From positions 95,917-159,916 of the forward strand of contig CAWFJP010000009.1 of NCBI GenBank assembly GCA_963816145.1: a stretch of DNA of 64,000 nt, read 5' to 3'. This DNA is from an uncultured delta proteobacterium (lineage in GTDB: Bacteria > Desulfobacterota > Binatia > UBA9968). Of this stretch, positions 1-64,000 are shown one piece after another. The translations under genes were made by a program, and so were the position numbers. Each line of letters starts with the position of its first letter. Within the stretch, counting starts at the first letter, position 1. The notes below the pieces were generated by a model. The model had not been told where the DNA came from. It did not search any database and saw only the letters and a program-made list of their open reading frames with translations.

Positions 1-163
1 GATCTTCCGCATCTGGGCGGTGTGCGACGTCGACAACAAGGCCTCGGCGCGGGTGATGGAAAAGGCCGGCATGCAGCGCGAGGGGATTCTGAAGCGCTGG
101 TCGGTGCATCCGAACATTAGCCCCGAGCCGCGCGACTCATATTGCTACGCGATTACCAAGTAG
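1..163 (+). CDS. RimJ/RimL-family GNAT acetyltransferase, 3' end (cut by window start)
   Basis: Frame 2 reads [33 protein letters not shown]...YAITK*, containing the N-x-AS-x-RV-x-EK-x-G motif of RimJ/RimL GNATs. Confidence 0.8.
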
Positions 164-210
164 AAGAGCAAGAGTTGGAGTGCTGGAGTAGAGGAGTGTT
201 GGGTAATCCA

Positions 211-561
211 ATGCGACCAGGAGGTTTTACGGTGACGCTTCGGCGGTGGTTCTTGCTTCTGAGCTTCGTCTCAATCTTCGTTAATCAACCGTCGAACGCT
301 GCCAGCGATCCTGTCGGTGTCTTGGAAAGAAACGAAATCGTCGTCGCCTATCCGCAGGCGAGTGGTGTTTTCACGCCGCTGTTTGTCGCCAACGAAGCCG
401 GCCTGTTCAAGAAATACGGTCTCAGCGTTAAACTCCAGCAGCTCAACCCGCAGCTATCGGTTCAATCCGTTATCTCCGGCTCGGCCGATATGTCGGTGGC
501 GGCGGGGGATCTTGTCAACGCTTCGTTGCAGGGTGCCAAGATCAAACGTGCGCCGGAATGA
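211..561 (+). pseudogene. Truncated SsuA/NMT1-type ABC substrate-binding protein
   Basis: Signal-like N-terminus and PLFVANEAGLFKKYGL like the neighbouring SBPs, but stops after about 115 aa versus about 335 aa in the paralogs. Confidence 0.75.
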
Positions 562-618
562 CGGATCTAATACTATCGGACGAGAGCGCATGGCGCGGTC
601 GTCTCGACGAGGTAAATC

Positions 619-1623
619 ATGTTTAAGAGTTTCATGGTCTCAGTTGCTTTTCTAGTTCTCGTCTTATCGGTCCATCTGGTCTCCGCCCAGGAGCGTGTTC
701 GCGTCGGTTGGGCGGCGATGACGGCGTCGCATACGCCGTTGTGGGTGGCGCAGGAACGCGGCTTTTTCGCCAAGCAGGGATTAGTCACCGAGCCGATTTT
801 CTTCGGCGCCGGTCCGCCGGCAATGCAGGCGTTGGTGGCCGGCGATTTGGACATTGTCATTACTTCGGCGCCCAACGTCGTTAACCCGCGGCTGGGCGGC
901 GCCGATTTGGTCATGATCCTGTCGATCATTCCGACATTCATCGATCACATCATCAGCGCCGCGAATATCACGACCGTGGAGCAACTGCGTGGCAAGACCG
1001 GTTCGGTCAATCGCGCCGGCAGCATCTCCGACATGGGGATGAAGCTCTCGCTCAGACGCTTGGGGATAGATCCGGACAAAGACGTCAAGATCGTCCCCGC
1101 CGGCGGTAATCCCGAACGGCTGGCGTCGATCTCGAAGGGCATTACGCAATTCACGATCATGAACGAGCCGTTCATCAAGGAGGCGGAGCGGTTGGGTTTC
1201 CGTGACTTGGTCAACATGGCGACCTTGAAGATTCCGCTCCATGGCAACGGCGTCGTCACGCGCGAGGCGAGCGTCAAATCGCGGCGACCGATGTTGAGCC
1301 GGTTTGTTCGGGCGATATCCGAAGCGATCCACTGGATCAAAGCCGATAGAGAAGGCACCAAAGCGATCATCGGCAAGTATACCCGACTCACCGATCCGGA
1401 AGGCTTGGAACGAACCTACCGCAACTATACGTCGGTGCTGCTCGACACGCCGTACCCCGATCCCGCCGGCATCAAAACATTGCTCGACGATATGGCGCCG
1501 AAAAATCCCAAGGCCGGAGCTGCCGATCCGCGGAGCTTTGTCGATCCGAGTTTTATCCAGGAGATGGAGGCGTCGGGGTTCATTAAGGCACTTAGGCAAC
1601 AGGCGTCAGGCAATAGGCAATAG
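619..1623 (+). CDS. ABC substrate-binding protein, SsuA/NMT1/THI5-like
   Basis: 334 aa, signal peptide, PLWVAQERGFFAKQGL and LRGK motifs, RBS GAGG upstream. Confidence 0.85.
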   Translation: MFKSFMVSVAFLVLVLSVHLVSAQERVRVGWAAMTASHTPLWVAQERGFFAKQGLVTEPIFFGAGPPAMQALVAGDLDIVITSAPNVVNPRLGGADLVMILSIIPTFIDHIISAANITTVEQLRGKTGSVNRAGSISDMGMKLSLRRLGIDPDKDVKIVPAGGNPERLASISKGITQFTIMNEPFIKEAERLGFRDLVNMATLKIPLHGNGVVTREASVKSRRPMLSRFVRAISEAIHWIKADREGTKAIIGKYTRLTDPEGLERTYRNYTSVLLDTPYPDPAGIKTLLDDMAPKNPKAGAADPRSFVDPSFIQEMEASGFIKALRQQASGNRQ

Positions 1624-1640
1624 TCAGAAAGGGGACCATA

Positions 1641-2642
1641 ATGGAGCGGCGAACCATGCTTCGATCGACCTTATGTGTGTGCATATTTCTCGGCGGTTTG
1701 GTTGGGCGCATCGCGGCCGCGGCCGAAAAGCTGGTCGGTCTTCAGTCGGCGCCGAGCATCGCCATGGCGGTGCCTTGGTTCGCCGAGGAGGCGCGGCTGT
1801 ATCCGAAGTACGACCTCGACTTTCAGCTGGTCTATATCGCCTCTTCGGGCATCGTGACCGCGGCGATGAGCAGCGGCAACGGCAGCGTGGCCATCGTCGG
1901 TGGCGAAGGGCCGATCCGCGCGTACTTGAGCGGCAATACCGATTTCGTTTTTATCGGTTCGGTAAAAAATGTCCTTACCCATAGCATCATGGGCAAGCCG
2001 GAGATCAAACGACCGGAGGATTTAAAAGGCAAAAGGATCGGCGTCGGCCGCATCGGCGGCAACTCGCACTATTTCACGCAATTGGCACTGCGCCTGAAGG
2101 GTCTCGATCCGCTCAAGGACGTGAACATGATTCAAACCGGCGGCGCGCCGGAAACCTTTTTGGCGCTCGCCACGGGCGCCGTCGACGCGGCTTCGATAAC
2201 GACACCGCAGGACACACGCGCGGCGTTTCAAGGCTTTAACTACGTCATCGACGGCCGGGAGATCAAACCACCGTACGTGGCGACCGGGTTCGTTACGCTC
2301 CGCTCGATCATCGCCAAACGGCCGAAGGTGATCAGCCAGTTCATGCACATGATGACCGAGTCGTACAAAATCATGCGGACGGACCGCGAGTTGGCGTTTA
2401 GACTCATGGCGAAGAAGATCGGTCTCACCGACCGCAAGGTTTTTGACGCCGCCTACACGGCTGAAATGAAAGTGCTCGAGCCCAAGTTGGACATCAAACC
2501 CATCGCGATCCAGACAAACCTCGACGAAATCGCTAAAACCGACCCGCGCGCCAAGCAGGTGAAGGCGGAGCAGCTGATCGACCGACGCTTTCTCGACGAG
2601 ATGGAGAAGGACGGGACGTTCGATAAGTTGGGGCTGCGATAG
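1641..2642 (+). CDS. ABC substrate-binding protein, SsuA/NMT1/THI5-like
   Basis: 333 aa, signal peptide, DLKGKRIGVGRIGG; close paralog of 3954-4964. Confidence 0.85.
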   Translation: MERRTMLRSTLCVCIFLGGLVGRIAAAAEKLVGLQSAPSIAMAVPWFAEEARLYPKYDLDFQLVYIASSGIVTAAMSSGNGSVAIVGGEGPIRAYLSGNTDFVFIGSVKNVLTHSIMGKPEIKRPEDLKGKRIGVGRIGGNSHYFTQLALRLKGLDPLKDVNMIQTGGAPETFLALATGAVDAASITTPQDTRAAFQGFNYVIDGREIKPPYVATGFVTLRSIIAKRPKVISQFMHMMTESYKIMRTDRELAFRLMAKKIGLTDRKVFDAAYTAEMKVLEPKLDIKPIAIQTNLDEIAKTDPRAKQVKAEQLIDRRFLDEMEKDGTFDKLGLR

Positions 2643-2650
2643 CTCCAACT

Positions 2651-2732
2651 GCGGTTCAAAGTTCAAGGTTCAAAGGTTAAACGATCTATCCCGATCCACC
2701 TTGAACTTTTGAACCTGGAACCTTTGAACTGC
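2651..2732. repeat. Palindrome of GTTCAAR units followed by inverted TTGAAC units, between convergent genes
   Basis: gttcaaa-gttcaag-gttcaaag ... ttgaac-ttttgaac-ctggaac-ctttgaac. Confidence 0.7.
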
Positions 2733-2742
2733 TTGCCCTGCT

Positions 2743-3756
2743 TCATTGCAGGGCAAGCCCCACCACCTTCGCCGGATTCCGCGTGCACACCGTATACAGT
2801 TCGTCCTGATTCAAACCAAAGGCCTCCATGTAGCCGCGCACCAGGCGCATCGCTTCGACGGAGTCGGGGAAGAGCGGTTCGCCGGCGTCGCTGGACAAAG
2901 TGAAGTGCGCGACGCCGACTTCGCGGATGGTGTTGTACATGATTTGCGGGTCGACGCCCAGGAGCGGCGAGAGTTCGTCCCAGGTGAAATTGAACAGCAC
3001 GCCGGTGCCGCGGAGTTGTTTCATCATGTCCGGTGAGACATTCAAGAACGGGCTGAAGGGGTGATCGATGACGGCGCGTTTCAAGCCGGCTTTCTCGACT
3101 TCTTCGGCGAGCTGGTAAATCTCGGCGTGGGTGGCGTGGCCGAAAAAGAGCGCGACGTTTCTATCGGCGCAAAGGTGGACAATGTCGCGGATCTCGGGCT
3201 TGAGCTTGCCGTTCTCATCGAGATCGTAGTGGCCGGTTTTGAGCGCTTCGTCCCAAGGGATCGGCCCGACCCAGCCGGCGTTTTCGCGACCGCGGACGAA
3301 GCGACCGTAGGTGCCGACGGTGCTCATGGTGATCACATGGGTGAACACCGGGAGCCAAATCGCGGTCACGCCGCGGTCGATCATGTCGCCGACGATCTTT
3401 GCCGTCACCGGCGCCATTTGCCTGCCGCAGACATAGGCCGACCAGCAGGTGATCGGCTTGACACCTTCTTGTGTTTCCGCCCAACGATTGACGTCGTCCT
3501 GGACGGCCTGGGTCGCCTTGACTGGATCGTCGCCAGGTATGCTTTTGAACAACAGGCCTTTCATCTCGGCGAGGGACGCCCGCCGCGCCAGGTCGTAAGG
3601 ATCCTGCTGGCCTTCATGAGCATGGCAATGGATGTCGATGGCGTCTGTGACTTTTATGTGCGGCGGATGGACCGTGCCCGGTTTGTACTGGGTGCGCGCG
3701 GCGTAGGATGTGACGCAGCGTTCATGCGTCGGGGTCGAAACGATATGGGTGCTCAT
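2743..3756 (-). CDS. DUF6282-like metal-dependent amidohydrolase-fold protein
   Basis: IDIHCHAH (HxH), FGHA, VIDHP and LSSDAG metal-ligand motifs; start placed at MSTH after AAGGAGG. Confidence 0.7.
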   Translation of the reverse strand: MSTHIVSTPTHERCVTSYAARTQYKPGTVHPPHIKVTDAIDIHCHAHEGQQDPYDLARRASLAEMKGLLFKSIPGDDPVKATQAVQDDVNRWAETQEGVKPITCWSAYVCGRQMAPVTAKIVGDMIDRGVTAIWLPVFTHVITMSTVGTYGRFVRGRENAGWVGPIPWDEALKTGHYDLDENGKLKPEIRDIVHLCADRNVALFFGHATHAEIYQLAEEVEKAGLKRAVIDHPFSPFLNVSPDMMKQLRGTGVLFNFTWDELSPLLGVDPQIMYNTIREVGVAHFTLSSDAGEPLFPDSVEAMRLVRGYMEAFGLNQDELYTVCTRNPAKVVGLALQ

Positions 3757-3953
3757 CGATTTGGCCTCCTTGGACTGGCTGTGGGGGGATGTTGCTACAA
3801 TCTGGACGACAATGTCAAAGGCAATGGACAGTAATAGGCGTGAGGCTTGAGGCACGAGGCGGGAGTCAGATCTGAAAAATTCGTTTGGTTTCCGGGGTTT
3901 GATTGTTGTAAGAACTTGGCAATCTGGTTCTTGTCTATCAGGGAGGGGCAGAG

Positions 3954-4964
3954 ATGATGCTTCGACTGTTCGCGCGAGTCGCGTATCGCGCTTGTTTCAT
4001 TGTGCTCGTCGCTGCGATGCTGCCGGCGGGAATATTAACCGCGGCGGACCGCGTCAATATGATTTACACCGCGCGGGTGATGTCGCAGGCCTACCCCTGG
4101 ATCGCGCAAGAGGCGGGACTTTTCAAGAAATACGATTTGGATGTGCCGATGGTGTTCGTCACGCCGGGCGCCCCATCGGTGGCAGCGATTCTTTCCGGCG
4201 ACAGCGAGGTGGCGGTGATCGGTGCGGCGAGCATTACCCGCCCATGGGTGCAGGGCAACAAGGACCCGGTTTTTGTCGGCGGCATCAAGAGCCTGTTAAC
4301 CCACAGCGTGATCGCCAAACCCGAGATCGCGCGGCCTGAACAATTGAAGGGCAAACGCATCGGTGTGTCGCGCATCGGCAGCAATCCGCACTATTTCGCC
4401 GTGCAGGCGCTGCGCCATTACAACATCGATCCGCGCGAAGTGAGCTTTATCCAAGCCGGCGGCGCGCCGGAGACCCTGGCGGCGTTGGTCGCCCAAGGCA
4501 TCGATGCCGCGGTGCTGACGGTTCCCACGGACGCTCAGGCACTCAAGCTTGGTTATCACTACGTGGTCTATGGTCCCGACTTGAAAATCGCTTACGCGGC
4601 GACGACCTTCATCACCCGCCGCACGATCATCGCCAAGCGCGGACCGGTGATCGGCCGTTTTATGCGCGCCATGGCCGAAGCGGCGCGTATCATGCACGTC
4701 GACCGAGAATACACTTACAAGGTTTTGGAGAAATATTTGCGGGTCGACGATCGCAAGCTGTTGGAGGCCAGCTACAATGTCGAGATCAAAGCCTTGGAGC
4801 CGCGCCTGGCGATGAAGACCGAAGGCTTCCAGTCGACGCTAGAGGAAATCGCTCCCACCGAACCGCGCGCCAAGGCGGTCAAGCCGCAAGAGATGATCGA
4901 TACCCGCTATCTCGACGAGATGGAGAAGAGCGGCTTCTTCGAACAGATTTGGGGGAAGAAATAG
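3954..4964 (+). CDS. ABC substrate-binding protein, SsuA/NMT1/THI5-like
   Basis: 336 aa, signal peptide, YPWIAQEAGLFKKYDL, QLKGKRIGVSRIGS. Confidence 0.85.
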   Translation: MMLRLFARVAYRACFIVLVAAMLPAGILTAADRVNMIYTARVMSQAYPWIAQEAGLFKKYDLDVPMVFVTPGAPSVAAILSGDSEVAVIGAASITRPWVQGNKDPVFVGGIKSLLTHSVIAKPEIARPEQLKGKRIGVSRIGSNPHYFAVQALRHYNIDPREVSFIQAGGAPETLAALVAQGIDAAVLTVPTDAQALKLGYHYVVYGPDLKIAYAATTFITRRTIIAKRGPVIGRFMRAMAEAARIMHVDREYTYKVLEKYLRVDDRKLLEASYNVEIKALEPRLAMKTEGFQSTLEEIAPTEPRAKAVKPQEMIDTRYLDEMEKSGFFEQIWGKK

Positions 4965-5067
4965 GCATGAGGCTTGAGGCGAGAGGCACGAGTAAAGTCG
5001 GGAATGGACGACCTCTGGATGCAAGCAGGAAGCGCTTCGCTTGCGATCGGCGAACGCCCTGCCGAGG

Positions 5068-5544
5068 TTAGGTTCTCTTAACCGTCAATCGCCGGCCCAT
5101 GCGCAGGGCGGGTTCGACGCCTTGGTAATAGCCGGGGAGTTGGACGAGGGTTCGGTAACCCATGCCTTCGTAGAATCGTTGTGCACCGGTGTTGCTGGCG
5201 CGCACTTCGAGGGAGATGGCAACGTTGCCCGCCACCGACGCGCATCGTTCCAACCAGTGCAGCAGTTGGCGACCGATGCCGGCGCGGCGGCAGTCGGGGG
5301 CGACGGCGAAGAGATTGAGATGGGCGACCCGATCGCCGTATTTCATAATGCCAAAACCGGCGAGGCGATTGTCGAGGCGGGCGACGAGCACGTTGGTATT
5401 TTCGGCATTGATGCTCGCTACCACCCGTTGTGCCGTCCAGCGCCAGAGCAATCCGTTCTCGATCAATTCCCGTGACATGTCGGCGATGGCGGTGGCATCC
5501 GCCGGTCGCGCTAGACGCAAGGAAAGATCGGAGCTTGTTTTCAT
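5068..5544 (-). CDS. RimI-like GNAT acetyltransferase
   Basis: AVAPDCRRAGIGRQLL, LEVRASNTGAQRFYEGMGY and PGYY motifs. Confidence 0.8.
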   Translation of the reverse strand: MKTSSDLSLRLARPADATAIADMSRELIENGLLWRWTAQRVVASINAENTNVLVARLDNRLAGFGIMKYGDRVAHLNLFAVAPDCRRAGIGRQLLHWLERCASVAGNVAISLEVRASNTGAQRFYEGMGYRTLVQLPGYYQGVEPALRMGRRLTVKRT

Positions 5545-5611
5545 ATTTTCGGCAAAGTCTCTGGTGATTGTCATGCCGGTTTGATGGTATGTCAAGAAAG
5601 TTTTACCGAGG

Positions 5612-6668
5612 TTATTGCAAGTTGCGCGAGGCGTTCGTCAATTCGCCAACATTTTTTTCACCCGCTCGATCGACCTCCGGCGGCTGAACAATAATCTCTT
5701 TGGCAATTTTCTCCAAATCTTCACCGCCTAAGGGTTCGATGTCCCAGCCGCGTTTCTTGGCGCCGGCCAGGAGATCAGGATCGGTCATGGCTGTAATGAA
5801 TGCGCTGCGCAGAAGTGTGACCCGATCGGGCGGCGTGCCGGGATGGGCGATGAAGGGACGGCCGAGGTCGCCTGAGGCAAGGATCACCTTGGCGACGCGT
5901 TTGGTGGCGTCGGCTGCTTTATAGGTTTCCAACAATTCGTGAAGCGTCGGCACGTCGGCGAGCTTGGCATAACGTGTCGCGCCGCTCTGCACCAAGGCGC
6001 GGATAAAGCCATTTTTGATCCAGCTGCGAGTCGGTTCGCGGGAGACATAGGCCGAAGCGGTGCCGGCGCGGCAATGCACTTCGCCTTTTTCGATGGCAAG
6101 ATTCATCTCACCGCCACCGCCGTAACCGGCGACGATGTTGATTTTCAAACCGAGTCCTTCCTCCAAGAGTTTCGGTAAGAAATAACCCAAGCCGGTGCGG
6201 CCCAGACTGGCGCAACGTGGCGGCTCAGCGGCTTTGCGAATATCTTCGAGGGTCTTGTAAGGACTGTCGGTGCGGATGTAAAGAACCTGATCGATCTTCT
6301 CGGGTGAGCCGATCCAGGCGAACTTCGACCAGTCGTATTTGACTTCCTTGGCGCCGAGCAGTTGATCGATGTAGATCGCCGGATTGATCAGTCCGAGGGT
6401 CAAACCGTCTGGTTTGCCGACGTTGTAGACATGATTGGCGGCGATGATGCTGGCGGCGCCGGGCATGTTTTGCACCAAGATGTCTGGATTTCCCGGAATA
6501 TGTTTGCCGAGATAAAGCGCGATGAAACGCGCCCAGTCGTCCATCGCCCCGCCCACTGAATTACCGACGACAATGCGCAGCGTCTTGCCTTTATAAAACT
6601 CCTGTGCGGTCAACGGCGATATCGTCGAATCCATAAACAAGCATTGCGAGGATGAGCAATCTTTTCAT
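5612..6668 (-). pseudogene. Bug/TctC tripartite tricarboxylate transporter SBP with two apparent single-base frameshifts
   Basis: KHIPGNP, VQNMPGA, KPDGLT and GYGGGGE motifs; signal peptide MKRLLILAML (ATG 6668) is out of frame, and the natural C-terminus EVIERVKKMLAN* is in another frame. Confidence 0.7.
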
Positions 6669-6702
6669 TGGGGCCTCACTCCGAGTTTTTGCACTTAAAG
6701 AC

Positions 6703-7374
6703 TCATACGATGCCCGTCGAATGCAGCAGCGACTGAGTCGCCGAAGTAGCCAAGTGGTCAAGGAAGCAGGCCGCGTCGTCGCCGGCATTCAAGTGCGACG
6801 CTGCGGCGTATTCCGTAAAGTTCTGAATCGCCGCCGGCAGCGGCCCGGCGGACCGCACGCCTTTGCCGGCATTCTCGATAATCACCGTCGTCGCGCCAAA
6901 ACCGATCTCGCTGCCGCAGCCTTTGGCGATATGGTCGCGCACCGCCGCGAAGTCTGGATATCGGATGATTTTTGCCGCCACCTCGGCGGCGATGCCGAGC
7001 CGGGGGAATAGACCATCGAGATAGCTGCCGGTGGAGGCCTGGTTATAGATGATGCGATCGGCCCGCAATAGGGCTTGCGTCAATTCGGCGGCATCGGTGA
7101 TCCGCGGCACCGGCGCATCGTCACGCACTAAGATGCCGACACCGATACGACCGAGCGCGATGCGCCGCTTGGTTAAGGTGCCCGCGGCCACGAGTTCATC
7201 AAGCAATGCCGCCGGAGCGATCACCACATCGGCATATTCATCGGCGGCAAGTTTCCTGCGGATCTCTGGCGCGGTGGCGAAAGCTAGTTTGATCTCGGCA
7301 CAGGTTTGCCGCTGGAACATGTCGATAACTTTAGTAAGCCCCGGCGCTACCGCACCAGCACTAAGTATCTTCAT
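6703..7374 (-). CDS. ModA-like (SBP_bac_11) substrate-binding domain protein, no clear signal peptide
   Basis: ILSAGAV, ADVVIAP, ASTGSY and GPLPAAIQNFTEY typical of this family. Confidence 0.7.
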   Translation of the reverse strand: MKILSAGAVAPGLTKVIDMFQRQTCAEIKLAFATAPEIRRKLAADEYADVVIAPAALLDELVAAGTLTKRRIALGRIGVGILVRDDAPVPRITDAAELTQALLRADRIIYNQASTGSYLDGLFPRLGIAAEVAAKIIRYPDFAAVRDHIAKGCGSEIGFGATTVIIENAGKGVRSAGPLPAAIQNFTEYAAASHLNAGDDAACFLDHLATSATQSLLHSTGIV

Positions 7375-7607
7375 ATTTGTTGCGAAGCCTATGCGATCAG
7401 GTCCGCTACTGTCAAATCGATTTCGCCGTGCCTTGGAGCTCTAGGTTCTCATGCTACCGGCCGTGCGGCGAACTATGCTAAGCAAGACAGAAGCGGCGGT
7501 GCCCGCAACACTCCTCGAGCAACGTTTTGTTGGGTATTGCAGTGAGCCTCGGGAATCGCCGCGATATGTTGATTCGCAACATTCGATTACGCTAAAACAA
7601 TGGCAAC

Positions 7608-8660
7608 TTGCGAGGTTTCATGGTCTGGAAAGTTCTATTGCTATTGGCTTTGATGGCGCTGCCTGTGATCGTCGGTGCCCAAGCTCCGTCATTCAAAGAC
7701 AAATCGGTGCGGGTCATTGTCGGATTCCCACCGGGCGGCGGCTCGGACGCGGAGGGGCGGGTGATTGCGCGCCATCTGGGCAAATACATTCCAGGAAACC
7801 CTTCGCTCATCGTGCAAAACATGCCGGGAGCGGGCGGCATCATCGCGTCGAACTATTTTGAAGATCTGGCCAAGGCCGACGGTTTGACGCTTTATTATTG
7901 CGTCGGTAGCACGGCGATCACCCAGCAGGCGTTCGGCGTCGAAGGCGTTAAGTACGACATGCGCGGCTGGGAGGTCCTGGGCAGCGTTGACCGCGCTTCG
8001 TCGGTGGTGCTTGTCCGCGCCGACAAACTCGATCGGCTAACCGGGCGCGACAAGCAGCCGCTTGGCATTGCCGCACGCACCGGTGACGATAGCTGGAGCA
8101 CGATTTTTCTCTGGGGCGCGGAGTATCTCAATTGGAATGTGCGTTGGATACTCGGCTATCGCGGCGGCGGCGAGATGCGCGTCGCCTTCGAGCGCGGCGA
8201 GGCCGACCTCTATGCGACTGCCAATCTGTTGACGTTGCGTGAATTGATTGGCTCCGGCTTCCGTCCGCTAACGCAGCAGGGAAAGTTGACGGCCAAAGGG
8301 ACATTCGTCAGACGGCCTGAGTTTCCCGAGGTACCGACGTTCGACGAGATGATGGGGAGCCGCAAGCCCAGCGGCGAGCCGTGGACCGCTTATGTGACTT
8401 GGGCCGGGTCGGATGCCGCGGGTCGACCGCTATTCGCGCCGCGTAAGACGCCGCAACCGATCGTGCAGATGCTGCGCGCATCCTTCGATAATTTAGAAAA
8501 TGACAAGCAGTTCATGAGCGACTTGCGAAATGTCGGCGGCGAAGATGCGGAGATGATGTCCGCCGCGAAGATTCAACCGCTGGTGAGGCAGTTGTTGGTG
8601 ATTTCGCCGGGCGCGCGCGATTTCACCAAAAGGATCACCGCTAAATATTTGCAACGATAG
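7608..8660 (+). CDS. Bug/TctC-family substrate-binding protein
   Basis: IVGFPPGGGSD, KYIPGNP, VQNMPGAGG and GYRGGGE motifs; signal peptide. Confidence 0.85.
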   Translation: MRGFMVWKVLLLLALMALPVIVGAQAPSFKDKSVRVIVGFPPGGGSDAEGRVIARHLGKYIPGNPSLIVQNMPGAGGIIASNYFEDLAKADGLTLYYCVGSTAITQQAFGVEGVKYDMRGWEVLGSVDRASSVVLVRADKLDRLTGRDKQPLGIAARTGDDSWSTIFLWGAEYLNWNVRWILGYRGGGEMRVAFERGEADLYATANLLTLRELIGSGFRPLTQQGKLTAKGTFVRRPEFPEVPTFDEMMGSRKPSGEPWTAYVTWAGSDAAGRPLFAPRKTPQPIVQMLRASFDNLENDKQFMSDLRNVGGEDAEMMSAAKIQPLVRQLLVISPGARDFTKRITAKYLQR

Positions 8661-8675
8661 GAGAGGCACGTATCG

Positions 8676-9854
8676 ATGGCTAGGCATTACCGTTTCATTT
8701 CCGCCGACAGTCACTATGAATCACCGCCGGAGCAATGGACCCATCGGGTCGCTAAACAGTATCGCGATCGAGCGCCGCGGCGTATCAAATTAGCCAACGG
8801 CAAAGACGCCTTGGCATTGGAAGGCAAACCGCTCGTTTACGGCGGTACCAGTCTTTACGGCGGGCGTGCCCCGGAGACTTTCGACCCGACGCAGTTGGAC
8901 TACGACAACACGCCGGGCTGTGGTCCTGCCGAGCAACGTTTGCGCGAGCAGGATCAAGACGGCATAGATGCCGAGGTGTTGTTTGCTCTCGACGTGCGCA
9001 ACTCGGCGATCCGCGACAAAGCGGCGCGCATCGGCGTGGTCCAGGGCTTCAACGATTTTTTTGCCGAAGAATATTGCGCTGTCGATCCGGACCGGCTGAT
9101 CGGCATGGCGGTGTTGCCCAACAGCGGCGTGGCTGAAGACATCGCTGAGATGGAGCGCTGCCGACGCATGGGTCTCAAGGGCGCATGGCTAAGCACGTTC
9201 CCGAGCGGCAAAGGATTTCCCACGCCGGAGGACGATCGCTTCTGGGCGGCGGCGTTGGACCTCGGCATGCCGCTGGTAATTCACACGAGCTTCCCGACAA
9301 AGGTTGGGTCGCGCGAAACGCCGCTCTTCAAGTACCCGAAGGAACCGGAAGGCGAGCGGCGGCCGCCGACGGATTTTGTCCAGCGTTTTGCGCGCCAAGC
9401 GCCGCACCATTCTGGCTCGGTGGAAATTAGCCAGTTTATTGTCGCCGGTATTTTTGACCGTTTTCCCAAATTGCAAATATACTGGGCGGAAAACAACGTA
9501 GGCTGGCTGCCGTACTTCGGCGAGCAGATCGACAAGGAGTACGAAACCAATCATTTTTGGGCCGAGCGGGAAATGGGGTTGCCGCGCCTGAAGCGATTGC
9601 CGAGCGAATATTTGAAGCAGAACGCCCACTGGGGCTTCTTCGAAGATCGCATCGGGATGAAGCTGCGCCACGAGATCGGCGTCGACCGGATCATGTGGTC
9701 GACGGATTTTCCCCATGTCGTCACGCGCTGGCCGAATTCCCTCATGACGTTGGAGACGCAGACGGCCGGCGTGCCGGCCGACGAGAAGCGCAAGATGGTG
9801 GCGGATAACGCCATCAAGTTCTTTAAGTTGAATCATTCAGCAGCTAGCGCTTAG
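8676..9854 (+). CDS. Amidohydrolase_2 family protein
   Basis: ISADSH, QDQDGIDAEVLF, IFDRFPKL, GWLPY and MWSTDFPH. Confidence 0.85.
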   Translation: MARHYRFISADSHYESPPEQWTHRVAKQYRDRAPRRIKLANGKDALALEGKPLVYGGTSLYGGRAPETFDPTQLDYDNTPGCGPAEQRLREQDQDGIDAEVLFALDVRNSAIRDKAARIGVVQGFNDFFAEEYCAVDPDRLIGMAVLPNSGVAEDIAEMERCRRMGLKGAWLSTFPSGKGFPTPEDDRFWAAALDLGMPLVIHTSFPTKVGSRETPLFKYPKEPEGERRPPTDFVQRFARQAPHHSGSVEISQFIVAGIFDRFPKLQIYWAENNVGWLPYFGEQIDKEYETNHFWAEREMGLPRLKRLPSEYLKQNAHWGFFEDRIGMKLRHEIGVDRIMWSTDFPHVVTRWPNSLMTLETQTAGVPADEKRKMVADNAIKFFKLNHSAASA

Positions 9855-9876
9855 ATCGTTTGAGGGCCATTGGTTC

Positions 9877-9926
9877 GCCCCCACCTGCATCCTCCCCCGC
9901 GCGCGGGGGAGGAATGAGGAGGGGGC
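9877..9926. repeat. GC-rich REP-like palindrome or possible terminator
   Basis: gcccccacc...cctcccccgc gc gcgggggagg...gggggc nested inverted repeat. Confidence 0.6.
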
Positions 9927-10009
9927 CGCAAAGAACGCAATACAGGGTTTAGATCACGTGAGACCGCGCTGCGATTGCACAGGTAGTTGCTACCGTAAAG
10001 GAGCCCGCC

Positions 10010-11026
10010 ATGCTTCCAATTCGAATGCCGGCAACGTTAATGGCGATTTCGTTGTTCGCGGTCTTTCTTCCGCCACGCATACTTGCCCAGACCAAAATCA
10101 CCATCGGTGTTGCGGCGATGAGCCCGCGGACGATTCCGTTGCTGATTGCCCAGGAGCAGGGGCTGTTCGCTAAGCACGGCCTCGAAGCGCGCATCGTACT
10201 GATCCGCGGCGCGCCCACGCTGGTGGCCAGTCTGATCTCGGGCGATCTCGAAGTCGGGTATACCGGCGGCCCCGCGGTGGTCGGCGCGGCGGCCCAAGGG
10301 ATCTATCTACGAATCCTTTCTTCGATATCGAGCCGGCTCACCCACACTTTGATCGCCAATCCCAGCATCAAAACTGCCGAGCAGCTGCGCGGCAAGCGCA
10401 TGGGTATTCAAAGCATCGGCGGCAGCACTTGGATGCACACCATGCTGGCGCTCGAACATCTCGGCCTCGAGCCGAAGCGCGACAACGTCAGCTTGTTGGT
10501 GATCGGCGATTCGGTATTGATCGGCCAATCCCTCGAAGTCGGGCGGATTGACGCGGCAACGCTTGACGGCGCCCTGGTGCGCCGGTTGCGCAGCAAAGGA
10601 TTCAGCGCCATTGTCGACCTGACGCCGCACAATATTCCAATGGTAAACCAAGCGATTGTTGTGTCACCGGAGTTCCTACAAAAGCGTGGCGATGTCGCCG
10701 AGCGAATACTCATGGCTCTGGTCGATAGCCTGGCGTTCACGCTGGCGCCGCAAAACAAGGCGGTGGTGACGAAGACGATGATGAAGCGATTCCAGTTCAG
10801 CGATCCCGCGGTCGGCGAGGAGGGTTATCAAGATTTACAAATAAGCATCGAGCGCAAACCGTTCCCATCGATCGATGCCTTGCGCAACGTCCGCCGCCTG
10901 ATGGCCACACAGAATCCCAAGGTCGCCAACGTGAAGATTGAAGAGCTGATCGATAATCGGATTATCCGCAAACTGGATGAGAACGGTTACATCGACAAAG
11001 TGGCGGCGGGATATGGACTCAAGTGA
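10010..11026 (+). CDS. ABC substrate-binding protein, SsuA/NMT1/THI5-like
   Basis: 338 aa, signal peptide, [29 protein letters not shown]. Confidence 0.85.
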
Positions 11027-11049
11027 GTCGCGGTTACGGTCCGAATCGA

Positions 11050-11388
11050 CTGCGACATTGGAAATGACGCGGCCCACAAATGATGACGATCATGCCAGTG
11101 AAGCACAGACCGACTCGAACCCAATCCGCCATACTTGGTCGAACAGAATTGACCGCCCATAACCAAACAACCGCGACATTGATGTAGACAACAATACGCT
11201 GCGTACACACGACCTGCGGGCTGGGGATGCAGTGTCAAGAGCCAAGCAAACGCTAGTAAACTAAACGCCGCCGGCACAAGCAGCCAAGCCGAACGGCCAT
11301 GCTTCAACCAGAGACGGGGTTAGTAGCAGCGGATGATCTCAGCAAGAGTGGTAACGATTAACCGAGCAGAGGTTTTGAGGATTTCCAT
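11050..11388 (-). pseudogene. ynfA: YnfA/UPF0060 small membrane protein, disrupted
   Basis: MEILKT...LAEIIRCY*PRLWLK...SAWLLVPAA...[14 protein letters not shown], then frameshift to [16 protein letters not shown]...[10 protein letters not shown]; one stop plus one frameshift; 3' end approximate. Confidence 0.8.
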
Positions 11389-11479
11389 TTAGCATCTACG
11401 GCATCTCCCTGCCGCCGCTTTCTGCGCTAACCGTAGCTGCGCTGCTCTTGCGCAGCGCTGCACCGAATCGGCGGCGATT

Positions 11480-13411
11480 TCATATAAATTGAGATCTCGG
11501 CCGACAGTGCATCCATTCCCATGCGATGATCGTGGCCCCGAGCGCCAATCCCGCGAAATCGGCAAATACCAGCAACGTGGTTGTCGATGGCAATAGCAAA
11601 AGCAAGCTGGCGATCCAGAGTAAGCCGCGCTTGGTCAAGGTTAGTGGACGAAATAAGTAGCCGGCGCAGCCGGCACTGAGCAGGATTACGCCGATGCTGG
11701 CGGTGACGATGGCGATGACAACTTCGCGGGCTGTGCCGATAAAAATGAGCGGAGGGTGGAGCGCGAAGATGAACGGCACGAGGTAAGCGGCGATGCCCAA
11801 GCGCATGGCGGTCCAGCCGGTTTGCCAGAAGTTGGCATGGGCAATGGACGCGGCGATGTAGACGGGCAAACAGTCCGGCGGCGTGATCAGTGACACCATG
11901 CCGAAGTAAAAAAGAAACAAATGCGCGGCCAGCGGTGGAATTCCGAGTTGGATGAGCGCCGGTGCCGCCAGGACGGCAAGGGTGATGTAGACGACGGTAG
12001 TCGGCAGCGGCAAACCGAGGAACAGGCAGCCGACGGCTGTGATGAGCAGCAACAGATAGATATTGTTGCCGGAAAGGGTGACCAGCAGAAGAGAGATCTT
12101 GAATGTGAAGCCGGACAGATGGAGGGCGCCGATGACGATGCCGGCCAGCGCGGTGATGACGGCGATATCGAGCAAAGTCTTGCCCGTTTCTTCGAATGCC
12201 GCAACGATTTTCTTGAAGGACGGACGGGTTTCCTTTTGCAGTGCGCCGACGACGAGGACGCCGATGACCGCCACCATGCCGGCTTTGCCGGCTTCCCAGT
12301 TCTCGATCATCAGGGTGTAGACGAGAATCGACAGCGGAATCAGGAACACCCATCCCAAGCGGATCACGCTGAGAAATTTCGGGATTTGCTCTCTAGGGAG
12401 TCCTACCAGGCCGCGTTTTGCAGCTTCCAAATCGATTTGCGTGAACAGGGCGAGATAGTAAAGCGCCGCCGGGATCGAAGCGGCCAGGGCGATTTGTCCG
12501 TAGGGAATATTTAAAAATTCGGCCATGAGAAATGCCGCGGCGCCCATCACCGGCGGTGTGATCTGGCCGCCGTTCGAGGCGACCGCTTCGATTGCGGCAG
12601 CGAGATGGCCGGGAAATCCCGTGCTCTTCATCAACGGGATGGTGATGGCGCCGTCAACCACGACGTTGGCCACTGCGCTGCCGGACACCGTGCCGAACAG
12701 GGCTGACGAGACCACCGATACTTTAGCCGGGCCGCCGCGATAGCGACCGGTGGCGATGAGCGCGAGGTCAGTGAGAAATTTGTCGCCGCCGACCGCGTAG
12801 AGTGCTTGGCCAAATAGGATGAATGCGACAACCACGCCGGCGGCGACGTCGAGGGGCAGGCCGAGCATGCCGTTGGAGTCCAAATACAAATAACTGGCGA
12901 TACGCGCCCAGGACGGACTCTTGGAATAGAATATGCCAGGCATGTATTCGGCGAATCTGGTGTAAAGAATTACCCCGAGCGCGAGCCAGGCGAGTGTGCC
13001 GCCGGCGACGCGGCGGGTCGCTTCGAGCAGAAGGAGGATCGCCAGGCCGCCGAAGATCCAGCGGTCGGGTGAGAGAATGCCAAGACGATAGGCGATGGTC
13101 GGATAGAGGATCGTGACGTAAAGTCCGATCGCCATACCGCCGACGGCAAGCAGCCAGTCGTACCATGGAACTCGATTGCCGGTTTGTTTGGGAAAAGCTT
13201 TGACGGCGAGAAACACACTTCCGAGGCCGAGGGCGAGAAACAACGCGAGATATTGCTGCTTGAAGAACGTGACTTCGAAGTGGTGGTGAATTTCCAGTGC
13301 CCACAATGAACCGAGCACGGTGATCGTGATCAGCAAGGTGCGCAGGATCGCGGCCGGCGCGCCGCTTAGATTGCGGAATCTCCCTGGTGTAGCGGCGAGC
13401 TCGTCACTCAT
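11480..13411 (-). CDS. TAXI-type TRAP transporter fused 4TM/12TM permease
   Basis: 643 aa hydrophobic protein; GGPAKVSV, SGSAVANVV, EAVASNGGQITPPVMGAAAF, ITPP. Confidence 0.92.
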   Translation of the reverse strand: MSDELAATPGRFRNLSGAPAAILRTLLITITVLGSLWALEIHHHFEVTFFKQQYLALFLALGLGSVFLAVKAFPKQTGNRVPWYDWLLAVGGMAIGLYVTILYPTIAYRLGILSPDRWIFGGLAILLLLEATRRVAGGTLAWLALGVILYTRFAEYMPGIFYSKSPSWARIASYLYLDSNGMLGLPLDVAAGVVVAFILFGQALYAVGGDKFLTDLALIATGRYRGGPAKVSVVSSALFGTVSGSAVANVVVDGAITIPLMKSTGFPGHLAAAIEAVASNGGQITPPVMGAAAFLMAEFLNIPYGQIALAASIPAALYYLALFTQIDLEAAKRGLVGLPREQIPKFLSVIRLGWVFLIPLSILVYTLMIENWEAGKAGMVAVIGVLVVGALQKETRPSFKKIVAAFEETGKTLLDIAVITALAGIVIGALHLSGFTFKISLLLVTLSGNNIYLLLLITAVGCLFLGLPLPTTVVYITLAVLAAPALIQLGIPPLAAHLFLFYFGMVSLITPPDCLPVYIAASIAHANFWQTGWTAMRLGIAAYLVPFIFALHPPLIFIGTAREVVIAIVTASIGVILLSAGCAGYLFRPLTLTKRGLLWIASLLLLLPSTTTLLVFADFAGLALGATIIAWEWMHCRPRSQFI

Positions 13412-13529
13412 TACATAAAACCAGGCGGTTCAACCGCTGGGCTCTGTTCAAACCGTTCAACCGCTTTACTCCGTTCAAGACGCTCCGGTCGTTACCGTCC
13501 GCCAGGAACGCAAGACTCCGGACACCTGA

Positions 13530-14570
13530 CTACGGATTCACCGCTAGTAGCCGTTTCTGTGCCTCGTCCATCTTGGCGTTCCAGAGATTTTTTTCCTTGT
13601 AGAATTGCACCGCCGCCGGATGATACGGAATCGTCACGTCGGCGGAGGCGGCGCGCTCGCGCGTCCATTCCTGAAACTGCGGGTGCAGCGGCGGCAGCTT
13701 TTCGATATTGTCCCAGATCGATTTGAGCGAGTGAGCGACGACTTCGTTGGACAGGCCTTTATGGCCGATCCAGTAAAGATCGTAGGACAGCACGCAGGTG
13801 TCACCAATGATTCCGGTCGAGGCTCCCGATTTTATCGTGACGATGGAATAGCCGGGAACCGCTTTTCTGACCCGCGCGTCGCCCTGGGGCGTGCAGTCGA
13901 GGGATAGATAGCGGACACCGACGGCGGCGTCGGCTTCTTTGACTTTGGCGGCGCCGATGGAGTGATTGGTGACGTCGGCGCGGCCTTGCACGACCGCGTC
14001 GACCCCTTCGTTCAATGCCGGAACCGGCACGATCTTGACGTCGTCCCAGGTTAGATTGGCGCTCGCGAGCCCGGCATAGAGGTGGTACCAGATTGCGATG
14101 TTGGCCGGATATTCTCCGGTCACCCGCTTTCCTTTCACGTCGTGCGCGGTTTTAATTGGCGAGTCTTTGCGCACGATCATACTCACAGTCAATGGTGATC
14201 CGCGCATGATTAGGCGGGCGCCAGGGACATGCGGCAGGGGATTGCGCCCGCCGATTTTGAGCTTCGCCGGTCCCTGATATGCGAGGTTGATCTCGACGGC
14301 GTTGATGATGGCGAAGTCTAGCTCGCCGCTTTCGATTAGCGGCAAGAGCGTGCTCGAGCCGGTGTAAGGTTGAAGGATCAATTGCATCGGACCGGCGCCA
14401 GTGATGACTTTACCGAGGCCGGCGCCGATGGCGTAGAATGCCGTGCCGGCGGGGTTCGTGCCGATGGTGGTCGAAGCCGGAAGCTTTTGAGCGCGGGCGT
14501 TACTCGAGGTCCCGAACAGCAGAAGAACGGCGATTAATTTACTCAGCTTGCGCCGCAAAACAAATCTCAT
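13530..14570 (-). CDS. TAXI-family TRAP solute-binding protein
   Basis: IGTNPAGTAFY and IPYHPAAVQFYKE; directly upstream of the fused permease. Confidence 0.9.
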   Translation of the reverse strand: MRFVLRRKLSKLIAVLLLFGTSSNARAQKLPASTTIGTNPAGTAFYAIGAGLGKVITGAGPMQLILQPYTGSSTLLPLIESGELDFAIINAVEINLAYQGPAKLKIGGRNPLPHVPGARLIMRGSPLTVSMIVRKDSPIKTAHDVKGKRVTGEYPANIAIWYHLYAGLASANLTWDDVKIVPVPALNEGVDAVVQGRADVTNHSIGAAKVKEADAAVGVRYLSLDCTPQGDARVRKAVPGYSIVTIKSGASTGIIGDTCVLSYDLYWIGHKGLSNEVVAHSLKSIWDNIEKLPPLHPQFQEWTRERAASADVTIPYHPAAVQFYKEKNLWNAKMDEAQKRLLAVNP

Positions 14571-14638
14571 CTTGCCCTCCAATAGTTTGCGCCCGTGCTG
14601 TAACTGAGTCCAAAACCCGGCGCGCGAAATTCATGTCC

Positions 14639-15664
14639 TCACGGCCTCCAGGCTAATAGTTTTTTCTGCGCCTCGTCCATTTTCGCCGACCAAACGCCGG
14701 CGTCTTTGAAATAGCGAACCGCGGCCGGATGGTAGGGGATTGTCACTTCGGGGTCGACGGCCCGGGCCTTAGTCCACTCGACGAAGCCCGGGTGGAACTG
14801 CGGCAATTTATCGATATTGACCCAGATCGCTTGCAACACGCTGCGCACAACGGGGTCAGGCAGTTTGGCGTGGCCGACCAGATAAATGTCATAGGTATAG
14901 GCGCAGATATCTTCGAGGATGCCATTCGACGAGCCGGCCTTTACCGTCGACAGATAGTAGCCGGGTATAGCTTTCTTGATCCGTTCTTCGCCCAGCTTGG
15001 AGCAGTCTAGTGATAGGAAGCGAATGCCGATTGCGGCATCGGCTTCTTTCAACTTCGCCGAACCGATGGCGTGGGTGGTGACATCGGCACGGCCTTGAAT
15101 TAGGGCGTCTACGCCTTCGTTGACGGCGGGAACCGGCACGACTTTGACATCATTCCAGCCGAGGCCGGCGTTCGAGAGCGCGCCGAACATGTTGTACCAG
15201 ACCGCAAGCTGGGCCGGATACTCCCCTGTGGCGCGCTTGCCTCTGACATCGGCCAAGGTTTTGATCGGCGAATCTTTGCGCACGATAAAACTGCTGCGCA
15301 GCGGCGAGCCGCGCATAATCAGCCGTGAACTGGCGACATGAGGAAATGGATTGCGGCCGCCGACTTTAAAATTGACGCCGCGGTAAACCATACCCATGTC
15401 GACGGCGTTGACCACGCCGAAATCGAGTTCAGCGCTGTCGAACAGCGGCACGAAGGTGCTGGTGCCGGCATAGGGTTGGACCTGCGCTTGTATCGCTGCC
15501 GCATCGCTCACCACCTTCGCCAAACCGCTAGCCAAGGAGTAGAACAGCGAACCTGGCGGGTTGGAGCCGATGGCGACGGATTTTGGTAGTTGCTGGGCTT
15601 GGCTACCGGTGACGACGATTAGAAAAGCGCTGGCGATCAAATGACAAACAAAACCTCGACGCAT
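14639..15664 (-). CDS. TAXI-family TRAP solute-binding protein (tandem paralog)
   Basis: IGSNPPGSLFY and IPYHPAAVRYFKD; highly similar to 13530-14570. Confidence 0.9.
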   Translation of the reverse strand: MRRGFVCHLIASAFLIVVTGSQAQQLPKSVAIGSNPPGSLFYSLASGLAKVVSDAAAIQAQVQPYAGTSTFVPLFDSAELDFGVVNAVDMGMVYRGVNFKVGGRNPFPHVASSRLIMRGSPLRSSFIVRKDSPIKTLADVRGKRATGEYPAQLAVWYNMFGALSNAGLGWNDVKVVPVPAVNEGVDALIQGRADVTTHAIGSAKLKEADAAIGIRFLSLDCSKLGEERIKKAIPGYYLSTVKAGSSNGILEDICAYTYDIYLVGHAKLPDPVVRSVLQAIWVNIDKLPQFHPGFVEWTKARAVDPEVTIPYHPAAVRYFKDAGVWSAKMDEAQKKLLAWRP

Positions 15665-15810
15665 GAAACCTCCTCGGCAAATCGCCGGTCACTGTAATGC
15701 GAACCGGTGACAGCGTCAACGATATTGTCGGTAATTTGCGAGAATGAATGATAGCGTCGGCTATCGCCATATTGAGGCGACCGGCTGGTCACCCCATCAT
15801 TTGGCCGAAC

Positions 15811-16962
15811 TTACTTCCCCCACAACTCTTTGGTCGCCAGCCTGGCCCCTTCGGCCATGGCTTCGAATTTGGCCCAGCAGATTTGCGGGCTGCCGACTCG
15901 CGGGCCCAAGCCGCAGTCGGTGCCAGCCATGATGTTTTCTTTGCCGACGATCTTGGCGTAGCGGATCAATCGGTCGGCGATTGCCTGCGGATGTTCGACG
16001 ATATCAGTGGCGTGGCCAACGACACCGGGGACCAGGACTTTGCCGGCAGGGAGTTTTACTTCCTCCCAGACGCGCCATTCGTGTTCGTGGCGCGGGTTAG
16101 CCGCTTCGATCGATATCGTGTTGGCGTTCACCTTCAGAATGATGTCGATGATGTCGCGCAGCGGGATGTCGTATTTGTGCGGGCCATGATAGCTGCCCCA
16201 GCAGGTGTGAAAGCGCACGCGGTCGGGAGGGACGTCACGCAAGCCGTGATTGAGCGCTTCGACGCGCAGTTCGGCATACTTGCGATACTCCGGCACCGAC
16301 ATGTTGGACATGAACTGCCAGCCGTCCGGCAGATCCGGGTCGTCGATTTGCAGCAAGAAGCCGGCGCCGGCGATGGCTTTGTATTCTTCGTGCATGGCAT
16401 CGGCGATGGCAACCAGATAGGCCTCGTCGCTCGGGTAATAGTCGTTTTTCATCCAGTGCTCGATGGTCCCTGGAGCGACGGCGGGAAGAAACGCTTCTTC
16501 GTACTTCTGATCTTGCAGACCGGCCTTGAAGTCGGCAATCTCCGCGGTCAACGATGCATGGCCGACGTATTTCAACGGCGCGTTACAAAATACCCGTTTG
16601 ACGTTGTCGCCACGATGGGATGTGCGCGCGTTGAAGTAATCGCTGAACTCGGTCAAATCCCTGGCGAAGATCGTTGAGGTGTGGTCGCTGGCTTTAACTT
16701 CGCGCTCGATGAAGCCGCTCAACCGGTCGCGGGCGTAGCGTGAGAAGTTGGATTTGCCCTGTTCGCCGTCGTTGATGATGTCAAGGCCGCAGGCGATTTG
16801 TTTCTTAACGATATCGGCGACGGCGCCGGTGACGCGTCTGCTAAACGCCTGCTCGTCTACGGGAGTCCCAGCGGTGCGCGCATTGTGCAGTTCTTTTAAG
16901 TCGGCCGGCAGCGGCAGGGCGCCGGCGTGGGTAGTTAAAATTCTGTCGGTACTGTATATCAT
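15811..16962 (-). CDS. Cobalamin-independent methionine synthase II family (single-barrel MetE-like Zn thiol-alkyltransferase)
   Basis: ILTTHAGALP, DGEQGK, LQIDDP, Zn ligands HTCWG and GTDCGLG, ANPRHEHEW. Confidence 0.88.
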   Translation of the reverse strand: MIYSTDRILTTHAGALPLPADLKELHNARTAGTPVDEQAFSRRVTGAVADIVKKQIACGLDIINDGEQGKSNFSRYARDRLSGFIEREVKASDHTSTIFARDLTEFSDYFNARTSHRGDNVKRVFCNAPLKYVGHASLTAEIADFKAGLQDQKYEEAFLPAVAPGTIEHWMKNDYYPSDEAYLVAIADAMHEEYKAIAGAGFLLQIDDPDLPDGWQFMSNMSVPEYRKYAELRVEALNHGLRDVPPDRVRFHTCWGSYHGPHKYDIPLRDIIDIILKVNANTISIEAANPRHEHEWRVWEEVKLPAGKVLVPGVVGHATDIVEHPQAIADRLIRYAKIVGKENIMAGTDCGLGPRVGSPQICWAKFEAMAEGARLATKELWGK

Positions 16963-16986
16963 TTACAATTCTACTTTCTTAAAACC

Positions 16987-17068
16987 GATTGGAACCTGTG
17001 GAACATTTGGAACGATTGGAACAGACCGCGCGGTTCCATAGGTTCCAGTCGTTCCAATTGTTCCAAAT
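16987..17068. repeat. Palindrome of four TGGAAC units followed by four GTTCCA units at about 9-nt spacing
   Basis: ttggaac-ctgtggaac-atttggaac-gattggaac ... gttcca-taggttcca-gtcgttcca-attgttcca. Confidence 0.75.
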
Positions 17069-17088
17069 AGATTCGGAACTCAAGATTT

Positions 17089-18069
17089 TCATTTGAACGA
17101 TTCCCCGGGCTTTTGCGCAAAGCTGAAATCGAACACCCGCTCCGGCGGTGGCGGTTGGGCGAGTTTCGTGCGCTGGGCGGCGGTGACGATCATTTCGCGC
17201 TGGAGTTTTTCATCGACGATGCCCGAGGTCGACAAGTAACCCACCGCAGCCTCGTAAACGCGCTCGGCATACTTGTCGCGGTCTTTACCCATATCGAGAA
17301 ACGGTCCGCGAATGAACTCAATGCCATACTTTTTATCGTTGCGGAACAGTCGGAGTGCTTTCTGCGTGGCGCGGATGACCTTGGTCACCAGTTCCGGTTT
17401 CTCATTGATGACCGCTTTGGTGGTCGTAAGACCCCCCTGCACGGCGCGATAGACATCGGCGCCCGCGGCGATCTTGCGAAAACCCTCGTCGACGGCGATA
17501 AAATTCTGCGGAATTTGCAGCATGGTGGCTTCGATGGTGCCGGCTTTCAAAGCCACCCAGGTAATGTCGCTGGTGCCGAGGGGCAGCATCGTTACCTGAT
17601 CTAGCGGGATTTTGTTGGCGATCAAAATCTGCCGGGCAATGATCTCGGTCAGCGATCCTGGCGCGGAAATGCCGATTTTTTTGCCGCGCAGCTGCGCCAC
17701 GCCGGTAATGCTCGGCAGGGAGATCATATCAAAGGATGGCTTGTCGGAGAGCGCGAAGACGACCCGGACATCGGCGCCGTTTACAGCGGCACTGATGGCG
17801 GTACCGGTGGCGGTGCCGAAGTCGACACCGCCGGCGAGCATTGCCTGAACCGTTTGGATCGCCTTCATGAAAATAAACTCCGGCTCGAGGCCTTCCTCGC
17901 GGAAGAAGCCGCGGTCGCGGGCAATGATAAACGGCATATCGAGAGTGCTACGCGACACGTAGGCGATGCGGAAGGTCGAGAGCTTGGCGGATCTCTCCGC
18001 CGACCATAGCGTTCCCGGACATATGATGAGTACAGCTACCAAAGCGGTCAGAATCCGTGATCGTTTCAT
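17089..18069 (-). CDS. ABC substrate-binding protein, SsuA/NMT1/THI5-like
   Basis: Signal peptide, PFIIARDRGFFREEGL, LRGKKIGISAPGS. Confidence 0.85.
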   Translation of the reverse strand: MKRSRILTALVAVLIICPGTLWSAERSAKLSTFRIAYVSRSTLDMPFIIARDRGFFREEGLEPEFIFMKAIQTVQAMLAGGVDFGTATGTAISAAVNGADVRVVFALSDKPSFDMISLPSITGVAQLRGKKIGISAPGSLTEIIARQILIANKIPLDQVTMLPLGTSDITWVALKAGTIEATMLQIPQNFIAVDEGFRKIAAGADVYRAVQGGLTTTKAVINEKPELVTKVIRATQKALRLFRNDKKYGIEFIRGPFLDMGKDRDKYAERVYEAAVGYLSTSGIVDEKLQREMIVTAAQRTKLAQPPPPERVFDFSFAQKPGESFK

Positions 18070-18137
18070 GGCTAACCCCTCCATGGCTCAGCGAGGCTGG
18101 CGAACCTTTGCCTCCACACCCCGGACGCTAAACGATC

Positions 18138-18803
18138 TCAAGCATAGGTGTCGTATATCCCGTCGAACTTGTTGATCTTGAAGCGCACCATATTCTTCGC
18201 CGCGGCCCGAACCACTTCTTTGTCGCGATCGGTGATGGCGAACTTCGCCACGGTGTCGGCCGCCATGGCGGTGTGTTCCATATCGACTTTACCGTGAACC
18301 GTGAAGAATGTCCGCGCCCGAGCGTCGAGGCCATAGTGTTTCCCCAAGGCCTCATCGAATTCTTCGGAGTAGCGTTGCACCATGGTTTCATTGACCAGCG
18401 CGCCAACGCGGGTTTCTGCCGGCGCGCCGACGAGCATGCCGCGGACGATCGCTCCGGTATGGGCGACGCATTCAAAAATCATGATGCCGTCGTCGAAGTC
18501 GGCGTCGGTGAGCCCCATGGCCAAACCGAAGCGTCGCATGAGACCGGGATGAGATTGCTCCTCGGTGAACAGCTCGATGAACTGCTCGTACATGGCCTGG
18601 TTGTTGGCGTTGCGGACCATCGAAAAGGCCAGTCCTTTGTTGATCACGTGGTTCGACAAGTAGTGCTGGACGGCAAAGCCTTGCAGCCGTTTCTTCGACA
18701 ACTTGCCGGCGCGCAGCTCGGTGAAGAAGCGCGTGTTCATCAACTGATCCACGCCTGGGCGGATGATTTCCTTGAGAACCGATTCGACGAATGGGTTGGA
18801 CAT
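18138..18803 (-). CDS. Heme-oxygenase-like diiron protein (CADD/PqqC/TenA superfamily)
   Basis: LRAGKLS..L..FAVQHY, EEQSH, VNE and FFTVHGKVDMEH give an E/H/E/H/D/H ligand set; start after GAGGGG. Confidence 0.75.
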   Translation of the reverse strand: MSNPFVESVLKEIIRPGVDQLMNTRFFTELRAGKLSKKRLQGFAVQHYLSNHVINKGLAFSMVRNANNQAMYEQFIELFTEEQSHPGLMRRFGLAMGLTDADFDDGIMIFECVAHTGAIVRGMLVGAPAETRVGALVNETMVQRYSEEFDEALGKHYGLDARARTFFTVHGKVDMEHTAMAADTVAKFAITDRDKEVVRAAAKNMVRFKINKFDGIYDTYA

Positions 18804-18935
18804 AAGCGTTCCCCTCGTTAAATATTTTGTATGCAAACACTGGCAGAGGGAGGGATGAACTGTCAAGCCGGGCAGAATTGGTTTGACAGAGAACTGTGCG
18901 GCGACTAAACGTTAGAACGTTGTCTGGATGTGGAT

Positions 18936-19778
18936 ATGCCAATCGCAAAGTTGGCCGGCCTACAAATCTATTACGAAACGCAGGGTAGCGGCGAGCCCGT
19001 GCTGCTCGCGCCGGCGTCCTGGTGGCCGTCCGATACTTGGAACGTCGGTGTCGTGCCGTTTCTATCGAAGCGTTTCAAAACCATCGTTTTTGACTGCCGC
19101 GGCACCGGTCGAAGCAGCCAGCCGAAGGACGGTTACACGGTGGCGCAGTTCGCGCAGGATTGCCTTGGCTTGTTAGCGCACCTCGGCATATCGCGTTGCC
19201 ACGCCGTTGGCTTTGCGCTCGGTGGGCAGATGATGCAAGCCATGGCGATCGAGCGGCCCGATGTGGTTGCTACGCTGACCATCGCCGCATCGGGGGCAGG
19301 CACGAAGACGCTTGCAGGCGGGCAAAGAAGTTTGTCGCCGGACACGGAACGGGAAATTCGCGTGATCGGTTTCGAGCGCTACATTCGCAACTATATCGAG
19401 AACGACACCATGGCATTCAATCCGCAATTCTACCGCGGGCACGGCGAGGTAGTGGCGGCGTTGGCGGATGCGGTGTGGTCGGGCCAGAGCACCGTGGAAT
19501 TGTTTCGCCGCCATGAAGACGCGCGGCTTACTTGGGACACATTGGGAAAGGCGGTCGAAGTCAAAGTGCCGACGCTGATTCTATGCGGTGCGGACGATGA
19601 TGTGGCGCGCCGCGGCAGCACGCCGGTGGGCACGGCCAAGCGCCTCGCCGAACTGACAGCGGGCAGTGAATTGTTTCTAATTCCTAATACCAAGCATATG
19701 ACGTTCTGGGAGGGCAGCGGTGGGCTGATTGCGTTGGAAGATTTCTTCTTGCGTCATCCGATTGGCACTCAGCGATAA
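18936..19778 (+). CDS. Alpha/beta-hydrolase-fold protein lacking the Ser nucleophile (paralog 1)
   Basis: IYYETQGSGEPVLL, DCRGTGRS, elbow HAVGFALGG, PTLILCGADD, KHMTFW. Confidence 0.85.
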   Translation: MPIAKLAGLQIYYETQGSGEPVLLAPASWWPSDTWNVGVVPFLSKRFKTIVFDCRGTGRSSQPKDGYTVAQFAQDCLGLLAHLGISRCHAVGFALGGQMMQAMAIERPDVVATLTIAASGAGTKTLAGGQRSLSPDTEREIRVIGFERYIRNYIENDTMAFNPQFYRGHGEVVAALADAVWSGQSTVELFRRHEDARLTWDTLGKAVEVKVPTLILCGADDDVARRGSTPVGTAKRLAELTAGSELFLIPNTKHMTFWEGSGGLIALEDFFLRHPIGTQR

Positions 19779-19822
19779 CATTTCGTTTGAGATCGAAGTG
19801 GCTCTCGCGCTACAAACTAAGA

Positions 19823-19940
19823 AGGGCGACCGACCGGTCGCCCCTACGGCGGAATCGGATATTTAACCGCAGAGTACGCAAAGTACGCAAAATAAATCCG
19901 ACGATGAAATTCCGAGGTAGGGGCGTATGGCATACGCCCT
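19823..19940. repeat. Pair of GTAG-type REP hairpins in inverted orientation
   Basis: agggcgaccgaccggtcgcccctac (19823-19847) and gtaggggcgtatggcatacgccct (19917-19940). Confidence 0.7.
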
Positions 19941-20031
19941 GGTGGGTGGAGCAGCGGTCCAGTGGCTTGATGATTCACGATGGCACGACATGTTTAAAGT
20001 TTTGCGAAATGAACGACTGGTGAGGTGAACG

Positions 20032-20871
20032 ATGCCGAAGGCGGATTTAGGCGATGTGACGATTTACTACGAAAGCCAGGGTGCCGGTGACACGGTCCTG
20101 CTCTGCCCGCCGTCCTGGTGGCCTTGCGATACTTGGAATGTCGGTGTGGTGCCGTTTCTTGCCAAGAAGTTTCGCACGATCATTTTCGACTGCCGCGGCA
20201 CCGGTAATTCCAGCAAGCCCGACCATGGCTACACCATCGAGCAGTTCGCCAAGGATTGCGCCGGCCTGTTGGAGTTTCTAAAAATTTCGCGTTGCCACGC
20301 CGCTGGTTTCGCGCTTGGCGGTCAGATCGCCCAAGCTCTGGCGATTCAGCGCCCCGATCTGGTCGCGACCTTGACCATTGCCGCTGCCGGTGCGGGGGCG
20401 AAGGCGACCGACGGCGGGCCGCGGGTGGTGCGAAATACCGACGAAGAGGAGATTCGCGAGCATGGCTTCGAGAAGTTCATCCGCGGCCATATCGAGAACA
20501 CCCATATGGCGTTCGACGACAAGTTCTTTGGGGCGCATCGGGACGTCGTCAAAGCCCTGTCCGATGCGTTGTGGAAACGGCAAACCAGTCCGGAACAGCA
20601 TCGCTATCATTTCGAGGCCCGGCGCACTTGGGATACTTTGGGCAACGCGCCCAAGGTGACGGTTCCGGCCTTGATCCTGTGCGGCGCCGGCGACGATGTG
20701 AACCGCGGCGGCAGTACGCCGGTGGGCACGGCGCGCAAGTTAGCCGAATTGGTTCCAGGTTGCGAGCTTGCATTGGTGCCCAACGTCAAGCATATGACCT
20801 TTTGGGATGGCGATGGGGCGCTGCACGCGCTAGAAGAATTTTTGTTGCGCCATTCGATCGGTGGCATTTAG
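20032..20871 (+). CDS. Alpha/beta-hydrolase-fold protein lacking the Ser nucleophile (paralog 2)
   Basis: PPSWWP, DCRGTGNS, HAAGFALGG, LCGAGDD, KHMTFW. Confidence 0.85.
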   Translation: MPKADLGDVTIYYESQGAGDTVLLCPPSWWPCDTWNVGVVPFLAKKFRTIIFDCRGTGNSSKPDHGYTIEQFAKDCAGLLEFLKISRCHAAGFALGGQIAQALAIQRPDLVATLTIAAAGAGAKATDGGPRVVRNTDEEEIREHGFEKFIRGHIENTHMAFDDKFFGAHRDVVKALSDALWKRQTSPEQHRYHFEARRTWDTLGNAPKVTVPALILCGAGDDVNRGGSTPVGTARKLAELVPGCELALVPNVKHMTFWDGDGALHALEEFLLRHSIGGI

Positions 20872-20934
20872 TTCCGGAAACCGTTGAACCTTGAAACCTT
20901 GAACTTTGAACCAGCGCGATTCAGGAGATTCAAA

Positions 20935-21985
20935 ATGAAGCAGACTCCAGATTATTGGGAACGGTTGTTTTGCTATTGCGGTGATCTTGTTGTTGACCAG
21001 CGCTGCCGGAGCTCAGCAGGACAAAGCCGCAATCGATAAGCTATACAATGCGGCGAAGAAAGAAGGCAGGGTGGTGATCTGGGGACCCACCGACGGGATT
21101 GTTTATGAGAAGATGCAGGAATTGCTCGACAAACAGTATCCGGGTATCAAGATCGAGTCCTTTGAGAGCATTCCCGAACCGCTGGTGCAGCGCATCATCG
21201 CCGAGAACCAGGCGGGCAAGCCGGCGGCGGTCGATATTATCCAGTCCGGCTCGCTGCGCGCGCTGCGGCCGTTGATCGATCGCGACCTGTTGGCGTCCTA
21301 TCCAGGGTGGGAAAAAGAATTTGGTTTAGACGCTGTGTACGCCAACCACCGATTCGTCGGCGCCTATAATCTAGCTCTACCGATCGCTTACAACTCAAAA
21401 GCAGTCAGCGCCAAGGACGCGCCGAAAAGCTGGGAAGATCTCGCCGAGGCGAAGTGGAAGGGCAAGAAAATAATTATCGAGGCCCGGTTGGTGCCGTTCG
21501 CCATGCTCGGCACGGAGTGGGGTAAGGAAAAGGCGATGGATTTGGTCAAAAGAATTCTTGCCCAGCAGCCGCTCATCGTGCAAGGCGGCACGACCGTCGC
21601 CAATGCGCTCGCCGGCGGTCAAGTGTCGATCGCCGTCGGCACCTATGCTTTTACGATCGAGGGCCTGAAAAAGCGCGGCGCATCGGTGGACTGGATCGGA
21701 CCTTCGCCGCTACCCGTGCTGACCTCGGCAGAGGGCGTTCTCAAGACCGCGCCCCATCCTAACGCAGGGCGTTTCTTTGCCGGTTGGATGGGCACCGCCG
21801 AGGCGCAGAAGATTCGCTACTCGATTCGAGGACAATCCATGGAGGTCGGGAAAAACGCCATCGGCAACGTGGCCGATCGGATCAGGAGCGAGAAACCGGC
21901 GGTCATCTTGGAAACCGAAAAGACTTTTGCCGGTATTTTGGAGATTCAACGAGAAATGGGCAAGTTGCTCGGCGCGCTCAGGTGA
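20935..21985 (+). CDS. AfuA/ThiB-type ABC substrate-binding protein (probable frameshift in the signal peptide)
   Basis: AAKKEGRVVIW, APKSWEDL, APHPNAGRFF; the AGGAG-ATG at 20935 is one base out of frame with the ORF annotated from 20981. Confidence 0.8.
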
Positions 21986-22163
21986 AAACGGCGTGATGCT
22001 AACCCGAGGATATTACTCGTCGCTAGCGGGTTCTTCGTGGACCTAAACCGTGGCGCGGGATCTTGCATGGGGCCGAGATTCTTTGCCGGCGGCTCAGACT
22101 GATACAAGAACGAGGAAGCCCGCCGCGACCGAGCCCGGCGACCATTAATCAATCGTATCGTCA

Positions 22164-23942
22164 ATGAATTTTACGCCCACCACGATCGCCGAGAGCGTGA
22201 AGCTGAGACCTTGGTCTTCGGTTGGGAAATTATCGTTTCGCGCCCTCACCCTCGGCTTGACGATCGGTGTCGTTTCTTATCTCGTTCTTGTGCCGCTGTT
22301 CATGTTGCTCTACGCCAGCGTCAAGAGCACCGAAGACAAGCTGCCTTTCGAGTCGACGGTCATCACGCTATCCAATTACGCCGCCGTGCTAACCAGCCCG
22401 GCGACGCTGCCGATTTTTCTCAACACGATGCTATTCACCGTGGGCTCTTTGGCGGTGGGCCTGCCGCTGGCGATCTTATTGGCTTGGTTATGCGAACGCA
22501 CGGCGATTCCTGGGCGCAGCTGGATTGCCGCATTGATACTGGTGCCGATGACGATCCCTTCGTTGCTTTCGGCGATCGCCTGGATCCAGCTGCTCGATCC
22601 ACGCAATGGGCTTATCAACGTTGTGCTCCGCGGTGTGTTCGGCGTGGCGTCGGACATCGGCCCTTTCGATATCTATACGATTTACGGTATGTGTTTTGTG
22701 CAGGGGCTGCGGCTGGTGCCGTCGGCCTATCTGATGATCGCGGCGTCGTTTCGCGCCATGGACCCGTCCTTGGAAGAGCAGAGCGCCATGGCCGGACGCG
22801 GAGTCGCCCAGACCACCATGCGCGTGACCTTGCCGATCATGCGGCCGGCGCTGCTCGCCGCGCTGATTTATTTCATTATCGTTGTCATCGAATCCTTCGA
22901 TATTCCCGGCCTGCTCGGTTTTACCGCGCGCATTCGCGTGCTCAGCACGGCAATTTATTGGGCGACCCATTCCGAAGTCGGGCTTCCCGATTACGGGTTG
23001 GCGTCGGCGCTCGGAACGATTATTCTTTTTGCGGCGCTGCTGCTCATGTGGGGCTATCAGCGCTTGACCGCGCATCAGGAGCGCTTCGCCACGATCACCG
23101 GCAAGGGCTATCGACCGCGTCAAGTCGCTCTCGGTATCTGGTCGGCGCCGGCCGCTGGCTTCTGCACAGTCTATGTCTTGATCGCGGTGTTATTGCCGTT
23201 TCTCATGTTGCTGTGGACCAGCGTGCAGCCGTTTTATTCCACCCCATCGGTGGATTCGCTGGCGCGAGTGAGCTTTGAAGGCTACGCCAATATCTGGAAT
23301 GACGGCAGTGTCGTGCGCGCCATCTGGAATACCGCGCAGCTTGCGGTGATTACTTCGGTAGCGACTATCGTGCTCGCTTTGCTGGTCAGTTGGTTCGTGG
23401 TGCGGCGCCGGCGCGGCGACAACGGCGTGGCCAATTATTTAGCGACGGTATCGTTTTTGCCGCAGTGCGTGCCGAGCATCGTCATCGGCTTGGCGTTTAT
23501 CTTCGTCTATGTGCGGTTCCCGATCCCAATCTACGGCACGCTGTGGATCATTGCTTTGGCGATGACCACGCGCTATCTCGCTTACAGTTCGCGGGCGACC
23601 ACTTCGGCGCTCATGCAGGTTCACGGCGAGCTCGAAGAGGCGTCGCAAATGGCCGGCGCGCCGTGGACGCGCACCATCCGGCGGATCACCGTGCCGCTTT
23701 TGGCTCCGGCATTGATCAATGTGTTTTTCTGGGTCGCGGTGCACGCGATGCAGGAGCTGTCGATGGCCTTGATGCTTTACAATCCGGACACGGTGGTGGT
23801 GTCGACGATGATCTGGAGCATGTGGCAGAACGGCCGAACCGCCGACGCGGCGGTGCTCGGGGTCCTGCTCACCCTGCTATCCGCGGTGTTGCTGCTTGGC
23901 GGCTACCTGGTTTCGCGCTTGCGGCGGCAAGCGGATACCTGA
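22164..23942 (+). CDS. Fe3+/thiamine-type ABC permease with two BPD modules (FbpB/ThiP-like)
   Basis: 592 aa; two EAA-type loops, MDPSLEEQSAMAG and ELEEASQMAGA. Confidence 0.9.
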   Translation: MNFTPTTIAESVKLRPWSSVGKLSFRALTLGLTIGVVSYLVLVPLFMLLYASVKSTEDKLPFESTVITLSNYAAVLTSPATLPIFLNTMLFTVGSLAVGLPLAILLAWLCERTAIPGRSWIAALILVPMTIPSLLSAIAWIQLLDPRNGLINVVLRGVFGVASDIGPFDIYTIYGMCFVQGLRLVPSAYLMIAASFRAMDPSLEEQSAMAGRGVAQTTMRVTLPIMRPALLAALIYFIIVVIESFDIPGLLGFTARIRVLSTAIYWATHSEVGLPDYGLASALGTIILFAALLLMWGYQRLTAHQERFATITGKGYRPRQVALGIWSAPAAGFCTVYVLIAVLLPFLMLLWTSVQPFYSTPSVDSLARVSFEGYANIWNDGSVVRAIWNTAQLAVITSVATIVLALLVSWFVVRRRRGDNGVANYLATVSFLPQCVPSIVIGLAFIFVYVRFPIPIYGTLWIIALAMTTRYLAYSSRATTSALMQVHGELEEASQMAGAPWTRTIRRITVPLLAPALINVFFWVAVHAMQELSMALMLYNPDTVVVSTMIWSMWQNGRTADAAVLGVLLTLLSAVLLLGGYLVSRLRRQADT

Positions 23943-24054
23943 CGTGATTCGATCGAGTGGGACTGGGGAAATCGCGTTCGTAATCGTGGACGTGTTGGCG
24001 TTGAACATGCTCATGTGACAGGAACTTGATTCCCAACTGAAGCTAGGATCGATT

Positions 24055-25149
24055 GTGATAATCGTTAAAGACTTGGTCAAATCCTTCCCCGGCGCGAAGG
24101 GTGAGGTGCGCGCCCTCAACGGCGTCTCTTTCGCAGTTGGCAAGGGCGAATTGTTTACGCTCCTCGGACCAAGCGGCTGCGGTAAAACGACGACGCTACG
24201 CTGCATCGCCGGGCTCGAACAACCGGTAGCCGGCGAGATCGTAATCAACGACCGCGCCGTGTATCGCGCCGCTGACGGCACCTTTGTGCCGCCGGAGCGA
24301 CGCGAGATCGGCATGGTGTTCCAATCCTATGCGATCTGGCCGCATATGACCGTGTTTAAAAACGTCGCTTATCCGCTGGCGGGCGGCAACGGCCGCGATG
24401 ACGTCAACCAGCGCGTCGGCGCTGTACTCGAACGGCTGAGCCTGGGAAGTTTAGCCGACCGGCTGGCGCCCAATCTGAGCGGCGGCCAACAACAGCGCGT
24501 CGCCCTGGCGCGGGCGCTCGTGGCGCAGCCCCAGGTGCTGCTGCTCGACGAACCGCTTAGCAACCTCGACGCCAAATTGCGCGAGCAGATGCGCTTCGAA
24601 TTGAAGTCGTTGCAAGAGTCCTTCGGCATTACCACGGTGTACGTAACCCACGATCAGGAAGAAGCGCTGGCATTGTCCGATCGCATCGGGCTGATGCATG
24701 AGGGCGCGCTCTTGGAAGTCGGCAGCCCGAGCGACCTCTATATCCGTCCGGCACACCGGATCACCGCCGACTTTCTTGGCACGGCGAATTTTATCGCCGC
24801 TCAGGTCGAAAAGCCGGGAAGCGAGGCTTGGGATGAAATGTTGATTGCGACGCCGATGGGCAAATTCGCCGCGCGGCGCAGTGTCGAATGGCAGCCAGGC
24901 ATGGCGGCGGAGCTGTTTTTTCGACCGGAGAGCATCGAGCTGTTGGATGGCAATAGGTCCGGCGGGGAGGCGAATTGCGGTTTAGCCCAGGTTGAGCGCG
25001 TGACTTTTCTCGGCAACTCGGCGGATGTGATATTGCGCAGCGGCGAAGTGCGCATTCGCTTGCGCGCCCATCCGGCGCGGATTCCCAGCGTCGGTACGAA
25101 GGTGAGCTTTTCAGTTCCGGCGGAGTCGTGCATCGTGTTTCCGGCGTGA
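24055..25149 (+). CDS. ABC ATP-binding protein (FbpC/PotA-like, with TOBE domain)
   Basis: GPSGCGKTT, LSGGQQQRVALARAL, LLLDEPLSNLD, VTHDQEEA. Confidence 0.93.
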   Translation: MIIVKDLVKSFPGAKGEVRALNGVSFAVGKGELFTLLGPSGCGKTTTLRCIAGLEQPVAGEIVINDRAVYRAADGTFVPPERREIGMVFQSYAIWPHMTVFKNVAYPLAGGNGRDDVNQRVGAVLERLSLGSLADRLAPNLSGGQQQRVALARALVAQPQVLLLDEPLSNLDAKLREQMRFELKSLQESFGITTVYVTHDQEEALALSDRIGLMHEGALLEVGSPSDLYIRPAHRITADFLGTANFIAAQVEKPGSEAWDEMLIATPMGKFAARRSVEWQPGMAAELFFRPESIELLDGNRSGGEANCGLAQVERVTFLGNSADVILRSGEVRIRLRAHPARIPSVGTKVSFSVPAESCIVFPA

Positions 25150-25206
25150 GATGTAAATCTTTTTCCTCGCCCAGTCCGATGGAATCGGGAAGCGCGAGTG
25201 ATCATA

Positions 25207-25229
25207 TAGGGGCGACCGGCGGTCGCCCT
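25207..25229. repeat. GTAG-type REP hairpin
   Basis: taggggcgaccggcggtcgccct, near-identical to the reverse complement of 19823-19847. Confidence 0.65.
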
Positions 25230-25273
25230 CTTTGGGCTTGTTTGGACTAGGAGATCTTGATGAGGAATGGATC

Positions 25274-26221
25274 ATGAACAATGCAGCTGTTTCAATAAAC
25301 AACCATCAGGCCAATCGAATCGAATGGCAGCTTTACACAAAGATGTTGACCACCCGCGTTTTCGAAGAAGCGCTGGTGCGTTGGGAACATGAGGGGAAAC
25401 ACTCGGCGCAGACCTTTCCGAGCAAGGGACAAGAAGCGATCGCCATCGGCACTTGCCTGGCCTTGGAAAGAGGCGACGACGTGCTGCCATCGTTTCGCAC
25501 CCGCGGCGCGATGATCGCCATGGGAATCAGTCTCGATGAGCAGCTCCGCGAGTTTCTACACACGCCGCTAGCTGCCGGCGATTCGCGCGACGCGCCGCAT
25601 CATGCGTCATGGCCGGAACGCGGCGTGCTGCCCGGTTCGACCATGATCGGCGGCCATCTGGCGATGGCCGCGGGTGTCGCGCTGGCCAATCAATGCGATC
25701 GCGCCAATAACGTCAGCGTGGCCTTCTTCGGTGATGGCACTTTGGGTTCCGGCGACCTGCATGAGACCATGCATATCGCCGGCGCCTGGAATCTGCCATT
25801 GATCCTGGTCTGCGAGAACAACGGTTGGGAGATGGCGACGCCCTGGCCCAAGGTGCGCAAGCAGCGTTCGTTAATCCCCTATGCCGCGCCTTTCGGCCTC
25901 GCGACCCGTCAGGTCGACGGCAACGATGCTTTGGACGTCTATCACGCGGCGCGCTGGGCGCGTTCGACGGCATTGAAGGGCCAGCCGGCGTTTCTCGATT
26001 GTCTGACTTTTCGCGTCGGCTTGTATAGCTCGCATTTCGGCGAAGTTCGGACCGGCATCGAGAACGATTTAGCCGACGCGGCCAAACGCGACCCGTTGAA
26101 GCGCTTAGGCGATTGGCTGATCGACAACGGGCTGGCGACGGCAGGTGCACTCGAGCAGTTGCAGCACGATGAAGAGCAGCTGGTTGAAGCGGCATTCAAT
26201 ATCGTTAGGGGTGAAGGGTAA
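25274..26221 (+). CDS. ThDP-dependent dehydrogenase E1 alpha-like subunit
   Basis: GQEAIA and the ThDP motif FFGDG...VCENN; VDGND and RDPL. Confidence 0.85.
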   Translation: MNNAAVSINNHQANRIEWQLYTKMLTTRVFEEALVRWEHEGKHSAQTFPSKGQEAIAIGTCLALERGDDVLPSFRTRGAMIAMGISLDEQLREFLHTPLAAGDSRDAPHHASWPERGVLPGSTMIGGHLAMAAGVALANQCDRANNVSVAFFGDGTLGSGDLHETMHIAGAWNLPLILVCENNGWEMATPWPKVRKQRSLIPYAAPFGLATRQVDGNDALDVYHAARWARSTALKGQPAFLDCLTFRVGLYSSHFGEVRTGIENDLADAAKRDPLKRLGDWLIDNGLATAGALEQLQHDEEQLVEAAFNIVRGEG

Positions 26222-26291
26222 AGGGTCAGGCGTCCTGAATCCGGAATCGCCTAACCCCCTGACACCTTACCCCTTACGGGTTCATGGAGCG

Positions 26292-27251
26292 ATGAAGATG
26301 TCCACAATGAATTACCGCGATGCGGTCGGCAAAGCACTACAAGATTCGATGCGCGAAGATAGCCGGCTGATCGTCATCGGCCAGAATCTCGCGGCTCATG
26401 CTCTGAAGCCGCTGGCTGAGACATATGGATTGGATCGGGTGCGCGATTCGGCGATAAGCGAGAGCGCTATGGTCGGCATGGCGGTGGGCGCGGCGATGAA
26501 GGGAATGAAGGCGGTGGTGATGATCGCCTACGCCGACATCGCCTCGGTTTGCCATATGGCGATCGTCCAGAGCGCGGCGAAGCTGCACTATTTAACCAAT
26601 GGCCGCTTGCGCTGTCCGATCATTATTCGTTTGCCGATCGCGCGCTTTCGCGGTCATGGCCCGGAGGGCAACGAGGTCGGCGCGTCGTGGTTCTATAACG
26701 TGCCAGATTTGAATATCGCCATGCCCGGTTCGGCAAGTGAAGCGTACTGGAGCTTTCGCGACGCTCTGACCCGGCCGACGCCGACGTTGTTTTTCGAGGA
26801 TCGCTCGATCCATTTGCGCAGCGGCGCGGTGGCGGAAACCAACCCTGGCGGCAAAGCGCAAATCACCCGCACTGGCGACAAGTTGACGATCGTCGCCGCC
26901 GGCCGCACCGCGGCGCTGGCCGAAGACGCCGCCGACGAATTGGCGAAACAAGGCGAGCGTGACGCGGTCGAGGTGGTCAGCTTGGGATTTATCAAGCCGT
27001 TGGATAGCGACACGGTGCTCAAGGCCGCGAGCAAGACCGGTCGCGTCTTGATCATCCAGGACGAACCCGAATGGGCCGGCTATGCGCCCTATGTGCGTTT
27101 CGTGCTCGACCGCTTGCCGGCGGGTAAACTCGCGCTCGCGCCCCGTTTGTTGGTCGGCGTCGATCAGTATTTGCCCTATTGGGATGAGCGGCCGTTCGTG
27201 CCGTCGCTGGATAGCGTCGTCGCTGCGGCGAAGGATTTACTAAAACAATAA
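26292..27251 (+). CDS. ThDP-dependent dehydrogenase E1 beta-like subunit
   Basis: RVRDSAISESAMVGMAVGAA, PTLFFE, IKPLD, KTGRVLI. Confidence 0.85.
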   Translation: MKMSTMNYRDAVGKALQDSMREDSRLIVIGQNLAAHALKPLAETYGLDRVRDSAISESAMVGMAVGAAMKGMKAVVMIAYADIASVCHMAIVQSAAKLHYLTNGRLRCPIIIRLPIARFRGHGPEGNEVGASWFYNVPDLNIAMPGSASEAYWSFRDALTRPTPTLFFEDRSIHLRSGAVAETNPGGKAQITRTGDKLTIVAAGRTAALAEDAADELAKQGERDAVEVVSLGFIKPLDSDTVLKAASKTGRVLIIQDEPEWAGYAPYVRFVLDRLPAGKLALAPRLLVGVDQYLPYWDERPFVPSLDSVVAAAKDLLKQ

Positions 27252-27271
27252 CGACGACTGCGGGTGCAAAG

Positions 27272-28291
27272 ATGTCGATGAAAATTCAATCCCTCGCACT
27301 GGTCTTTCTTTTGACAAAGGTATCTCTGGCGTTGGGTCAGGTTGCCAATCCGGATCTCCTCGCCCAAGCCAAAAAGGAAGGGCGCGTCACCTGGTACACG
27401 ACCGTGTCGATCCCGGAGAGCAAGCTATTTATCGACATGTTCGAGAGGCAATATCCGTTCATCAAGGTCGATTTGTTGCGGTCAGGGGCGGGGGCGTTGA
27501 TCAATCGCGTCACCAGCGAATACGCGGCACGGAATTATTCCGCCGATGTGCTGCAAGGATTGTCGAGCCGCGGCGGGCTCAGCTTACTCAAAAAAAGAGA
27601 AATCCTTGGCCGCTATGTATCACCGGAGTTCAAAAATTTTCCTGCCGAGTTTAGCGACAAAGCGGGCTATTGGGGGTCAACCTTTCAAAACACCTTCGTG
27701 CTTGCCTACAACAAGCGCAACGTCAAACCGGACGACGTGCCGAAAATCTACGAAGATCTGTTGAAACCGATATGGAAAGGCCGGCAAATCATCAACGACA
27801 CGGATAATTTTGAATGGTTCGACGGCTTGTTGCGTTTCTGGGGAAAGGACAAAGGGCTCGCCTACTTCCGCCGCCTGGCGGCGCAGGATCAGATATTTCA
27901 GCGCGGCGCGCGCGGGCGCATCCAACTGGTCGCAGCAGGCGAAGCGCCTTTGGCGATCGGCTACGGACCTCACGCCCAAAGCTTCGTCAACCAAGGCGCG
28001 CCCATCGAGTGGGTTGCGCTTGAACCGGTGGTTGTGATCATCAGCACGACCAGCATCGCGGCGCGCGCTCCCCATCCGGCCGCCGCGCGGCTGTTCTACG
28101 ATTTTCTGTTTTCAAGAAGCGCGCAACTGAAACTGCGGGAACTCAGCCGAATTCCGACGCGCAGCGATGTCGACGCCGATCCGCCACGTCTTAACAAAGG
28201 CTTCAAGAAGGTCGTGCAGGATTTGGAGAATGAAAATATGGCCGAGTCGATCAAATTGTTTCAGCAGGTATTCGGTTTGGCGCCGGGCTGA
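27272..28291 (+). CDS. AfuA/ThiB-type ABC substrate-binding protein
   Basis: AKKEGRVTWYT, LAYNK, PKIYEDLLKPIWKG, APHPAAARLF. Confidence 0.87.
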   Translation: MSMKIQSLALVFLLTKVSLALGQVANPDLLAQAKKEGRVTWYTTVSIPESKLFIDMFERQYPFIKVDLLRSGAGALINRVTSEYAARNYSADVLQGLSSRGGLSLLKKREILGRYVSPEFKNFPAEFSDKAGYWGSTFQNTFVLAYNKRNVKPDDVPKIYEDLLKPIWKGRQIINDTDNFEWFDGLLRFWGKDKGLAYFRRLAAQDQIFQRGARGRIQLVAAGEAPLAIGYGPHAQSFVNQGAPIEWVALEPVVVIISTTSIAARAPHPAAARLFYDFLFSRSAQLKLRELSRIPTRSDVDADPPRLNKGFKKVVQDLENENMAESIKLFQQVFGLAPG

Positions 28292-28376
28292 TTCCCAATG
28301 GGTTCCAACCGTTCCAATCGTTCCAGAGGTTCCAATCGTCGAGTTCCCGGGCTACCAGAGGTTTGAGAGTCGATTC

Positions 28377-29216
28377 ATGCCAACTGTCAAGCTGAACGGT
28401 GTCGAGATTTACTATGAAACTCAGGGGCGCGGCGAACCGGTTCTTCTGGTGCCGCCCAATTGGTGGCCTTGCGCGACTTGGAAGGTTACCGTGGTGCCGG
28501 TGTTGTCCAAGCGATTTCGCACGATCATTTACGACGGCCGCGGTACCGGCCGGAGCGCGCAGCCAAAGGATGGCTACAATGTCCGGCAGTTCGCGTTGGA
28601 CGGCATCGAGTTGTTGCAGCAGTTGGGCGTTAGTCGTTGTCACCTCGTTGGATTTGCCATCGGCGGCCAGATCGTTCAGGCGATGGCGATCGAGCGGCCG
28701 GAGTTGGTCGCGAGTCTGACGATTTCCACCACCGGACCGGGAGTGCGCCGGCTCGATGGCACGCTGCGCGAAGTGGGACCGGAAGCGCTGCATGAGATCA
28801 ACAAGATCGGCTTCGAGAAATACATCCTCGAGCATATCGATAACGATCATATGGCCTACAACCCCGAGTTTTATACCAGCCATCGTCGACAGGCCGCAGA
28901 GTTGGCGCGGGCGCTTTGGTCGGGGCAAAGCACGGTGGAGCAGTATCGCATTCACGAACTGGCGCGGCTGACTTGGGACACGTTGGCGGAAGCGCCGAAG
29001 GTAAACGTGCCGACCTTGGTTCTTTGCGGCGCAGATGACGGCGTCGAGCGGCGCGGCAGCACCCCGGAGGCGACGGCGCGGCGACTGGCGCCGTTGATTC
29101 CCGGCGCTGAATTGGCTTTGATCCCCGGCGTCAGGCATATGACGTTTTGGGATGGCGATGGAGCGTTGAAAGCGTTGCAGGAGTTCTTAGAGCGTCATGC
29201 GATTGGCGCTAAATAG
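28377..29216 (+). CDS. Alpha/beta-hydrolase-fold protein lacking the Ser nucleophile (paralog 3)
   Basis: PPNWWP, DGRGTGRS, HLVGFAIGG, LCGADD, RHMTFW. Confidence 0.85.
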   Translation: MPTVKLNGVEIYYETQGRGEPVLLVPPNWWPCATWKVTVVPVLSKRFRTIIYDGRGTGRSAQPKDGYNVRQFALDGIELLQQLGVSRCHLVGFAIGGQIVQAMAIERPELVASLTISTTGPGVRRLDGTLREVGPEALHEINKIGFEKYILEHIDNDHMAYNPEFYTSHRRQAAELARALWSGQSTVEQYRIHELARLTWDTLAEAPKVNVPTLVLCGADDGVERRGSTPEATARRLAPLIPGAELALIPGVRHMTFWDGDGALKALQEFLERHAIGAK

Positions 29217-29230
29217 ATTGGCAGACTTGT

Positions 29231-29311
29231 TTCACCACGAAGACACGAAGCACACGAAGTTTTCGGCGAATATCAATTCTGAACTTCGTGCTCGTCGTGC
29301 CTTCGTGGTGA
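29231..29311. repeat. CACGAAG/CTTCGTG tandem-unit palindrome between convergent genes
   Basis: ttcaccacgaagacacgaagcacacgaag ... cttcgtgctcgtcgtgccttcgtggtga. Confidence 0.75.
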
Positions 29312-29319
29312 GATGCTCC

Positions 29320-30171
29320 CTAAGCGAATTTCGCGGTTACCACCATTGCCAGATTGCCTTTCCCATCCACCGCCCAGAGAGTGGCGTCCCGGCCGTCGGC
29401 GCTTGGATTGCCATACAGAGTGAACTTGCCGTCGCTGTCATAGACCGAGCGCAGGTTTTGAAAGTCGAAGTTGGTCATGCGCTTGGCCGGCAATTCTCTG
29501 CGGCACATTTCCATTAACAGCTGGGAGATCAGCGAGCTCTGCACCACCAAGCCCGGCAGCTTTTCCACCTTGGTCACGTAATCGCGGTCGTAGTGAATGC
29601 GGTGGCTATTGAAGCGGATCGCCGAGAAGCGGAACAGCAGCGGCGGATTGGGCTCGACGGTCTGGTTCCATTTAGCCGCGCTAGGAATGGCGGGTGAAGT
29701 TTTGGGCGCTGCGTCGGCTCTGGCTTCGCTCAACATGACCGTGTCGCGTTCTTCGACGACGCATAGGCCGCGCGCGGTGGACATGCTGTTGCGCTCGACG
29801 ATGGTCACTTGTTCGCCGCCGTCGTCGATGCGCAGATCGGCGATCTCGGTCTTGCGCGTGACGTCATCACCAATTCGTAAGGGTTCATGAAACGACACGC
29901 GCGTGCCGCCTATTCTTCGTCGCGGTAGCGGGATCGCCGGCATGAAGCCGCCGCCCGCTGCTTGTCCGTCGGTGCGCATTTTGTCCGGCCGGTGCGAGGC
30001 CGGAAACAGTCCGCCGTACCAGCCGGGCGGGATCGCCGCGCCTTTTTCCAGCGGCGGATTCTCCAGACCCAACGTCGCGGCGAACTTTACCATTGTCGAT
30101 GCGGTCACGACATCCGTCGCGCTCTCGCTCTTGCCAATATAGCTTTTGAAGCTCTCAAGCGATTCAGCCAT
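29320..30171 (-). CDS. Double hot-dog acyl-CoA hydratase (HTD2/mesaconyl-C4-CoA hydratase-like)
   Basis: LPRRRIGG and LLFRFSAIRFNSHRIHYDRDY..E..PGLVV. Confidence 0.82.
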   Translation of the reverse strand: MAESLESFKSYIGKSESATDVVTASTMVKFAATLGLENPPLEKGAAIPPGWYGGLFPASHRPDKMRTDGQAAGGGFMPAIPLPRRRIGGTRVSFHEPLRIGDDVTRKTEIADLRIDDGGEQVTIVERNSMSTARGLCVVEERDTVMLSEARADAAPKTSPAIPSAAKWNQTVEPNPPLLFRFSAIRFNSHRIHYDRDYVTKVEKLPGLVVQSSLISQLLMEMCRRELPAKRMTNFDFQNLRSVYDSDGKFTLYGNPSADGRDATLWAVDGKGNLAMVVTAKFA

Positions 30172-30251
30172 TGCCCACCTCCGTGTTTTTGCTTTCGAGT
30201 GCAGCGAATTTCGGTCGTCCTGCGCTTGCTAAATCTATGTGCGCATGAACG

Positions 30252-30542
30252 CTAGCGAGTCCGATTATATGTGTAATCCTCGCGCGCCGTTGTGCCGACG
30301 CGCAGCTCTGCCGGCAGCGGCGGCCGGGTAGTGTTTACCTTGGAATGGACATCCAGAGCCGCTTGGTCGGTCCAGCGTTCGAGGATCACCAGATGGTCAG
30401 GGTTGACGACGCTTTGGAAGACTTCGAATTGTTCGCAACCGGGCTCTTTGACGATGTCTTCGCAGCGGGCTTTGTATAGTTTGCCGAGTTCGCTGCCTTT
30501 GCCGGGTGCCGCGGTGATCGTGACAATGAGTCGAACTGCCAT
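30252..30542 (-). CDS. Antibiotic biosynthesis monooxygenase (ABM)-family protein
   Basis: 96 aa; A.PGK, EPGC.QF, ILERW...ALDVH. Confidence 0.85.
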   Translation of the reverse strand: MAVRLIVTITAAPGKGSELGKLYKARCEDIVKEPGCEQFEVFQSVVNPDHLVILERWTDQAALDVHSKVNTTRPPLPAELRVGTTAREDYTYNRTR

Positions 30543-30660
30543 AGGGTACTCCTTGGTGCGCGGTTAATTGGCGCGTGAATTAATCGGAACAGCGGCGACT
30601 ATCGTCCAAATGGCGTGATGGTGTCAAGACGGAATCTATCACACGGTTGATCAATCGACT

Positions 30661-30878
30661 TTCACCACGAAGAGACTGTGTCGCAATGAGCAAATGCCCC
30701 ACATCTGTCATCCCGAGCGCAGCGAGGGATCTCGTGTTTTCAGCCACATACGAAGAAGAGATTTCTCGGCTTCACCTCGAAATGACAGTTGCGACACAGT
30801 CTGGAAGGCACGAAGGACACGAAGCGCTCGGATCAATAAGATTTCCGAACGTCGTGCTCTTCATGCCTTGATGGTGAA
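30661..30878. mobile_element. Nested miniature element: 14-bp TIR unit containing a GTCATCCCGAGCG-type palindrome, inserted in a CACGAAG repeat
   Basis: TIRs agactgtgtcgcaa (30673-30686) and ttgcgacacagtct (30789-30802); flanks match the uninterrupted element at 29231-29311. Confidence 0.65.
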
Positions 30879-30912
30879 ATGAATACTTACACGACTCCCA
30901 CCCGCGGCTGGA

Positions 30913-31575
30913 TCATTTGCTAGTCAAACTTTGTAGCAGCGGTTCCAATACCTTCCAGACATTGGCGGCGACGATTTCGTGGCCCTTGGCGGTGGGATGG
31001 ATGCCATCAGGCAGATTCAATTCGCGAATGCCGCCGACGTGTTCCAGGACAAAGGGGATGAGCAGGGCGTCGTGCTTTTTCGCCAGGTCCGTGTAGATCG
31101 TGGCGAATTTCTTGGCGTAGTCGGCGCCCATATTGGGAGGCACTTTCATGCCGGCCAATATGATTTTGACTTGCGGGTATTTTGTTCGCGTGAGCTCGAT
31201 GATCGCTTGGAGATTCTCCCGGGTGGTTTCCGGAGGCAGGCCGCGCAGGCCGTCATTGCCGCCGAGTTCCAAGACTAGGATGTCGACTCGCGAGCGCAGG
31301 AGCCAATCCAAACGGTTCAAACCGCTGGCGCTGGTGTCGCCGCTTTGGCCGGCGTTGACGGTTCGGAACGGCCACTTTTTGGCGTCGATCTTTTCTTGGA
31401 TCAGCGCGGGGTAGGCTTGCGACGGTTCCAGGCCGTAGCCGGCGGTGATGCTGTCGCCAAGGAACAGAATGTTCTTTGGTTGAGGTGCCGCGGCGGTGAG
31501 GCCTATCAAGAAGCAAAAAAACAAGCCGACCTGTCCGAGGTTCAAACTTCTCAAACTGTGTTGTGTCGCCATCAT
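30913..31575 (-). CDS. tesA: SGNH/GDSL arylesterase or acyl-CoA thioesterase I (TesA-like)
   Basis: FLGDSITAGYG, NAGQSGDTS, ELGGNDGLRG, DGIHP; divergent from a ybbA-like gene. Confidence 0.88.
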   Translation of the reverse strand: MMATQHSLRSLNLGQVGLFFCFLIGLTAAAPQPKNILFLGDSITAGYGLEPSQAYPALIQEKIDAKKWPFRTVNAGQSGDTSASGLNRLDWLLRSRVDILVLELGGNDGLRGLPPETTRENLQAIIELTRTKYPQVKIILAGMKVPPNMGADYAKKFATIYTDLAKKHDALLIPFVLEHVGGIRELNLPDGIHPTAKGHEIVAANVWKVLEPLLQSLTSK

Positions 31576-31662
31576 ATTAGTTCTAAATTCGCTCTACTTA
31601 GTTTACAATTGCTTCGACGCGGAGCGTTTCGATTCGTTTACTTTCGTCTAAGTGCAACCGGC

Positions 31663-32373
31663 ATGAGCACCGACAATATCCTAACAGTAGAGCATTTAAG
31701 TAAGGAATTTAAGAGCGGCGACGACACGGTTCACGTCTTGAGCGACGTCTCGTTTGCCATCGAACGCGGTACAAGCTGTGCCGTTGTCGGCCCTTCGGGC
31801 AGTGGCAAGACGACTTTGATCGCCATCTGCGCCGGTCTGGAGCGGCCGAGCCAGGGCGCTGTGGAATTCGACGGCGTAGCCTTGCACAAGGGGAGCGAAG
31901 AGCAGTTAGCCCGCATCCGCAACCAATCCATCGGCTTTATCTTTCAAAGCTTTCAACTGCTGCCATCGCTGACGGCTTTGGAAAACGTCATGGTGCCGGC
32001 GGAGATCAGTGGCGAACGCATGGTGCGGGCGAGCGCGCTCGAGCTGCTCGGCCGCGTTGGCCTGCGCAATCGCATGTATCATTATCCCATGCAGCTTTCA
32101 GGTGGCGAGCAGCAGCGGGTGGCGATCGCCCGGGCGTTCATGAATCAGCCGAAGATATTGTTTGCCGACGAACCGACCGGAAATCTCGATGCGGAGACCG
32201 CCGAGAGCATCGTCAAGCTAATCTTTAACCTGAACTCGATGAACCGCACGACGCTAATTCTCGTCACCCATGATCGCGAACTCACCGAACAAGCCGGCCG
32301 GGTGATCACTCTTAAGGCCGGGCGCTTGGCGTCCGACGTGAGTAAGGCCGAGCATGCGCTTGGCATCAATTAA
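31663..32373 (+). CDS. ybbA: ABC ATP-binding protein, YbbA/LolD-like
   Basis: GPSGSGKTT, QSFQLLPSLTALENV, LSGGEQQRVAIARA, ADEPTGNLD; tesA/ybbP synteny. Confidence 0.88.
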   Translation: MSTDNILTVEHLSKEFKSGDDTVHVLSDVSFAIERGTSCAVVGPSGSGKTTLIAICAGLERPSQGAVEFDGVALHKGSEEQLARIRNQSIGFIFQSFQLLPSLTALENVMVPAEISGERMVRASALELLGRVGLRNRMYHYPMQLSGGEQQRVAIARAFMNQPKILFADEPTGNLDAETAESIVKLIFNLNSMNRTTLILVTHDRELTEQAGRVITLKAGRLASDVSKAEHALGIN

Positions 32374-32381
32374 GCCCGCCG

Positions 32382-34919
32382 ATGATCACCTTTTGGAAAC
32401 TCTGGGTGTGGCGCATGGCCTATCGCGACAGCCGGCGCGGCTTATTCCGTTTGTTGCTGTCGATGTCGTGCGTGGTTTTGGCGGTGGCATTGGTGGTGTT
32501 GGCGTTTTCCTTCCGCGAAAATTTGCTCGCCAGCATTCAATCCCAGTCTAAAAGTTTGCTGGGCGCGGATCTCGCTCTCGACAGCCGTGAAGCTTTTTCC
32601 AAGGACGATGAAAAGCTAATTCATTCTCTGGGCGGCGATCAATCGCGACAGGTTGGCTTCACCTCGATGGTCACTTTTTCGGCCAACGGCGACTCGCGTT
32701 TGGTGCAGGTGCGGGCGATTGGCGGCCGATTTCCCTACTACGGTGCGTTGGAGACGGTGCCGGCGCTCTCGCTCGAATCGTTTCATGCCGGCGCCAATGC
32801 CTTGGTGGATGAGAATGTGCTGTTGCAGTTCAACGCCAAGGTCGGCGACGGCATCAAACTCGGCGATCAGGAGTTCCGCATCGTCGGCAGTCTGCGCAAG
32901 ATCCCGGGCGAGTCTTTGGCGTTCTCGTTGATAAGCCCACGAGTTTATATTTCGCTGGGTTATCTCGACCGAACAAAACTGATCCAGAGGGGCAGTGTGG
33001 TGCGCTACCGCGTGTTCTTCAAGTTCGCCGACGGAACCCAGGTCGAGCGCATCGTCAGAGAGATCGCGCCGCAACTGCAACGCTTGAACTTGGAAGCCGA
33101 TACCGTCAGCAAACGCACCCAGTCGATCGCCGCCAACATGGAGAACCTATCGCGATTCCTGCGCTTGGCGGTGTTTGTCGCCGTGCTGCTCGCCGGTATC
33201 GGCGTCGCCAGCGTGACCTATGTTTACGCCAAGGAAAAGGCTCAAGCTGCGGCGCTGTTGCGCTGCATCGGCGCCCGGCCGCGGGAAACCGTTTCGGTTT
33301 ATTTGTTGCAGTTACTTTTCCTAACCATTGTCTGCTCGGCCGCGGGCGTCGGCTTGGGTGTGTGGGCGCAGTCCTATTTGCCGTCGGTGTTAAAGGATTT
33401 TCTGCCGGTGGCGCCGGTGATCGAGATTTCGCCCCTGGGGATTGCCGCCGGGGTCGTCATCGGCATGACGACGGCGTTCTTGTTCTCTCTGTTGCCGTTA
33501 ATATCCTTGCGGCGCGTCTCGCCGCTGATGGCGTTGCGCGCTTCCTACGACGAAGAACCGCGGGCCAGAGATCCGCTGGTGATTTTTATCGTAATCTTGA
33601 TCGCGCTGTTGGTGTTGGCTTTCGCCAGCGCAACCCTCGGCAGCTGGCGGCAGGGTGCAGTGTTTTCCGGCGCGGTGGTGTTAGTGTTCGTATCGCTCGC
33701 CATCCTGGCACGCGTCGGCGCGCTGGTCATGCGCCAGATGGCGCCGCGCTTCCTAACTTTTTCTTGGCGCCAAGGGCTGGCCAACTTGCATCGTCCGAGT
33801 AACCAGACCGCCGCGGTGATGTTGGCGATCGGCCTTGGAACCTTTCTCTTGGTCGCCTTGCACGGCGCGCAGAATATGCTGCTGCGTCAGGTCGATCGGC
33901 GCATCGGCCAAAACGAGCCTAATCTGGTTCTTTTCGATGTTCAGAACGGGCAGCGCAAAGGCATTGGCGAATTGTTGTCCCGCTTCGAGATCCCGCGCCA
34001 TGCCGAAGTGCCGATCGTCACCATGCGCCTAACGGCGGTCAAAGGGCGTCGGGTCGAAGAAATCCGCGCCGACGAGACCGCGAAAATTCCTCGCTGGGCG
34101 TTGCGCCGCGAGTACCGCTCGACTTACCGCGGTGCGCTGACCGGAACGGAAAAGCTCGTCAAAGGCGATTGGGTCGCCAAGGCGGATGAGCGGGTTCAAC
34201 CGACTCCCGTGTCCGTCGAAAAAGGCATCGCCGAAACCCTTGGCGTCGACGTCGGCGACGCTCTCCAGTTTGAAATTCAGGGCGTGCCGATCAATACCTT
34301 GGTCGCCAATTTGCGCGAAGTCGATTGGCAGCGGGTGCAGCCCAATTTCTTCGTGGTCTTTCCGGAAGGCGTATTGGAGAAAGCGCCGCAGTTTTACGCT
34401 GTCGTCGGGCGCGCGCCATCGAGCCAAGCATCGGCGCAGTTGCAGCGTGCCGTGCTGGAGCGTTTCCCCAATGTATCGGCCATCGATTTGAGTCTGATTC
34501 TCAGCACCTTGAACTCGGTCCTCGACCGGGTCGCCGGCGCCATGCGCTTTGTCGCCTGGTTTACGCTTCTCACCGGTTTCACCGTGCTCGCCAGCGCGGT
34601 GCTCGGCAGCCGCGGTCATCGGGTGCGCGAGAGCATTCTATTGCGCACGCTCGGGGCGGCGCGCGGGCAGATCTTCAATTCCATCGTCGCCGAATATGTT
34701 TTCACCGGCGCCATTGCCAGCAGCGCCGGTGCTATTCTCGGCATCTTGGCCAATTGGGGCCTGAGCTACTACTTTTTCGGCACGGCGATATCGATCGCGC
34801 CGCTGCCAGTGCTGGCAATTATTCTCGCCGTTACCGCCGCGACGGTAATCGCCGGCGCGCTGGGCTGTCTCGGCGTGATTCGCCGGCCGGCGCTGGAAGC
34901 GCTGCGTGCCGAAGCCTAG
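32382..34919 (+). CDS. ybbP: FtsX-like ABC permease, YbbP family
   Basis: 845 aa; LLGADL, FPYYG, REVDW...PNFFVVF, LRTLGA. Confidence 0.85.
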   Translation: MITFWKLWVWRMAYRDSRRGLFRLLLSMSCVVLAVALVVLAFSFRENLLASIQSQSKSLLGADLALDSREAFSKDDEKLIHSLGGDQSRQVGFTSMVTFSANGDSRLVQVRAIGGRFPYYGALETVPALSLESFHAGANALVDENVLLQFNAKVGDGIKLGDQEFRIVGSLRKIPGESLAFSLISPRVYISLGYLDRTKLIQRGSVVRYRVFFKFADGTQVERIVREIAPQLQRLNLEADTVSKRTQSIAANMENLSRFLRLAVFVAVLLAGIGVASVTYVYAKEKAQAAALLRCIGARPRETVSVYLLQLLFLTIVCSAAGVGLGVWAQSYLPSVLKDFLPVAPVIEISPLGIAAGVVIGMTTAFLFSLLPLISLRRVSPLMALRASYDEEPRARDPLVIFIVILIALLVLAFASATLGSWRQGAVFSGAVVLVFVSLAILARVGALVMRQMAPRFLTFSWRQGLANLHRPSNQTAAVMLAIGLGTFLLVALHGAQNMLLRQVDRRIGQNEPNLVLFDVQNGQRKGIGELLSRFEIPRHAEVPIVTMRLTAVKGRRVEEIRADETAKIPRWALRREYRSTYRGALTGTEKLVKGDWVAKADERVQPTPVSVEKGIAETLGVDVGDALQFEIQGVPINTLVANLREVDWQRVQPNFFVVFPEGVLEKAPQFYAVVGRAPSSQASAQLQRAVLERFPNVSAIDLSLILSTLNSVLDRVAGAMRFVAWFTLLTGFTVLASAVLGSRGHRVRESILLRTLGAARGQIFNSIVAEYVFTGAIASSAGAILGILANWGLSYYFFGTAISIAPLPVLAIILAVTAATVIAGALGCLGVIRRPALEALRAEA

Positions 34920-35135
34920 CGGCGAGAACATTCTCCGATCGTGATTTCGAGCACCGCGAGAAATCTTACCCGCTCGAGCGTCGGGAACTCATTCCAAACC
35001 GAATCGTCAGCGCGGGTGAATTTCGTGGCGACGCCGGCGATTTCCTGCTAGGTTGCGACTTCATTCCATCGCGAAGTTTTCCATTGCAAATAGTCACTGG
35101 CTGGCGCGGTAAGCTGGCAATAAAGTTTTTATCGC

Positions 35136-35273
35136 ATGTGGGGCAGTGCCCTGGGACCGGTCATCGCCGGTTATTTGTACGACCAGACGCAGAGCTACAG
35201 CACGATCCTCTTGAGCATCGTCGCAACCCTATCGGTCTCGGTGCTGCTGACCGCGCTGTTGATCCAGCCCTAG
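35136..35273 (+). pseudogene. C-terminal remnant of an MFS transporter
   Basis: MWGSALGPVIAGYLYDQTQSYSTILLSIVATLSVSVLLTALLIQP* matches the GPxxAGxxxDxxxSY motif of the last two MFS helices; no upstream body. Confidence 0.7.
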
Positions 35274-35427
35274 AGCATGAAGGCCGCGGCGCAAACGCAC
35301 ATGGCCCCGCTGAGATCCTTGCGGTCTTGATTTCGGTGCGGAGTTTAAAGCATTGAGTTCGAGAAATTGTCGGATTACGATGCAGCGGTTAGTGAATGTA
35401 ATCTAGATTCCAATATGAGGGCTAAAA

Positions 35428-37974
35428 ATGGCTGAATCAAGATCGCATCGCTTACCGACATCGGTTATCCCGGAACGCTATGAGATTCGATTAACCCCCG
35501 ATTTGACCCAGTGGACGTTCGCGGGCGACGTGAAGATTGCGCTTCAAGTAGTCCAAGCGGTAAGCGTGGTCGTTCTAAATGCCGCAGAGTTGTCAATCCA
35601 GTCTGTTTCGATGCGGCGGTCGGATGGCGCGGTGTTGCATGGCAGCGCGCAGTTGGACGATGAAAACGAGCAAGCCGTATTGAGCTTCCCAGAAACCTTG
35701 GCGCCTGGGCCGTATTCGCTGCAGATCCAGTTTACCGGTGTGCTCAACGACAAGCTGCATGGCTTTTATCGCAGTGTGTACAAGGGCGCCGATGGCCAGG
35801 ATAAGCCGCTGGCCTCGACGCAGTTCGAGTCGACGGATGCGCGCCGGGCGTTTCCCTGTTGGGACGAGCCGGCTTTCAAAGCGGTCTATCAGGTAACTTT
35901 GGTGGTTGACGAGAGGCTCACGGCGATTTCCAACGCGCGGGTTGTTCGGGAGACGGCGATCGCCGGGACTGGCAAGAAAGCAGTGGTGTTCGCCGATTCG
36001 TTGAAGATGTCGACCTATTTGGTCGCCTTCATCGTCGGCGAGTTCGAAGGCACGTCGCCGGTGACGGTCGATGGCGTACCACTACGAGTCTTGGCCGTAC
36101 CAGGGAAAAAGCAGCTCGCCGATTTCGCGGTTGCTATCGCTAAGGCGTCGCTGGAACATTTCAGTCAATATTACGGCATCGCCTATCCGGGCGATAAATT
36201 GGATCTTATCGCCATCCCCGATTTCGCCTCGGGCGCCATGGAGAATCTTGGCGCCATTACCTTTCGCGAGACCGCACTGTTGGTCGATCCCGAAAAAGCC
36301 ACGCGCGCCGAGCTCGAGCGGGTTGCTGACGTGGTCTCCCATGAAAATGCCCATATGTGGTTCGGCGATCTGGTGACGATGCAGTGGTGGAATGGCTTGT
36401 GGTTGAACGAGGCGTTCGCGACTTTCATGGAGATGCTCGCGGTGGACGCCTGGAAGCCCGAGTGGCGCCGTTGGGATAGCTTTGCGGTGTCGCGCGCCGC
36501 AGCCATGCAGGTCGATGGTCTCAAGAGCACTCGGCCCATCGAGTTCCCAGTCGAGAAACCGGAAGAAGCGGCCGGCATGTTCGACGTGCTGACCTACGAA
36601 AAAGGCGCGTCGGTGCTGCGCATGCTAGAGCAGTACCTCGGCGCGGCAAAGTTCCGTGACGGCATCAGACTTTATTTGAAGAAGCATGCTTACGGCAATG
36701 CCGAGACCACCGATCTTTGGGATGCTTTGGAGGAGTCGACAAAAGAGCCGGTGCGCGCCTTGATGGATACCTGGATCTTCCAACCGGGCTATCCGCTGAT
36801 CAGCGTCGAGCAATCCGGTGGAACCATCCGCATTTCGCAACAAATCTTTCGCTACCTGCACGACGGTAGCGACCGCGAGCGCAGCTGGCATGTCCCGGTT
36901 TTCTTGCGTGCGGGGACAAAGGCCGGCGTGGTTAACCGGACATTGTTGCTGACTGAAAAGGAGCAGACAGTCGAACTCGGCGAGCCGGCCGATTGGCTGG
37001 TGGTGAACGCCGGCGCCCACGGCTTTTACCGTGTCCGTTACAGCCAAGAACTGCTTACGGCACTGCGCCAGGGTATTATGGCTCACTTGAGTCCGGTGGA
37101 ACGCTTCGGTTTGGTGAGCGACGCATGGGCTGCGACTCTGGCCGGGTTTGTTTCACTGACAGACTATCTTGAGCTGATCGACCAGCTGGCCGGCGAGACC
37201 GATGTCAATGTGTGGGCGACGATGATCGCATCGTTCCATCAGTTGCAGCGTATTCTCGATGACGCTCAGTGTGAAAGGCTGGCAGATCGGCTAGAAGCGG
37301 TTTTATCGCCGGCTGTGGCGCGCCTTGGCTGGATGGTGCGTCCCGGTGAGGGCGAGTTGGAAAGCCAATTGCGCGGCGATTTGATCGGCGCCCTTGGCAT
37401 CCTCGCTAACGATGCGGCGACCCAAGATCATGCAAGGGTGTTGTTTGCGGATTACGAGAAGAATAGCGAATCGGTGGATCGCAATGTGATCCCCGCGTTA
37501 GTGGCAATCCTATCGCATACCGGCGGCAGGGCCGAATTCGAGAAATTCTTTGCGCGATTTGAACACGCTCAAACCCCGCAGGAGGAGACTCGCTATCTGT
37601 TTGCTCTAGCAAATTTTGCCGAAGCCGGGCTTATCGATCGGACTTTGGAATTGACGATCAGCGGCGCCGTGCGCACGCAGAACGCGCCCTATCTGATGCG
37701 CGGTATGCTGCTCAACAAGCATGCTCGTGACCGGGCTTGGTCATTCCTGAAAACCCACTGGAATGACATGAATCGGCAGTATCCCGACAACGCGATCCCG
37801 CGCATGTGCGAAGGTGTCATCGGTCTGGTCACACCCGAACTGGAAAAAAACGTAATTAACTTTTTTTCCGCCCATCCGGTGAAGCAGGGGAGTAAGCAGA
37901 TCGAACAACATCTCGAACGATTGCGCGTCTCGGTGGCCTGTCAGGAGCGTTGGCGAAGTTTCCTACGCAACTAG
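35428..37974 (+). CDS. pepN: M1 family aminopeptidase (PepN/puromycin-sensitive type with ERAP1_C domain)
   Basis: ARRAFPCWDEP, GAMEN, HENAH...WLNE, YEKG. Confidence 0.93.
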   Translation: MAESRSHRLPTSVIPERYEIRLTPDLTQWTFAGDVKIALQVVQAVSVVVLNAAELSIQSVSMRRSDGAVLHGSAQLDDENEQAVLSFPETLAPGPYSLQIQFTGVLNDKLHGFYRSVYKGADGQDKPLASTQFESTDARRAFPCWDEPAFKAVYQVTLVVDERLTAISNARVVRETAIAGTGKKAVVFADSLKMSTYLVAFIVGEFEGTSPVTVDGVPLRVLAVPGKKQLADFAVAIAKASLEHFSQYYGIAYPGDKLDLIAIPDFASGAMENLGAITFRETALLVDPEKATRAELERVADVVSHENAHMWFGDLVTMQWWNGLWLNEAFATFMEMLAVDAWKPEWRRWDSFAVSRAAAMQVDGLKSTRPIEFPVEKPEEAAGMFDVLTYEKGASVLRMLEQYLGAAKFRDGIRLYLKKHAYGNAETTDLWDALEESTKEPVRALMDTWIFQPGYPLISVEQSGGTIRISQQIFRYLHDGSDRERSWHVPVFLRAGTKAGVVNRTLLLTEKEQTVELGEPADWLVVNAGAHGFYRVRYSQELLTALRQGIMAHLSPVERFGLVSDAWAATLAGFVSLTDYLELIDQLAGETDVNVWATMIASFHQLQRILDDAQCERLADRLEAVLSPAVARLGWMVRPGEGELESQLRGDLIGALGILANDAATQDHARVLFADYEKNSESVDRNVIPALVAILSHTGGRAEFEKFFARFEHAQTPQEETRYLFALANFAEAGLIDRTLELTISGAVRTQNAPYLMRGMLLNKHARDRAWSFLKTHWNDMNRQYPDNAIPRMCEGVIGLVTPELEKNVINFFSAHPVKQGSKQIEQHLERLRVSVACQERWRSFLRN

Positions 37975-38193
37975 CGGCGCGGTTGGCGGGTGAACGGGAT
38001 TCGCGTACCAGTTGTGCGGCTATTGCGCTGCGGTAGGGTGATGCTCCATCTGATACGCGATCAAGGGATATTTTAGACCATTGTGAGCGCCAACATTTTG
38101 CTGATCAAGTGCTCGATCTAAGATTCATTTCATCTGTAAAATTAGTTGCTTAGGGCCGTTGTTTCGGGTCGGTGAAAAGTTCAATAAATTCCC

Positions 38194-38223
38194 TTGACAA
38201 GCCAAGTGAGTAAATGCTAACTA
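38194..38223 (+). promoter_or_regulatory. Probable sigma70 promoter overlapped by a TetR-type operator; possibly leaderless
   Basis: TTGACA at 38194, imperfect palindrome agtgagtaaatgctaact, ATG at 38230 with no RBS. Confidence 0.5.
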
Positions 38224-38229
38224 ACCAGA

Positions 38230-38919
38230 ATGAGCAACGCTCCCAGGCTGACTGCTGAGGCGCGCCGCGAGGCGATCGTCGAAGCGGTTCAGGACATCTT
38301 CGCGGAAAAGGGTTTCGACGGCACGACGATCAAGGAGCTGGCCCATGCGGCGGGGGTCTCAGAGGCATTGCTGTATAAGCATTTCCCCAGCAAGGAGTCG
38401 CTGTATCACGCGATGCTCGACGCTTGCGCGAAGGGCCCGACGTTCGCCGAAGCGAGCCGCATCCTTGAGTTTGAGGCTTCGACGTCGACATTGGTGGTGA
38501 TGGTCCATTTCATGATCTCCCACTATGTGCTTGGCCGGCCGGGCGACACCCATCGGGCGGCGCTCAACTCGTTGCTGATGCGCAGCTTACTTGACGACGG
38601 CGAGTTAGTACGCTTGATGCACAAGAAACTCGCCGCAGCCTGGCTGAAGAAATTCGAGGCCTGTCTGCAAGCTTCGGCAAAGTCGGGTGAATTGAACGAT
38701 GTGCCGATTCGCAAAGATATTTGCGTTTGGTTCGTCCAACATGTGGCTTTCTCCTTGATGCTGCACCTGCGGCCCAAGGTGCCGGCGGTCAACTACAAAG
38801 TCTCGCGCGAGGAGTTGGTGTCCCAAGCGACCTGGTTCGCGCTTCTAGGGATCGGCCTCAAAGAGGACGCGGCGCGCCGTTATTATAGTCCGAAGGCTCT
38901 ACAGTTACTGGCAAGTTAA
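38230..38919 (+). CDS. TetR/AcrR family regulator
   Basis: FAEKGFDGTTIKELAHAAGVSEALLYKHFPSKESL helix-turn-helix. Confidence 0.92.
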   Translation: MSNAPRLTAEARREAIVEAVQDIFAEKGFDGTTIKELAHAAGVSEALLYKHFPSKESLYHAMLDACAKGPTFAEASRILEFEASTSTLVVMVHFMISHYVLGRPGDTHRAALNSLLMRSLLDDGELVRLMHKKLAAAWLKKFEACLQASAKSGELNDVPIRKDICVWFVQHVAFSLMLHLRPKVPAVNYKVSREELVSQATWFALLGIGLKEDAARRYYSPKALQLLAS

Positions 38920-38981
38920 CGGGTGATATCTAATCGATTAAGAGTTTTTATTTATTTCTTTTTTCCAAAGGGGGAGGGGTA

Positions 38982-39413
38982 ATGGAATTCAAGGCACCGA
39001 GCAATAACGAGGGCGGCAAAAAGACCGCCGGGTTGGACGAGCGCATTGGCTCGCTGTTTCAGCCCGATACGCTGATCGGCGAGGACTATGCGTCCAATTT
39101 TCGCCGCAAGATCCCGCTGGAAGCGGAGCGCACGCTCTTGCTCGCGGTCTTGGAAGATGGCATTCGCTCGTTTCAAGAAAATCTCTTTGCCACCAGCGGC
39201 AAACGCCGGACGATTTTCGACGAGGCGAACGAGTGGATTTTTAGCGACGACGACAGCTGGTTCTGCTCGTTCGTGTCGGTCTGCAATTTGCTCAGCCTGG
39301 AGCCGCAGTACATTCGCCGCGGCCTGCGCCAGTGGGAAGCCAAGATGAACAAGAGTGCGACGCAGAAAAAATCTCAAATCGCCACGGGTGACGAGCAACG
39401 TTTAGTGGCGTAA
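38982..39413 (+). CDS. Conserved-looking hypothetical protein
   Basis: Strong G-rich RBS; compact helical core ERTLLLAVLEDGI...EWIFS...SFVSVCNLLSLEPQYIRRGL. Confidence 0.7.
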   Translation: MEFKAPSNNEGGKKTAGLDERIGSLFQPDTLIGEDYASNFRRKIPLEAERTLLLAVLEDGIRSFQENLFATSGKRRTIFDEANEWIFSDDDSWFCSFVSVCNLLSLEPQYIRRGLRQWEAKMNKSATQKKSQIATGDEQRLVA

Positions 39414-39427
39414 GCCCGAGCCTCCGC

Positions 39428-40600
39428 GTGATAGTATTCTGCCGGCCCCGGCGCTGGGTGGTGCAAAGCTCTTGCGGCCTTGTCCTACTCAGCGCCGGAC
39501 TGTTTTTGGCCTGCGGCAAGAAAAACGAGACCGTATTCGAACGGCCGCCGGCGCCGGTGGCGGTGTCCCAGGCGGTTACTCAAGATGTGCCGGTCTACAT
39601 CGATGCCGTAGGAAAGATTTCTGCTCGCGAAGTCGTGTCCATCCAGCCGCAAGTTTCCGGCCGGATCACGCAGATTCATTTCGTGGACGGCGCCGACGTC
39701 AAGGTCGGTCAACTGCTGTTCACCATCGACCCCCGGCCGTATCAAGCCCAACTGAATCAAGCCGAGGCCAACTTGGCACAAGCGGAAGCGACGCTCAGCC
39801 TCGCCAAAACTAACTTCGCTCGGGTGGAAAATGTCAGTGATCCACGGGCCGTGTCGCGTCAGGACTACGATACCAAGAAAAGCGCGGTGGATAGCGCCGA
39901 TGCGCTGGTCAAACAAAACCGCGCGTCAGTGGAAAATGGCCGCCTGAATCTTGACTACTGCACGATTCGCTCGCCGATCAATGGCCGGGCTGGACAGCGT
40001 GCCGTCGATATCGGCAATGTGGTTGCGGCCAACAGCGGTTCGCTGCTGGTGATACAGCGTTTAGATCCGGTTTACGCTGATTTTACCGTCACGGAAAATG
40101 AATTGACGGCGGTGCAGCGCAACATGGCCCAGCGCAGTTTGCGCGTGGAAGTCCGTTTGCCGGATGAAAATGACAGTGCTCGCGAGGGCAAACTGACCTT
40201 TCTCGATAACGCCGTCCAAGAGGGCACCGGCACGGTGAAACTGCGCGCCACGCTGGCTAACCCGGATCGACGTTTTTGGCCCGGCCGGTTTGCCAAAATT
40301 CGCTTGATACTGGATACCCAGCAGGGTGCGGTTTTGGTGCCGGCAGATGCCCCGCAGCTGTCCGCCAAGGGTTCGTTCATTTATGTGGTGAAGAACGATT
40401 CTTCCGCCGAACTTCGGCCGGTCAAGCTGGGCCAACGTCAGGGTGACTTGGTAGTCGTCACCGACGGCATCAAAGCCGCCGAAAGGGTTGTCGTCAAAGG
40501 CCAGCTGGGAGTCACACCGGGAGGGAAGGTTCGCGTCGCCGAGCAGCCCGCTGAAAGCGAGCAAGCTCCTGCCGCGGCCAAAGCCGGAGCGAAGTCGTGA
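39428..40600 (+). CDS. RND periplasmic adaptor (MdtA-like lipoprotein)
   Basis: Lipobox FLAC, PQVSG, IDPRPY, IRSPING, TGTVKLRA. Confidence 0.92.
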   Translation: MIVFCRPRRWVVQSSCGLVLLSAGLFLACGKKNETVFERPPAPVAVSQAVTQDVPVYIDAVGKISAREVVSIQPQVSGRITQIHFVDGADVKVGQLLFTIDPRPYQAQLNQAEANLAQAEATLSLAKTNFARVENVSDPRAVSRQDYDTKKSAVDSADALVKQNRASVENGRLNLDYCTIRSPINGRAGQRAVDIGNVVAANSGSLLVIQRLDPVYADFTVTENELTAVQRNMAQRSLRVEVRLPDENDSAREGKLTFLDNAVQEGTGTVKLRATLANPDRRFWPGRFAKIRLILDTQQGAVLVPADAPQLSAKGSFIYVVKNDSSAELRPVKLGQRQGDLVVVTDGIKAAERVVVKGQLGVTPGGKVRVAEQPAESEQAPAAAKAGAKS

Positions 40601-43600
40601 ATTTCTCCGAGCCGTTTATCCGCCGTCCGGTGCTGACAACGGTAATTACGATGTCAGTGATTGTGTTCGGCGTGCTCAGTTACCTGCGCCTGCCGGTGAA
40701 CGATTTACCGGCTGTCGATTATCCCGTCATCCAAGTTCAAGCCGACTACCCGGGCGCTAGTCCCGACACGGTCGCCAACAACATCGCCACTCCGTTAGAG
40801 CGCCAATTCATGCAAATCAACGGTCTGGAACTGGTCACTTCTAAAAGCACGCAGGGCCACACCAGTTTGACGCTGCAGTTCGCGCTGAGCAAGAGCATCG
40901 ATGCTGCCGCGACCGATGTGCAAACGGCGATTTCCCAGGCAAGCGGCAGTCTGCCAGTCGATTTACCGTCGCCACCGACGTTTTCCAAGACCAACCCCAA
41001 TGATCAGCCGATCATGTACATCGCCCTTACCAGTGACTCAGCGACACGTGGCCAGCTGTATGATTACGGCAGCACGCAGATCGGCCAGCGTATCAGTATT
41101 TTGCCAGGAGTTTCCCGGGTCTCGGTTTTCGGCACCAAATCGGCAATTCGCATCAAGGCGGATCCCTCGGCGATGTGGGCGCGCGGGATTTCGATCGATG
41201 ATTTGACCACGGCGGTCAAAAACGGCACGAGCTACACGGGCGCAGGGCAGTTCGATAGCGCGGACGGCACGACTTTGTTGCGGCCGCAGGGACAACTCGA
41301 TAGCGCCGAGAGCTATAGCCAACTCATCATCGGCACCAAGAATGACGCGCCGATTTATTTGCGTGATGTCGCCCAGGTGCGCGAATCCGTCCAAGACGAA
41401 CGGCTGAGCATGCGCTTTTGGGCGCGCGGCTATCCCGTACCGGGGGCGACCGTCGTCATGGCGGTTTACCGCCAGGCCGGCGCCAATGCGGTCGAGGTCG
41501 CGAATAGTATCCGCGCGCTTTTGCCGCAAATCAGCGCCGAACTGCCCGGATCCCTGCTGATCACGCCGCTTTACGACCGCTCGCGCGGAATCGTCAACTC
41601 TGTCAACGACGTGCAAGAGACGCTTTTGATCGCCTTTGTGCTGGTGGTTTTGGTGATTTTTCTTTTCCTTGGCCGAGCCACTGACACGCTGATTCCGGCG
41701 GTCGCGTTGCCGATTTCGCTGCTGCTGACGTTCGTCGCGATGGCGCTGCTCGGCTACAGCTTGGACAACCTTTCCTTGATGGCGCTGACTTTGGCGATCG
41801 GCTTTTTGGTCGATGACGCCATCGTATTTTTGGAAAACACCGTGCGGCGCATGGAGCATGGCGAGGCGGCGCTGCAAGCGACCATTCAAAGCGCCAAGGA
41901 AATTAGCTTTACGATTTTATCGATGACCATTTCACTGGCCGCGGTGTTTATTCCGCTGGTCTTCATGTCCGGATTGGTCGGTCGGATTTTCCGGGAATTC
42001 GCAATTACCATCGTCGTCGCCATCATCGCTTCCGGTTTGGTGTCGCTGACGCTGACACCGCTAATGTGTGCCCGCTTGCTCAAAGCTCGCGGCGAGGGTG
42101 CCAGGCGCACTTGGATGGAGCGCAAAGTCGGCGCCATGGAGAAATGGGTGCTTGACCGTTACGGGCGTTCGCTCAGCTGGTTTCTTGTTCATCGCTGGGT
42201 CTCGGCGCTGATCTGGGTGTTTTGCATCGTCGGAACCATATACTTTTTCGTCGTCGTGCCGAAAGCATTTTTGCCTCCCGGCGACAGCGGTGTGGTGACC
42301 GGTGTGTTTATTGCTCGCGAAGGCTCGTCGCCCGAACAGATGCGTGCGATCCAAGACCAAGTTGATGCGGCACTGTTGCGCAACCCCAACATCCTGGCCA
42401 CCATCGAAGTTGCCGGCCTGAGCCAATTTATCGCGTCCAATCAGGGCATCATTTTCACTTTTCTCAAACCGGCCGGAACCCGTGGACCGATTCAGCAGGA
42501 AGTCGCCAATCTGATGGGCGGTCTGGGCTCGATTCCGGGCGTCATTGCTTTCCTGCGGCCGTTTCCAGTACTGGAGATCAGCACCGGTGCGACCAATCAA
42601 AATCAAGGGCAATATGCGTTCTCCATTTCTGGCGTGAACCCGGATCAGGTCTACGATGCCGGCGCGAAGCTGATGGCCAAACTGCATGAGTTTCCGGGTT
42701 TTCTCACGGTGTCGTCGGACTATTACCACAACACGCCCAATCTCGATATCGAACTGCGCCGCGAGCAAGCCAAAACCTATGGTGTTTCCGAAGCGCGCAT
42801 TCTCGGGTTGTTGCGCAACGCTTACGCGCAAAACTACGTCTACTTGATCAAAAAACCGGCCGATCAGTATCAGGTGATTCTCGAAGTGGCGGACTCGGCA
42901 CGTTCGACGCCGGAGAATTTAGCGCTGCTGTACATTCGTTCCGATGACGGTAGACGGCTTGTGCCCATCGATGCCTTGGTAAACTGGAAGTCCTCGCTCG
43001 GCCCGCAAGCCGTCAATCATCTCAATCAGTTCACCAGCATGACGATCTCCTTCAACTTGAAACCGGGTGTTGCGATCGGCGATGCGACGGATTTTATCAC
43101 CAGGGCGTCGGCGGAAGTCGTGCCGCCGACGTTGCGTGCCAGCCTCCAGGGCGAAGCGTTGACCTTCCGCGATACCGTGCGCGATCTGAGGTTGTTAATG
43201 GTGTTAGCCGTATTTGTCATGTATGTGATTCTGGCGATTCTTTACGAAAGTTATCTCCATCCGTTGACCGTGCTGTCAACTCTGCCGACGGCGTTGGTGG
43301 GCGGCTTGGCGACGCTATTTCTCTTTGGCGAGCAGGCGTCGCTTTATGCTTTTATCGGTATGTTCATGCTCATGGGCATCGTCAAAAAGAACGGCATCAT
43401 GATCGTCGATTTCGCGTTGCAACGCGTCGAGCACGGCGAGGCGGCGGAGAAGGCGATCCACGACGCCAGCATGGACCGCTTCCGGCCGATTCTCATGACC
43501 ACGCTGGCCGCGATATTCGGCGCGATTCCGATCGCTCTTGGTTTCGGCGCCGACGGCGCATCGCGGCGACCGCTTGGCTTGGTGATCGTCGGCGGTTTGG

Positions 43601-43737
43601 TCGTGTCACAATTCATCACCTTATTTATCACCCCGGTTATTTATCTCTATCTGGAAGAGTTCCAAGAAAAAGTTTTGGACCGCACGTCGTTTTTCCGCTC
43701 GGCGCATAGACCTTCAGCAGCGAAGCTGGCCGATTAA
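40597..43737 (+). CDS. RND efflux permease (MdtB/MdtC-like HAE1)
   Basis: 1046 aa; FIRRPV, LVDDAIV, VKKNGIM, RFRPILMT; GTGA overlap with the adaptor. Confidence 0.94.
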   Translation: MNFSEPFIRRPVLTTVITMSVIVFGVLSYLRLPVNDLPAVDYPVIQVQADYPGASPDTVANNIATPLERQFMQINGLELVTSKSTQGHTSLTLQFALSKSIDAAATDVQTAISQASGSLPVDLPSPPTFSKTNPNDQPIMYIALTSDSATRGQLYDYGSTQIGQRISILPGVSRVSVFGTKSAIRIKADPSAMWARGISIDDLTTAVKNGTSYTGAGQFDSADGTTLLRPQGQLDSAESYSQLIIGTKNDAPIYLRDVAQVRESVQDERLSMRFWARGYPVPGATVVMAVYRQAGANAVEVANSIRALLPQISAELPGSLLITPLYDRSRGIVNSVNDVQETLLIAFVLVVLVIFLFLGRATDTLIPAVALPISLLLTFVAMALLGYSLDNLSLMALTLAIGFLVDDAIVFLENTVRRMEHGEAALQATIQSAKEISFTILSMTISLAAVFIPLVFMSGLVGRIFREFAITIVVAIIASGLVSLTLTPLMCARLLKARGEGARRTWMERKVGAMEKWVLDRYGRSLSWFLVHRWVSALIWVFCIVGTIYFFVVVPKAFLPPGDSGVVTGVFIAREGSSPEQMRAIQDQVDAALLRNPNILATIEVAGLSQFIASNQGIIFTFLKPAGTRGPIQQEVANLMGGLGSIPGVIAFLRPFPVLEISTGATNQNQGQYAFSISGVNPDQVYDAGAKLMAKLHEFPGFLTVSSDYYHNTPNLDIELRREQAKTYGVSEARILGLLRNAYAQNYVYLIKKPADQYQVILEVADSARSTPENLALLYIRSDDGRRLVPIDALVNWKSSLGPQAVNHLNQFTSMTISFNLKPGVAIGDATDFITRASAEVVPPTLRASLQGEALTFRDTVRDLRLLMVLAVFVMYVILAILYESYLHPLTVLSTLPTALVGGLATLFLFGEQASLYAFIGMFMLMGIVKKNGIMIVDFALQRVEHGEAAEKAIHDASMDRFRPILMTTLAAIFGAIPIALGFGADGASRRPLGLVIVGGLVVSQFITLFITPVIYLYLEEFQEKVLDRTSFFRSAHRPSAAKLAD

Positions 43738-43940
43738 TCGACCCTGTCGCAGCCTGATTTCGAGCCCAAGAAGAATCTTATATTCATTCGAGCCTGAACT
43801 TGGGAGATGCTTCACGTTGTTCAGGTCTACAGGGGTGGGCGATAAGAGCGCCGACAAATTCTAGAGCCCTAGAATAATTCGCACCACGAGGCTTGATTTA
43901 CCGTAGGAAACTATAAATACTAAACCAGTTTTCTAGGTTT

Positions 43941-44582
43941 ATGGTTGCCCAACTAATAAAGAGTCGGCGCGGAACGGTCCACCAAGAGACGCCGGTAAGC
44001 TCACCAGCGCAGCGAATCATTACCGCCGCGCGCGAGCATTTTTTTGCCCATGGTTTGCGCAGCGTCACGATGGACGATCTGGCCGCTGAGCTAGGCATGA
44101 GCAAGAAAACGCTGTACGCCGAGTTTCCCAGCAAGACCGATCTGTTGCGCGCCGTGCTGTTGGACAAGTTTCGTAGCGTCGATGCCGACCTCGAGCAGAT
44201 CATGGCGCAGAGTTCAGCGAACGCCCTCGCCGGGTTGCAGCAATTGCTCGCCTGTATGCAGCGCCACACCGAGGAAATTCAACCGCCGTTCGTGCGCGAT
44301 ATTCGGCGCGAAGCGCCCGAGCTTTTCAAACTGGTGGAGAGTCGCCGCCGCGAGCTGATTCAACGATATTTCGGGCGGATCTTCGACAACGGACGGCGCG
44401 AGAAGATTATTCGCAGCGATATTTCCAGCGAAATGATTTTGGAAATTTTACTCGGCGCCGTCCAATCGATCATGAACCCGGCAAAAATCGAGGCTCTCGG
44501 CGTTACCCCCAAAGCCGGCTACGGCACGATTATCACGGTGATCCTCGAAGGGGTGCTGACGGCGAAGGGTAGGGCAAAATGA
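43941..44582 (+). CDS. TetR/AcrR family regulator
   Basis: GLRSVTMDDLAAELGMSKKTLY helix-turn-helix. Confidence 0.92.
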   Translation: MVAQLIKSRRGTVHQETPVSSPAQRIITAAREHFFAHGLRSVTMDDLAAELGMSKKTLYAEFPSKTDLLRAVLLDKFRSVDADLEQIMAQSSANALAGLQQLLACMQRHTEEIQPPFVRDIRREAPELFKLVESRRRELIQRYFGRIFDNGRREKIIRSDISSEMILEILLGAVQSIMNPAKIEALGVTPKAGYGTIITVILEGVLTAKGRAK

Positions 44583-44631
44583 TTTCGATCGCCGCAGGCG
44601 ATGTTTTCCGGCAGCGAAATGCGGATGCTTT

Positions 44632-45693
44632 ATGAAGCGCAAACTTGTGCTCCTAATCGTGTTGATCGCCTTGGCGGCGGGCGGTTCCTACTGGTGGCGC
44701 AACTATCAGGCGAATGAGTCGCACGAATTAGTGCTTTACGGCAACATCGATCTGCGTCAAGTGCAACTTTCATTTAATAACAGCGACCGGATCGCCGAGG
44801 TGCTGGTGCAGGAAGGTGATCACGTGCACAAGGGGCAGGTATTGGCGCGGCTGGACACGAGCCGATTGGAGCCGCAATTGGCGCAGGCGACCGCGCAGGC
44901 CGCGGCGCAGCGCCAGGTGGTGATGCGCCTGCGCAACGGCAGCCGGCCCGAAGAAATCGCTCAGGCACGCGCTAACGTCGACTCGGCGAAGGCGGACCTG
45001 GTCAACGCGCAACGTCAACATGAGCGTCTCAAGAACGCCGCGGAGGTATCGGCAGGAAAGGCGGTGCGCCAACAAGACGTCGATATTGCCAAGGCCGCCC
45101 TGCAAGTCGCCGAAGCCAAGGTCGCGGTCAATCAGAAGACTTTGGATCTAGCGGTGCTCGGTCCGCGCAAAGAAGACATCGCCGAAAACGAGGCGCGCTT
45201 GCGCGCCAACGAGGCGCAGGCGGCGCTGCTACGTCAGCAGTTGGCGGACTTCCAATTGCTCGCGCCGACTGACGCGGTTGTGCGTACGCGAATCATGGAG
45301 CCCGGTGAGATGGCGACACCGCAGAGTCCGGTGTTCGCTTTGGCGATTACCGATCCCAAGTGGGTGCGCGCTTATGTGTCCGAGCCCGATCTCGGCAAAC
45401 TCAAGCCGGGCGCGGCCGTCTCTATCGCTGTCGATAGTTTCCCCAAGCGTCGCTTCGAAGGCTGGATTGGTTTCATCTCGCCGGTTGCAGAGTTCACGCC
45501 CAAGGCGGTGCAAACCGAGGAACTGCGCACCAGCTTGGTTTATGAAGTGCGAGTTTTCGTAAAAGACCCCGAAGACGCGCTACGTTTAGGCATGCCCGCG
45601 AGCGTTTACTTAGCTCTCGGCGAAAAAAATCAGGGCGACAAATCAACGCAAAATCCAAACGCCGCTGGAACGAACACGGAATCAGCCCGATGA
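44632..45693 (+). CDS. ybhG: HlyD-family adaptor, YbhG-like
   Basis: LYGNIDLRQV, GSRPEEI, ISPVAEFTPK.V.T..LRT.LVY. Confidence 0.88.
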   Translation: MKRKLVLLIVLIALAAGGSYWWRNYQANESHELVLYGNIDLRQVQLSFNNSDRIAEVLVQEGDHVHKGQVLARLDTSRLEPQLAQATAQAAAQRQVVMRLRNGSRPEEIAQARANVDSAKADLVNAQRQHERLKNAAEVSAGKAVRQQDVDIAKAALQVAEAKVAVNQKTLDLAVLGPRKEDIAENEARLRANEAQAALLRQQLADFQLLAPTDAVVRTRIMEPGEMATPQSPVFALAITDPKWVRAYVSEPDLGKLKPGAAVSIAVDSFPKRRFEGWIGFISPVAEFTPKAVQTEELRTSLVYEVRVFVKDPEDALRLGMPASVYLALGEKNQGDKSTQNPNAAGTNTESAR

Positions 45694-47486
45694 CTGAAAC
45701 CGATGAAAGTGGTGCGGTGCTTTCGGCTCGCGTCATCGAAAAAATCTTTCACCGTGACACCGGTGAAGCGGTCCGCGCCCTCGACGGCATCTCGATCCAG
45801 GTTCAGCCAGGCACGCTCACAGCACTCGTTGGACCGGATGGTGCCGGCAAGACGACGCTGATACGACTGGCCGCCGGTTTAATGAAGCCAGACGCTGGCG
45901 AGTTGAACGTCCTGGGATTCGACGTCAGCGTGGCGCCGCAACAAGTTCAAGATCGGATCGGCTACATGCCGCAGAGGTTTGGCTTGTACGAGGACTTGAG
46001 CGTGCAGGAAAATCTCGATCTCTACGCCGAACTGCACGGCATCTCGCTAGTGGAACGGCAGCGCGCCTATCCACAGCTGATGGCGATGACCGCGCTCGGT
46101 CCGTTTACCGATCGACTCGCTGGCCGTTTGTCCGGCGGTATGAAGCAGAAGCTCGGACTCGCGTGCACCTTGGTTTCGGCACCGCCGCTCTTGTTGCTCG
46201 ACGAACCGACCGTGGGCGTCGATCCGTTGTCGCGCCGCGAGTTGTGGGAAATCATTCTACAACTGGTCAAAAGGCAAAATCTTACTGTTTTGCTGAGCAC
46301 GTCCTATCTCGACGAAGCCGAGCATTGCGATCACGTCGTGGTCATGCACCACGGCAAGGTGCTGGCTGAAGGGAAGCCTAGCGACATAAGTCGCCTGGCC
46401 GCAGCTCGTTCATTTCTCGCCGATCCGCCGGCGCAGCAAAAGGCGCGCGAGTTTCAGGTCCGGCTACTCGACATGCCCGGCATCATCGACGCAGTGCCGA
46501 TCGGCGGTCAGGTGCGATTTGTCGCGGCGGAAAGAACGACCACGTCGGGTGAAATGTTCGGTAGATTCACGACCCAAGATGACACGCTTGCGGGCGCAAT
46601 AGTTTCTGCAGTGGAGCCGCGCTTCGAGGATGGCTTCATGATGTTGTTGCACCAAACCAGCGCGCTGCGCGAAGCGGTTGATACCCAAGCGCTGCAATCA
46701 TTGTCACTGACAAATTATCAGGGAGCGGCGGTCGAGGTTCGCGATTTGGCGCGGCAATTTGGCAGTTTTACTGCCGTTGATCATATTAACTTCGAAGTCC
46801 AGCGCGGTGAGATCTTCGGGCTGCTTGGGCCAAATGGGGCAGGGAAGACCACGACGTTTCGCATGCTTTGCGGACTCTTGCCGGCGAGCAGCGGCACGCT
46901 CCGGGTCGCCGGGATGGATCTGCGTCGAGCGCGCGCGTCGGCGCGCCAGCGGATCGGTTACGTGGCGCAGAAATTTTCGCTCTACGGCCAGCTCTCAGTG
47001 GCTGAAAATTTGGAGTTTTTCGCCAGCGCCTACAGTCTGCGCGGCGCCAAGAAACAGTCGCGCATCGATTGGGCGATGCGTCAATTCAGTCTTGCCGAGT
47101 TCGCCGATTTGCCGAGCGGTAATTTACCCGGCGGTTTCAAGCAACGCTTAGCGATGGGCGCCGCGCTCTTGCACGAGCCGGAGCTGCTGTTTCTCGATGA
47201 GCCGACCAGCGGCGCAGATCCCCTGGCACGCCGGGAATTCTGGCGCCGCATCACTGCGTTGGCCGAGCACGGTGTCACTGTCGTGGTGACCACTCACTTT
47301 ATGGAGGAAGCGGAGTATTGCGATCGGATAGCAATCATGGACGCCGGCCGGATATTGGCGCAAGGAACACCCGCCGAGATCCGTAGCCGCGCCTTTACCG
47401 ACCAGAGGCATTTGCCGACCATGGAAGATGCGTTCATCGCCGTCGTCGAGGAGTCACGGCATAGTTCGGCGCTGGGGGCGGCATGA
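45690..47486 (+). CDS. ybhF: Double-NBD ABC ATPase, YbhF-like
   Basis: GPDGAGKTT and GPNGAGKTT; LSGGMKQKL; DEPTVGVDPLSRRELW. Confidence 0.9.
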   Translation: MTETDESGAVLSARVIEKIFHRDTGEAVRALDGISIQVQPGTLTALVGPDGAGKTTLIRLAAGLMKPDAGELNVLGFDVSVAPQQVQDRIGYMPQRFGLYEDLSVQENLDLYAELHGISLVERQRAYPQLMAMTALGPFTDRLAGRLSGGMKQKLGLACTLVSAPPLLLLDEPTVGVDPLSRRELWEIILQLVKRQNLTVLLSTSYLDEAEHCDHVVVMHHGKVLAEGKPSDISRLAAARSFLADPPAQQKAREFQVRLLDMPGIIDAVPIGGQVRFVAAERTTTSGEMFGRFTTQDDTLAGAIVSAVEPRFEDGFMMLLHQTSALREAVDTQALQSLSLTNYQGAAVEVRDLARQFGSFTAVDHINFEVQRGEIFGLLGPNGAGKTTTFRMLCGLLPASSGTLRVAGMDLRRARASARQRIGYVAQKFSLYGQLSVAENLEFFASAYSLRGAKKQSRIDWAMRQFSLAEFADLPSGNLPGGFKQRLAMGAALLHEPELLFLDEPTSGADPLARREFWRRITALAEHGVTVVVTTHFMEEAEYCDRIAIMDAGRILAQGTPAEIRSRAFTDQRHLPTMEDAFIAVVEESRHSSALGAA

Positions 47487-48634
47487 CGGTTGCCACCACG
47501 ATCGGGCACAACTCGTTTCCCGCCCGCTGGCGCCGTACGCTGTGTCTTATTGGCAAGGAGGCGCGCCAGATCGTTCGCGATCCGAGCAGCATCGCGATCG
47601 GCATTGTTTTGCCTGTGGTGCTGATCCTGCTGTTCGGCTACGGCCTATCGCTGGACGTTACCGACGTGCCGGTGGCGGTGGTTCTGGAAGACACCTCACC
47701 AGCTGCAACCGAGTTGGCAGCGAGTTTTCAGCTGTCGCATTATTTCGACGTTCAGTTGATGACATCTATGGCACGGGCTGAGCAATTGATGCTTGGGCGC
47801 AAAGTCGATGGCATTATTCGAATCCGCCCCGATTTTGCCCGCACGCTTAGTCTTGGTAGTGCTGACGTGCAGGTGTTGGTGCACGGTGTCGATGCCAACC
47901 ATGCGCGCATTGTCCAGGGCTATGCTCAAGGCGCGATCGGCCAATGGGCCGCGCGTCGCGCTGCCCAGGGATTCAAAGTCGCCGGGGGGCCGGTGAATGT
48001 GCAGGGCCGCATGTGGTTCAACGAGGCCAACGAGAGCCGCTATTTCCTGGTCCCTGGTTTGATCGTGTTGGTCATGACGCTGATCGGCGCGCTGCTGACC
48101 GCTCTGGTGATGGCGCGGGAATGGGAGCGCGGCACCCTTGAAGCGTTATTCGTTACACCGGTGCGCACGGACGAAATCTTGCTCGGCAAAACCGTGCCCT
48201 ATTTTGTCCTGGGACTTATCGGTTTTGTGTTGTGTTTACTCGCCGCCAAGTTTCTCTTTCATGTGCCGTTCCGCGGTTCGCTGATCGTGCTGACCGGCGC
48301 CTCGATGCTCTACTTGCTGGTGGCTCTCGGTATCGGTTTGCTCATTTCGTCCGCGGTCAAAAGTCAATTCGCCGCCAGTCAAATTACCATCTTCGTGACT
48401 TTCTTACCGGCGGTGATGTTGTCCGGTTTTCTTTTCGATATCAGCAGCATGCCCGTATTGGTGCGAGTGATCACCTATCTGTTGCCGGCGCGCTACTACG
48501 TCACGTTATTACAGACGCTATTTTTGGCCGGCGACATCTGGCCCGTCATTTTGCCCAACACTGTCGTGCTGGCGTTCATGGCGGCGCTGTTATTGCTGTT
48601 GACCAAAAGAACGACACGGAAAAGTTTGGAGTAA
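47483..48634 (+). CDS. ybhS: ABC-2 permease, YbhS-like
   Basis: KEARQIVRDPSS and AREWERGTLEAL. Confidence 0.88.
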   Translation: MTVATTIGHNSFPARWRRTLCLIGKEARQIVRDPSSIAIGIVLPVVLILLFGYGLSLDVTDVPVAVVLEDTSPAATELAASFQLSHYFDVQLMTSMARAEQLMLGRKVDGIIRIRPDFARTLSLGSADVQVLVHGVDANHARIVQGYAQGAIGQWAARRAAQGFKVAGGPVNVQGRMWFNEANESRYFLVPGLIVLVMTLIGALLTALVMAREWERGTLEALFVTPVRTDEILLGKTVPYFVLGLIGFVLCLLAAKFLFHVPFRGSLIVLTGASMLYLLVALGIGLLISSAVKSQFAASQITIFVTFLPAVMLSGFLFDISSMPVLVRVITYLLPARYYVTLLQTLFLAGDIWPVILPNTVVLAFMAALLLLLTKRTTRKSLE

Positions 48635-48641
48635 TAAATTT

Positions 48642-49760
48642 ATGTTGGATGCATTGTTCCGAATGCTGGCGCTGACTCAGAAAGAATTGTTGGCGATCCT
48701 CAAGGACCCGCGCAGCCGTTACAACTTGCTGATTCCGCCGATTCTGCAATGTCTGATCTACGGCTATGTCGCGACTTATGATTTGAATGACGTGCCCTAT
48801 GCGGTCCTGGATCAAGATCGCAGCGCGGCGTCACAGCAGTTGCTGGCGCGTTTCGATGGCTCGGGAGTATTTCGCCGCGTCGCTAATCTCAGTCGCGCCG
48901 CCGATGTGGCGAAGACGATCAACGAGCGGCAGGCGTTGCTCGTCTTGCAGATCAATGCCGACTTCGAGCGCAAGCTGCTCACCGGCAAACAGGCGGATCT
49001 GCAAGTGATCGCCGACGGTAGAAACTCCAACACGGCGGGTACCGCGACGGGTTACGTCGGCAGCATCGTCGAATCATTCAATCATAGTTGGCGTGCGGAT
49101 CACGGTGAACCGGCTTCACCGATCAGTATTACGACCCGGGCTTGGTACAATCCAAACCTGGAAACCCGCTGGCACATGATCCCGGCTTTGATTGGCACAT
49201 TGACGCTTATTCAGTGCTTGATGCTGACCGGTTTGTCAGTGGCGCGGGAACGTGAGCAGGGAACCTTTGATCAATTGCTGGTGACACCCTTTCGACCGGT
49301 GGAGATCATGGTCGGCAAAGCCTTGCCGCCGATGCTCGTCGGCATCGTGCAAGCGACCTTGGTGCTGCTGGTGGCGCAGCTCTGGTTCCGCATTCCATTT
49401 GCCGGATCGTTTGTCACTTTGTACGTCGGCTTGAGTTTGTTTTTACTCGCCGCCGTCGGTATGGGACTCTTGTTGTCGTCGGTTTCAGCAACGATGCAGC
49501 AGGCCCTGCTTTTCACTTTTTTGCTGATCATGCCATTCTCCCTATTGTCAGGCCTCACCACGCCGGTGAGCAGCATGCCGATGTGGCTTCAGTATGTCAC
49601 GTTGATCAATCCTCTGCGTTACGCCATCGACATCGCCCATCGAGTTTATCTCGAAGGGGTCGGGCTCGGCCTGTTGATACCGGAGCTATGGCCCCTGGTG
49701 GTCATCGCGACCGTGAGTTTGAGCGCGTCATCTTGGATGTTTCGCCATCGGCTCGCCTGA
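48642..49760 (+). CDS. ybhR: ABC-2 permease, YbhR-like
   Basis: DGRNSNTA, WYNPNL, AREREQGTFDQLLVTP. Confidence 0.88.
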   Translation: MLDALFRMLALTQKELLAILKDPRSRYNLLIPPILQCLIYGYVATYDLNDVPYAVLDQDRSAASQQLLARFDGSGVFRRVANLSRAADVAKTINERQALLVLQINADFERKLLTGKQADLQVIADGRNSNTAGTATGYVGSIVESFNHSWRADHGEPASPISITTRAWYNPNLETRWHMIPALIGTLTLIQCLMLTGLSVAREREQGTFDQLLVTPFRPVEIMVGKALPPMLVGIVQATLVLLVAQLWFRIPFAGSFVTLYVGLSLFLLAAVGMGLLLSSVSATMQQALLFTFLLIMPFSLLSGLTTPVSSMPMWLQYVTLINPLRYAIDIAHRVYLEGVGLGLLIPELWPLVVIATVSLSASSWMFRHRLA

Positions 49761-49797
49761 GCTGGTGAAGTCTGCGGTAGTTGTTAGAATAAAGGGA

Positions 49798-51258
49798 ATG
49801 AAAATGAGAAGTTTTGCCTATAGTAGTCGTGGAAAATCTTTCCGATCCCTGGTTGGTGTGCTTCTAGTCGCTGGTTGCTCCGTCGGACCGGATTACCAGA
49901 GGCAGGACGATGTCTTGGCGCCGGCATGGCTCGAAGCCCACCGTTCGGAATTCGATACTCAGCCGGCGACGCTGGTTAATTGGTGGACGGAATTTAACGA
50001 TGCTGAACTTAATTCGCTGGTGGAACGCGCGGTGAAATCCAACTTGGATATCTTCATCGCTGAATCGCGTGTCCGTGAGTCGCGTGCGTCTCAAGTGCTG
50101 GCGGAAGCCGGCCTGTGGCCGACAGTCGACGTGTCGGGCTCTTACTCACGGAATCGCTCCAGCGAAAATGCCGTGGGATCGCGCGGCCAGGGCGCGGTAG
50201 TGGCACCCCGTTCGACCAGCAATCTGGAACAGAATCTCTACAGGACCGGCTTCGATTCCGGTTGGGAAATCGATGTGTTTGGCGGAACACGACGCAGCAT
50301 CGAAGCCGCGCGCGCCAACGTCGAGGCCTCTATCGAAGATCGCCGCGACGTTTTGGTTACACTGCTTGGTGACGTAGCTAATAATTATATCGAGCTGCGC
50401 GGACGCCAGCGCCAGCTGGCCGTGACTCAAGCCAATCTGCAGGCGCAACAGGAAATTTTACGCTTGACGCGAATCCGCTTTGACGCTGGTTTGGCCAGCG
50501 ATTTGGAAATCGCTCAAGCCGAGGGACAGGCGCAAACTACAGAAGCGCAGATTCCCATATTGGAAAGCGGCATAAAGCAAACCGCGTATCGGCTCGATCT
50601 GTTGCTCGGCGCCCAGCCGGGCACGACCTGGAACGAGCTTTCGGGGCACGCGCCGATTCCCGCTTTGCCGCCGCAAGCCCATGTTGGCTTGCCCGCTGAA
50701 TTGCTGCGCCGGCGTCCCGACATTCGCCGCGCCGAGCGCCAATTGGCTGCGGCCACGGCACAGATCGGTGCGGCTACCGCCGATCTCTATCCGAAATTTT
50801 TCCTCCTCGGCACATTTGGCTTACAAAGTATTAGTGCCAGCGATTGGTTTACCGCACAGAGCCGCTTTTGGTCCATCGGACCGACAGTCACGTGGCCGAT
50901 TTTCGACGCTGGTAAGATTCGCGCCAATATCGAGATTCGTAACGCCCAGCAAGAGCAGGCGCTCAAGCTTTACGAGAAGTCGGTGCTCAGCGCGCTCGGC
51001 GATGTCGAAAGCGCATTGGTGAATTACAGCAAGGAGCAAACCCGCTACCGCTCCTTGCTCGCCGCGGTGGACACCAATCGCCGCGCCTTGCAAATGTCCA
51101 ACGACTTATACACCCAAGGGCTAATCGCTTTCCTCAACGTCCTCGATGCCGAGCGGGCGCTTTACAGCTCGGAAAACGATCTTGCCCAGAGCGAAGCCAA
51201 TATGGCATCGAATCTGGTCGCGCTTTATAAGGCGCTGGGCGGTGGTTGGGAAAATTAG
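49798..51258 (+). CDS. NodT/OprM-family outer membrane efflux lipoprotein
   Basis: Lipobox VAGC-SVGPDY, WEIDVFG, LLRRRPDIRRAE, LYKALGGGW; start uncertain (49765-49804). Confidence 0.92.
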   Translation: MKMRSFAYSSRGKSFRSLVGVLLVAGCSVGPDYQRQDDVLAPAWLEAHRSEFDTQPATLVNWWTEFNDAELNSLVERAVKSNLDIFIAESRVRESRASQVLAEAGLWPTVDVSGSYSRNRSSENAVGSRGQGAVVAPRSTSNLEQNLYRTGFDSGWEIDVFGGTRRSIEAARANVEASIEDRRDVLVTLLGDVANNYIELRGRQRQLAVTQANLQAQQEILRLTRIRFDAGLASDLEIAQAEGQAQTTEAQIPILESGIKQTAYRLDLLLGAQPGTTWNELSGHAPIPALPPQAHVGLPAELLRRRPDIRRAERQLAAATAQIGAATADLYPKFFLLGTFGLQSISASDWFTAQSRFWSIGPTVTWPIFDAGKIRANIEIRNAQQEQALKLYEKSVLSALGDVESALVNYSKEQTRYRSLLAAVDTNRRALQMSNDLYTQGLIAFLNVLDAERALYSSENDLAQSEANMASNLVALYKALGGGWEN

Positions 51259-51455
51259 TTAAAAGTTGCAGCAAACAATTCCGCGGTCGACTGATTTGAC
51301 AGCGGCGTGGCATGTTGCCTTAAACGATATGACGGCGCAGCGTTTGACGTCGATTGACGGTGCTTGCCGATCAGCGCGGTTTGATCTATGTAAGTGAGAG
51401 TTGTTGTTCCGCGCCAACTCTCAAAAACTTCCTAGAACCAAGAAGGAGAATCACC

Positions 51456-52589
51456 ATGAAAGACGGATTTAAAGTCATCGACGCCGACCGGCATATTCTT
51501 GAGCCGACCGATTTGTATCAAAGATATTTGCCGGAAAAATTTAGAAGCCGCGTGCGACTGGCGGGACCGAACCAGACGGTGCGTGAAGTCGACGGCAAGC
51601 CGGTGTCCGATTCGGCGATCCGGCCTGGACGGGTGATGGAAGATTACGGCTATATTTTTTCTTCGTCCAAGCGCTGGCGCGAATGTTTCGCCGATGCCTA
51701 CGCCAATAAATTCGATCCCGCTTCCAACATCCGCGACATGCAGCGCGAAGGCATCGACGTCTCGGTGTTGTTCCCGACCATCGGCCTCTACATCATGTGG
51801 CGCGACGATATCGATCCGGAACTGAGCGCGGCGATTTGCCGGGCCTATAACACTTGGCTCGCCGATTACTGCGATCATGATCGCAAGCGTCTGCATGGCG
51901 TCATGTTGATCCCGCTGCAAGATCCCAAGCTCGCCGCCGCCGAAGTCAAATACGCGCGTGAAAAATTGGGCCTGGTCGGAATCTTTTGGCGCCCCAATAA
52001 GATGTGCGGCCGGACCTTTTCCAGCCCCGATTATTTTCCCATCTACGATGTTTGCTCCGAATTGGGCGTGACCATCTGCGTGCATGAAGGCGCGCGGACG
52101 ATTCTCCCGCAAGCGGGTAACGACCGCTACAGCGAATTCGGCCGTCACGTGGCCTGTCATCCGCTCGAGCAGATGCTGGCGTGCTTGAACTTCTGTGCCG
52201 ACGGCGTGTTGGAAAAATTCCCCAAGCTCAAAGTCGCCCACTTGGAATCGGGCTGCGGTTGGGTGCCGTTCTGGCTCGAGCGCATGGACGAGCACTGGGA
52301 ACATGAATCCCACGGTTCGGCGAAGATCACCAAGGAAAAGCCCAGCTATTACTTTAAGCGTAACTGCTGGGTCAGCTCCGAAGCCGGCGAAGAGCTTGCC
52401 CCGGTATTCGTCGAGCACGTCGGTGACGATTATCTAATGATCGCCACTGACTACCCGCACAGCGACGCCATTGACAAGTTCCCAGACAAGACCGTCGGCG
52501 CGATCAGCAGCAACGAGAAAATCTCGCGTGCATCGCGCACTAAGATCTTGTGGGACAATCCAACCAAGGCTTTTGGTTTGGGGGCGTGA
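51456..52589 (+). CDS. Amidohydrolase_2 family protein
   Basis: IDADRH, EGIDVSVLFPT, CRAYN, VHEG, ESGCGW, TDYPH; AAGGAG RBS. Confidence 0.87.
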   Translation: MKDGFKVIDADRHILEPTDLYQRYLPEKFRSRVRLAGPNQTVREVDGKPVSDSAIRPGRVMEDYGYIFSSSKRWRECFADAYANKFDPASNIRDMQREGIDVSVLFPTIGLYIMWRDDIDPELSAAICRAYNTWLADYCDHDRKRLHGVMLIPLQDPKLAAAEVKYAREKLGLVGIFWRPNKMCGRTFSSPDYFPIYDVCSELGVTICVHEGARTILPQAGNDRYSEFGRHVACHPLEQMLACLNFCADGVLEKFPKLKVAHLESGCGWVPFWLERMDEHWEHESHGSAKITKEKPSYYFKRNCWVSSEAGEELAPVFVEHVGDDYLMIATDYPHSDAIDKFPDKTVGAISSNEKISRASRTKILWDNPTKAFGLGA

Positions 52590-52617
52590 ACTGAAAGCTT
52601 TATTCAGCTTTAGGGCC

Positions 52618-52660
52618 AGCAGAAAAAGCCCGGATCAACTTGATCCGGGCTTTTTCTGCT
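52618..52660. terminator. Bidirectional intrinsic terminator
   Basis: agcagaaaaagcccggatca-act-tgatccgggctttttctgct, a perfect 20-bp inverted repeat with A/T tracts between convergent genes. Confidence 0.9.
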
Positions 52661-52680
52661 ATTGGGGCCCGTGAGTGCTT

Positions 52681-54189
52681 CTAGAACGTGTAACGCCAGT
52701 TAAGCATAACGTCGACCCATTCGCCGCCAACACCCGAACGGCAATTTGTCGTTGATGATCCGGTCTTTTGGCAGAAACCCAGATTATACCCGGCTTGGCC
52801 GAGTCTGTTGTCCAAATTCGACGCGTCGTACCAGAGAAAGTTCACACCCATGCTCATGCGCGGGGCGATAAAATACCATAAGTCCCATTCTCGCAAGAGA
52901 ACGCGTTCGCGGTGAAACTGCGCCAGTTGACCGCCGGTACAGCCGCCAGTGGCACAGTCCAGGGACATATTCGCCCGCTCAAAGTGCGTGCCAACTAGAA
53001 CCGAGCCAGTCTGGTTCGCCGATCCGGTCAAGAAACCCTTGGGACTCCATAGAAACAAGTCATGAGCGATCAAAATGCCATTCGCCCGCTTCTTGCCGCG
53101 CCCGGCGCCATCATCATGGCTCTGTTCAAAGGTCCCCATTGCGCGCAAGGTGTAGGGCCCTACCTCCCACACCAAGCCGGGTCCCATCGCCGTAGTCAGC
53201 CCCTTGCCGACGCTGTTATTGCCGGTGTCGAACAGACTTTGCTTGCCACCGTCGCCTTGATCTCGAATCCGGTAACGGCCGCAACCGTTGCCGGCGCTAT
53301 CGCGGGTATCGACGTTACAGAACCAAGAACCGAACTCGAAGGTCAAGCCGTTTATCCATTTGTTCTTGACTTGCGAGAACGGCTGAATCGCTGCGTATAG
53401 GTTGAAGTCCTGACGGTCCGTCAGGCTCTGCGTGCCGTCGTCGCCTTCGCCTATGTTCGACATGCCGAATTGAAACCTGCGCAATTTGCCGGGGATGCCG
53501 ATGCCGCTCAAGTCTTTGTCGTCCCAGTTGAGCACCATTCCGGTGCCCGCGCGGCCGTCGTCGAAACCGCTGTTGCGAGTGAGCAGGTCGACCTCGGCTT
53601 GCGCGCCAGTGGCGCCCGAGCCCTGACGGGCCAAGCTGCCGCCTGAGGCATTTTGCACTTCCATGCCGAACTGCACGGTCGGCAGCCATGGGCTGATGTA
53701 TTCACCATGGAAGTTGACCGCGCCGCGCTGCAACATCGAACCGACACCGGTGCCCTGGTTGTTCTTGCCGTTACCCGTGCCCCAGCCGTCGAGGTCGAGC
53801 GTTGCTTCGATTTCCCACAAGCAGTTGTTGATGCAGTAAAAAACGCTGGGACGGAATTTCCGGGCGAAGAGTTGGCCGTTAGTGCGGCCGGCCTGGTCGA
53901 GGCCGGCTTCAAAGTCATAGCGCAAGTGGACTTCATTGGTGAAGCGCAGTCCCCACTCCTTGTCCGCCGCTTCGATACTCACACCGTTGCCTGGGCGATA
54001 CGATAACGAGGGCATCGCTGCCGCCGCCGCTGTCGCCTCCTTCTTCAGCTCGATCTGTTGTTCTTTTAGCTGCTGCAGTTCTTGCTCGATCGCGCTGATC
54101 TTGTCATTGACACTCTGCGCTTGAACCGTGCCAGCTGTTAAAATGAAAGCAGCTAGCAAGCTCGCTAACCAGGTTGTCGTTTTCATCAT
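52681..54189 (-). CDS. Outer membrane beta-barrel or porin with N-terminal coiled coil (OprO/P-like architecture)
   Basis: Signal peptide, KISAIEQELQQLKEQQ, alternating beta-strand pattern, C-terminal NWRYTF. Confidence 0.72.
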   Translation of the reverse strand: MMKTTTWLASLLAAFILTAGTVQAQSVNDKISAIEQELQQLKEQQIELKKEATAAAAAMPSLSYRPGNGVSIEAADKEWGLRFTNEVHLRYDFEAGLDQAGRTNGQLFARKFRPSVFYCINNCLWEIEATLDLDGWGTGNGKNNQGTGVGSMLQRGAVNFHGEYISPWLPTVQFGMEVQNASGGSLARQGSGATGAQAEVDLLTRNSGFDDGRAGTGMVLNWDDKDLSGIGIPGKLRRFQFGMSNIGEGDDGTQSLTDRQDFNLYAAIQPFSQVKNKWINGLTFEFGSWFCNVDTRDSAGNGCGRYRIRDQGDGGKQSLFDTGNNSVGKGLTTAMGPGLVWEVGPYTLRAMGTFEQSHDDGAGRGKKRANGILIAHDLFLWSPKGFLTGSANQTGSVLVGTHFERANMSLDCATGGCTGGQLAQFHRERVLLREWDLWYFIAPRMSMGVNFLWYDASNLDNRLGQAGYNLGFCQKTGSSTTNCRSGVGGEWVDVMLNWRYTF

Positions 54190-54793
54190 TCCCTCCTTTT
54201 GCTTGCGTCCAAATAGGTGTGTGTACTTCTTTGTAACCGTACGTAGGAGCAGTTACAGTTTTATTAAGGAACAATTAATTTCAAAATTTGCATTTCTCTC
54301 GAACGTCGAATCGACATTCGAGTCAACCGGCAGATTCAATCGTTGCGAACGGTTGCCCTCGCACTATTCCTGGCCTGTCATGGGTAAGGAAAATTCATAG
54401 CGGATTCCAACTTAAAAGTAGGTGGAGCAGTCGCTTAACTTAGCGTCGACTGCTGCGCTAAACAGTTGCAGCAGTTGCAGCAAGAGCATGCCTGAATGGC
54501 CAAGTCAGGATCGATTCGCGACCGGCGGGCGATTCGTCGCTCGCGGTTGTTTTGGAATGTTACAAACGAATCTTTACGCAGCGCAGCTGGCACTAAAAAA
54601 TGCCGCCACTCGTTCATAGAACTGTGCAGATATTCGAACAGAAACGAAATCAGGATATGGGGTGCGGCCGCCGACAAATACTCGCAGGAGGGCAAACTCT
54701 AGCGCGCATTGTATCTGGGAAACGGTCCAGTGGTTGTTTATCCGATGACGCGGCTTTAATGGCGGTAGTTGTTCACTTCCGCTGTTTCGAGAC

Positions 54794-57748
54794 TCAGGAG
54801 GGGATTGGGATGGAATGGGGAACTCTAAAAGTGAACGTCGAGCCTTCGCCGGGCCGACTATCGACTCGAATGTCACCGTTCATCAAATCAAGATAATTCT
54901 TGACGATGCTTAAGCCCAGGCCCACGCCGTTGAATTCTCCAGTATGGGCCTCCCTGATTTGCTCGAAAGCGTTGAATATCCTTTCCATATCCCGGGGCTC
55001 GATGCCGATGCCACTATCCGCAACGCAAAACTCGACGCATCGTTTCTCTGGGAGGTTTTTGACCCGTAGTTTTATCTCGCCCCGCGGAGTAAATTTAAAA
55101 GCGTTGCCGATGAGGTTTTGCAAAATTTCCTCTAGCTTGGTCTCGTCCGTGGTGATCTCGGGGAGGTCGTGATCGACATCCCAGTTCACTTCCAAACGTT
55201 TCGAGCGATTGAGCTGTTCGACGTGGCTTTGCACGTGCGCGACGACCTCGTCGATGTCGACCGTGCTCAGCTCCAAAGACATTTTTTTCGCGTCTAACCG
55301 AGAGAGCGCCAATACGTCATTGACTAGCTTTAGGAGAAATCGCGAATGATGGCGGATCTTTTCCATTGATTTTTTCTGTTCGTCATTAATAGCTCCCCAG
55401 AAACCATCGCCGGTTAATTCCGCGTTCCCCATAATCACATTGAGCGGCGTGCGCAATTCATGAGACATGGCCGAGATGAATTCTGATTTGGCTCGGTTGG
55501 CTTGGTCTAACTCATTGTTAATTCTGCTGAGCTCCTCCGTCTTTGAATGCACTTGTTCAAATAGTCTGGCATTGTCCGCCGCGACGCCGATTTCTTGGGC
55601 AATGGACTCGATGAGCTTCAATTCATCGAGGGCAAAGTGATGTTTCGCTTTACTCGCTAAGTGCAATACGCCGATGACTTTGTCTTTTGCCTTTATCGGG
55701 AATCCCGCCGTGCTGGCAAAACTCAAGTTAGCAATGGCCCTTTGAGGGTTTAGTTCCTCGTCTGTGATTTCATTGTGGGAGTCCTCGAACACCAAGCGTT
55801 CACCGGACCTAAAAATCATGCCGCTCACACCGCTCGAAAGCTCCTCACGATCCAGGGCTCTGACGGTTTCTGCATCGATCCCCTTATGGGCCTTGAGATC
55901 GAGTGTCTCAGCTGCGGTGTCCAGCATGCAAATCCAGGACGCGTCGAATTTCAAAGCTTCGGTCAATCTATTGATGGCGGTATTGAGCACCATGTCCAAA
56001 TGCAGGGTCTGGTTTACCGCCTCGCCGATTGTGTTTAGCACGGATAATTGCTGTGCTCTCTTTTCCGATTCGCGGAATAGATTCGCTTTTTCGACGGCCA
56101 CGGCAAGATGCTCGGACATCGCCGTCAGCAAGCGTGTTTCATCGTCGGCGAGTTTCCGGGGCGATTGTGCGCTGAAGAGTATGGCGCCATAGATGTGGGC
56201 TTGAGTTTTGATCGGAATGACCGCGAAGAATCCTAAGTTGGCGCTGACGGTAGCTCTAGTCGTGCTTAACTCAGCGTATCGCGGATCGGACCGAACATCC
56301 TCAAATATCATCGGTTCGCCGGTCTCGGCGACATGTCCAACCACACCTTGTCCGCGCTTGAGCGTTTGAACCGCCGTCTCGCGGCCAGGATTTGTCGCAA
56401 AGGATGCTCGCAGCTCTAGTGCGTCCCGTTCGTCATTGAAGAGGAGCACCCGGATACTTTCAAAGTGGAAGATCTCCATGGTCTTCGAGATGATCGCATT
56501 CAAGATGTCCTTAAGCGCCAATGATTCATTCACCGCGGTCGTCACGCTATAGAGCGCGGTTATTTCCTTGGTTCTCTGCTCTACTTTTTGTTCCAATGTG
56601 GCGTATGAGTTTTGCAGGGCGATGGTCATTTTGTTAAATTCGGTCGCCAACTCTTCGATTTCATCGCCGGTGATGACACCCGTCCGATGTTCGAGATTCC
56701 CTGCTCCAATGGTCGCTACGTCGTGGCGGAGCGCCTGTATAGGTCCGGTTATCTTTTGGCTGACCCAAGCTATGATAGCGGCTCCGATGAATAGACTTAT
56801 TACGAGGAAAAGTAGCGCGGAGCGCTTGAGTATTTCGACGTTAGCCAATGCGGCGTCGACGGGCTCCTCCAGAATGACCGCCCAGCCCAACTCAGGTACC
56901 GGGGCGTACGTGGCTAGCACAGGATTGCCCGTCAGTCCGTTTCCTTCATGAGCGGGGGTTTTATCGGCAAGGGTCGGGTTACGCAGAAAGTTTTTGACAC
57001 CAGCAACACTTCGGAGGTTTATCTGTTTCAGCACGAGTCCGGGATCCTTATGAGCGATGAGATTCCCTTGACCGTCTACCAAGTAGGCATAACCGGCAGT
57101 ACCGAACTGAATTTTGCCCAGGGCTTCCCAGAGAAACGATAGATCGGCTTCTGCTGAAACGACGCCGGCGACACTCTGTGCAACCCCCCAGAGGGGAATC
57201 GCCAGTGTTATGTACGGCTGGCCCTGGGTCGACGTGTACACGGGGCTGACATATTTCTCACCCTTGAGTGCTTTAACGAATTTGAGCGATTTGCTCTGAT
57301 CGGTTAAATCGGAGGGGAAGTAAACTTCTCTGTCAGAAACCTTTATGACTTCCATGCCTTCTGAATTGATGATGGAGGCATGGGTGAAGCTGCTGTCGTT
57401 TTTAACGACGAGACCAAGAAGTAACTGTTGCTCCTTGTCTCCTAGCTGATACAGGTTTAAGGCGGATGCATTATCCGAAAACCGCTCGATCTTGCGCCGC
57501 ACAAAGTTGTGAATCTGGTCGCTCGTAACTTTGGCAAGCTCTGACTGCAATGCGGCAGCGTCTTGGCGAATCTGCAAGACCATATAGTAATAGCCGACAA
57601 AGACGACAATCGACAGTGCAATGCCAAAAAGGCTAAGCCCCCAAAGTAGCAGGCGACGTCGTATACCGCCGCCACGAAAAGGCGTTAGCAATTTTGTCAA
57701 AACATTCATCATCATTAAGCCAGTTGGTTTGTTGCGCCCATTGGCCAC
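54794..57748 (-). CDS. Sensor histidine kinase (TM-dCache-TM-HAMP-GAF-GAF-HisKA-HATPase)
   Basis: GYAYLVD...IAH, DEIEELATEFNKM, two GAF-like repeats, MSHELRTPLN, NLIGNAFKFT, GVGLGL; start uncertain (57707-57748). Confidence 0.9.
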   Translation of the reverse strand: MANGRNKPTGLMMMNVLTKLLTPFRGGGIRRRLLLWGLSLFGIALSIVVFVGYYYMVLQIRQDAAALQSELAKVTSDQIHNFVRRKIERFSDNASALNLYQLGDKEQQLLLGLVVKNDSSFTHASIINSEGMEVIKVSDREVYFPSDLTDQSKSLKFVKALKGEKYVSPVYTSTQGQPYITLAIPLWGVAQSVAGVVSAEADLSFLWEALGKIQFGTAGYAYLVDGQGNLIAHKDPGLVLKQINLRSVAGVKNFLRNPTLADKTPAHEGNGLTGNPVLATYAPVPELGWAVILEEPVDAALANVEILKRSALLFLVISLFIGAAIIAWVSQKITGPIQALRHDVATIGAGNLEHRTGVITGDEIEELATEFNKMTIALQNSYATLEQKVEQRTKEITALYSVTTAVNESLALKDILNAIISKTMEIFHFESIRVLLFNDERDALELRASFATNPGRETAVQTLKRGQGVVGHVAETGEPMIFEDVRSDPRYAELSTTRATVSANLGFFAVIPIKTQAHIYGAILFSAQSPRKLADDETRLLTAMSEHLAVAVEKANLFRESEKRAQQLSVLNTIGEAVNQTLHLDMVLNTAINRLTEALKFDASWICMLDTAAETLDLKAHKGIDAETVRALDREELSSGVSGMIFRSGERLVFEDSHNEITDEELNPQRAIANLSFASTAGFPIKAKDKVIGVLHLASKAKHHFALDELKLIESIAQEIGVAADNARLFEQVHSKTEELSRINNELDQANRAKSEFISAMSHELRTPLNVIMGNAELTGDGFWGAINDEQKKSMEKIRHHSRFLLKLVNDVLALSRLDAKKMSLELSTVDIDEVVAHVQSHVEQLNRSKRLEVNWDVDHDLPEITTDETKLEEILQNLIGNAFKFTPRGEIKLRVKNLPEKRCVEFCVADSGIGIEPRDMERIFNAFEQIREAHTGEFNGVGLGLSIVKNYLDLMNGDIRVDSRPGEGSTFTFRVPHSIPIPS

Positions 57749-57975
57749 CTATCTGTTATTGGAAAGGGGAATCTCCTTATGAAATGGTCATAAGACCATA
57801 GGTGATAGTTGGCTCGTAAATTTCTATGAGCAGCATAGCGACGATTAATTAAAGGCAGTAGTCCCCTGCAAAAATGAAGCACGTTCCGGAAGCATCCAGA
57901 TCGATCCACCTTAAGTGATTTTTGAATACATCCTCACACCGAGATTTGGACATTATCTCCCAGGATTGCTCGCAG

Positions 57976-57991
57976 AGCAGGAGTTGTGCCA
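57976..57991 (-). promoter_or_regulatory. Candidate sigma54 (-24/-12) promoter upstream of the kinase gene
   Basis: Minus strand TGGCACAACTCCTGCT with correct GG-N10-GC spacing. Confidence 0.5.
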
Positions 57992-58199
57992 CGCCTTGCA
58001 CGTCGTTTCATTTGCCCCTAAGTGCTCGTATTTCAGTATAATTAGCGTGTAAATTCGACCAAAATGGAGCACTATTGGTGTAAATTATATCAATTCGGCT
58101 GATTTTGAACTGACACATTGACTTGGAAGCAATTGCAATTAATACATCCGCAAGTATCGGATCTCTGGCAGCGTGAACGATCGGTGGCGCGATCAAGCC

Positions 58200-58670
58200 C
58201 GGCAAGGGGCTCTGGAGGGATCGCCCTCGGCACGAGAAAATAACCTGGAGCGGGAGAATCGTGAACTCAAGGAGAAGCTAGCCGAGCTGTACTTGGAGAA
58301 CACGCAGTTAAGATAACTCGGGGATTGGCTACGCCGGCGCAAAAGCGTCGGTACCTCCGTGATCACCGCCGAGAGTTTAGCTCGATTACCCAAGGGCTCG
58401 AAGTCATGAAGCTGGCACCCAGCAGTTATTACTATAAGCCGATCACCGACCCCTCGGAGCTGTCCTGCAGCGACGCCTTACTGCGCGAACATATCGAGCG
58501 GCTCCAGGGAGAGTTTGCCGGCTACGGCTATCGGCGTTTGGGCAAGCAGCTGCGCCGTGAGGGGATCTGTGTCAACGACAAACGGATTCGCCGTGTCCAG
58601 CGCAAATACCAGCTATTTCCCATCCGCTGGCAGAGTTTTAAGATCGCTACTACTGACTCCAATCACGGCG
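58200..58670 (+). mobile_element. IS3-family remnant (orfA C-terminus plus orfB N-terminus, no DDE core)
   Basis: LERENRELKEKLAELYLEN, then SSYYY...GYGYRRLGKQLRREGICVNDKRIRRV...TTDSNH. Confidence 0.85.
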
Positions 58671-59341
58671 ATGGAATGGAGAATTCAGTTCAATAGCGAA
58701 GATGGAAAGAAACTCGACAAGTGAAACGAGTGGGTTTTGCCCCCGGGTCCTATTGGCAACTCCGATGATCAGTGACAACCCTAGAAACTCTCGACGGTGA
58801 ATTACTAGTGCCGTACCGAAGTCCACAGCAGTATGTCACCGGCAAGTCGTCGTGAGCGGCTACGCTCAAAAAATTTCAAGTCACTGTCCCACCGGAGTTA
58901 CCGGCGATATTGACCGCAAGAAAAATGCCACAGTAAATTATGATGTGTGTTGTCGATGTTTTCAGTTACCGGGAGCAACTGTCGATTGAGGCTCGAAGGG
59001 AAGTTTACACATTGGTACTACTGGGGTCGAAAATAAACAGAAAATTTCTGCTCACAACGACGATGCAGCCGTAAAAACGATACTTCATCGAGTGAATTGC
59101 GGTGTTAAGTTCATCCGTTTAGAGCGGACTGGTATGTTTGCAGCACCGTTTTGGCGCCTGGTTGTGGTAGTTCCACAAGCGAACTAACCCGCTTCGAGCA
59201 TTCTGAGTCCACTGTCGGAATGAAGGAATTGGAAAAAATGGTTCGGGCTGGAGCTTCCCCGGATTACGATGGTTGATTACCTATCTCCTCGGTGAGATGG
59301 AGTAGATGGACAATCAGTTCCATCCTAGCATCGCCGCGTGA

Positions 59342-59463
59342 CTACTTGATTACTCGATTTGCCCGCACCAGCACGTTCGGCGGGATAGTCAGGCCGATTT
59401 GCTTTGCCGCTTTCAGATTGACGATAAATTCGAACTTCGTCTGCTGTTCGACAGGCAGTTCCA
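59342..59463 (-). pseudogene. C-terminal remnant of an ABC_sub_bind-type substrate-binding protein
   Basis: ELPVEQQTKFEFIVNLKAAKQIGLTIPPNVLVRANRVIK*. Confidence 0.8.
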
Positions 59464-59472
59464 GAATCCCGG

Positions 59473-59850
59473 TCACCGCGTTGGTGCTCGATTCGGCTCG
59501 ATCCAGTATCCCGGCACTGAGACCTGCACTTCAGACCCGCCGTCCACCCAGTGTGGCGGAACGAAAATTCTGTTTGTGGCAGGTTCTCTAGATTCAACGT
59601 ACGGTGCAGACTGAACCTGCTGATAAATAATGACTTGCCCTTCGCCGACTTCACCCACACCCGAGACTCCGAAGCGATGGAACCGCTGTGGAACAAACGA
59701 GTGGTGCGGGCGCGTCATGGGAGCTCTCAACCTCCCCGAGCTACTGGAAGTGCGACCCGCACCAACAACGACGTAGGGTAGGATCACGGTAATGCCGATC
59801 GCGAGGATCAAACCTAAGATTTTCTGTCGAGTGCTACCTGGGCGTCGCAT
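59473..59850 (-). CDS. Small hypothetical exported protein
   Basis: N-terminal hydrophobic segment; C-terminal FVPPHWV...VPGYW resembling YXWGXW-type repeats. Confidence 0.5.
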   Translation of the reverse strand: MRRPGSTRQKILGLILAIGITVILPYVVVGAGRTSSSSGRLRAPMTRPHHSFVPQRFHRFGVSGVGEVGEGQVIIYQQVQSAPYVESREPATNRIFVPPHWVDGGSEVQVSVPGYWIEPNRAPTR

Positions 59851-60228
59851 ATCATCTTTTTACTTAAATTGATTACAAAGATTGGATATCGATAAACCAG
59901 TCCTGCTGTCCCACCGTTGAGACAGGGGCTATTTACGAATTACTCAATGATTCAATAAGCAACACGGATGCCAGATGTATCCTCGTACAACAATAGCGAT
60001 TTCGTTAGTTTTTGGGGGCTATAAACTCGGCATTTTTGCGCAGGTGCGAGAAGCGAAGTCGAGTCTTTGCAGCGCTGCACAATTCGTCCCCGCCTGAGCT
60101 TCAAAAGGGCGTAGAACGGGAGCTTAGACGAAAAAAACACCACGCTAGAATTTATCCGCAATTTTACCTTCGATGTCGGGATGCAATTCGTCCCAGGACT
60201 GAACTAAGGCGCTACAATTCAATTTCAG

Positions 60229-60305
60229 CCGTAACGCCGCGTTAAGCTGCGAGCGAAGCTCCGGTTCGCCATGCGAGGCGCGTCAGCTTCAACGCGTAGT
60301 TCGGT
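60229..60305 (-). other. Integron attC recombination site
   Basis: Minus strand ACCGAAC-TACGC-GTTGAAGC-TGACG...CGCA-GCTTAAC-GCGGC-GTTACGG, i.e. R'', L'', L', R' boxes with two extrahelical bases. Confidence 0.8.
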
Positions 60306-60342
60306 GGCTCGTATCATCCGGAGCGACCAATTGTCTCGCCAG

Positions 60343-60894
60343 CTAAGGCTCAAGGATGGTCTCGGCATCTATGGTGACAGGGACGTCGTCACCCACGACA
60401 AAACCACCTTGATCAAGGGCATTGTTCCAGCTAACGCCAAAGTCGTGACGGTTGAATTGCGTGGTTGCAAGAAACCCTGCGCGAGTCTTGGGTCCCTTGT
60501 CCATTCCGTCCTCCCACCACGGCGTCTTCCACTGCCCCAGGTAGTGGACCTGGAGTTCGATGGGCCGCGTAATTCCGCGAATGGTGAGGTCCCCGATGAC
60601 GACAGCCTCGGTCGGCCGTCGGAAACGGACCTGACTTCCGTGAAAGGTGATCTCGGGAAAGCGCCCGACGTCGAGGAAATCAGGACTCTTCAGATGTGCA
60701 TCGCGATCAGGTTCACCGCTCCAAAGGCCGCGCGTGTCGATGACAGCCTCGACACGTGACACGGAAGGGGAACTCGGATCGAACTCGAGAGAACCGTGGA
60801 CGTTCTTGAAATGATCCCGGACGTAGGTCACCATCATGTGCCTGACGCAGAACTCAGCAGCCGTGTGTCCGGGTTCGAATATCCACCGACTCAT
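60343..60894 (-). CDS. YceI-family protein carried on an integron-type cassette
   Basis: W.FEPGHT..EF.VRHMM, RDAHLKSPDFLDV..FPEITF, GDLTIRGIT, RHDFGVSWN. Confidence 0.9.
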   Translation of the reverse strand: MSRWIFEPGHTAAEFCVRHMMVTYVRDHFKNVHGSLEFDPSSPSVSRVEAVIDTRGLWSGEPDRDAHLKSPDFLDVGRFPEITFHGSQVRFRRPTEAVVIGDLTIRGITRPIELQVHYLGQWKTPWWEDGMDKGPKTRAGFLATTQFNRHDFGVSWNNALDQGGFVVGDDVPVTIDAETILEP

Positions 60895-61687
60895 TGGGTG
60901 TCACGCTTTCCCGCGAGGTCCAGAGGCTTCCTCGAGGCACTTCCCGTCACTCGATGGCCGCCGAACCAGTGAGTATACTGACCAGTATATAATTGATCCG
61001 AACAATCCAACTGCGCGACATCTATTTTTTTATCGACGAGTTGTCAATCGATTTTCGTTCGCCGTCGTTTCAATATTCCTGGTCAGCATATTCCCAGTTA
61101 CCTGCAACGGACATCCCCCCGCAGGAATGAACTGCACGGCGCTTCAATCGAATGTCACCGCTCCTCAATCGCCATCACTATTCGGTTCACGTTGCCGCGT
61201 TACGGGCCACGCCTTAGCATACGGATTTAAGCCGCTCGCATTACCACTGGCAATTTCACACAACGCCTTTGGAAAAGTGGACCCCGGCCTGCCACCGCCG
61301 CTTCCAGAGTTTAACGCTACCTGGGCGCGCTTCGACCCACGGCAACCGTATGGAGTGCGGCGGGCAGTCGGCTCAGACCCTAGAACCGAGGAATTGGGAA
61401 ATTTCAGAGAGACCGTCGTCGAAACGAAATTACTATCTTCGATTTTTTCGTAAACCGGCGATAAAAAGTCTCAGAGCGCGTTGAAGGGGAATACCTACGG
61501 ATAACACCTCCAAGGGAACAAAATCATGTAGGTGAAATGGGACAGATTCCAGCAATTGGGACATCGGCAAAAAATATTCTTGTGAAAATTTGCTGCAATC
61601 TCCGAAATAAAAAAAGGGCACGAAATATGCTGCGATTATTGACCTTTCCGGAACCTAATTGCGAGAGAACCAAACCGGGAAGCGAAC

Positions 61688-62167
61688 GTGGAAACATTAA
61701 GCCTGCGTCACAATTCTGCCCGCGCTCTTCGGTGCATCGGTCAAACTCTGCAGCATCTCGAAATCGAAGCATTTGAACTAAAATGCTATTTCCGTGATTT
61801 TCGCCTGTTCGCCGGAGCTCCAAACCCACCTTACACGGCTCTGATCGAGTTAATATTCTCGCCAGAAAAAATAGAAGCTCTTGAACGCGAAGGTCAAGGG
61901 CGGCGCGGACAATCCAACTTGAATCTGAGATTCGACAGTCTCCCTGAAATGCTTCGGGCGATTGGAGAATACGTTGATAATCAAAAGGGACGCTTGCGAC
62001 GGATCGACAATAGCTACTCTTCATCCCCCAATAATCCGATAATGACGATCGAGTATGAAACTAGAGCTGGCGATCTACAGATTGAGAACCTCACGATGAG
62101 TTCTCTTCACGACGCCTCGGTCCGTATGTACAGACGACGCAGCAAACAATCGGTGGTGAATGACTAA
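61688..62167 (+). CDS. Hypothetical protein
   Basis: 159-aa ORF with a plausible globular composition; shares ELxFSPEKxEAL with 62698-63303. Confidence 0.5.
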   Translation: METLSLRHNSARALRCIGQTLQHLEIEAFELKCYFRDFRLFAGAPNPPYTALIELIFSPEKIEALEREGQGRRGQSNLNLRFDSLPEMLRAIGEYVDNQKGRLRRIDNSYSSSPNNPIMTIEYETRAGDLQIENLTMSSLHDASVRMYRRRSKQSVVND

Positions 62168-62270
62168 AAACATCGGCTGACAAAGAAAACTCGGAGACGG
62201 TCGGTGATGCCCATGTTAAATCTAACAAAACCGCTCGACTCCTGGCAGCGGTCTATATCCGACTCCACCG

Positions 62271-62513
62271 CTATGGCCTAATCCGCGGCTGTTTCTCCCT
62301 GATTTCAATGACCAGGTGAGTCAAACTATCCTCGACTGGTATTAACTTGGCTGCCGCCGTGGCTATGTCGCGCCGTTCGTTGAGCCAGTGGCAGAGCTCG
62401 GAGAGTTCGTGGTTGATTTGAGCCAGCGCCGGTAGCTCGTTATCGTTTAGCCGTCGCTCTATCCTATCCATCCCAGATATGACAAGCCGAATCCGAGGAA
62501 GTGATGTGTACAA
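62271..62513 (-). CDS. Small hypothetical helical protein
   Basis: 80-aa amphipathic ORF only. Confidence 0.3.
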   Translation of the reverse strand: MYTSLPRIRLVISGMDRIERRLNDNELPALAQINHELSELCHWLNERRDIATAAAKLIPVEDSLTHLVIEIREKQPRIRP

Positions 62514-62697
62514 TAGCGAGCAGGAGAAAGAGGATAAACCGTTCGATCAACTGAAGATGTTCGAGTAAAAAAGGACGTTGGCGTAGCCGGACTAACCGCT
62601 TTGAGCGGTTCATAAATCATGCCTCGGGCTCTGCCTGAGGTACATGACTTCCGTCGCATTTGCAGGATTTAATTAATACCCCGCCCCGGCATATTCT

Positions 62698-63303
62698 TTG
62701 CGTTCACCCCAGCCATCAGCGCGAGCGCAACTAAAGAAGAACAAATCAAAACGGGATTATGGCCCGGCATCGATATTGAGAACACCCGACATGAGACCAA
62801 AATTATTCCCTGAACGCATAAATGATCCGGAGGCAAAGGACGGTTCTTCAACGGAGACCCTACCTGAAGAAATCTGCTGTGTCTGTGGCTACCCACGGAA
62901 AGCGCAAATTCTTTTGACCTGCGCTCCGTCGAACAAATGGATTTGCCGTACTTGCGCGAGCCACGTGAAAGCGCAGGTCGAGTACGTTCGGAGTCAAGAG
63001 GACAGACACGCTACCGGGAGAGAAATATTACTCCGTCGCAAGATTAACCCTACGTTTCCTTTATCTGATCTAGGATTGACGGATAATGGCGCACGGACTG
63101 GAGCGAGCGCATCTAGCCTCGGCGAATTAAACAAGCGTGAAATTATAGACGAGTTAAATTTCTCGCCAGAAAAATTGGAAGCTCTCGGTATCGCGCAACG
63201 GGCGCAAGAGCTTGGAGTAAAACAAGATATCCTGCAGGAAGGACAAATTACCCGTTTTGGGCGGGAGCAATACCGAGTTCGAAGAACGAAATCAAAGGCT
63301 TGA
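62698..63303 (+). CDS. Hypothetical protein with CxxC...CxxC motif; may be degenerate or chimeric
   Basis: CCVCG...WICRTC and a C-terminal ELNFSPEKLEAL; start uncertain. Confidence 0.35.
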   Translation: MRSPQPSARAQLKKNKSKRDYGPASILRTPDMRPKLFPERINDPEAKDGSSTETLPEEICCVCGYPRKAQILLTCAPSNKWICRTCASHVKAQVEYVRSQEDRHATGREILLRRKINPTFPLSDLGLTDNGARTGASASSLGELNKREIIDELNFSPEKLEALGIAQRAQELGVKQDILQEGQITRFGREQYRVRRTKSKA

Positions 63304-63309
63304 CGGACT

Positions 63310-63705
63310 ATGACTAGCGATTGTGAAAAAGAATCATTGGAAAATTTGCCGGAAGACGTCTTCGCCTTTTCGCTCTCCTTTGCTTAGCAGCGGTTATGGT
63401 TTTTGGATCAATTGGAGCCGAACCGTTCTGTGTTCAACAAACCGAGTGTGTTTGGGCTCGAAGGAAGATTGGATATTCCCGCGCTTGAGCGAAGTTTTAA
63501 CGAGATTGTCCGATGTCATGAGGCCTTGCGTACGACCTTCTCGATGATTGATGGAGAAGCGGTCCAGATCATATCGCCGTCACTCGTCATAACCATACCT
63601 GTGGCCTCTCTCCAAGCCGAGCGGTACTCAGTAAGCTATCCCGCAAAGGGTTTGCCTTCTCCAGCCCTGCGCTTTCTCCGGCCGGAAACGTCCGGTGGTC
63701 GATGA
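63310..63705 (+). pseudogene. N-terminal fragment of an NRPS condensation domain
   Basis: EDVFAFSLSFA*QRLWFLDQLEP (C1 motif with Q to TAG) and IVRCHEALRTTF (C2); similarity is lost before HHxxxDG. Confidence 0.85.
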
Positions 63706-64000
63706 TCACACAGCCGGTGGGGTCTCGACCCTATGGTCCGCGGCGCTGTGGAGTGCAAAGTTAAATCAAAACAATAGTTTGTGATTTCAGCCTGTTGCGC
63801 CCGCCGAGAATATTTGAACTCGATTCTGGAAAACATAATGTTGCCGAGAAAACTTGGAAGCATAATGCTGCCATTGCGGCAACTGTAACTTTACCCATAA
63901 TCTTACCACTTCGCACTGACCTTCAGATGTAGTTGAAATCACATCCTCTTTGTTGACTGCTCAAGTCTAAATAAATTGCGTTAATTCCAAAATCCTATTT

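What the first reader, a model, noticed from the sequence alone, without database searches (positions are those of the whole stretch)
18936..29216. Three alpha/beta-hydrolase paralogs with Ala in place of the catalytic Ser
Seen: the nucleophile elbow reads GFALGG, GFALGG and GFAIGG instead of GxSxG. The usual HG oxyanion segment is PxxWWP. The acid and His positions are retained (LCGAxD, HMTFW), with a shared insertion RxGSTP. Three diverged copies share the change, so it is not a sequencing error. Knowledge: some ABH-fold enzymes, such as the cofactor-free dioxygenases HOD/QDO, rely on a His/Asp dyad rather than a nucleophile. Inference: a non-hydrolytic subfamily (dioxygenase, lyase, isomerase or ligand binder).
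Basis: partly seen in the sequence, partly recalled or inferred. Interest (0 to 1): 0.72.

Follow-up and report, generated by a model that had tools for sequence, protein, structure and literature searches.

The report
Serine-less alpha/beta-hydrolase paralogs, function unknown
Three related genes in one gene cluster of an uncultured soil bacterium encode hydrolase-like proteins that have permanently swapped the usual reactive serine for alanine while keeping the partner histidine and aspartate, so they probably carry out a non-hydrolytic reaction that nobody has yet identified.

Summary
[quoted passage not shown] Each has Ala94 at the nucleophile elbow, W29-W30-P31 where HG normally sits, Asp221, His254 and an RxGSTP insertion.

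This is not an error or decay:
- Homologues searched: 120 of 120 and 111 of 113 carry Ala.
- The WW/Ala proteins form one clade (support 100/99) in Binatia and Chloroflexota MAGs.
- dN/dS is 0.06-0.12.
- Asp and His stay nearly invariant down to about 31% identity.
- No new Ser, Cys or Asp became invariant. The clade-specific invariant residues are hydrophobic, plus Arg225.

The family has only automatic names. It is not close to the known serine-less ABH enzymes (AqdC-type dioxygenases, tomato MKS1 decarboxylase).

Gene context is conserved within the genus: an Fe3+/thiamine-type ABC importer, E2-less E1 alpha/beta genes that lack two canonical His, a haem-oxygenase-like di-iron protein, a MetE-like protein and an itaconyl-CoA-hydratase-like protein. 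No partner is universal across the clade.

Best reading (about 0.55): cytoplasmic His/Asp general-base enzymes (lyase, isomerase, decarboxylase or cofactor-free oxygenase) acting on an imported anionic metabolite. The substrate is unknown. The scan had noted this same stretch once before.

The parts
18936..19778 (+). ABH1: alpha/beta-hydrolase-fold protein, 280 aa, with W29-W30-P31, Ala94 (GFALGG), Asp221, RRGSTP and His254
   Evidence: Orthologue group of 11 rows, support 100/98. dN/dS 0.06-0.10.
20032..20871 (+). ABH2: paralog, 279 aa, same signature (GFALGG, RGGSTP). It is the most widely kept copy.
   Evidence: AF2 model pLDDT 95.8. Orthologue group of 22 rows, support 100/100. Present where ABH1, ABH3 and the orthologous E1 beta were not found.
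28377..29216 (+). ABH3: paralog, 279 aa (GFAIGG, RRGSTP), last gene of the + strand cluster
   Evidence: Orthologue group of 4 rows, support 100/99. dN/dS 0.10-0.12.
20981..21985 (+). SBPa: periplasmic solute-binding protein (SBP_bac_1/8/6/11, Fe3+/thiamine/2-AEP type)
   Evidence: Syntenic in Binatia loci.
22164..23942 (+). Fused two-domain ABC permease (592 aa, two BPD_transp_1 stretches)
24055..25149 (+). ABC ATPase with a TOBE domain
   Evidence: A 45-50% identical ATPase lies next to the ABH in another family of the order and in L072.
25274..26221 (+). E1 alpha-like ThDP protein. GDG...NN is kept. Tyr stands where 1w85 alpha has His271.
26295..27251 (+). E1 beta-like protein. GPEGNE stands where canonical E1 beta has HHSQS. 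No E2 gene is in the cluster.
27272..28291 (+). SBPb: second solute-binding protein (SBP_bac_6). Closest solved structure is a ferric-ion-binding protein, 7f6e series, E 2e-20.
18138..18866 (-). Haem-oxygenase-like di-iron protein (PF14518), weakly CADD/4-aminobenzoate-synthase-like, divergent from ABH1
17089..18084 (-). NMT1/THI5-like solute-binding protein
15811..16962 (-). MetE-C-terminal-like ('core MetE') protein. HTC, IE and DCGL stretches are present, read by eye as the Zn ligands.
29320..30171 (-). Double-hotdog MaoC-like hydratase, closest to itaconyl-CoA hydratase 8khg (E 1e-37), convergent on ABH3
19822..19845 (.). 10-bp-stem palindromic hairpin in the ABH1-ABH2 spacer
   Evidence: This is a pattern match only.

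Best explanation
ABH1, ABH2 and ABH3 are cytoplasmic enzymes of the alpha/beta-hydrolase fold that no longer use covalent (acyl-enzyme) catalysis.

Proposed mechanism (inferred): the retained His254-Asp221 pair acts as a general base. It removes a proton from a small anionic, enolisable substrate held in a pocket that has been made hydrophobic. The pocket changes are W29/W30 in place of the HG oxyanion loop, Ala94, Met255 and Trp181. The pocket has also gained a new Arg225 next to the cap residues His193 and Arg197.

The outcome would be a C-H abstraction reaction, not ester hydrolysis. Candidate reactions:
- beta-elimination (lyase);
- 1,3-proton shift (isomerase);
- decarboxylation;
- reaction of the carbanion with O2 (cofactor-free oxygenase), with lower odds.

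In this genus the substrate or its precursor is probably brought in by the adjacent Fe3+/thiamine-type ABC importer. It is probably also processed by the atypical, E2-less ThDP E1 alpha/beta proteins of the same cluster.

Shown: the fold, the residue pattern, its age, and the selection acting on it. Inferred: the base mechanism, the reaction class and the link to neighbouring genes. The substrate is unknown.
For: Fold and residue positions:
- Pfam Abhydrolase_1, E 1e-16 to 1e-19.
- AF2 model pLDDT 95.8, with Ala94 at the strand-turn-helix elbow.
- Best fold matches are canonical esterases 8v16/6eb3, TM 0.85-0.90.
- The triad alignment is A94/S94, D221/D217, H254/H245.

Stability of the change:
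- 120 of 120 and 111 of 113 homologues have Ala.
- All 21 of the 41 cluster representatives at 50% identity or more that cover the elbow have Ala; the other 20 do not cover it.
- The WW/Ala proteins form one clade of 56 rows (55 Ala, 1 Thr), support 100/99, sister to Ser-bearing proteins.

Selection:
- dN/dS is 0.06-0.12 in 12 orthologue pairs, with dS near saturation.
- His254 is kept in 56 of 56 and Asp221 in 55 of 56, although identity falls to about 31%.

Remodelling consistent with loss of the oxyanion hole and exclusion of water:
- The clade-specific invariant residues are W29, W30, P31, A94, I150, L176, A179, W181, R225, P230 and M255.
- None is a candidate nucleophile.

Precedents for serine-less ABH enzymes:
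- AqdC has a natural Ala and uses a His-Asp general base; the HOD S101A change stabilises O2 (PMC10548524, passages).
- ShMKS1 has an Ala-His-Asn triad and is a 3-keto-acid decarboxylase (review PMC11644291, passages).

Gene context:
- The cluster order is conserved in Binatia loci.
- A related ABC ATPase lies next to the ABH in a second family of the order and in L072.
- E1 beta/alpha genes are convergent on distant Ala-ABHs in three Chloroflexota-type metagenome loci.

Transcription (weak): short contigs from 3 distinct soil RNA libraries match ABH1 and ABH2 exactly or with one mismatch. X15 and X16 look like the same data. DNA carry-over is not excluded.
Against: - No activity, ligand or coordinates were examined. 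The His-Asp geometry and the pocket were not measured because the model's coordinates are not readable here.
- No gene partner is universal. The orthologous E1 beta was not found in 3 of 5 genomes that keep ABH2; their best hits were 32-36% identical.
- The Chloroflexota E1s are only about 30% identical to the window's and keep the canonical His residues. Loci L058 and L065 have no E1.
- CoA-transferase III adjacency (L035, L058) is weak evidence, because the genome has 16 such genes.
- The MetE-like neighbour in the second family is only 21% identical to the window's.
- Conservation of His and Asp would also fit a ligand-binding or scaffold role.
- Direct attack by His-activated water on an activated ester cannot be excluded from sequence.
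- Synteny within one genus is shared ancestry, not independent evidence.
Confidence: 0.55

Rival explanations
1. The proteins are non-catalytic ligand-binding or scaffold subunits (pseudoenzymes). They would use the old active-site pocket to bind a metabolite, or dock onto the E1 alpha/beta or the ABC transporter.
For: - The nucleophile is lost and the HG Gly is replaced by Trp.
- Three paralogs sit in one cluster, which could form hetero-oligomers.
- The neighbouring E1 alpha/beta has also lost two canonical His residues.
- Non-catalytic ABH-fold proteins are known in other lineages (recalled, not checked here).
Against: - His254 is kept in 56 of 56 and Asp221 in 55 of 56 clade members down to about 31% identity. 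In my recollection, catalytically dead ABH proteins usually lose these residues too.
- ABH2 persists in genomes where the orthologous E1 beta was not found.
- No fused forms were found, though the tool calls that weak evidence.
- Natural Ala-elbow ABHs that are true enzymes exist.
Confidence: 0.2
2. The proteins are still hydrolases that work without an acyl-enzyme. His254 would activate water for direct attack on an activated ester, for example an enol-lactone, as suggested by the similarity to PcaD.
For: - The best NCBIfam match is 3-oxoadipate enol-lactonase, TIGR02427, E 3e-25 to 2e-30.
- The closest folds are esterases and the 2xua enol-lactonase.
- Dienelactone-hydrolase and Amidohydro_2 genes lie beside the Chloroflexota members.
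Against: - Scores of 89-106 bits are far below the 255.85-bit cut-off for that family.
- The Gly of the oxyanion-loop HG motif is replaced by Trp, and the pocket became more hydrophobic. That argues against stabilising a tetrahedral oxyanion and against admitting water.
- A Ser to Ala change has been kept for this long in a lineage whose sister proteins keep Ser.
Confidence: 0.12
3. The proteins are ordinary covalent hydrolases that recruit another residue as the nucleophile.
For: None was found.
Against: - No Ser, Cys or Asp is invariant in the WW/Ala clade while absent from the Ser relatives.
- Ser60 and Asp75 are shared with canonical relatives.
- Cys217 and Ser228 are not invariant across the clade.
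- Structure coordinates were not inspected.
Confidence: 0.04

Closest known systems
Est1/Ade1 metagenomic esterase (PDB 6eb3, 8v16) and family V / PcaD-like ABH esterases
   Same: Closest sequence match (E 2e-30, about 31% identity) and closest fold match (TM 0.85-0.90). Same length and cap. Asp and His are at the same positions.
   Different: Est1 has Ser94 and a Gly-containing oxyanion loop. It lacks the 5-residue RxGS insertion. The window proteins have Ala94 and W29-W30-P31.
Cofactor-free 2,4-dioxygenases HOD, QDO and AqdC (ABH fold)
   Same: The nucleophile is dispensable. AqdC naturally has Ala at the elbow. A His-Asp pair acts as general base. A Trp backbone amide lines the oxyanion hole, and a hydrophobic elbow favours O2 (PMC10548524).
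   Different: The HOD acid (D126) lies about 25 residues after the elbow, whereas here it is at the canonical post-beta7 site (D221). There is no specific sequence or fold proximity: none appears among the 60 and 50 listed hits. There is no quinolone-related gene context.
Tomato methylketone synthase 1 (ShMKS1), an ABH-fold 3-keto-acid decarboxylase
   Same: A natural Ala in place of the Ser nucleophile, with His kept, and a non-hydrolytic reaction (PMC11644291).
   Different: The ShMKS1 triad is Ala-His-Asn, whereas here it is Ala-His-Asp. ShMKS1 belongs to the land-plant MES family. No direct comparison was made here because no sequence was at hand.
AcoC-type E2 of the acetoin dehydrogenase system (lipoyl domain fused to an ABH domain, NF011457)
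   Same: An ABH-fold protein encoded with E1 alpha/beta genes.
   Different: There is no lipoyl domain. Scores are 39-44 bits against a 307-bit cut-off. No true member was found in this genome. The residue at the AcoC elbow could not be checked, and the architecture is recalled.
MenD/MenH pair (ThDP enzyme followed by an ABH-fold lyase)
   Same: An ABH-fold enzyme that abstracts a proton (2,5-elimination) downstream of a ThDP enzyme (abstracts of PMC3630204 and PMC3097144, seen in the listing).
   Different: MenH keeps and needs the Ser-His-Asp triad. The match to the MenH model is 35-41 bits against a 208.55-bit cut-off. MenD is not an E1 alpha/beta (recalled).

Membership tests
alpha/beta-hydrolase fold superfamily (Pfam Abhydrolase_1, PF00561) | Eight-strand beta sheet with a nucleophile elbow between beta5 and helix C; score above the Pfam gathering score | tested here: met
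   59-71 bits against a 25.8-bit cut-off. AF2 pLDDT 95.8 with the canonical strand and helix order. Foldseek TM 0.85-0.90 to ABH esterases.
Serine hydrolases of the ABH fold | Ser (or Cys or Asp) nucleophile in G-x-Nu-x-G at the elbow | tested here: not met
   Ala94 in all three proteins. It aligns to Ser94 of Est1.
Serine hydrolases of the ABH fold | Acid and His of the triad after beta7 and beta8 | tested here: met
   Asp221 and His254 align to D217 and H245 of Est1. Their positions after strands 213-218 and 245-249 fit.
Serine hydrolases of the ABH fold | HG (or HGxP) oxyanion-loop motif after beta3 | tested here: not met
   The loop reads S/N-W-W-P. The Gly position is Trp in 56 of 56 clade members, against Gly or Ala in 22 of 25 Ser relatives.
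3-oxoadipate enol-lactonase PcaD (TIGR02427) | Score above the curated equivalog cut-off | tested here: not met
   88.9, 105.7 and 99.5 bits against 255.85.
HOD/QDO/AqdC cofactor-free dioxygenases | His-Asp dyad with the Asp on the loop after beta6 (HOD D126, about 25 residues after the elbow) | tested here: not met
   No conserved Asp lies near residues 115-125 of the clade; Gly122 is the conserved residue there. The conserved acid is D221. The HOD residue numbers come from PMC10548524.
HOD/QDO/AqdC cofactor-free dioxygenases | Specific sequence or fold relatedness | tested here: inconclusive
   None appears among the 60 best of 178 sequence hits or the 50 listed fold hits. No direct pairwise comparison was possible.
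HOD/QDO/AqdC cofactor-free dioxygenases | O2-dependent, cofactor-free cleavage of a 3-hydroxy-4-quinolone | not testable with these tools
   Needs an enzyme assay.
ShMKS1-type ABH decarboxylases | Ala-His-Asn triad; membership of the plant MES family | not tested
   Ala and His are present but the acid is Asp, not Asn. No MKS1 sequence was available for comparison. The triad is taken from review PMC11644291.
AcoC-type ABH E2 (NF011457) | N-terminal lipoyl domain plus ABH domain; score above the cut-off | tested here: not met
   39-44 bits against 307, matching only the ABH part of the profile. The proteins start directly with the ABH fold.
Epoxide hydrolase / haloalkane dehalogenase | Asp nucleophile at the elbow | tested here: not met
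   The elbow residue is Ala94. Only weak matches to the N-terminal half, E 1e-8 to 1e-10.

The most novel reading that the evidence does not exclude
The WW/Ala clade is a new class of ABH-fold enzyme. It would use the His-Asp dyad inside an aromatic, water-excluding cage (W29, W30, W181, F93, F257, W258, M255) with Arg anchors.

Its reaction would be one of two kinds. It could be a cofactor-free oxygenation of an enediolate or acyloin. Or it could be a beta-elimination on an imported charged metabolite, for example an onium or phosph(on)ate compound.

It would work together with a ThDP E1 alpha/beta that has itself lost the residues aligned to the canonical alpha and beta His. Together with the di-iron oxidase and the core-MetE-like protein, this would form an undescribed catabolic pathway typical of soil Binatia.
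Probability: 0.15. Interest if true: 0.75.

Novelty: new variant of a known kind. Interest (0 to 1): 0.5.

Why it matters
Enzymes of the alpha/beta-hydrolase fold that have given up the nucleophile are rare and mechanistically instructive. AqdC/HOD and MKS1 are the few studied cases.

Here is a third, unrelated and much larger natural lineage. More than 1,000 sequences match at E 1e-10 or better. It occurs in two soil phyla that are largely uncultured, and automatic pipelines label it an esterase or enol-lactonase. Those labels are almost certainly wrong.

The clear signature (WWP ... GF-A-xG ... D ... RxGSTP ... HMxFW) lets the proteins be recognised and re-annotated. Three paralogs lie beside an importer with two binding proteins, which gives a practical route to the substrate: screen ligands on the binding proteins. 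The neighbouring E1 alpha/beta, which lacks its two canonical His, is a second unexplained enzyme variant in the same cluster.

Tried and rejected
- Complex prediction (E1 alpha + E1 beta + ABH2) never ran. The queue was full, and the tool was declared unavailable. Physical association is therefore untested.
- Search for fused, longer forms of the clade: none at E 1e-20 or better. The tool itself calls this weak evidence.
- Riboswitch or other RNA family in 15000-31500: only one chance-level miRNA match, E 0.55. The idea of a thiamine-salvage operon (TenA-like, THI5-like and ThiB-like families together) gained no support.
- AcoC-like E2 idea: no true NF011457 member in the genome or in the control genomes over the cut-off. 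The ABHs match only weakly.
- ESM Atlas: returned only unnamed Binatota ABH clusters.
- Phylum-wide genome sample: 0 of 200 other genomes had a match at E 1e-60 or better. The family is concentrated in the window's genus (14 of 18) and one other family of the order (5 of 7; 0 of 5 in a third).
- CoA-transferase III adjacency (L035, L058; 48% identical) was discounted because G000 has 16 paralogs at up to 50% identity.
- Four representatives looked like 'WW + Ser' in pairwise BLAST. In the multiple alignment they have other residues at positions 29-30, so this was an alignment artefact.
- Literature: five searches found no paper on a bacterial ABH family with this signature or context. Subscription journals are not covered.
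- Parts of the cluster without RNA contig cover are not interpreted.

Full report
**What is there**

The window comes from a 7.8-Mb, 31-contig genome. Its relatives in public records are labelled Candidatus Binatia or 'uncultured delta proteobacterium' MAGs.

Between 18.9 and 29.2 kb the + strand carries, in order: ABH1, ABH2, a solute-binding protein (SBPa), a fused two-domain ABC permease, an ABC ATPase with a TOBE domain, E1 alpha, E1 beta, a second solute-binding protein (SBPb), and ABH3.

Three genes are divergent from ABH1: a haem-oxygenase-like di-iron protein (PF14518), an NMT1/THI5-like binding protein and a MetE-C-terminal-like protein. Convergent on ABH3 is a double-hotdog hydratase closest to itaconyl-CoA hydratase (8khg, E 1e-37).

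**The observation**

Taking the ATG starts (18936, 20032, 28377), the three ABH proteins are 280, 279 and 279 aa and fully co-linear. Each has:
- W29-W30-P31;
- G92-F-A94-L/I-G-G;
- L-C-G-A-x-D221;
- R225-x-G-S-T-P;
- H254-M-T-F-W.

They are 58-63% identical to each other. Pfam places them in Abhydrolase_1 at 59-71 bits.

The closest solved protein is the metagenomic esterase Est1 (6eb3, 8v16; E 2e-30). In the printed alignment, Ala94, Asp221 and His254 fall on Est1 residues 94, 217 and 245. The Ade1 preprint gives these as the catalytic triad S94, D217, H245 (10.1101/2020.12.16.421545, passages read). Its numbering and conserved motifs match Est1, but the PDB code does not occur in its main text.

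An AlphaFold2 model of ABH2, built on a 58-row alignment, has mean pLDDT 95.8. It puts Ala94 exactly between strand 88-93 and helix 95-106. Asp221 lies after strand 213-218, His254 after strand 245-249, and W29/W30 after strand 20-25. Foldseek finds canonical esterases first: 8v16 and 6eb3 at TM 0.85-0.90, then the 2xua enol-lactonase. I could not read the model's coordinates, so distances were not measured.

**Not an error, and not decay**
- A word-indexed search gave 1184 proteins at E 1e-10 or better among 4404 candidates. In the 120 best (82-94% identical), all 120 have Ala at the elbow, all 120 have PPSWWP, all 120 have RGGSTP, and 119 have HMTFW.
- An exhaustive HMMER search of 1.84 billion cluster representatives gave 46 hits at E 1e-30 or better. 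Of the 150 best, 41 are 50% identical or more; 21 of these cover the elbow and all 21 have Ala. Of the 109 below 50%, 98 have Ser, 9 Ala, 1 Thr and 1 a gap.
- Full-length representatives drop steeply from 66% to 38% identity.
- A second profile search with the distant Ala members found 117 proteins at E 1e-40 or better. The named ones are from Chloroflexota or 'Deltaproteobacteria' MAGs. Of 113 new ones, 101 read W-W-A-D-R-H-M at positions 29, 30, 94, 221, 225, 254 and 255. In total 111 have Ala; in the other 2 the position is not covered.
- The genome itself has only these three copies. The next ten ABH paralogs examined (33% identity or less) all have Ser at the elbow: nine read GHSMG and one GVSVG.

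**Phylogeny**

I built a careful IQ-TREE tree of 82 proteins. Rows were chosen as follows:
- the three window proteins;
- every full-length stop-free tblastn hit in loci L004-L014, L025-L049 and L058-L072;
- 21 chosen representatives.

Partial or stop-containing hits were dropped.

The tree puts all proteins with WW at 29-30 in one clade of 56 rows (55 Ala, 1 Thr), with support 100/99. This clade is sister to a Ser-bearing group that includes P0145 and P0153.

Within it, a Binatia subclade (40 rows, 100/100) splits into ABH2 (22 rows, 100/100), ABH1 (11 rows, 100/98) and ABH3 (4 rows, 100/99) groups. A second subclade of 16 rows holds the Chloroflexota-type proteins. One further Ala protein (P0227) lies outside, so the change happened at least twice. 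The root is a midpoint root, so direction is inferred from the Ser state of all outgroups.

**Selection and residue pattern**

dN/dS against orthologues in five loci is 0.06-0.12 for all three paralogs. This covers 12 pairs, and dS of 0.8-2.1 is near saturation.

Across the 56 clade members, His254 is invariant and Asp221 is present in 55. Four further positions are invariant or nearly so and are shared with the Ser relatives: H193, R197, R55 and D75.

Eleven residues are invariant in the clade but uncommon in the 25 Ser relatives: W29, W30, P31, A94, I150, L176, A179, W181, R225, P230 and M255. None is a possible nucleophile.

The Gly of the HG oxyanion motif has become Trp. So the pocket lost both the nucleophile and, probably, the canonical oxyanion hole. 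It became more hydrophobic and gained an Arg in the loop after the acid.

**Gene context**

In 25 genome loci of close relatives, the order is largely conserved where the contig is long enough: MetE-like, NMT1 binding protein, di-iron protein <> ABH1, ABH2, SBPa, permease, ATPase, E1 alpha, E1 beta, SBPb, ABH3 < MaoC. This is one lineage, so it counts as shared ancestry.

Informative variation:
- Three genomes keep ABH2, one of them also ABH1. In these, ABH3 and the orthologous E1 beta were not found; the best E1 beta hits are 32-36% identical. The importer/E1 block is missing from their loci.
- In the window's genus, 14 of 18 other species have at least one copy.
- In a second family of the order, 5 of 7 species have a single copy. 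In a third family, 0 of 5 do.
- Elsewhere in the phylum sample, 0 of 200 do.
- In the second family and in metagenome locus L072, the arrangement is lytic transglycosylase, then ABH, then an ABC ATPase 45-50% identical to the window's. In L079 and L072 a binding protein and a two-domain permease lie within a few kb, and L079 and L081 carry a MetE-like gene. The MetE-like gene of L079 is only 21% identical to the window's.
- In three related Chloroflexota-type metagenome loci (L060-L062), the Ala-ABH follows an Amidohydro_2 gene. In L062 and L061 the Amidohydro_2 stop lies on the ABH start. The ABH is convergent on a two-gene E1 alpha/E1 beta unit without an E2.
- Other distant members sit in different surroundings. 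L058 has EutA-like, cupin, a Ser-type sister ABH and a CoA-transferase. L065 has Rieske and FAD ring-hydroxylating genes and extradiol-type genes.

So the importer is the most recurrent neighbour, an E1 pair the second, and none is universal.

**The E1 pair is itself unusual**

It keeps the GDG...NN ThDP motif and the conserved Glu of the beta subunit. In the alignment to G. stearothermophilus PDH E1 (1w85), alpha-His271 is Tyr (FRVGLYSSH). In the alignment to T. thermophilus E1 beta (1um9), the stretch corresponding to the canonical HHSQS reads GPEGNE or GPMGNE.

This holds in the window and all 9 (alpha) and 8 (beta) aligned Binatia orthologues. The Chloroflexota E1s keep RGHY and HHSQS.

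That these two His act in reductive acylation of lipoamide is my recollection, not a tool result. If so, the Binatia E1 is not a lipoamide-dependent dehydrogenase, which fits the absence of an E2.

**Mechanism**

What is shown:
- an intact ABH fold;
- a retained and selected His/Asp pair;
- no nucleophile;
- a remodelled hydrophobic pocket with Arg residues;
- a cytoplasmic location, judged by eye from N-termini without signal peptides.

What is inferred: His254, polarised by Asp221, acts as a general base on an anionic, enolisable small molecule. The outcome would be elimination, isomerisation, decarboxylation or oxygenation rather than hydrolysis.

Two precedents show this is workable chemistry on this fold:
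- The cofactor-free dioxygenases use the His-Asp pair to deprotonate the substrate. AqdC naturally has Ala, and the HOD S101A change lengthens O2 residence at the former oxyanion hole, which is lined by the amide of a Trp (PMC10548524, passages).
- Tomato MKS1 has an Ala-His-Asn triad and decarboxylates 3-keto acids (review PMC11644291, passages).

The window proteins are members of neither family. Their acid is at the canonical site, not the HOD site. None of those enzymes appears among the listed sequence or fold hits. MKS1 is a plant MES protein.

I put about 0.55 on a catalytic general-base role. Within that, roughly a third goes to an O2-dependent reaction. The remaining odds are 0.2 on a non-catalytic binder or scaffold, 0.12 on nucleophile-free hydrolysis and 0.04 on an alternative nucleophile.

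**Transcription**

Logan contigs of soil metatranscriptome libraries lie on ABH1 at 19252-19402, 19410-19560, 19526-19705 and 19648-19832, with 0-1 differences. They lie on ABH2 at 20320-20470 with 1 difference. Depth is 2-4 in three distinct data sets; X15 and X16 give identical figures. This is a weak hint only, because DNA in RNA libraries cannot be excluded.

**Is it known?**

All source names for the proteins are automatic: 'alpha/beta fold hydrolase', 'pimeloyl-ACP methyl ester carboxylesterase' and '3-oxoadipate enol-lactonase'. NCBIfam scores are far below every curated cut-off. Five full-text searches found no paper on such a bacterial family. Subscription literature and ESTHER could not be searched.

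**Verdict**

This is a real, conserved, uncharacterised nucleophile-less branch of the ABH fold, and so a new variant of a known kind. Interest is moderate (0.5). It would rise if the chemistry, or the link to the His-less E1 pair, turns out to be new.

Noticed in passing
window 25274-27251: The E1 alpha/beta pair keeps the ThDP-binding motif. It has Tyr and Glu where alignments place the two canonical active-site His of PDH-type E1 (1w85 alpha-His271; the HSQ stretch of E1 beta). This holds in all Binatia orthologues aligned. No E2 gene is nearby. The E1 pairs next to distant Ala-ABHs in Chloroflexota-type loci keep both His.
   Followed up: partly
window 19822-19845: A perfect 10-bp-stem palindromic hairpin lies in the 254-bp spacer between ABH1 and ABH2. 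It could be an attenuator, a processing site or a repeat element.
   Followed up: no
window 619-18084: Unusual density of orphan periplasmic binding-protein genes: at least eight NMT1/THI5-like, two TctC-like and one SBP_bac_11. The same stretch holds a fused DctM-type permease and Amidohydro_2 and DUF6282 genes.
   Followed up: no
window 54000-64000: GC content drops from about 0.58 to about 0.50. The ORFs there are short, apart from a 984-aa Cache-HAMP-GAF histidine kinase. This may be a foreign or differently composed segment.
   Followed up: no
window 52681-54189 (-): A 502-aa ORF with coding-like GC3 (0.71) has no Pfam family at E 1e-5 or better.
   Followed up: no
L058:9968-14462: An Ala-type ABH and a Ser-type sister ABH (GFSIGG, no WW) lie 3 kb apart in one metagenome locus. 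An EutA-like gene and a cupin lie between them, and a family III CoA-transferase lies next to the Ser-type copy. This is a possible snapshot of the two states side by side.
   Followed up: partly
L049 (G205:C4:2459-3278) and L046: An extra ABH copy in L049 is split by a TGA. The ABH orthologues in L046 carry in-frame stops. These may be real decay or assembly errors.
   Followed up: no
L079:16971-17846 (-): An MbnB/TglH/ChrH-type RiPP-modifying enzyme gene lies about 6 kb from the ABH in a closed genome of a related family.
   Followed up: no
window 15811-16962 (-): The MetE-C-terminal-only protein retains stretches (HTC, IE, DCGL) that look like the Zn-ligand motif. The genome has about seven such paralogs. 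It resembles the 'core' folate-independent methionine synthases (PMC7857596, listing abstract only).
   Followed up: partly
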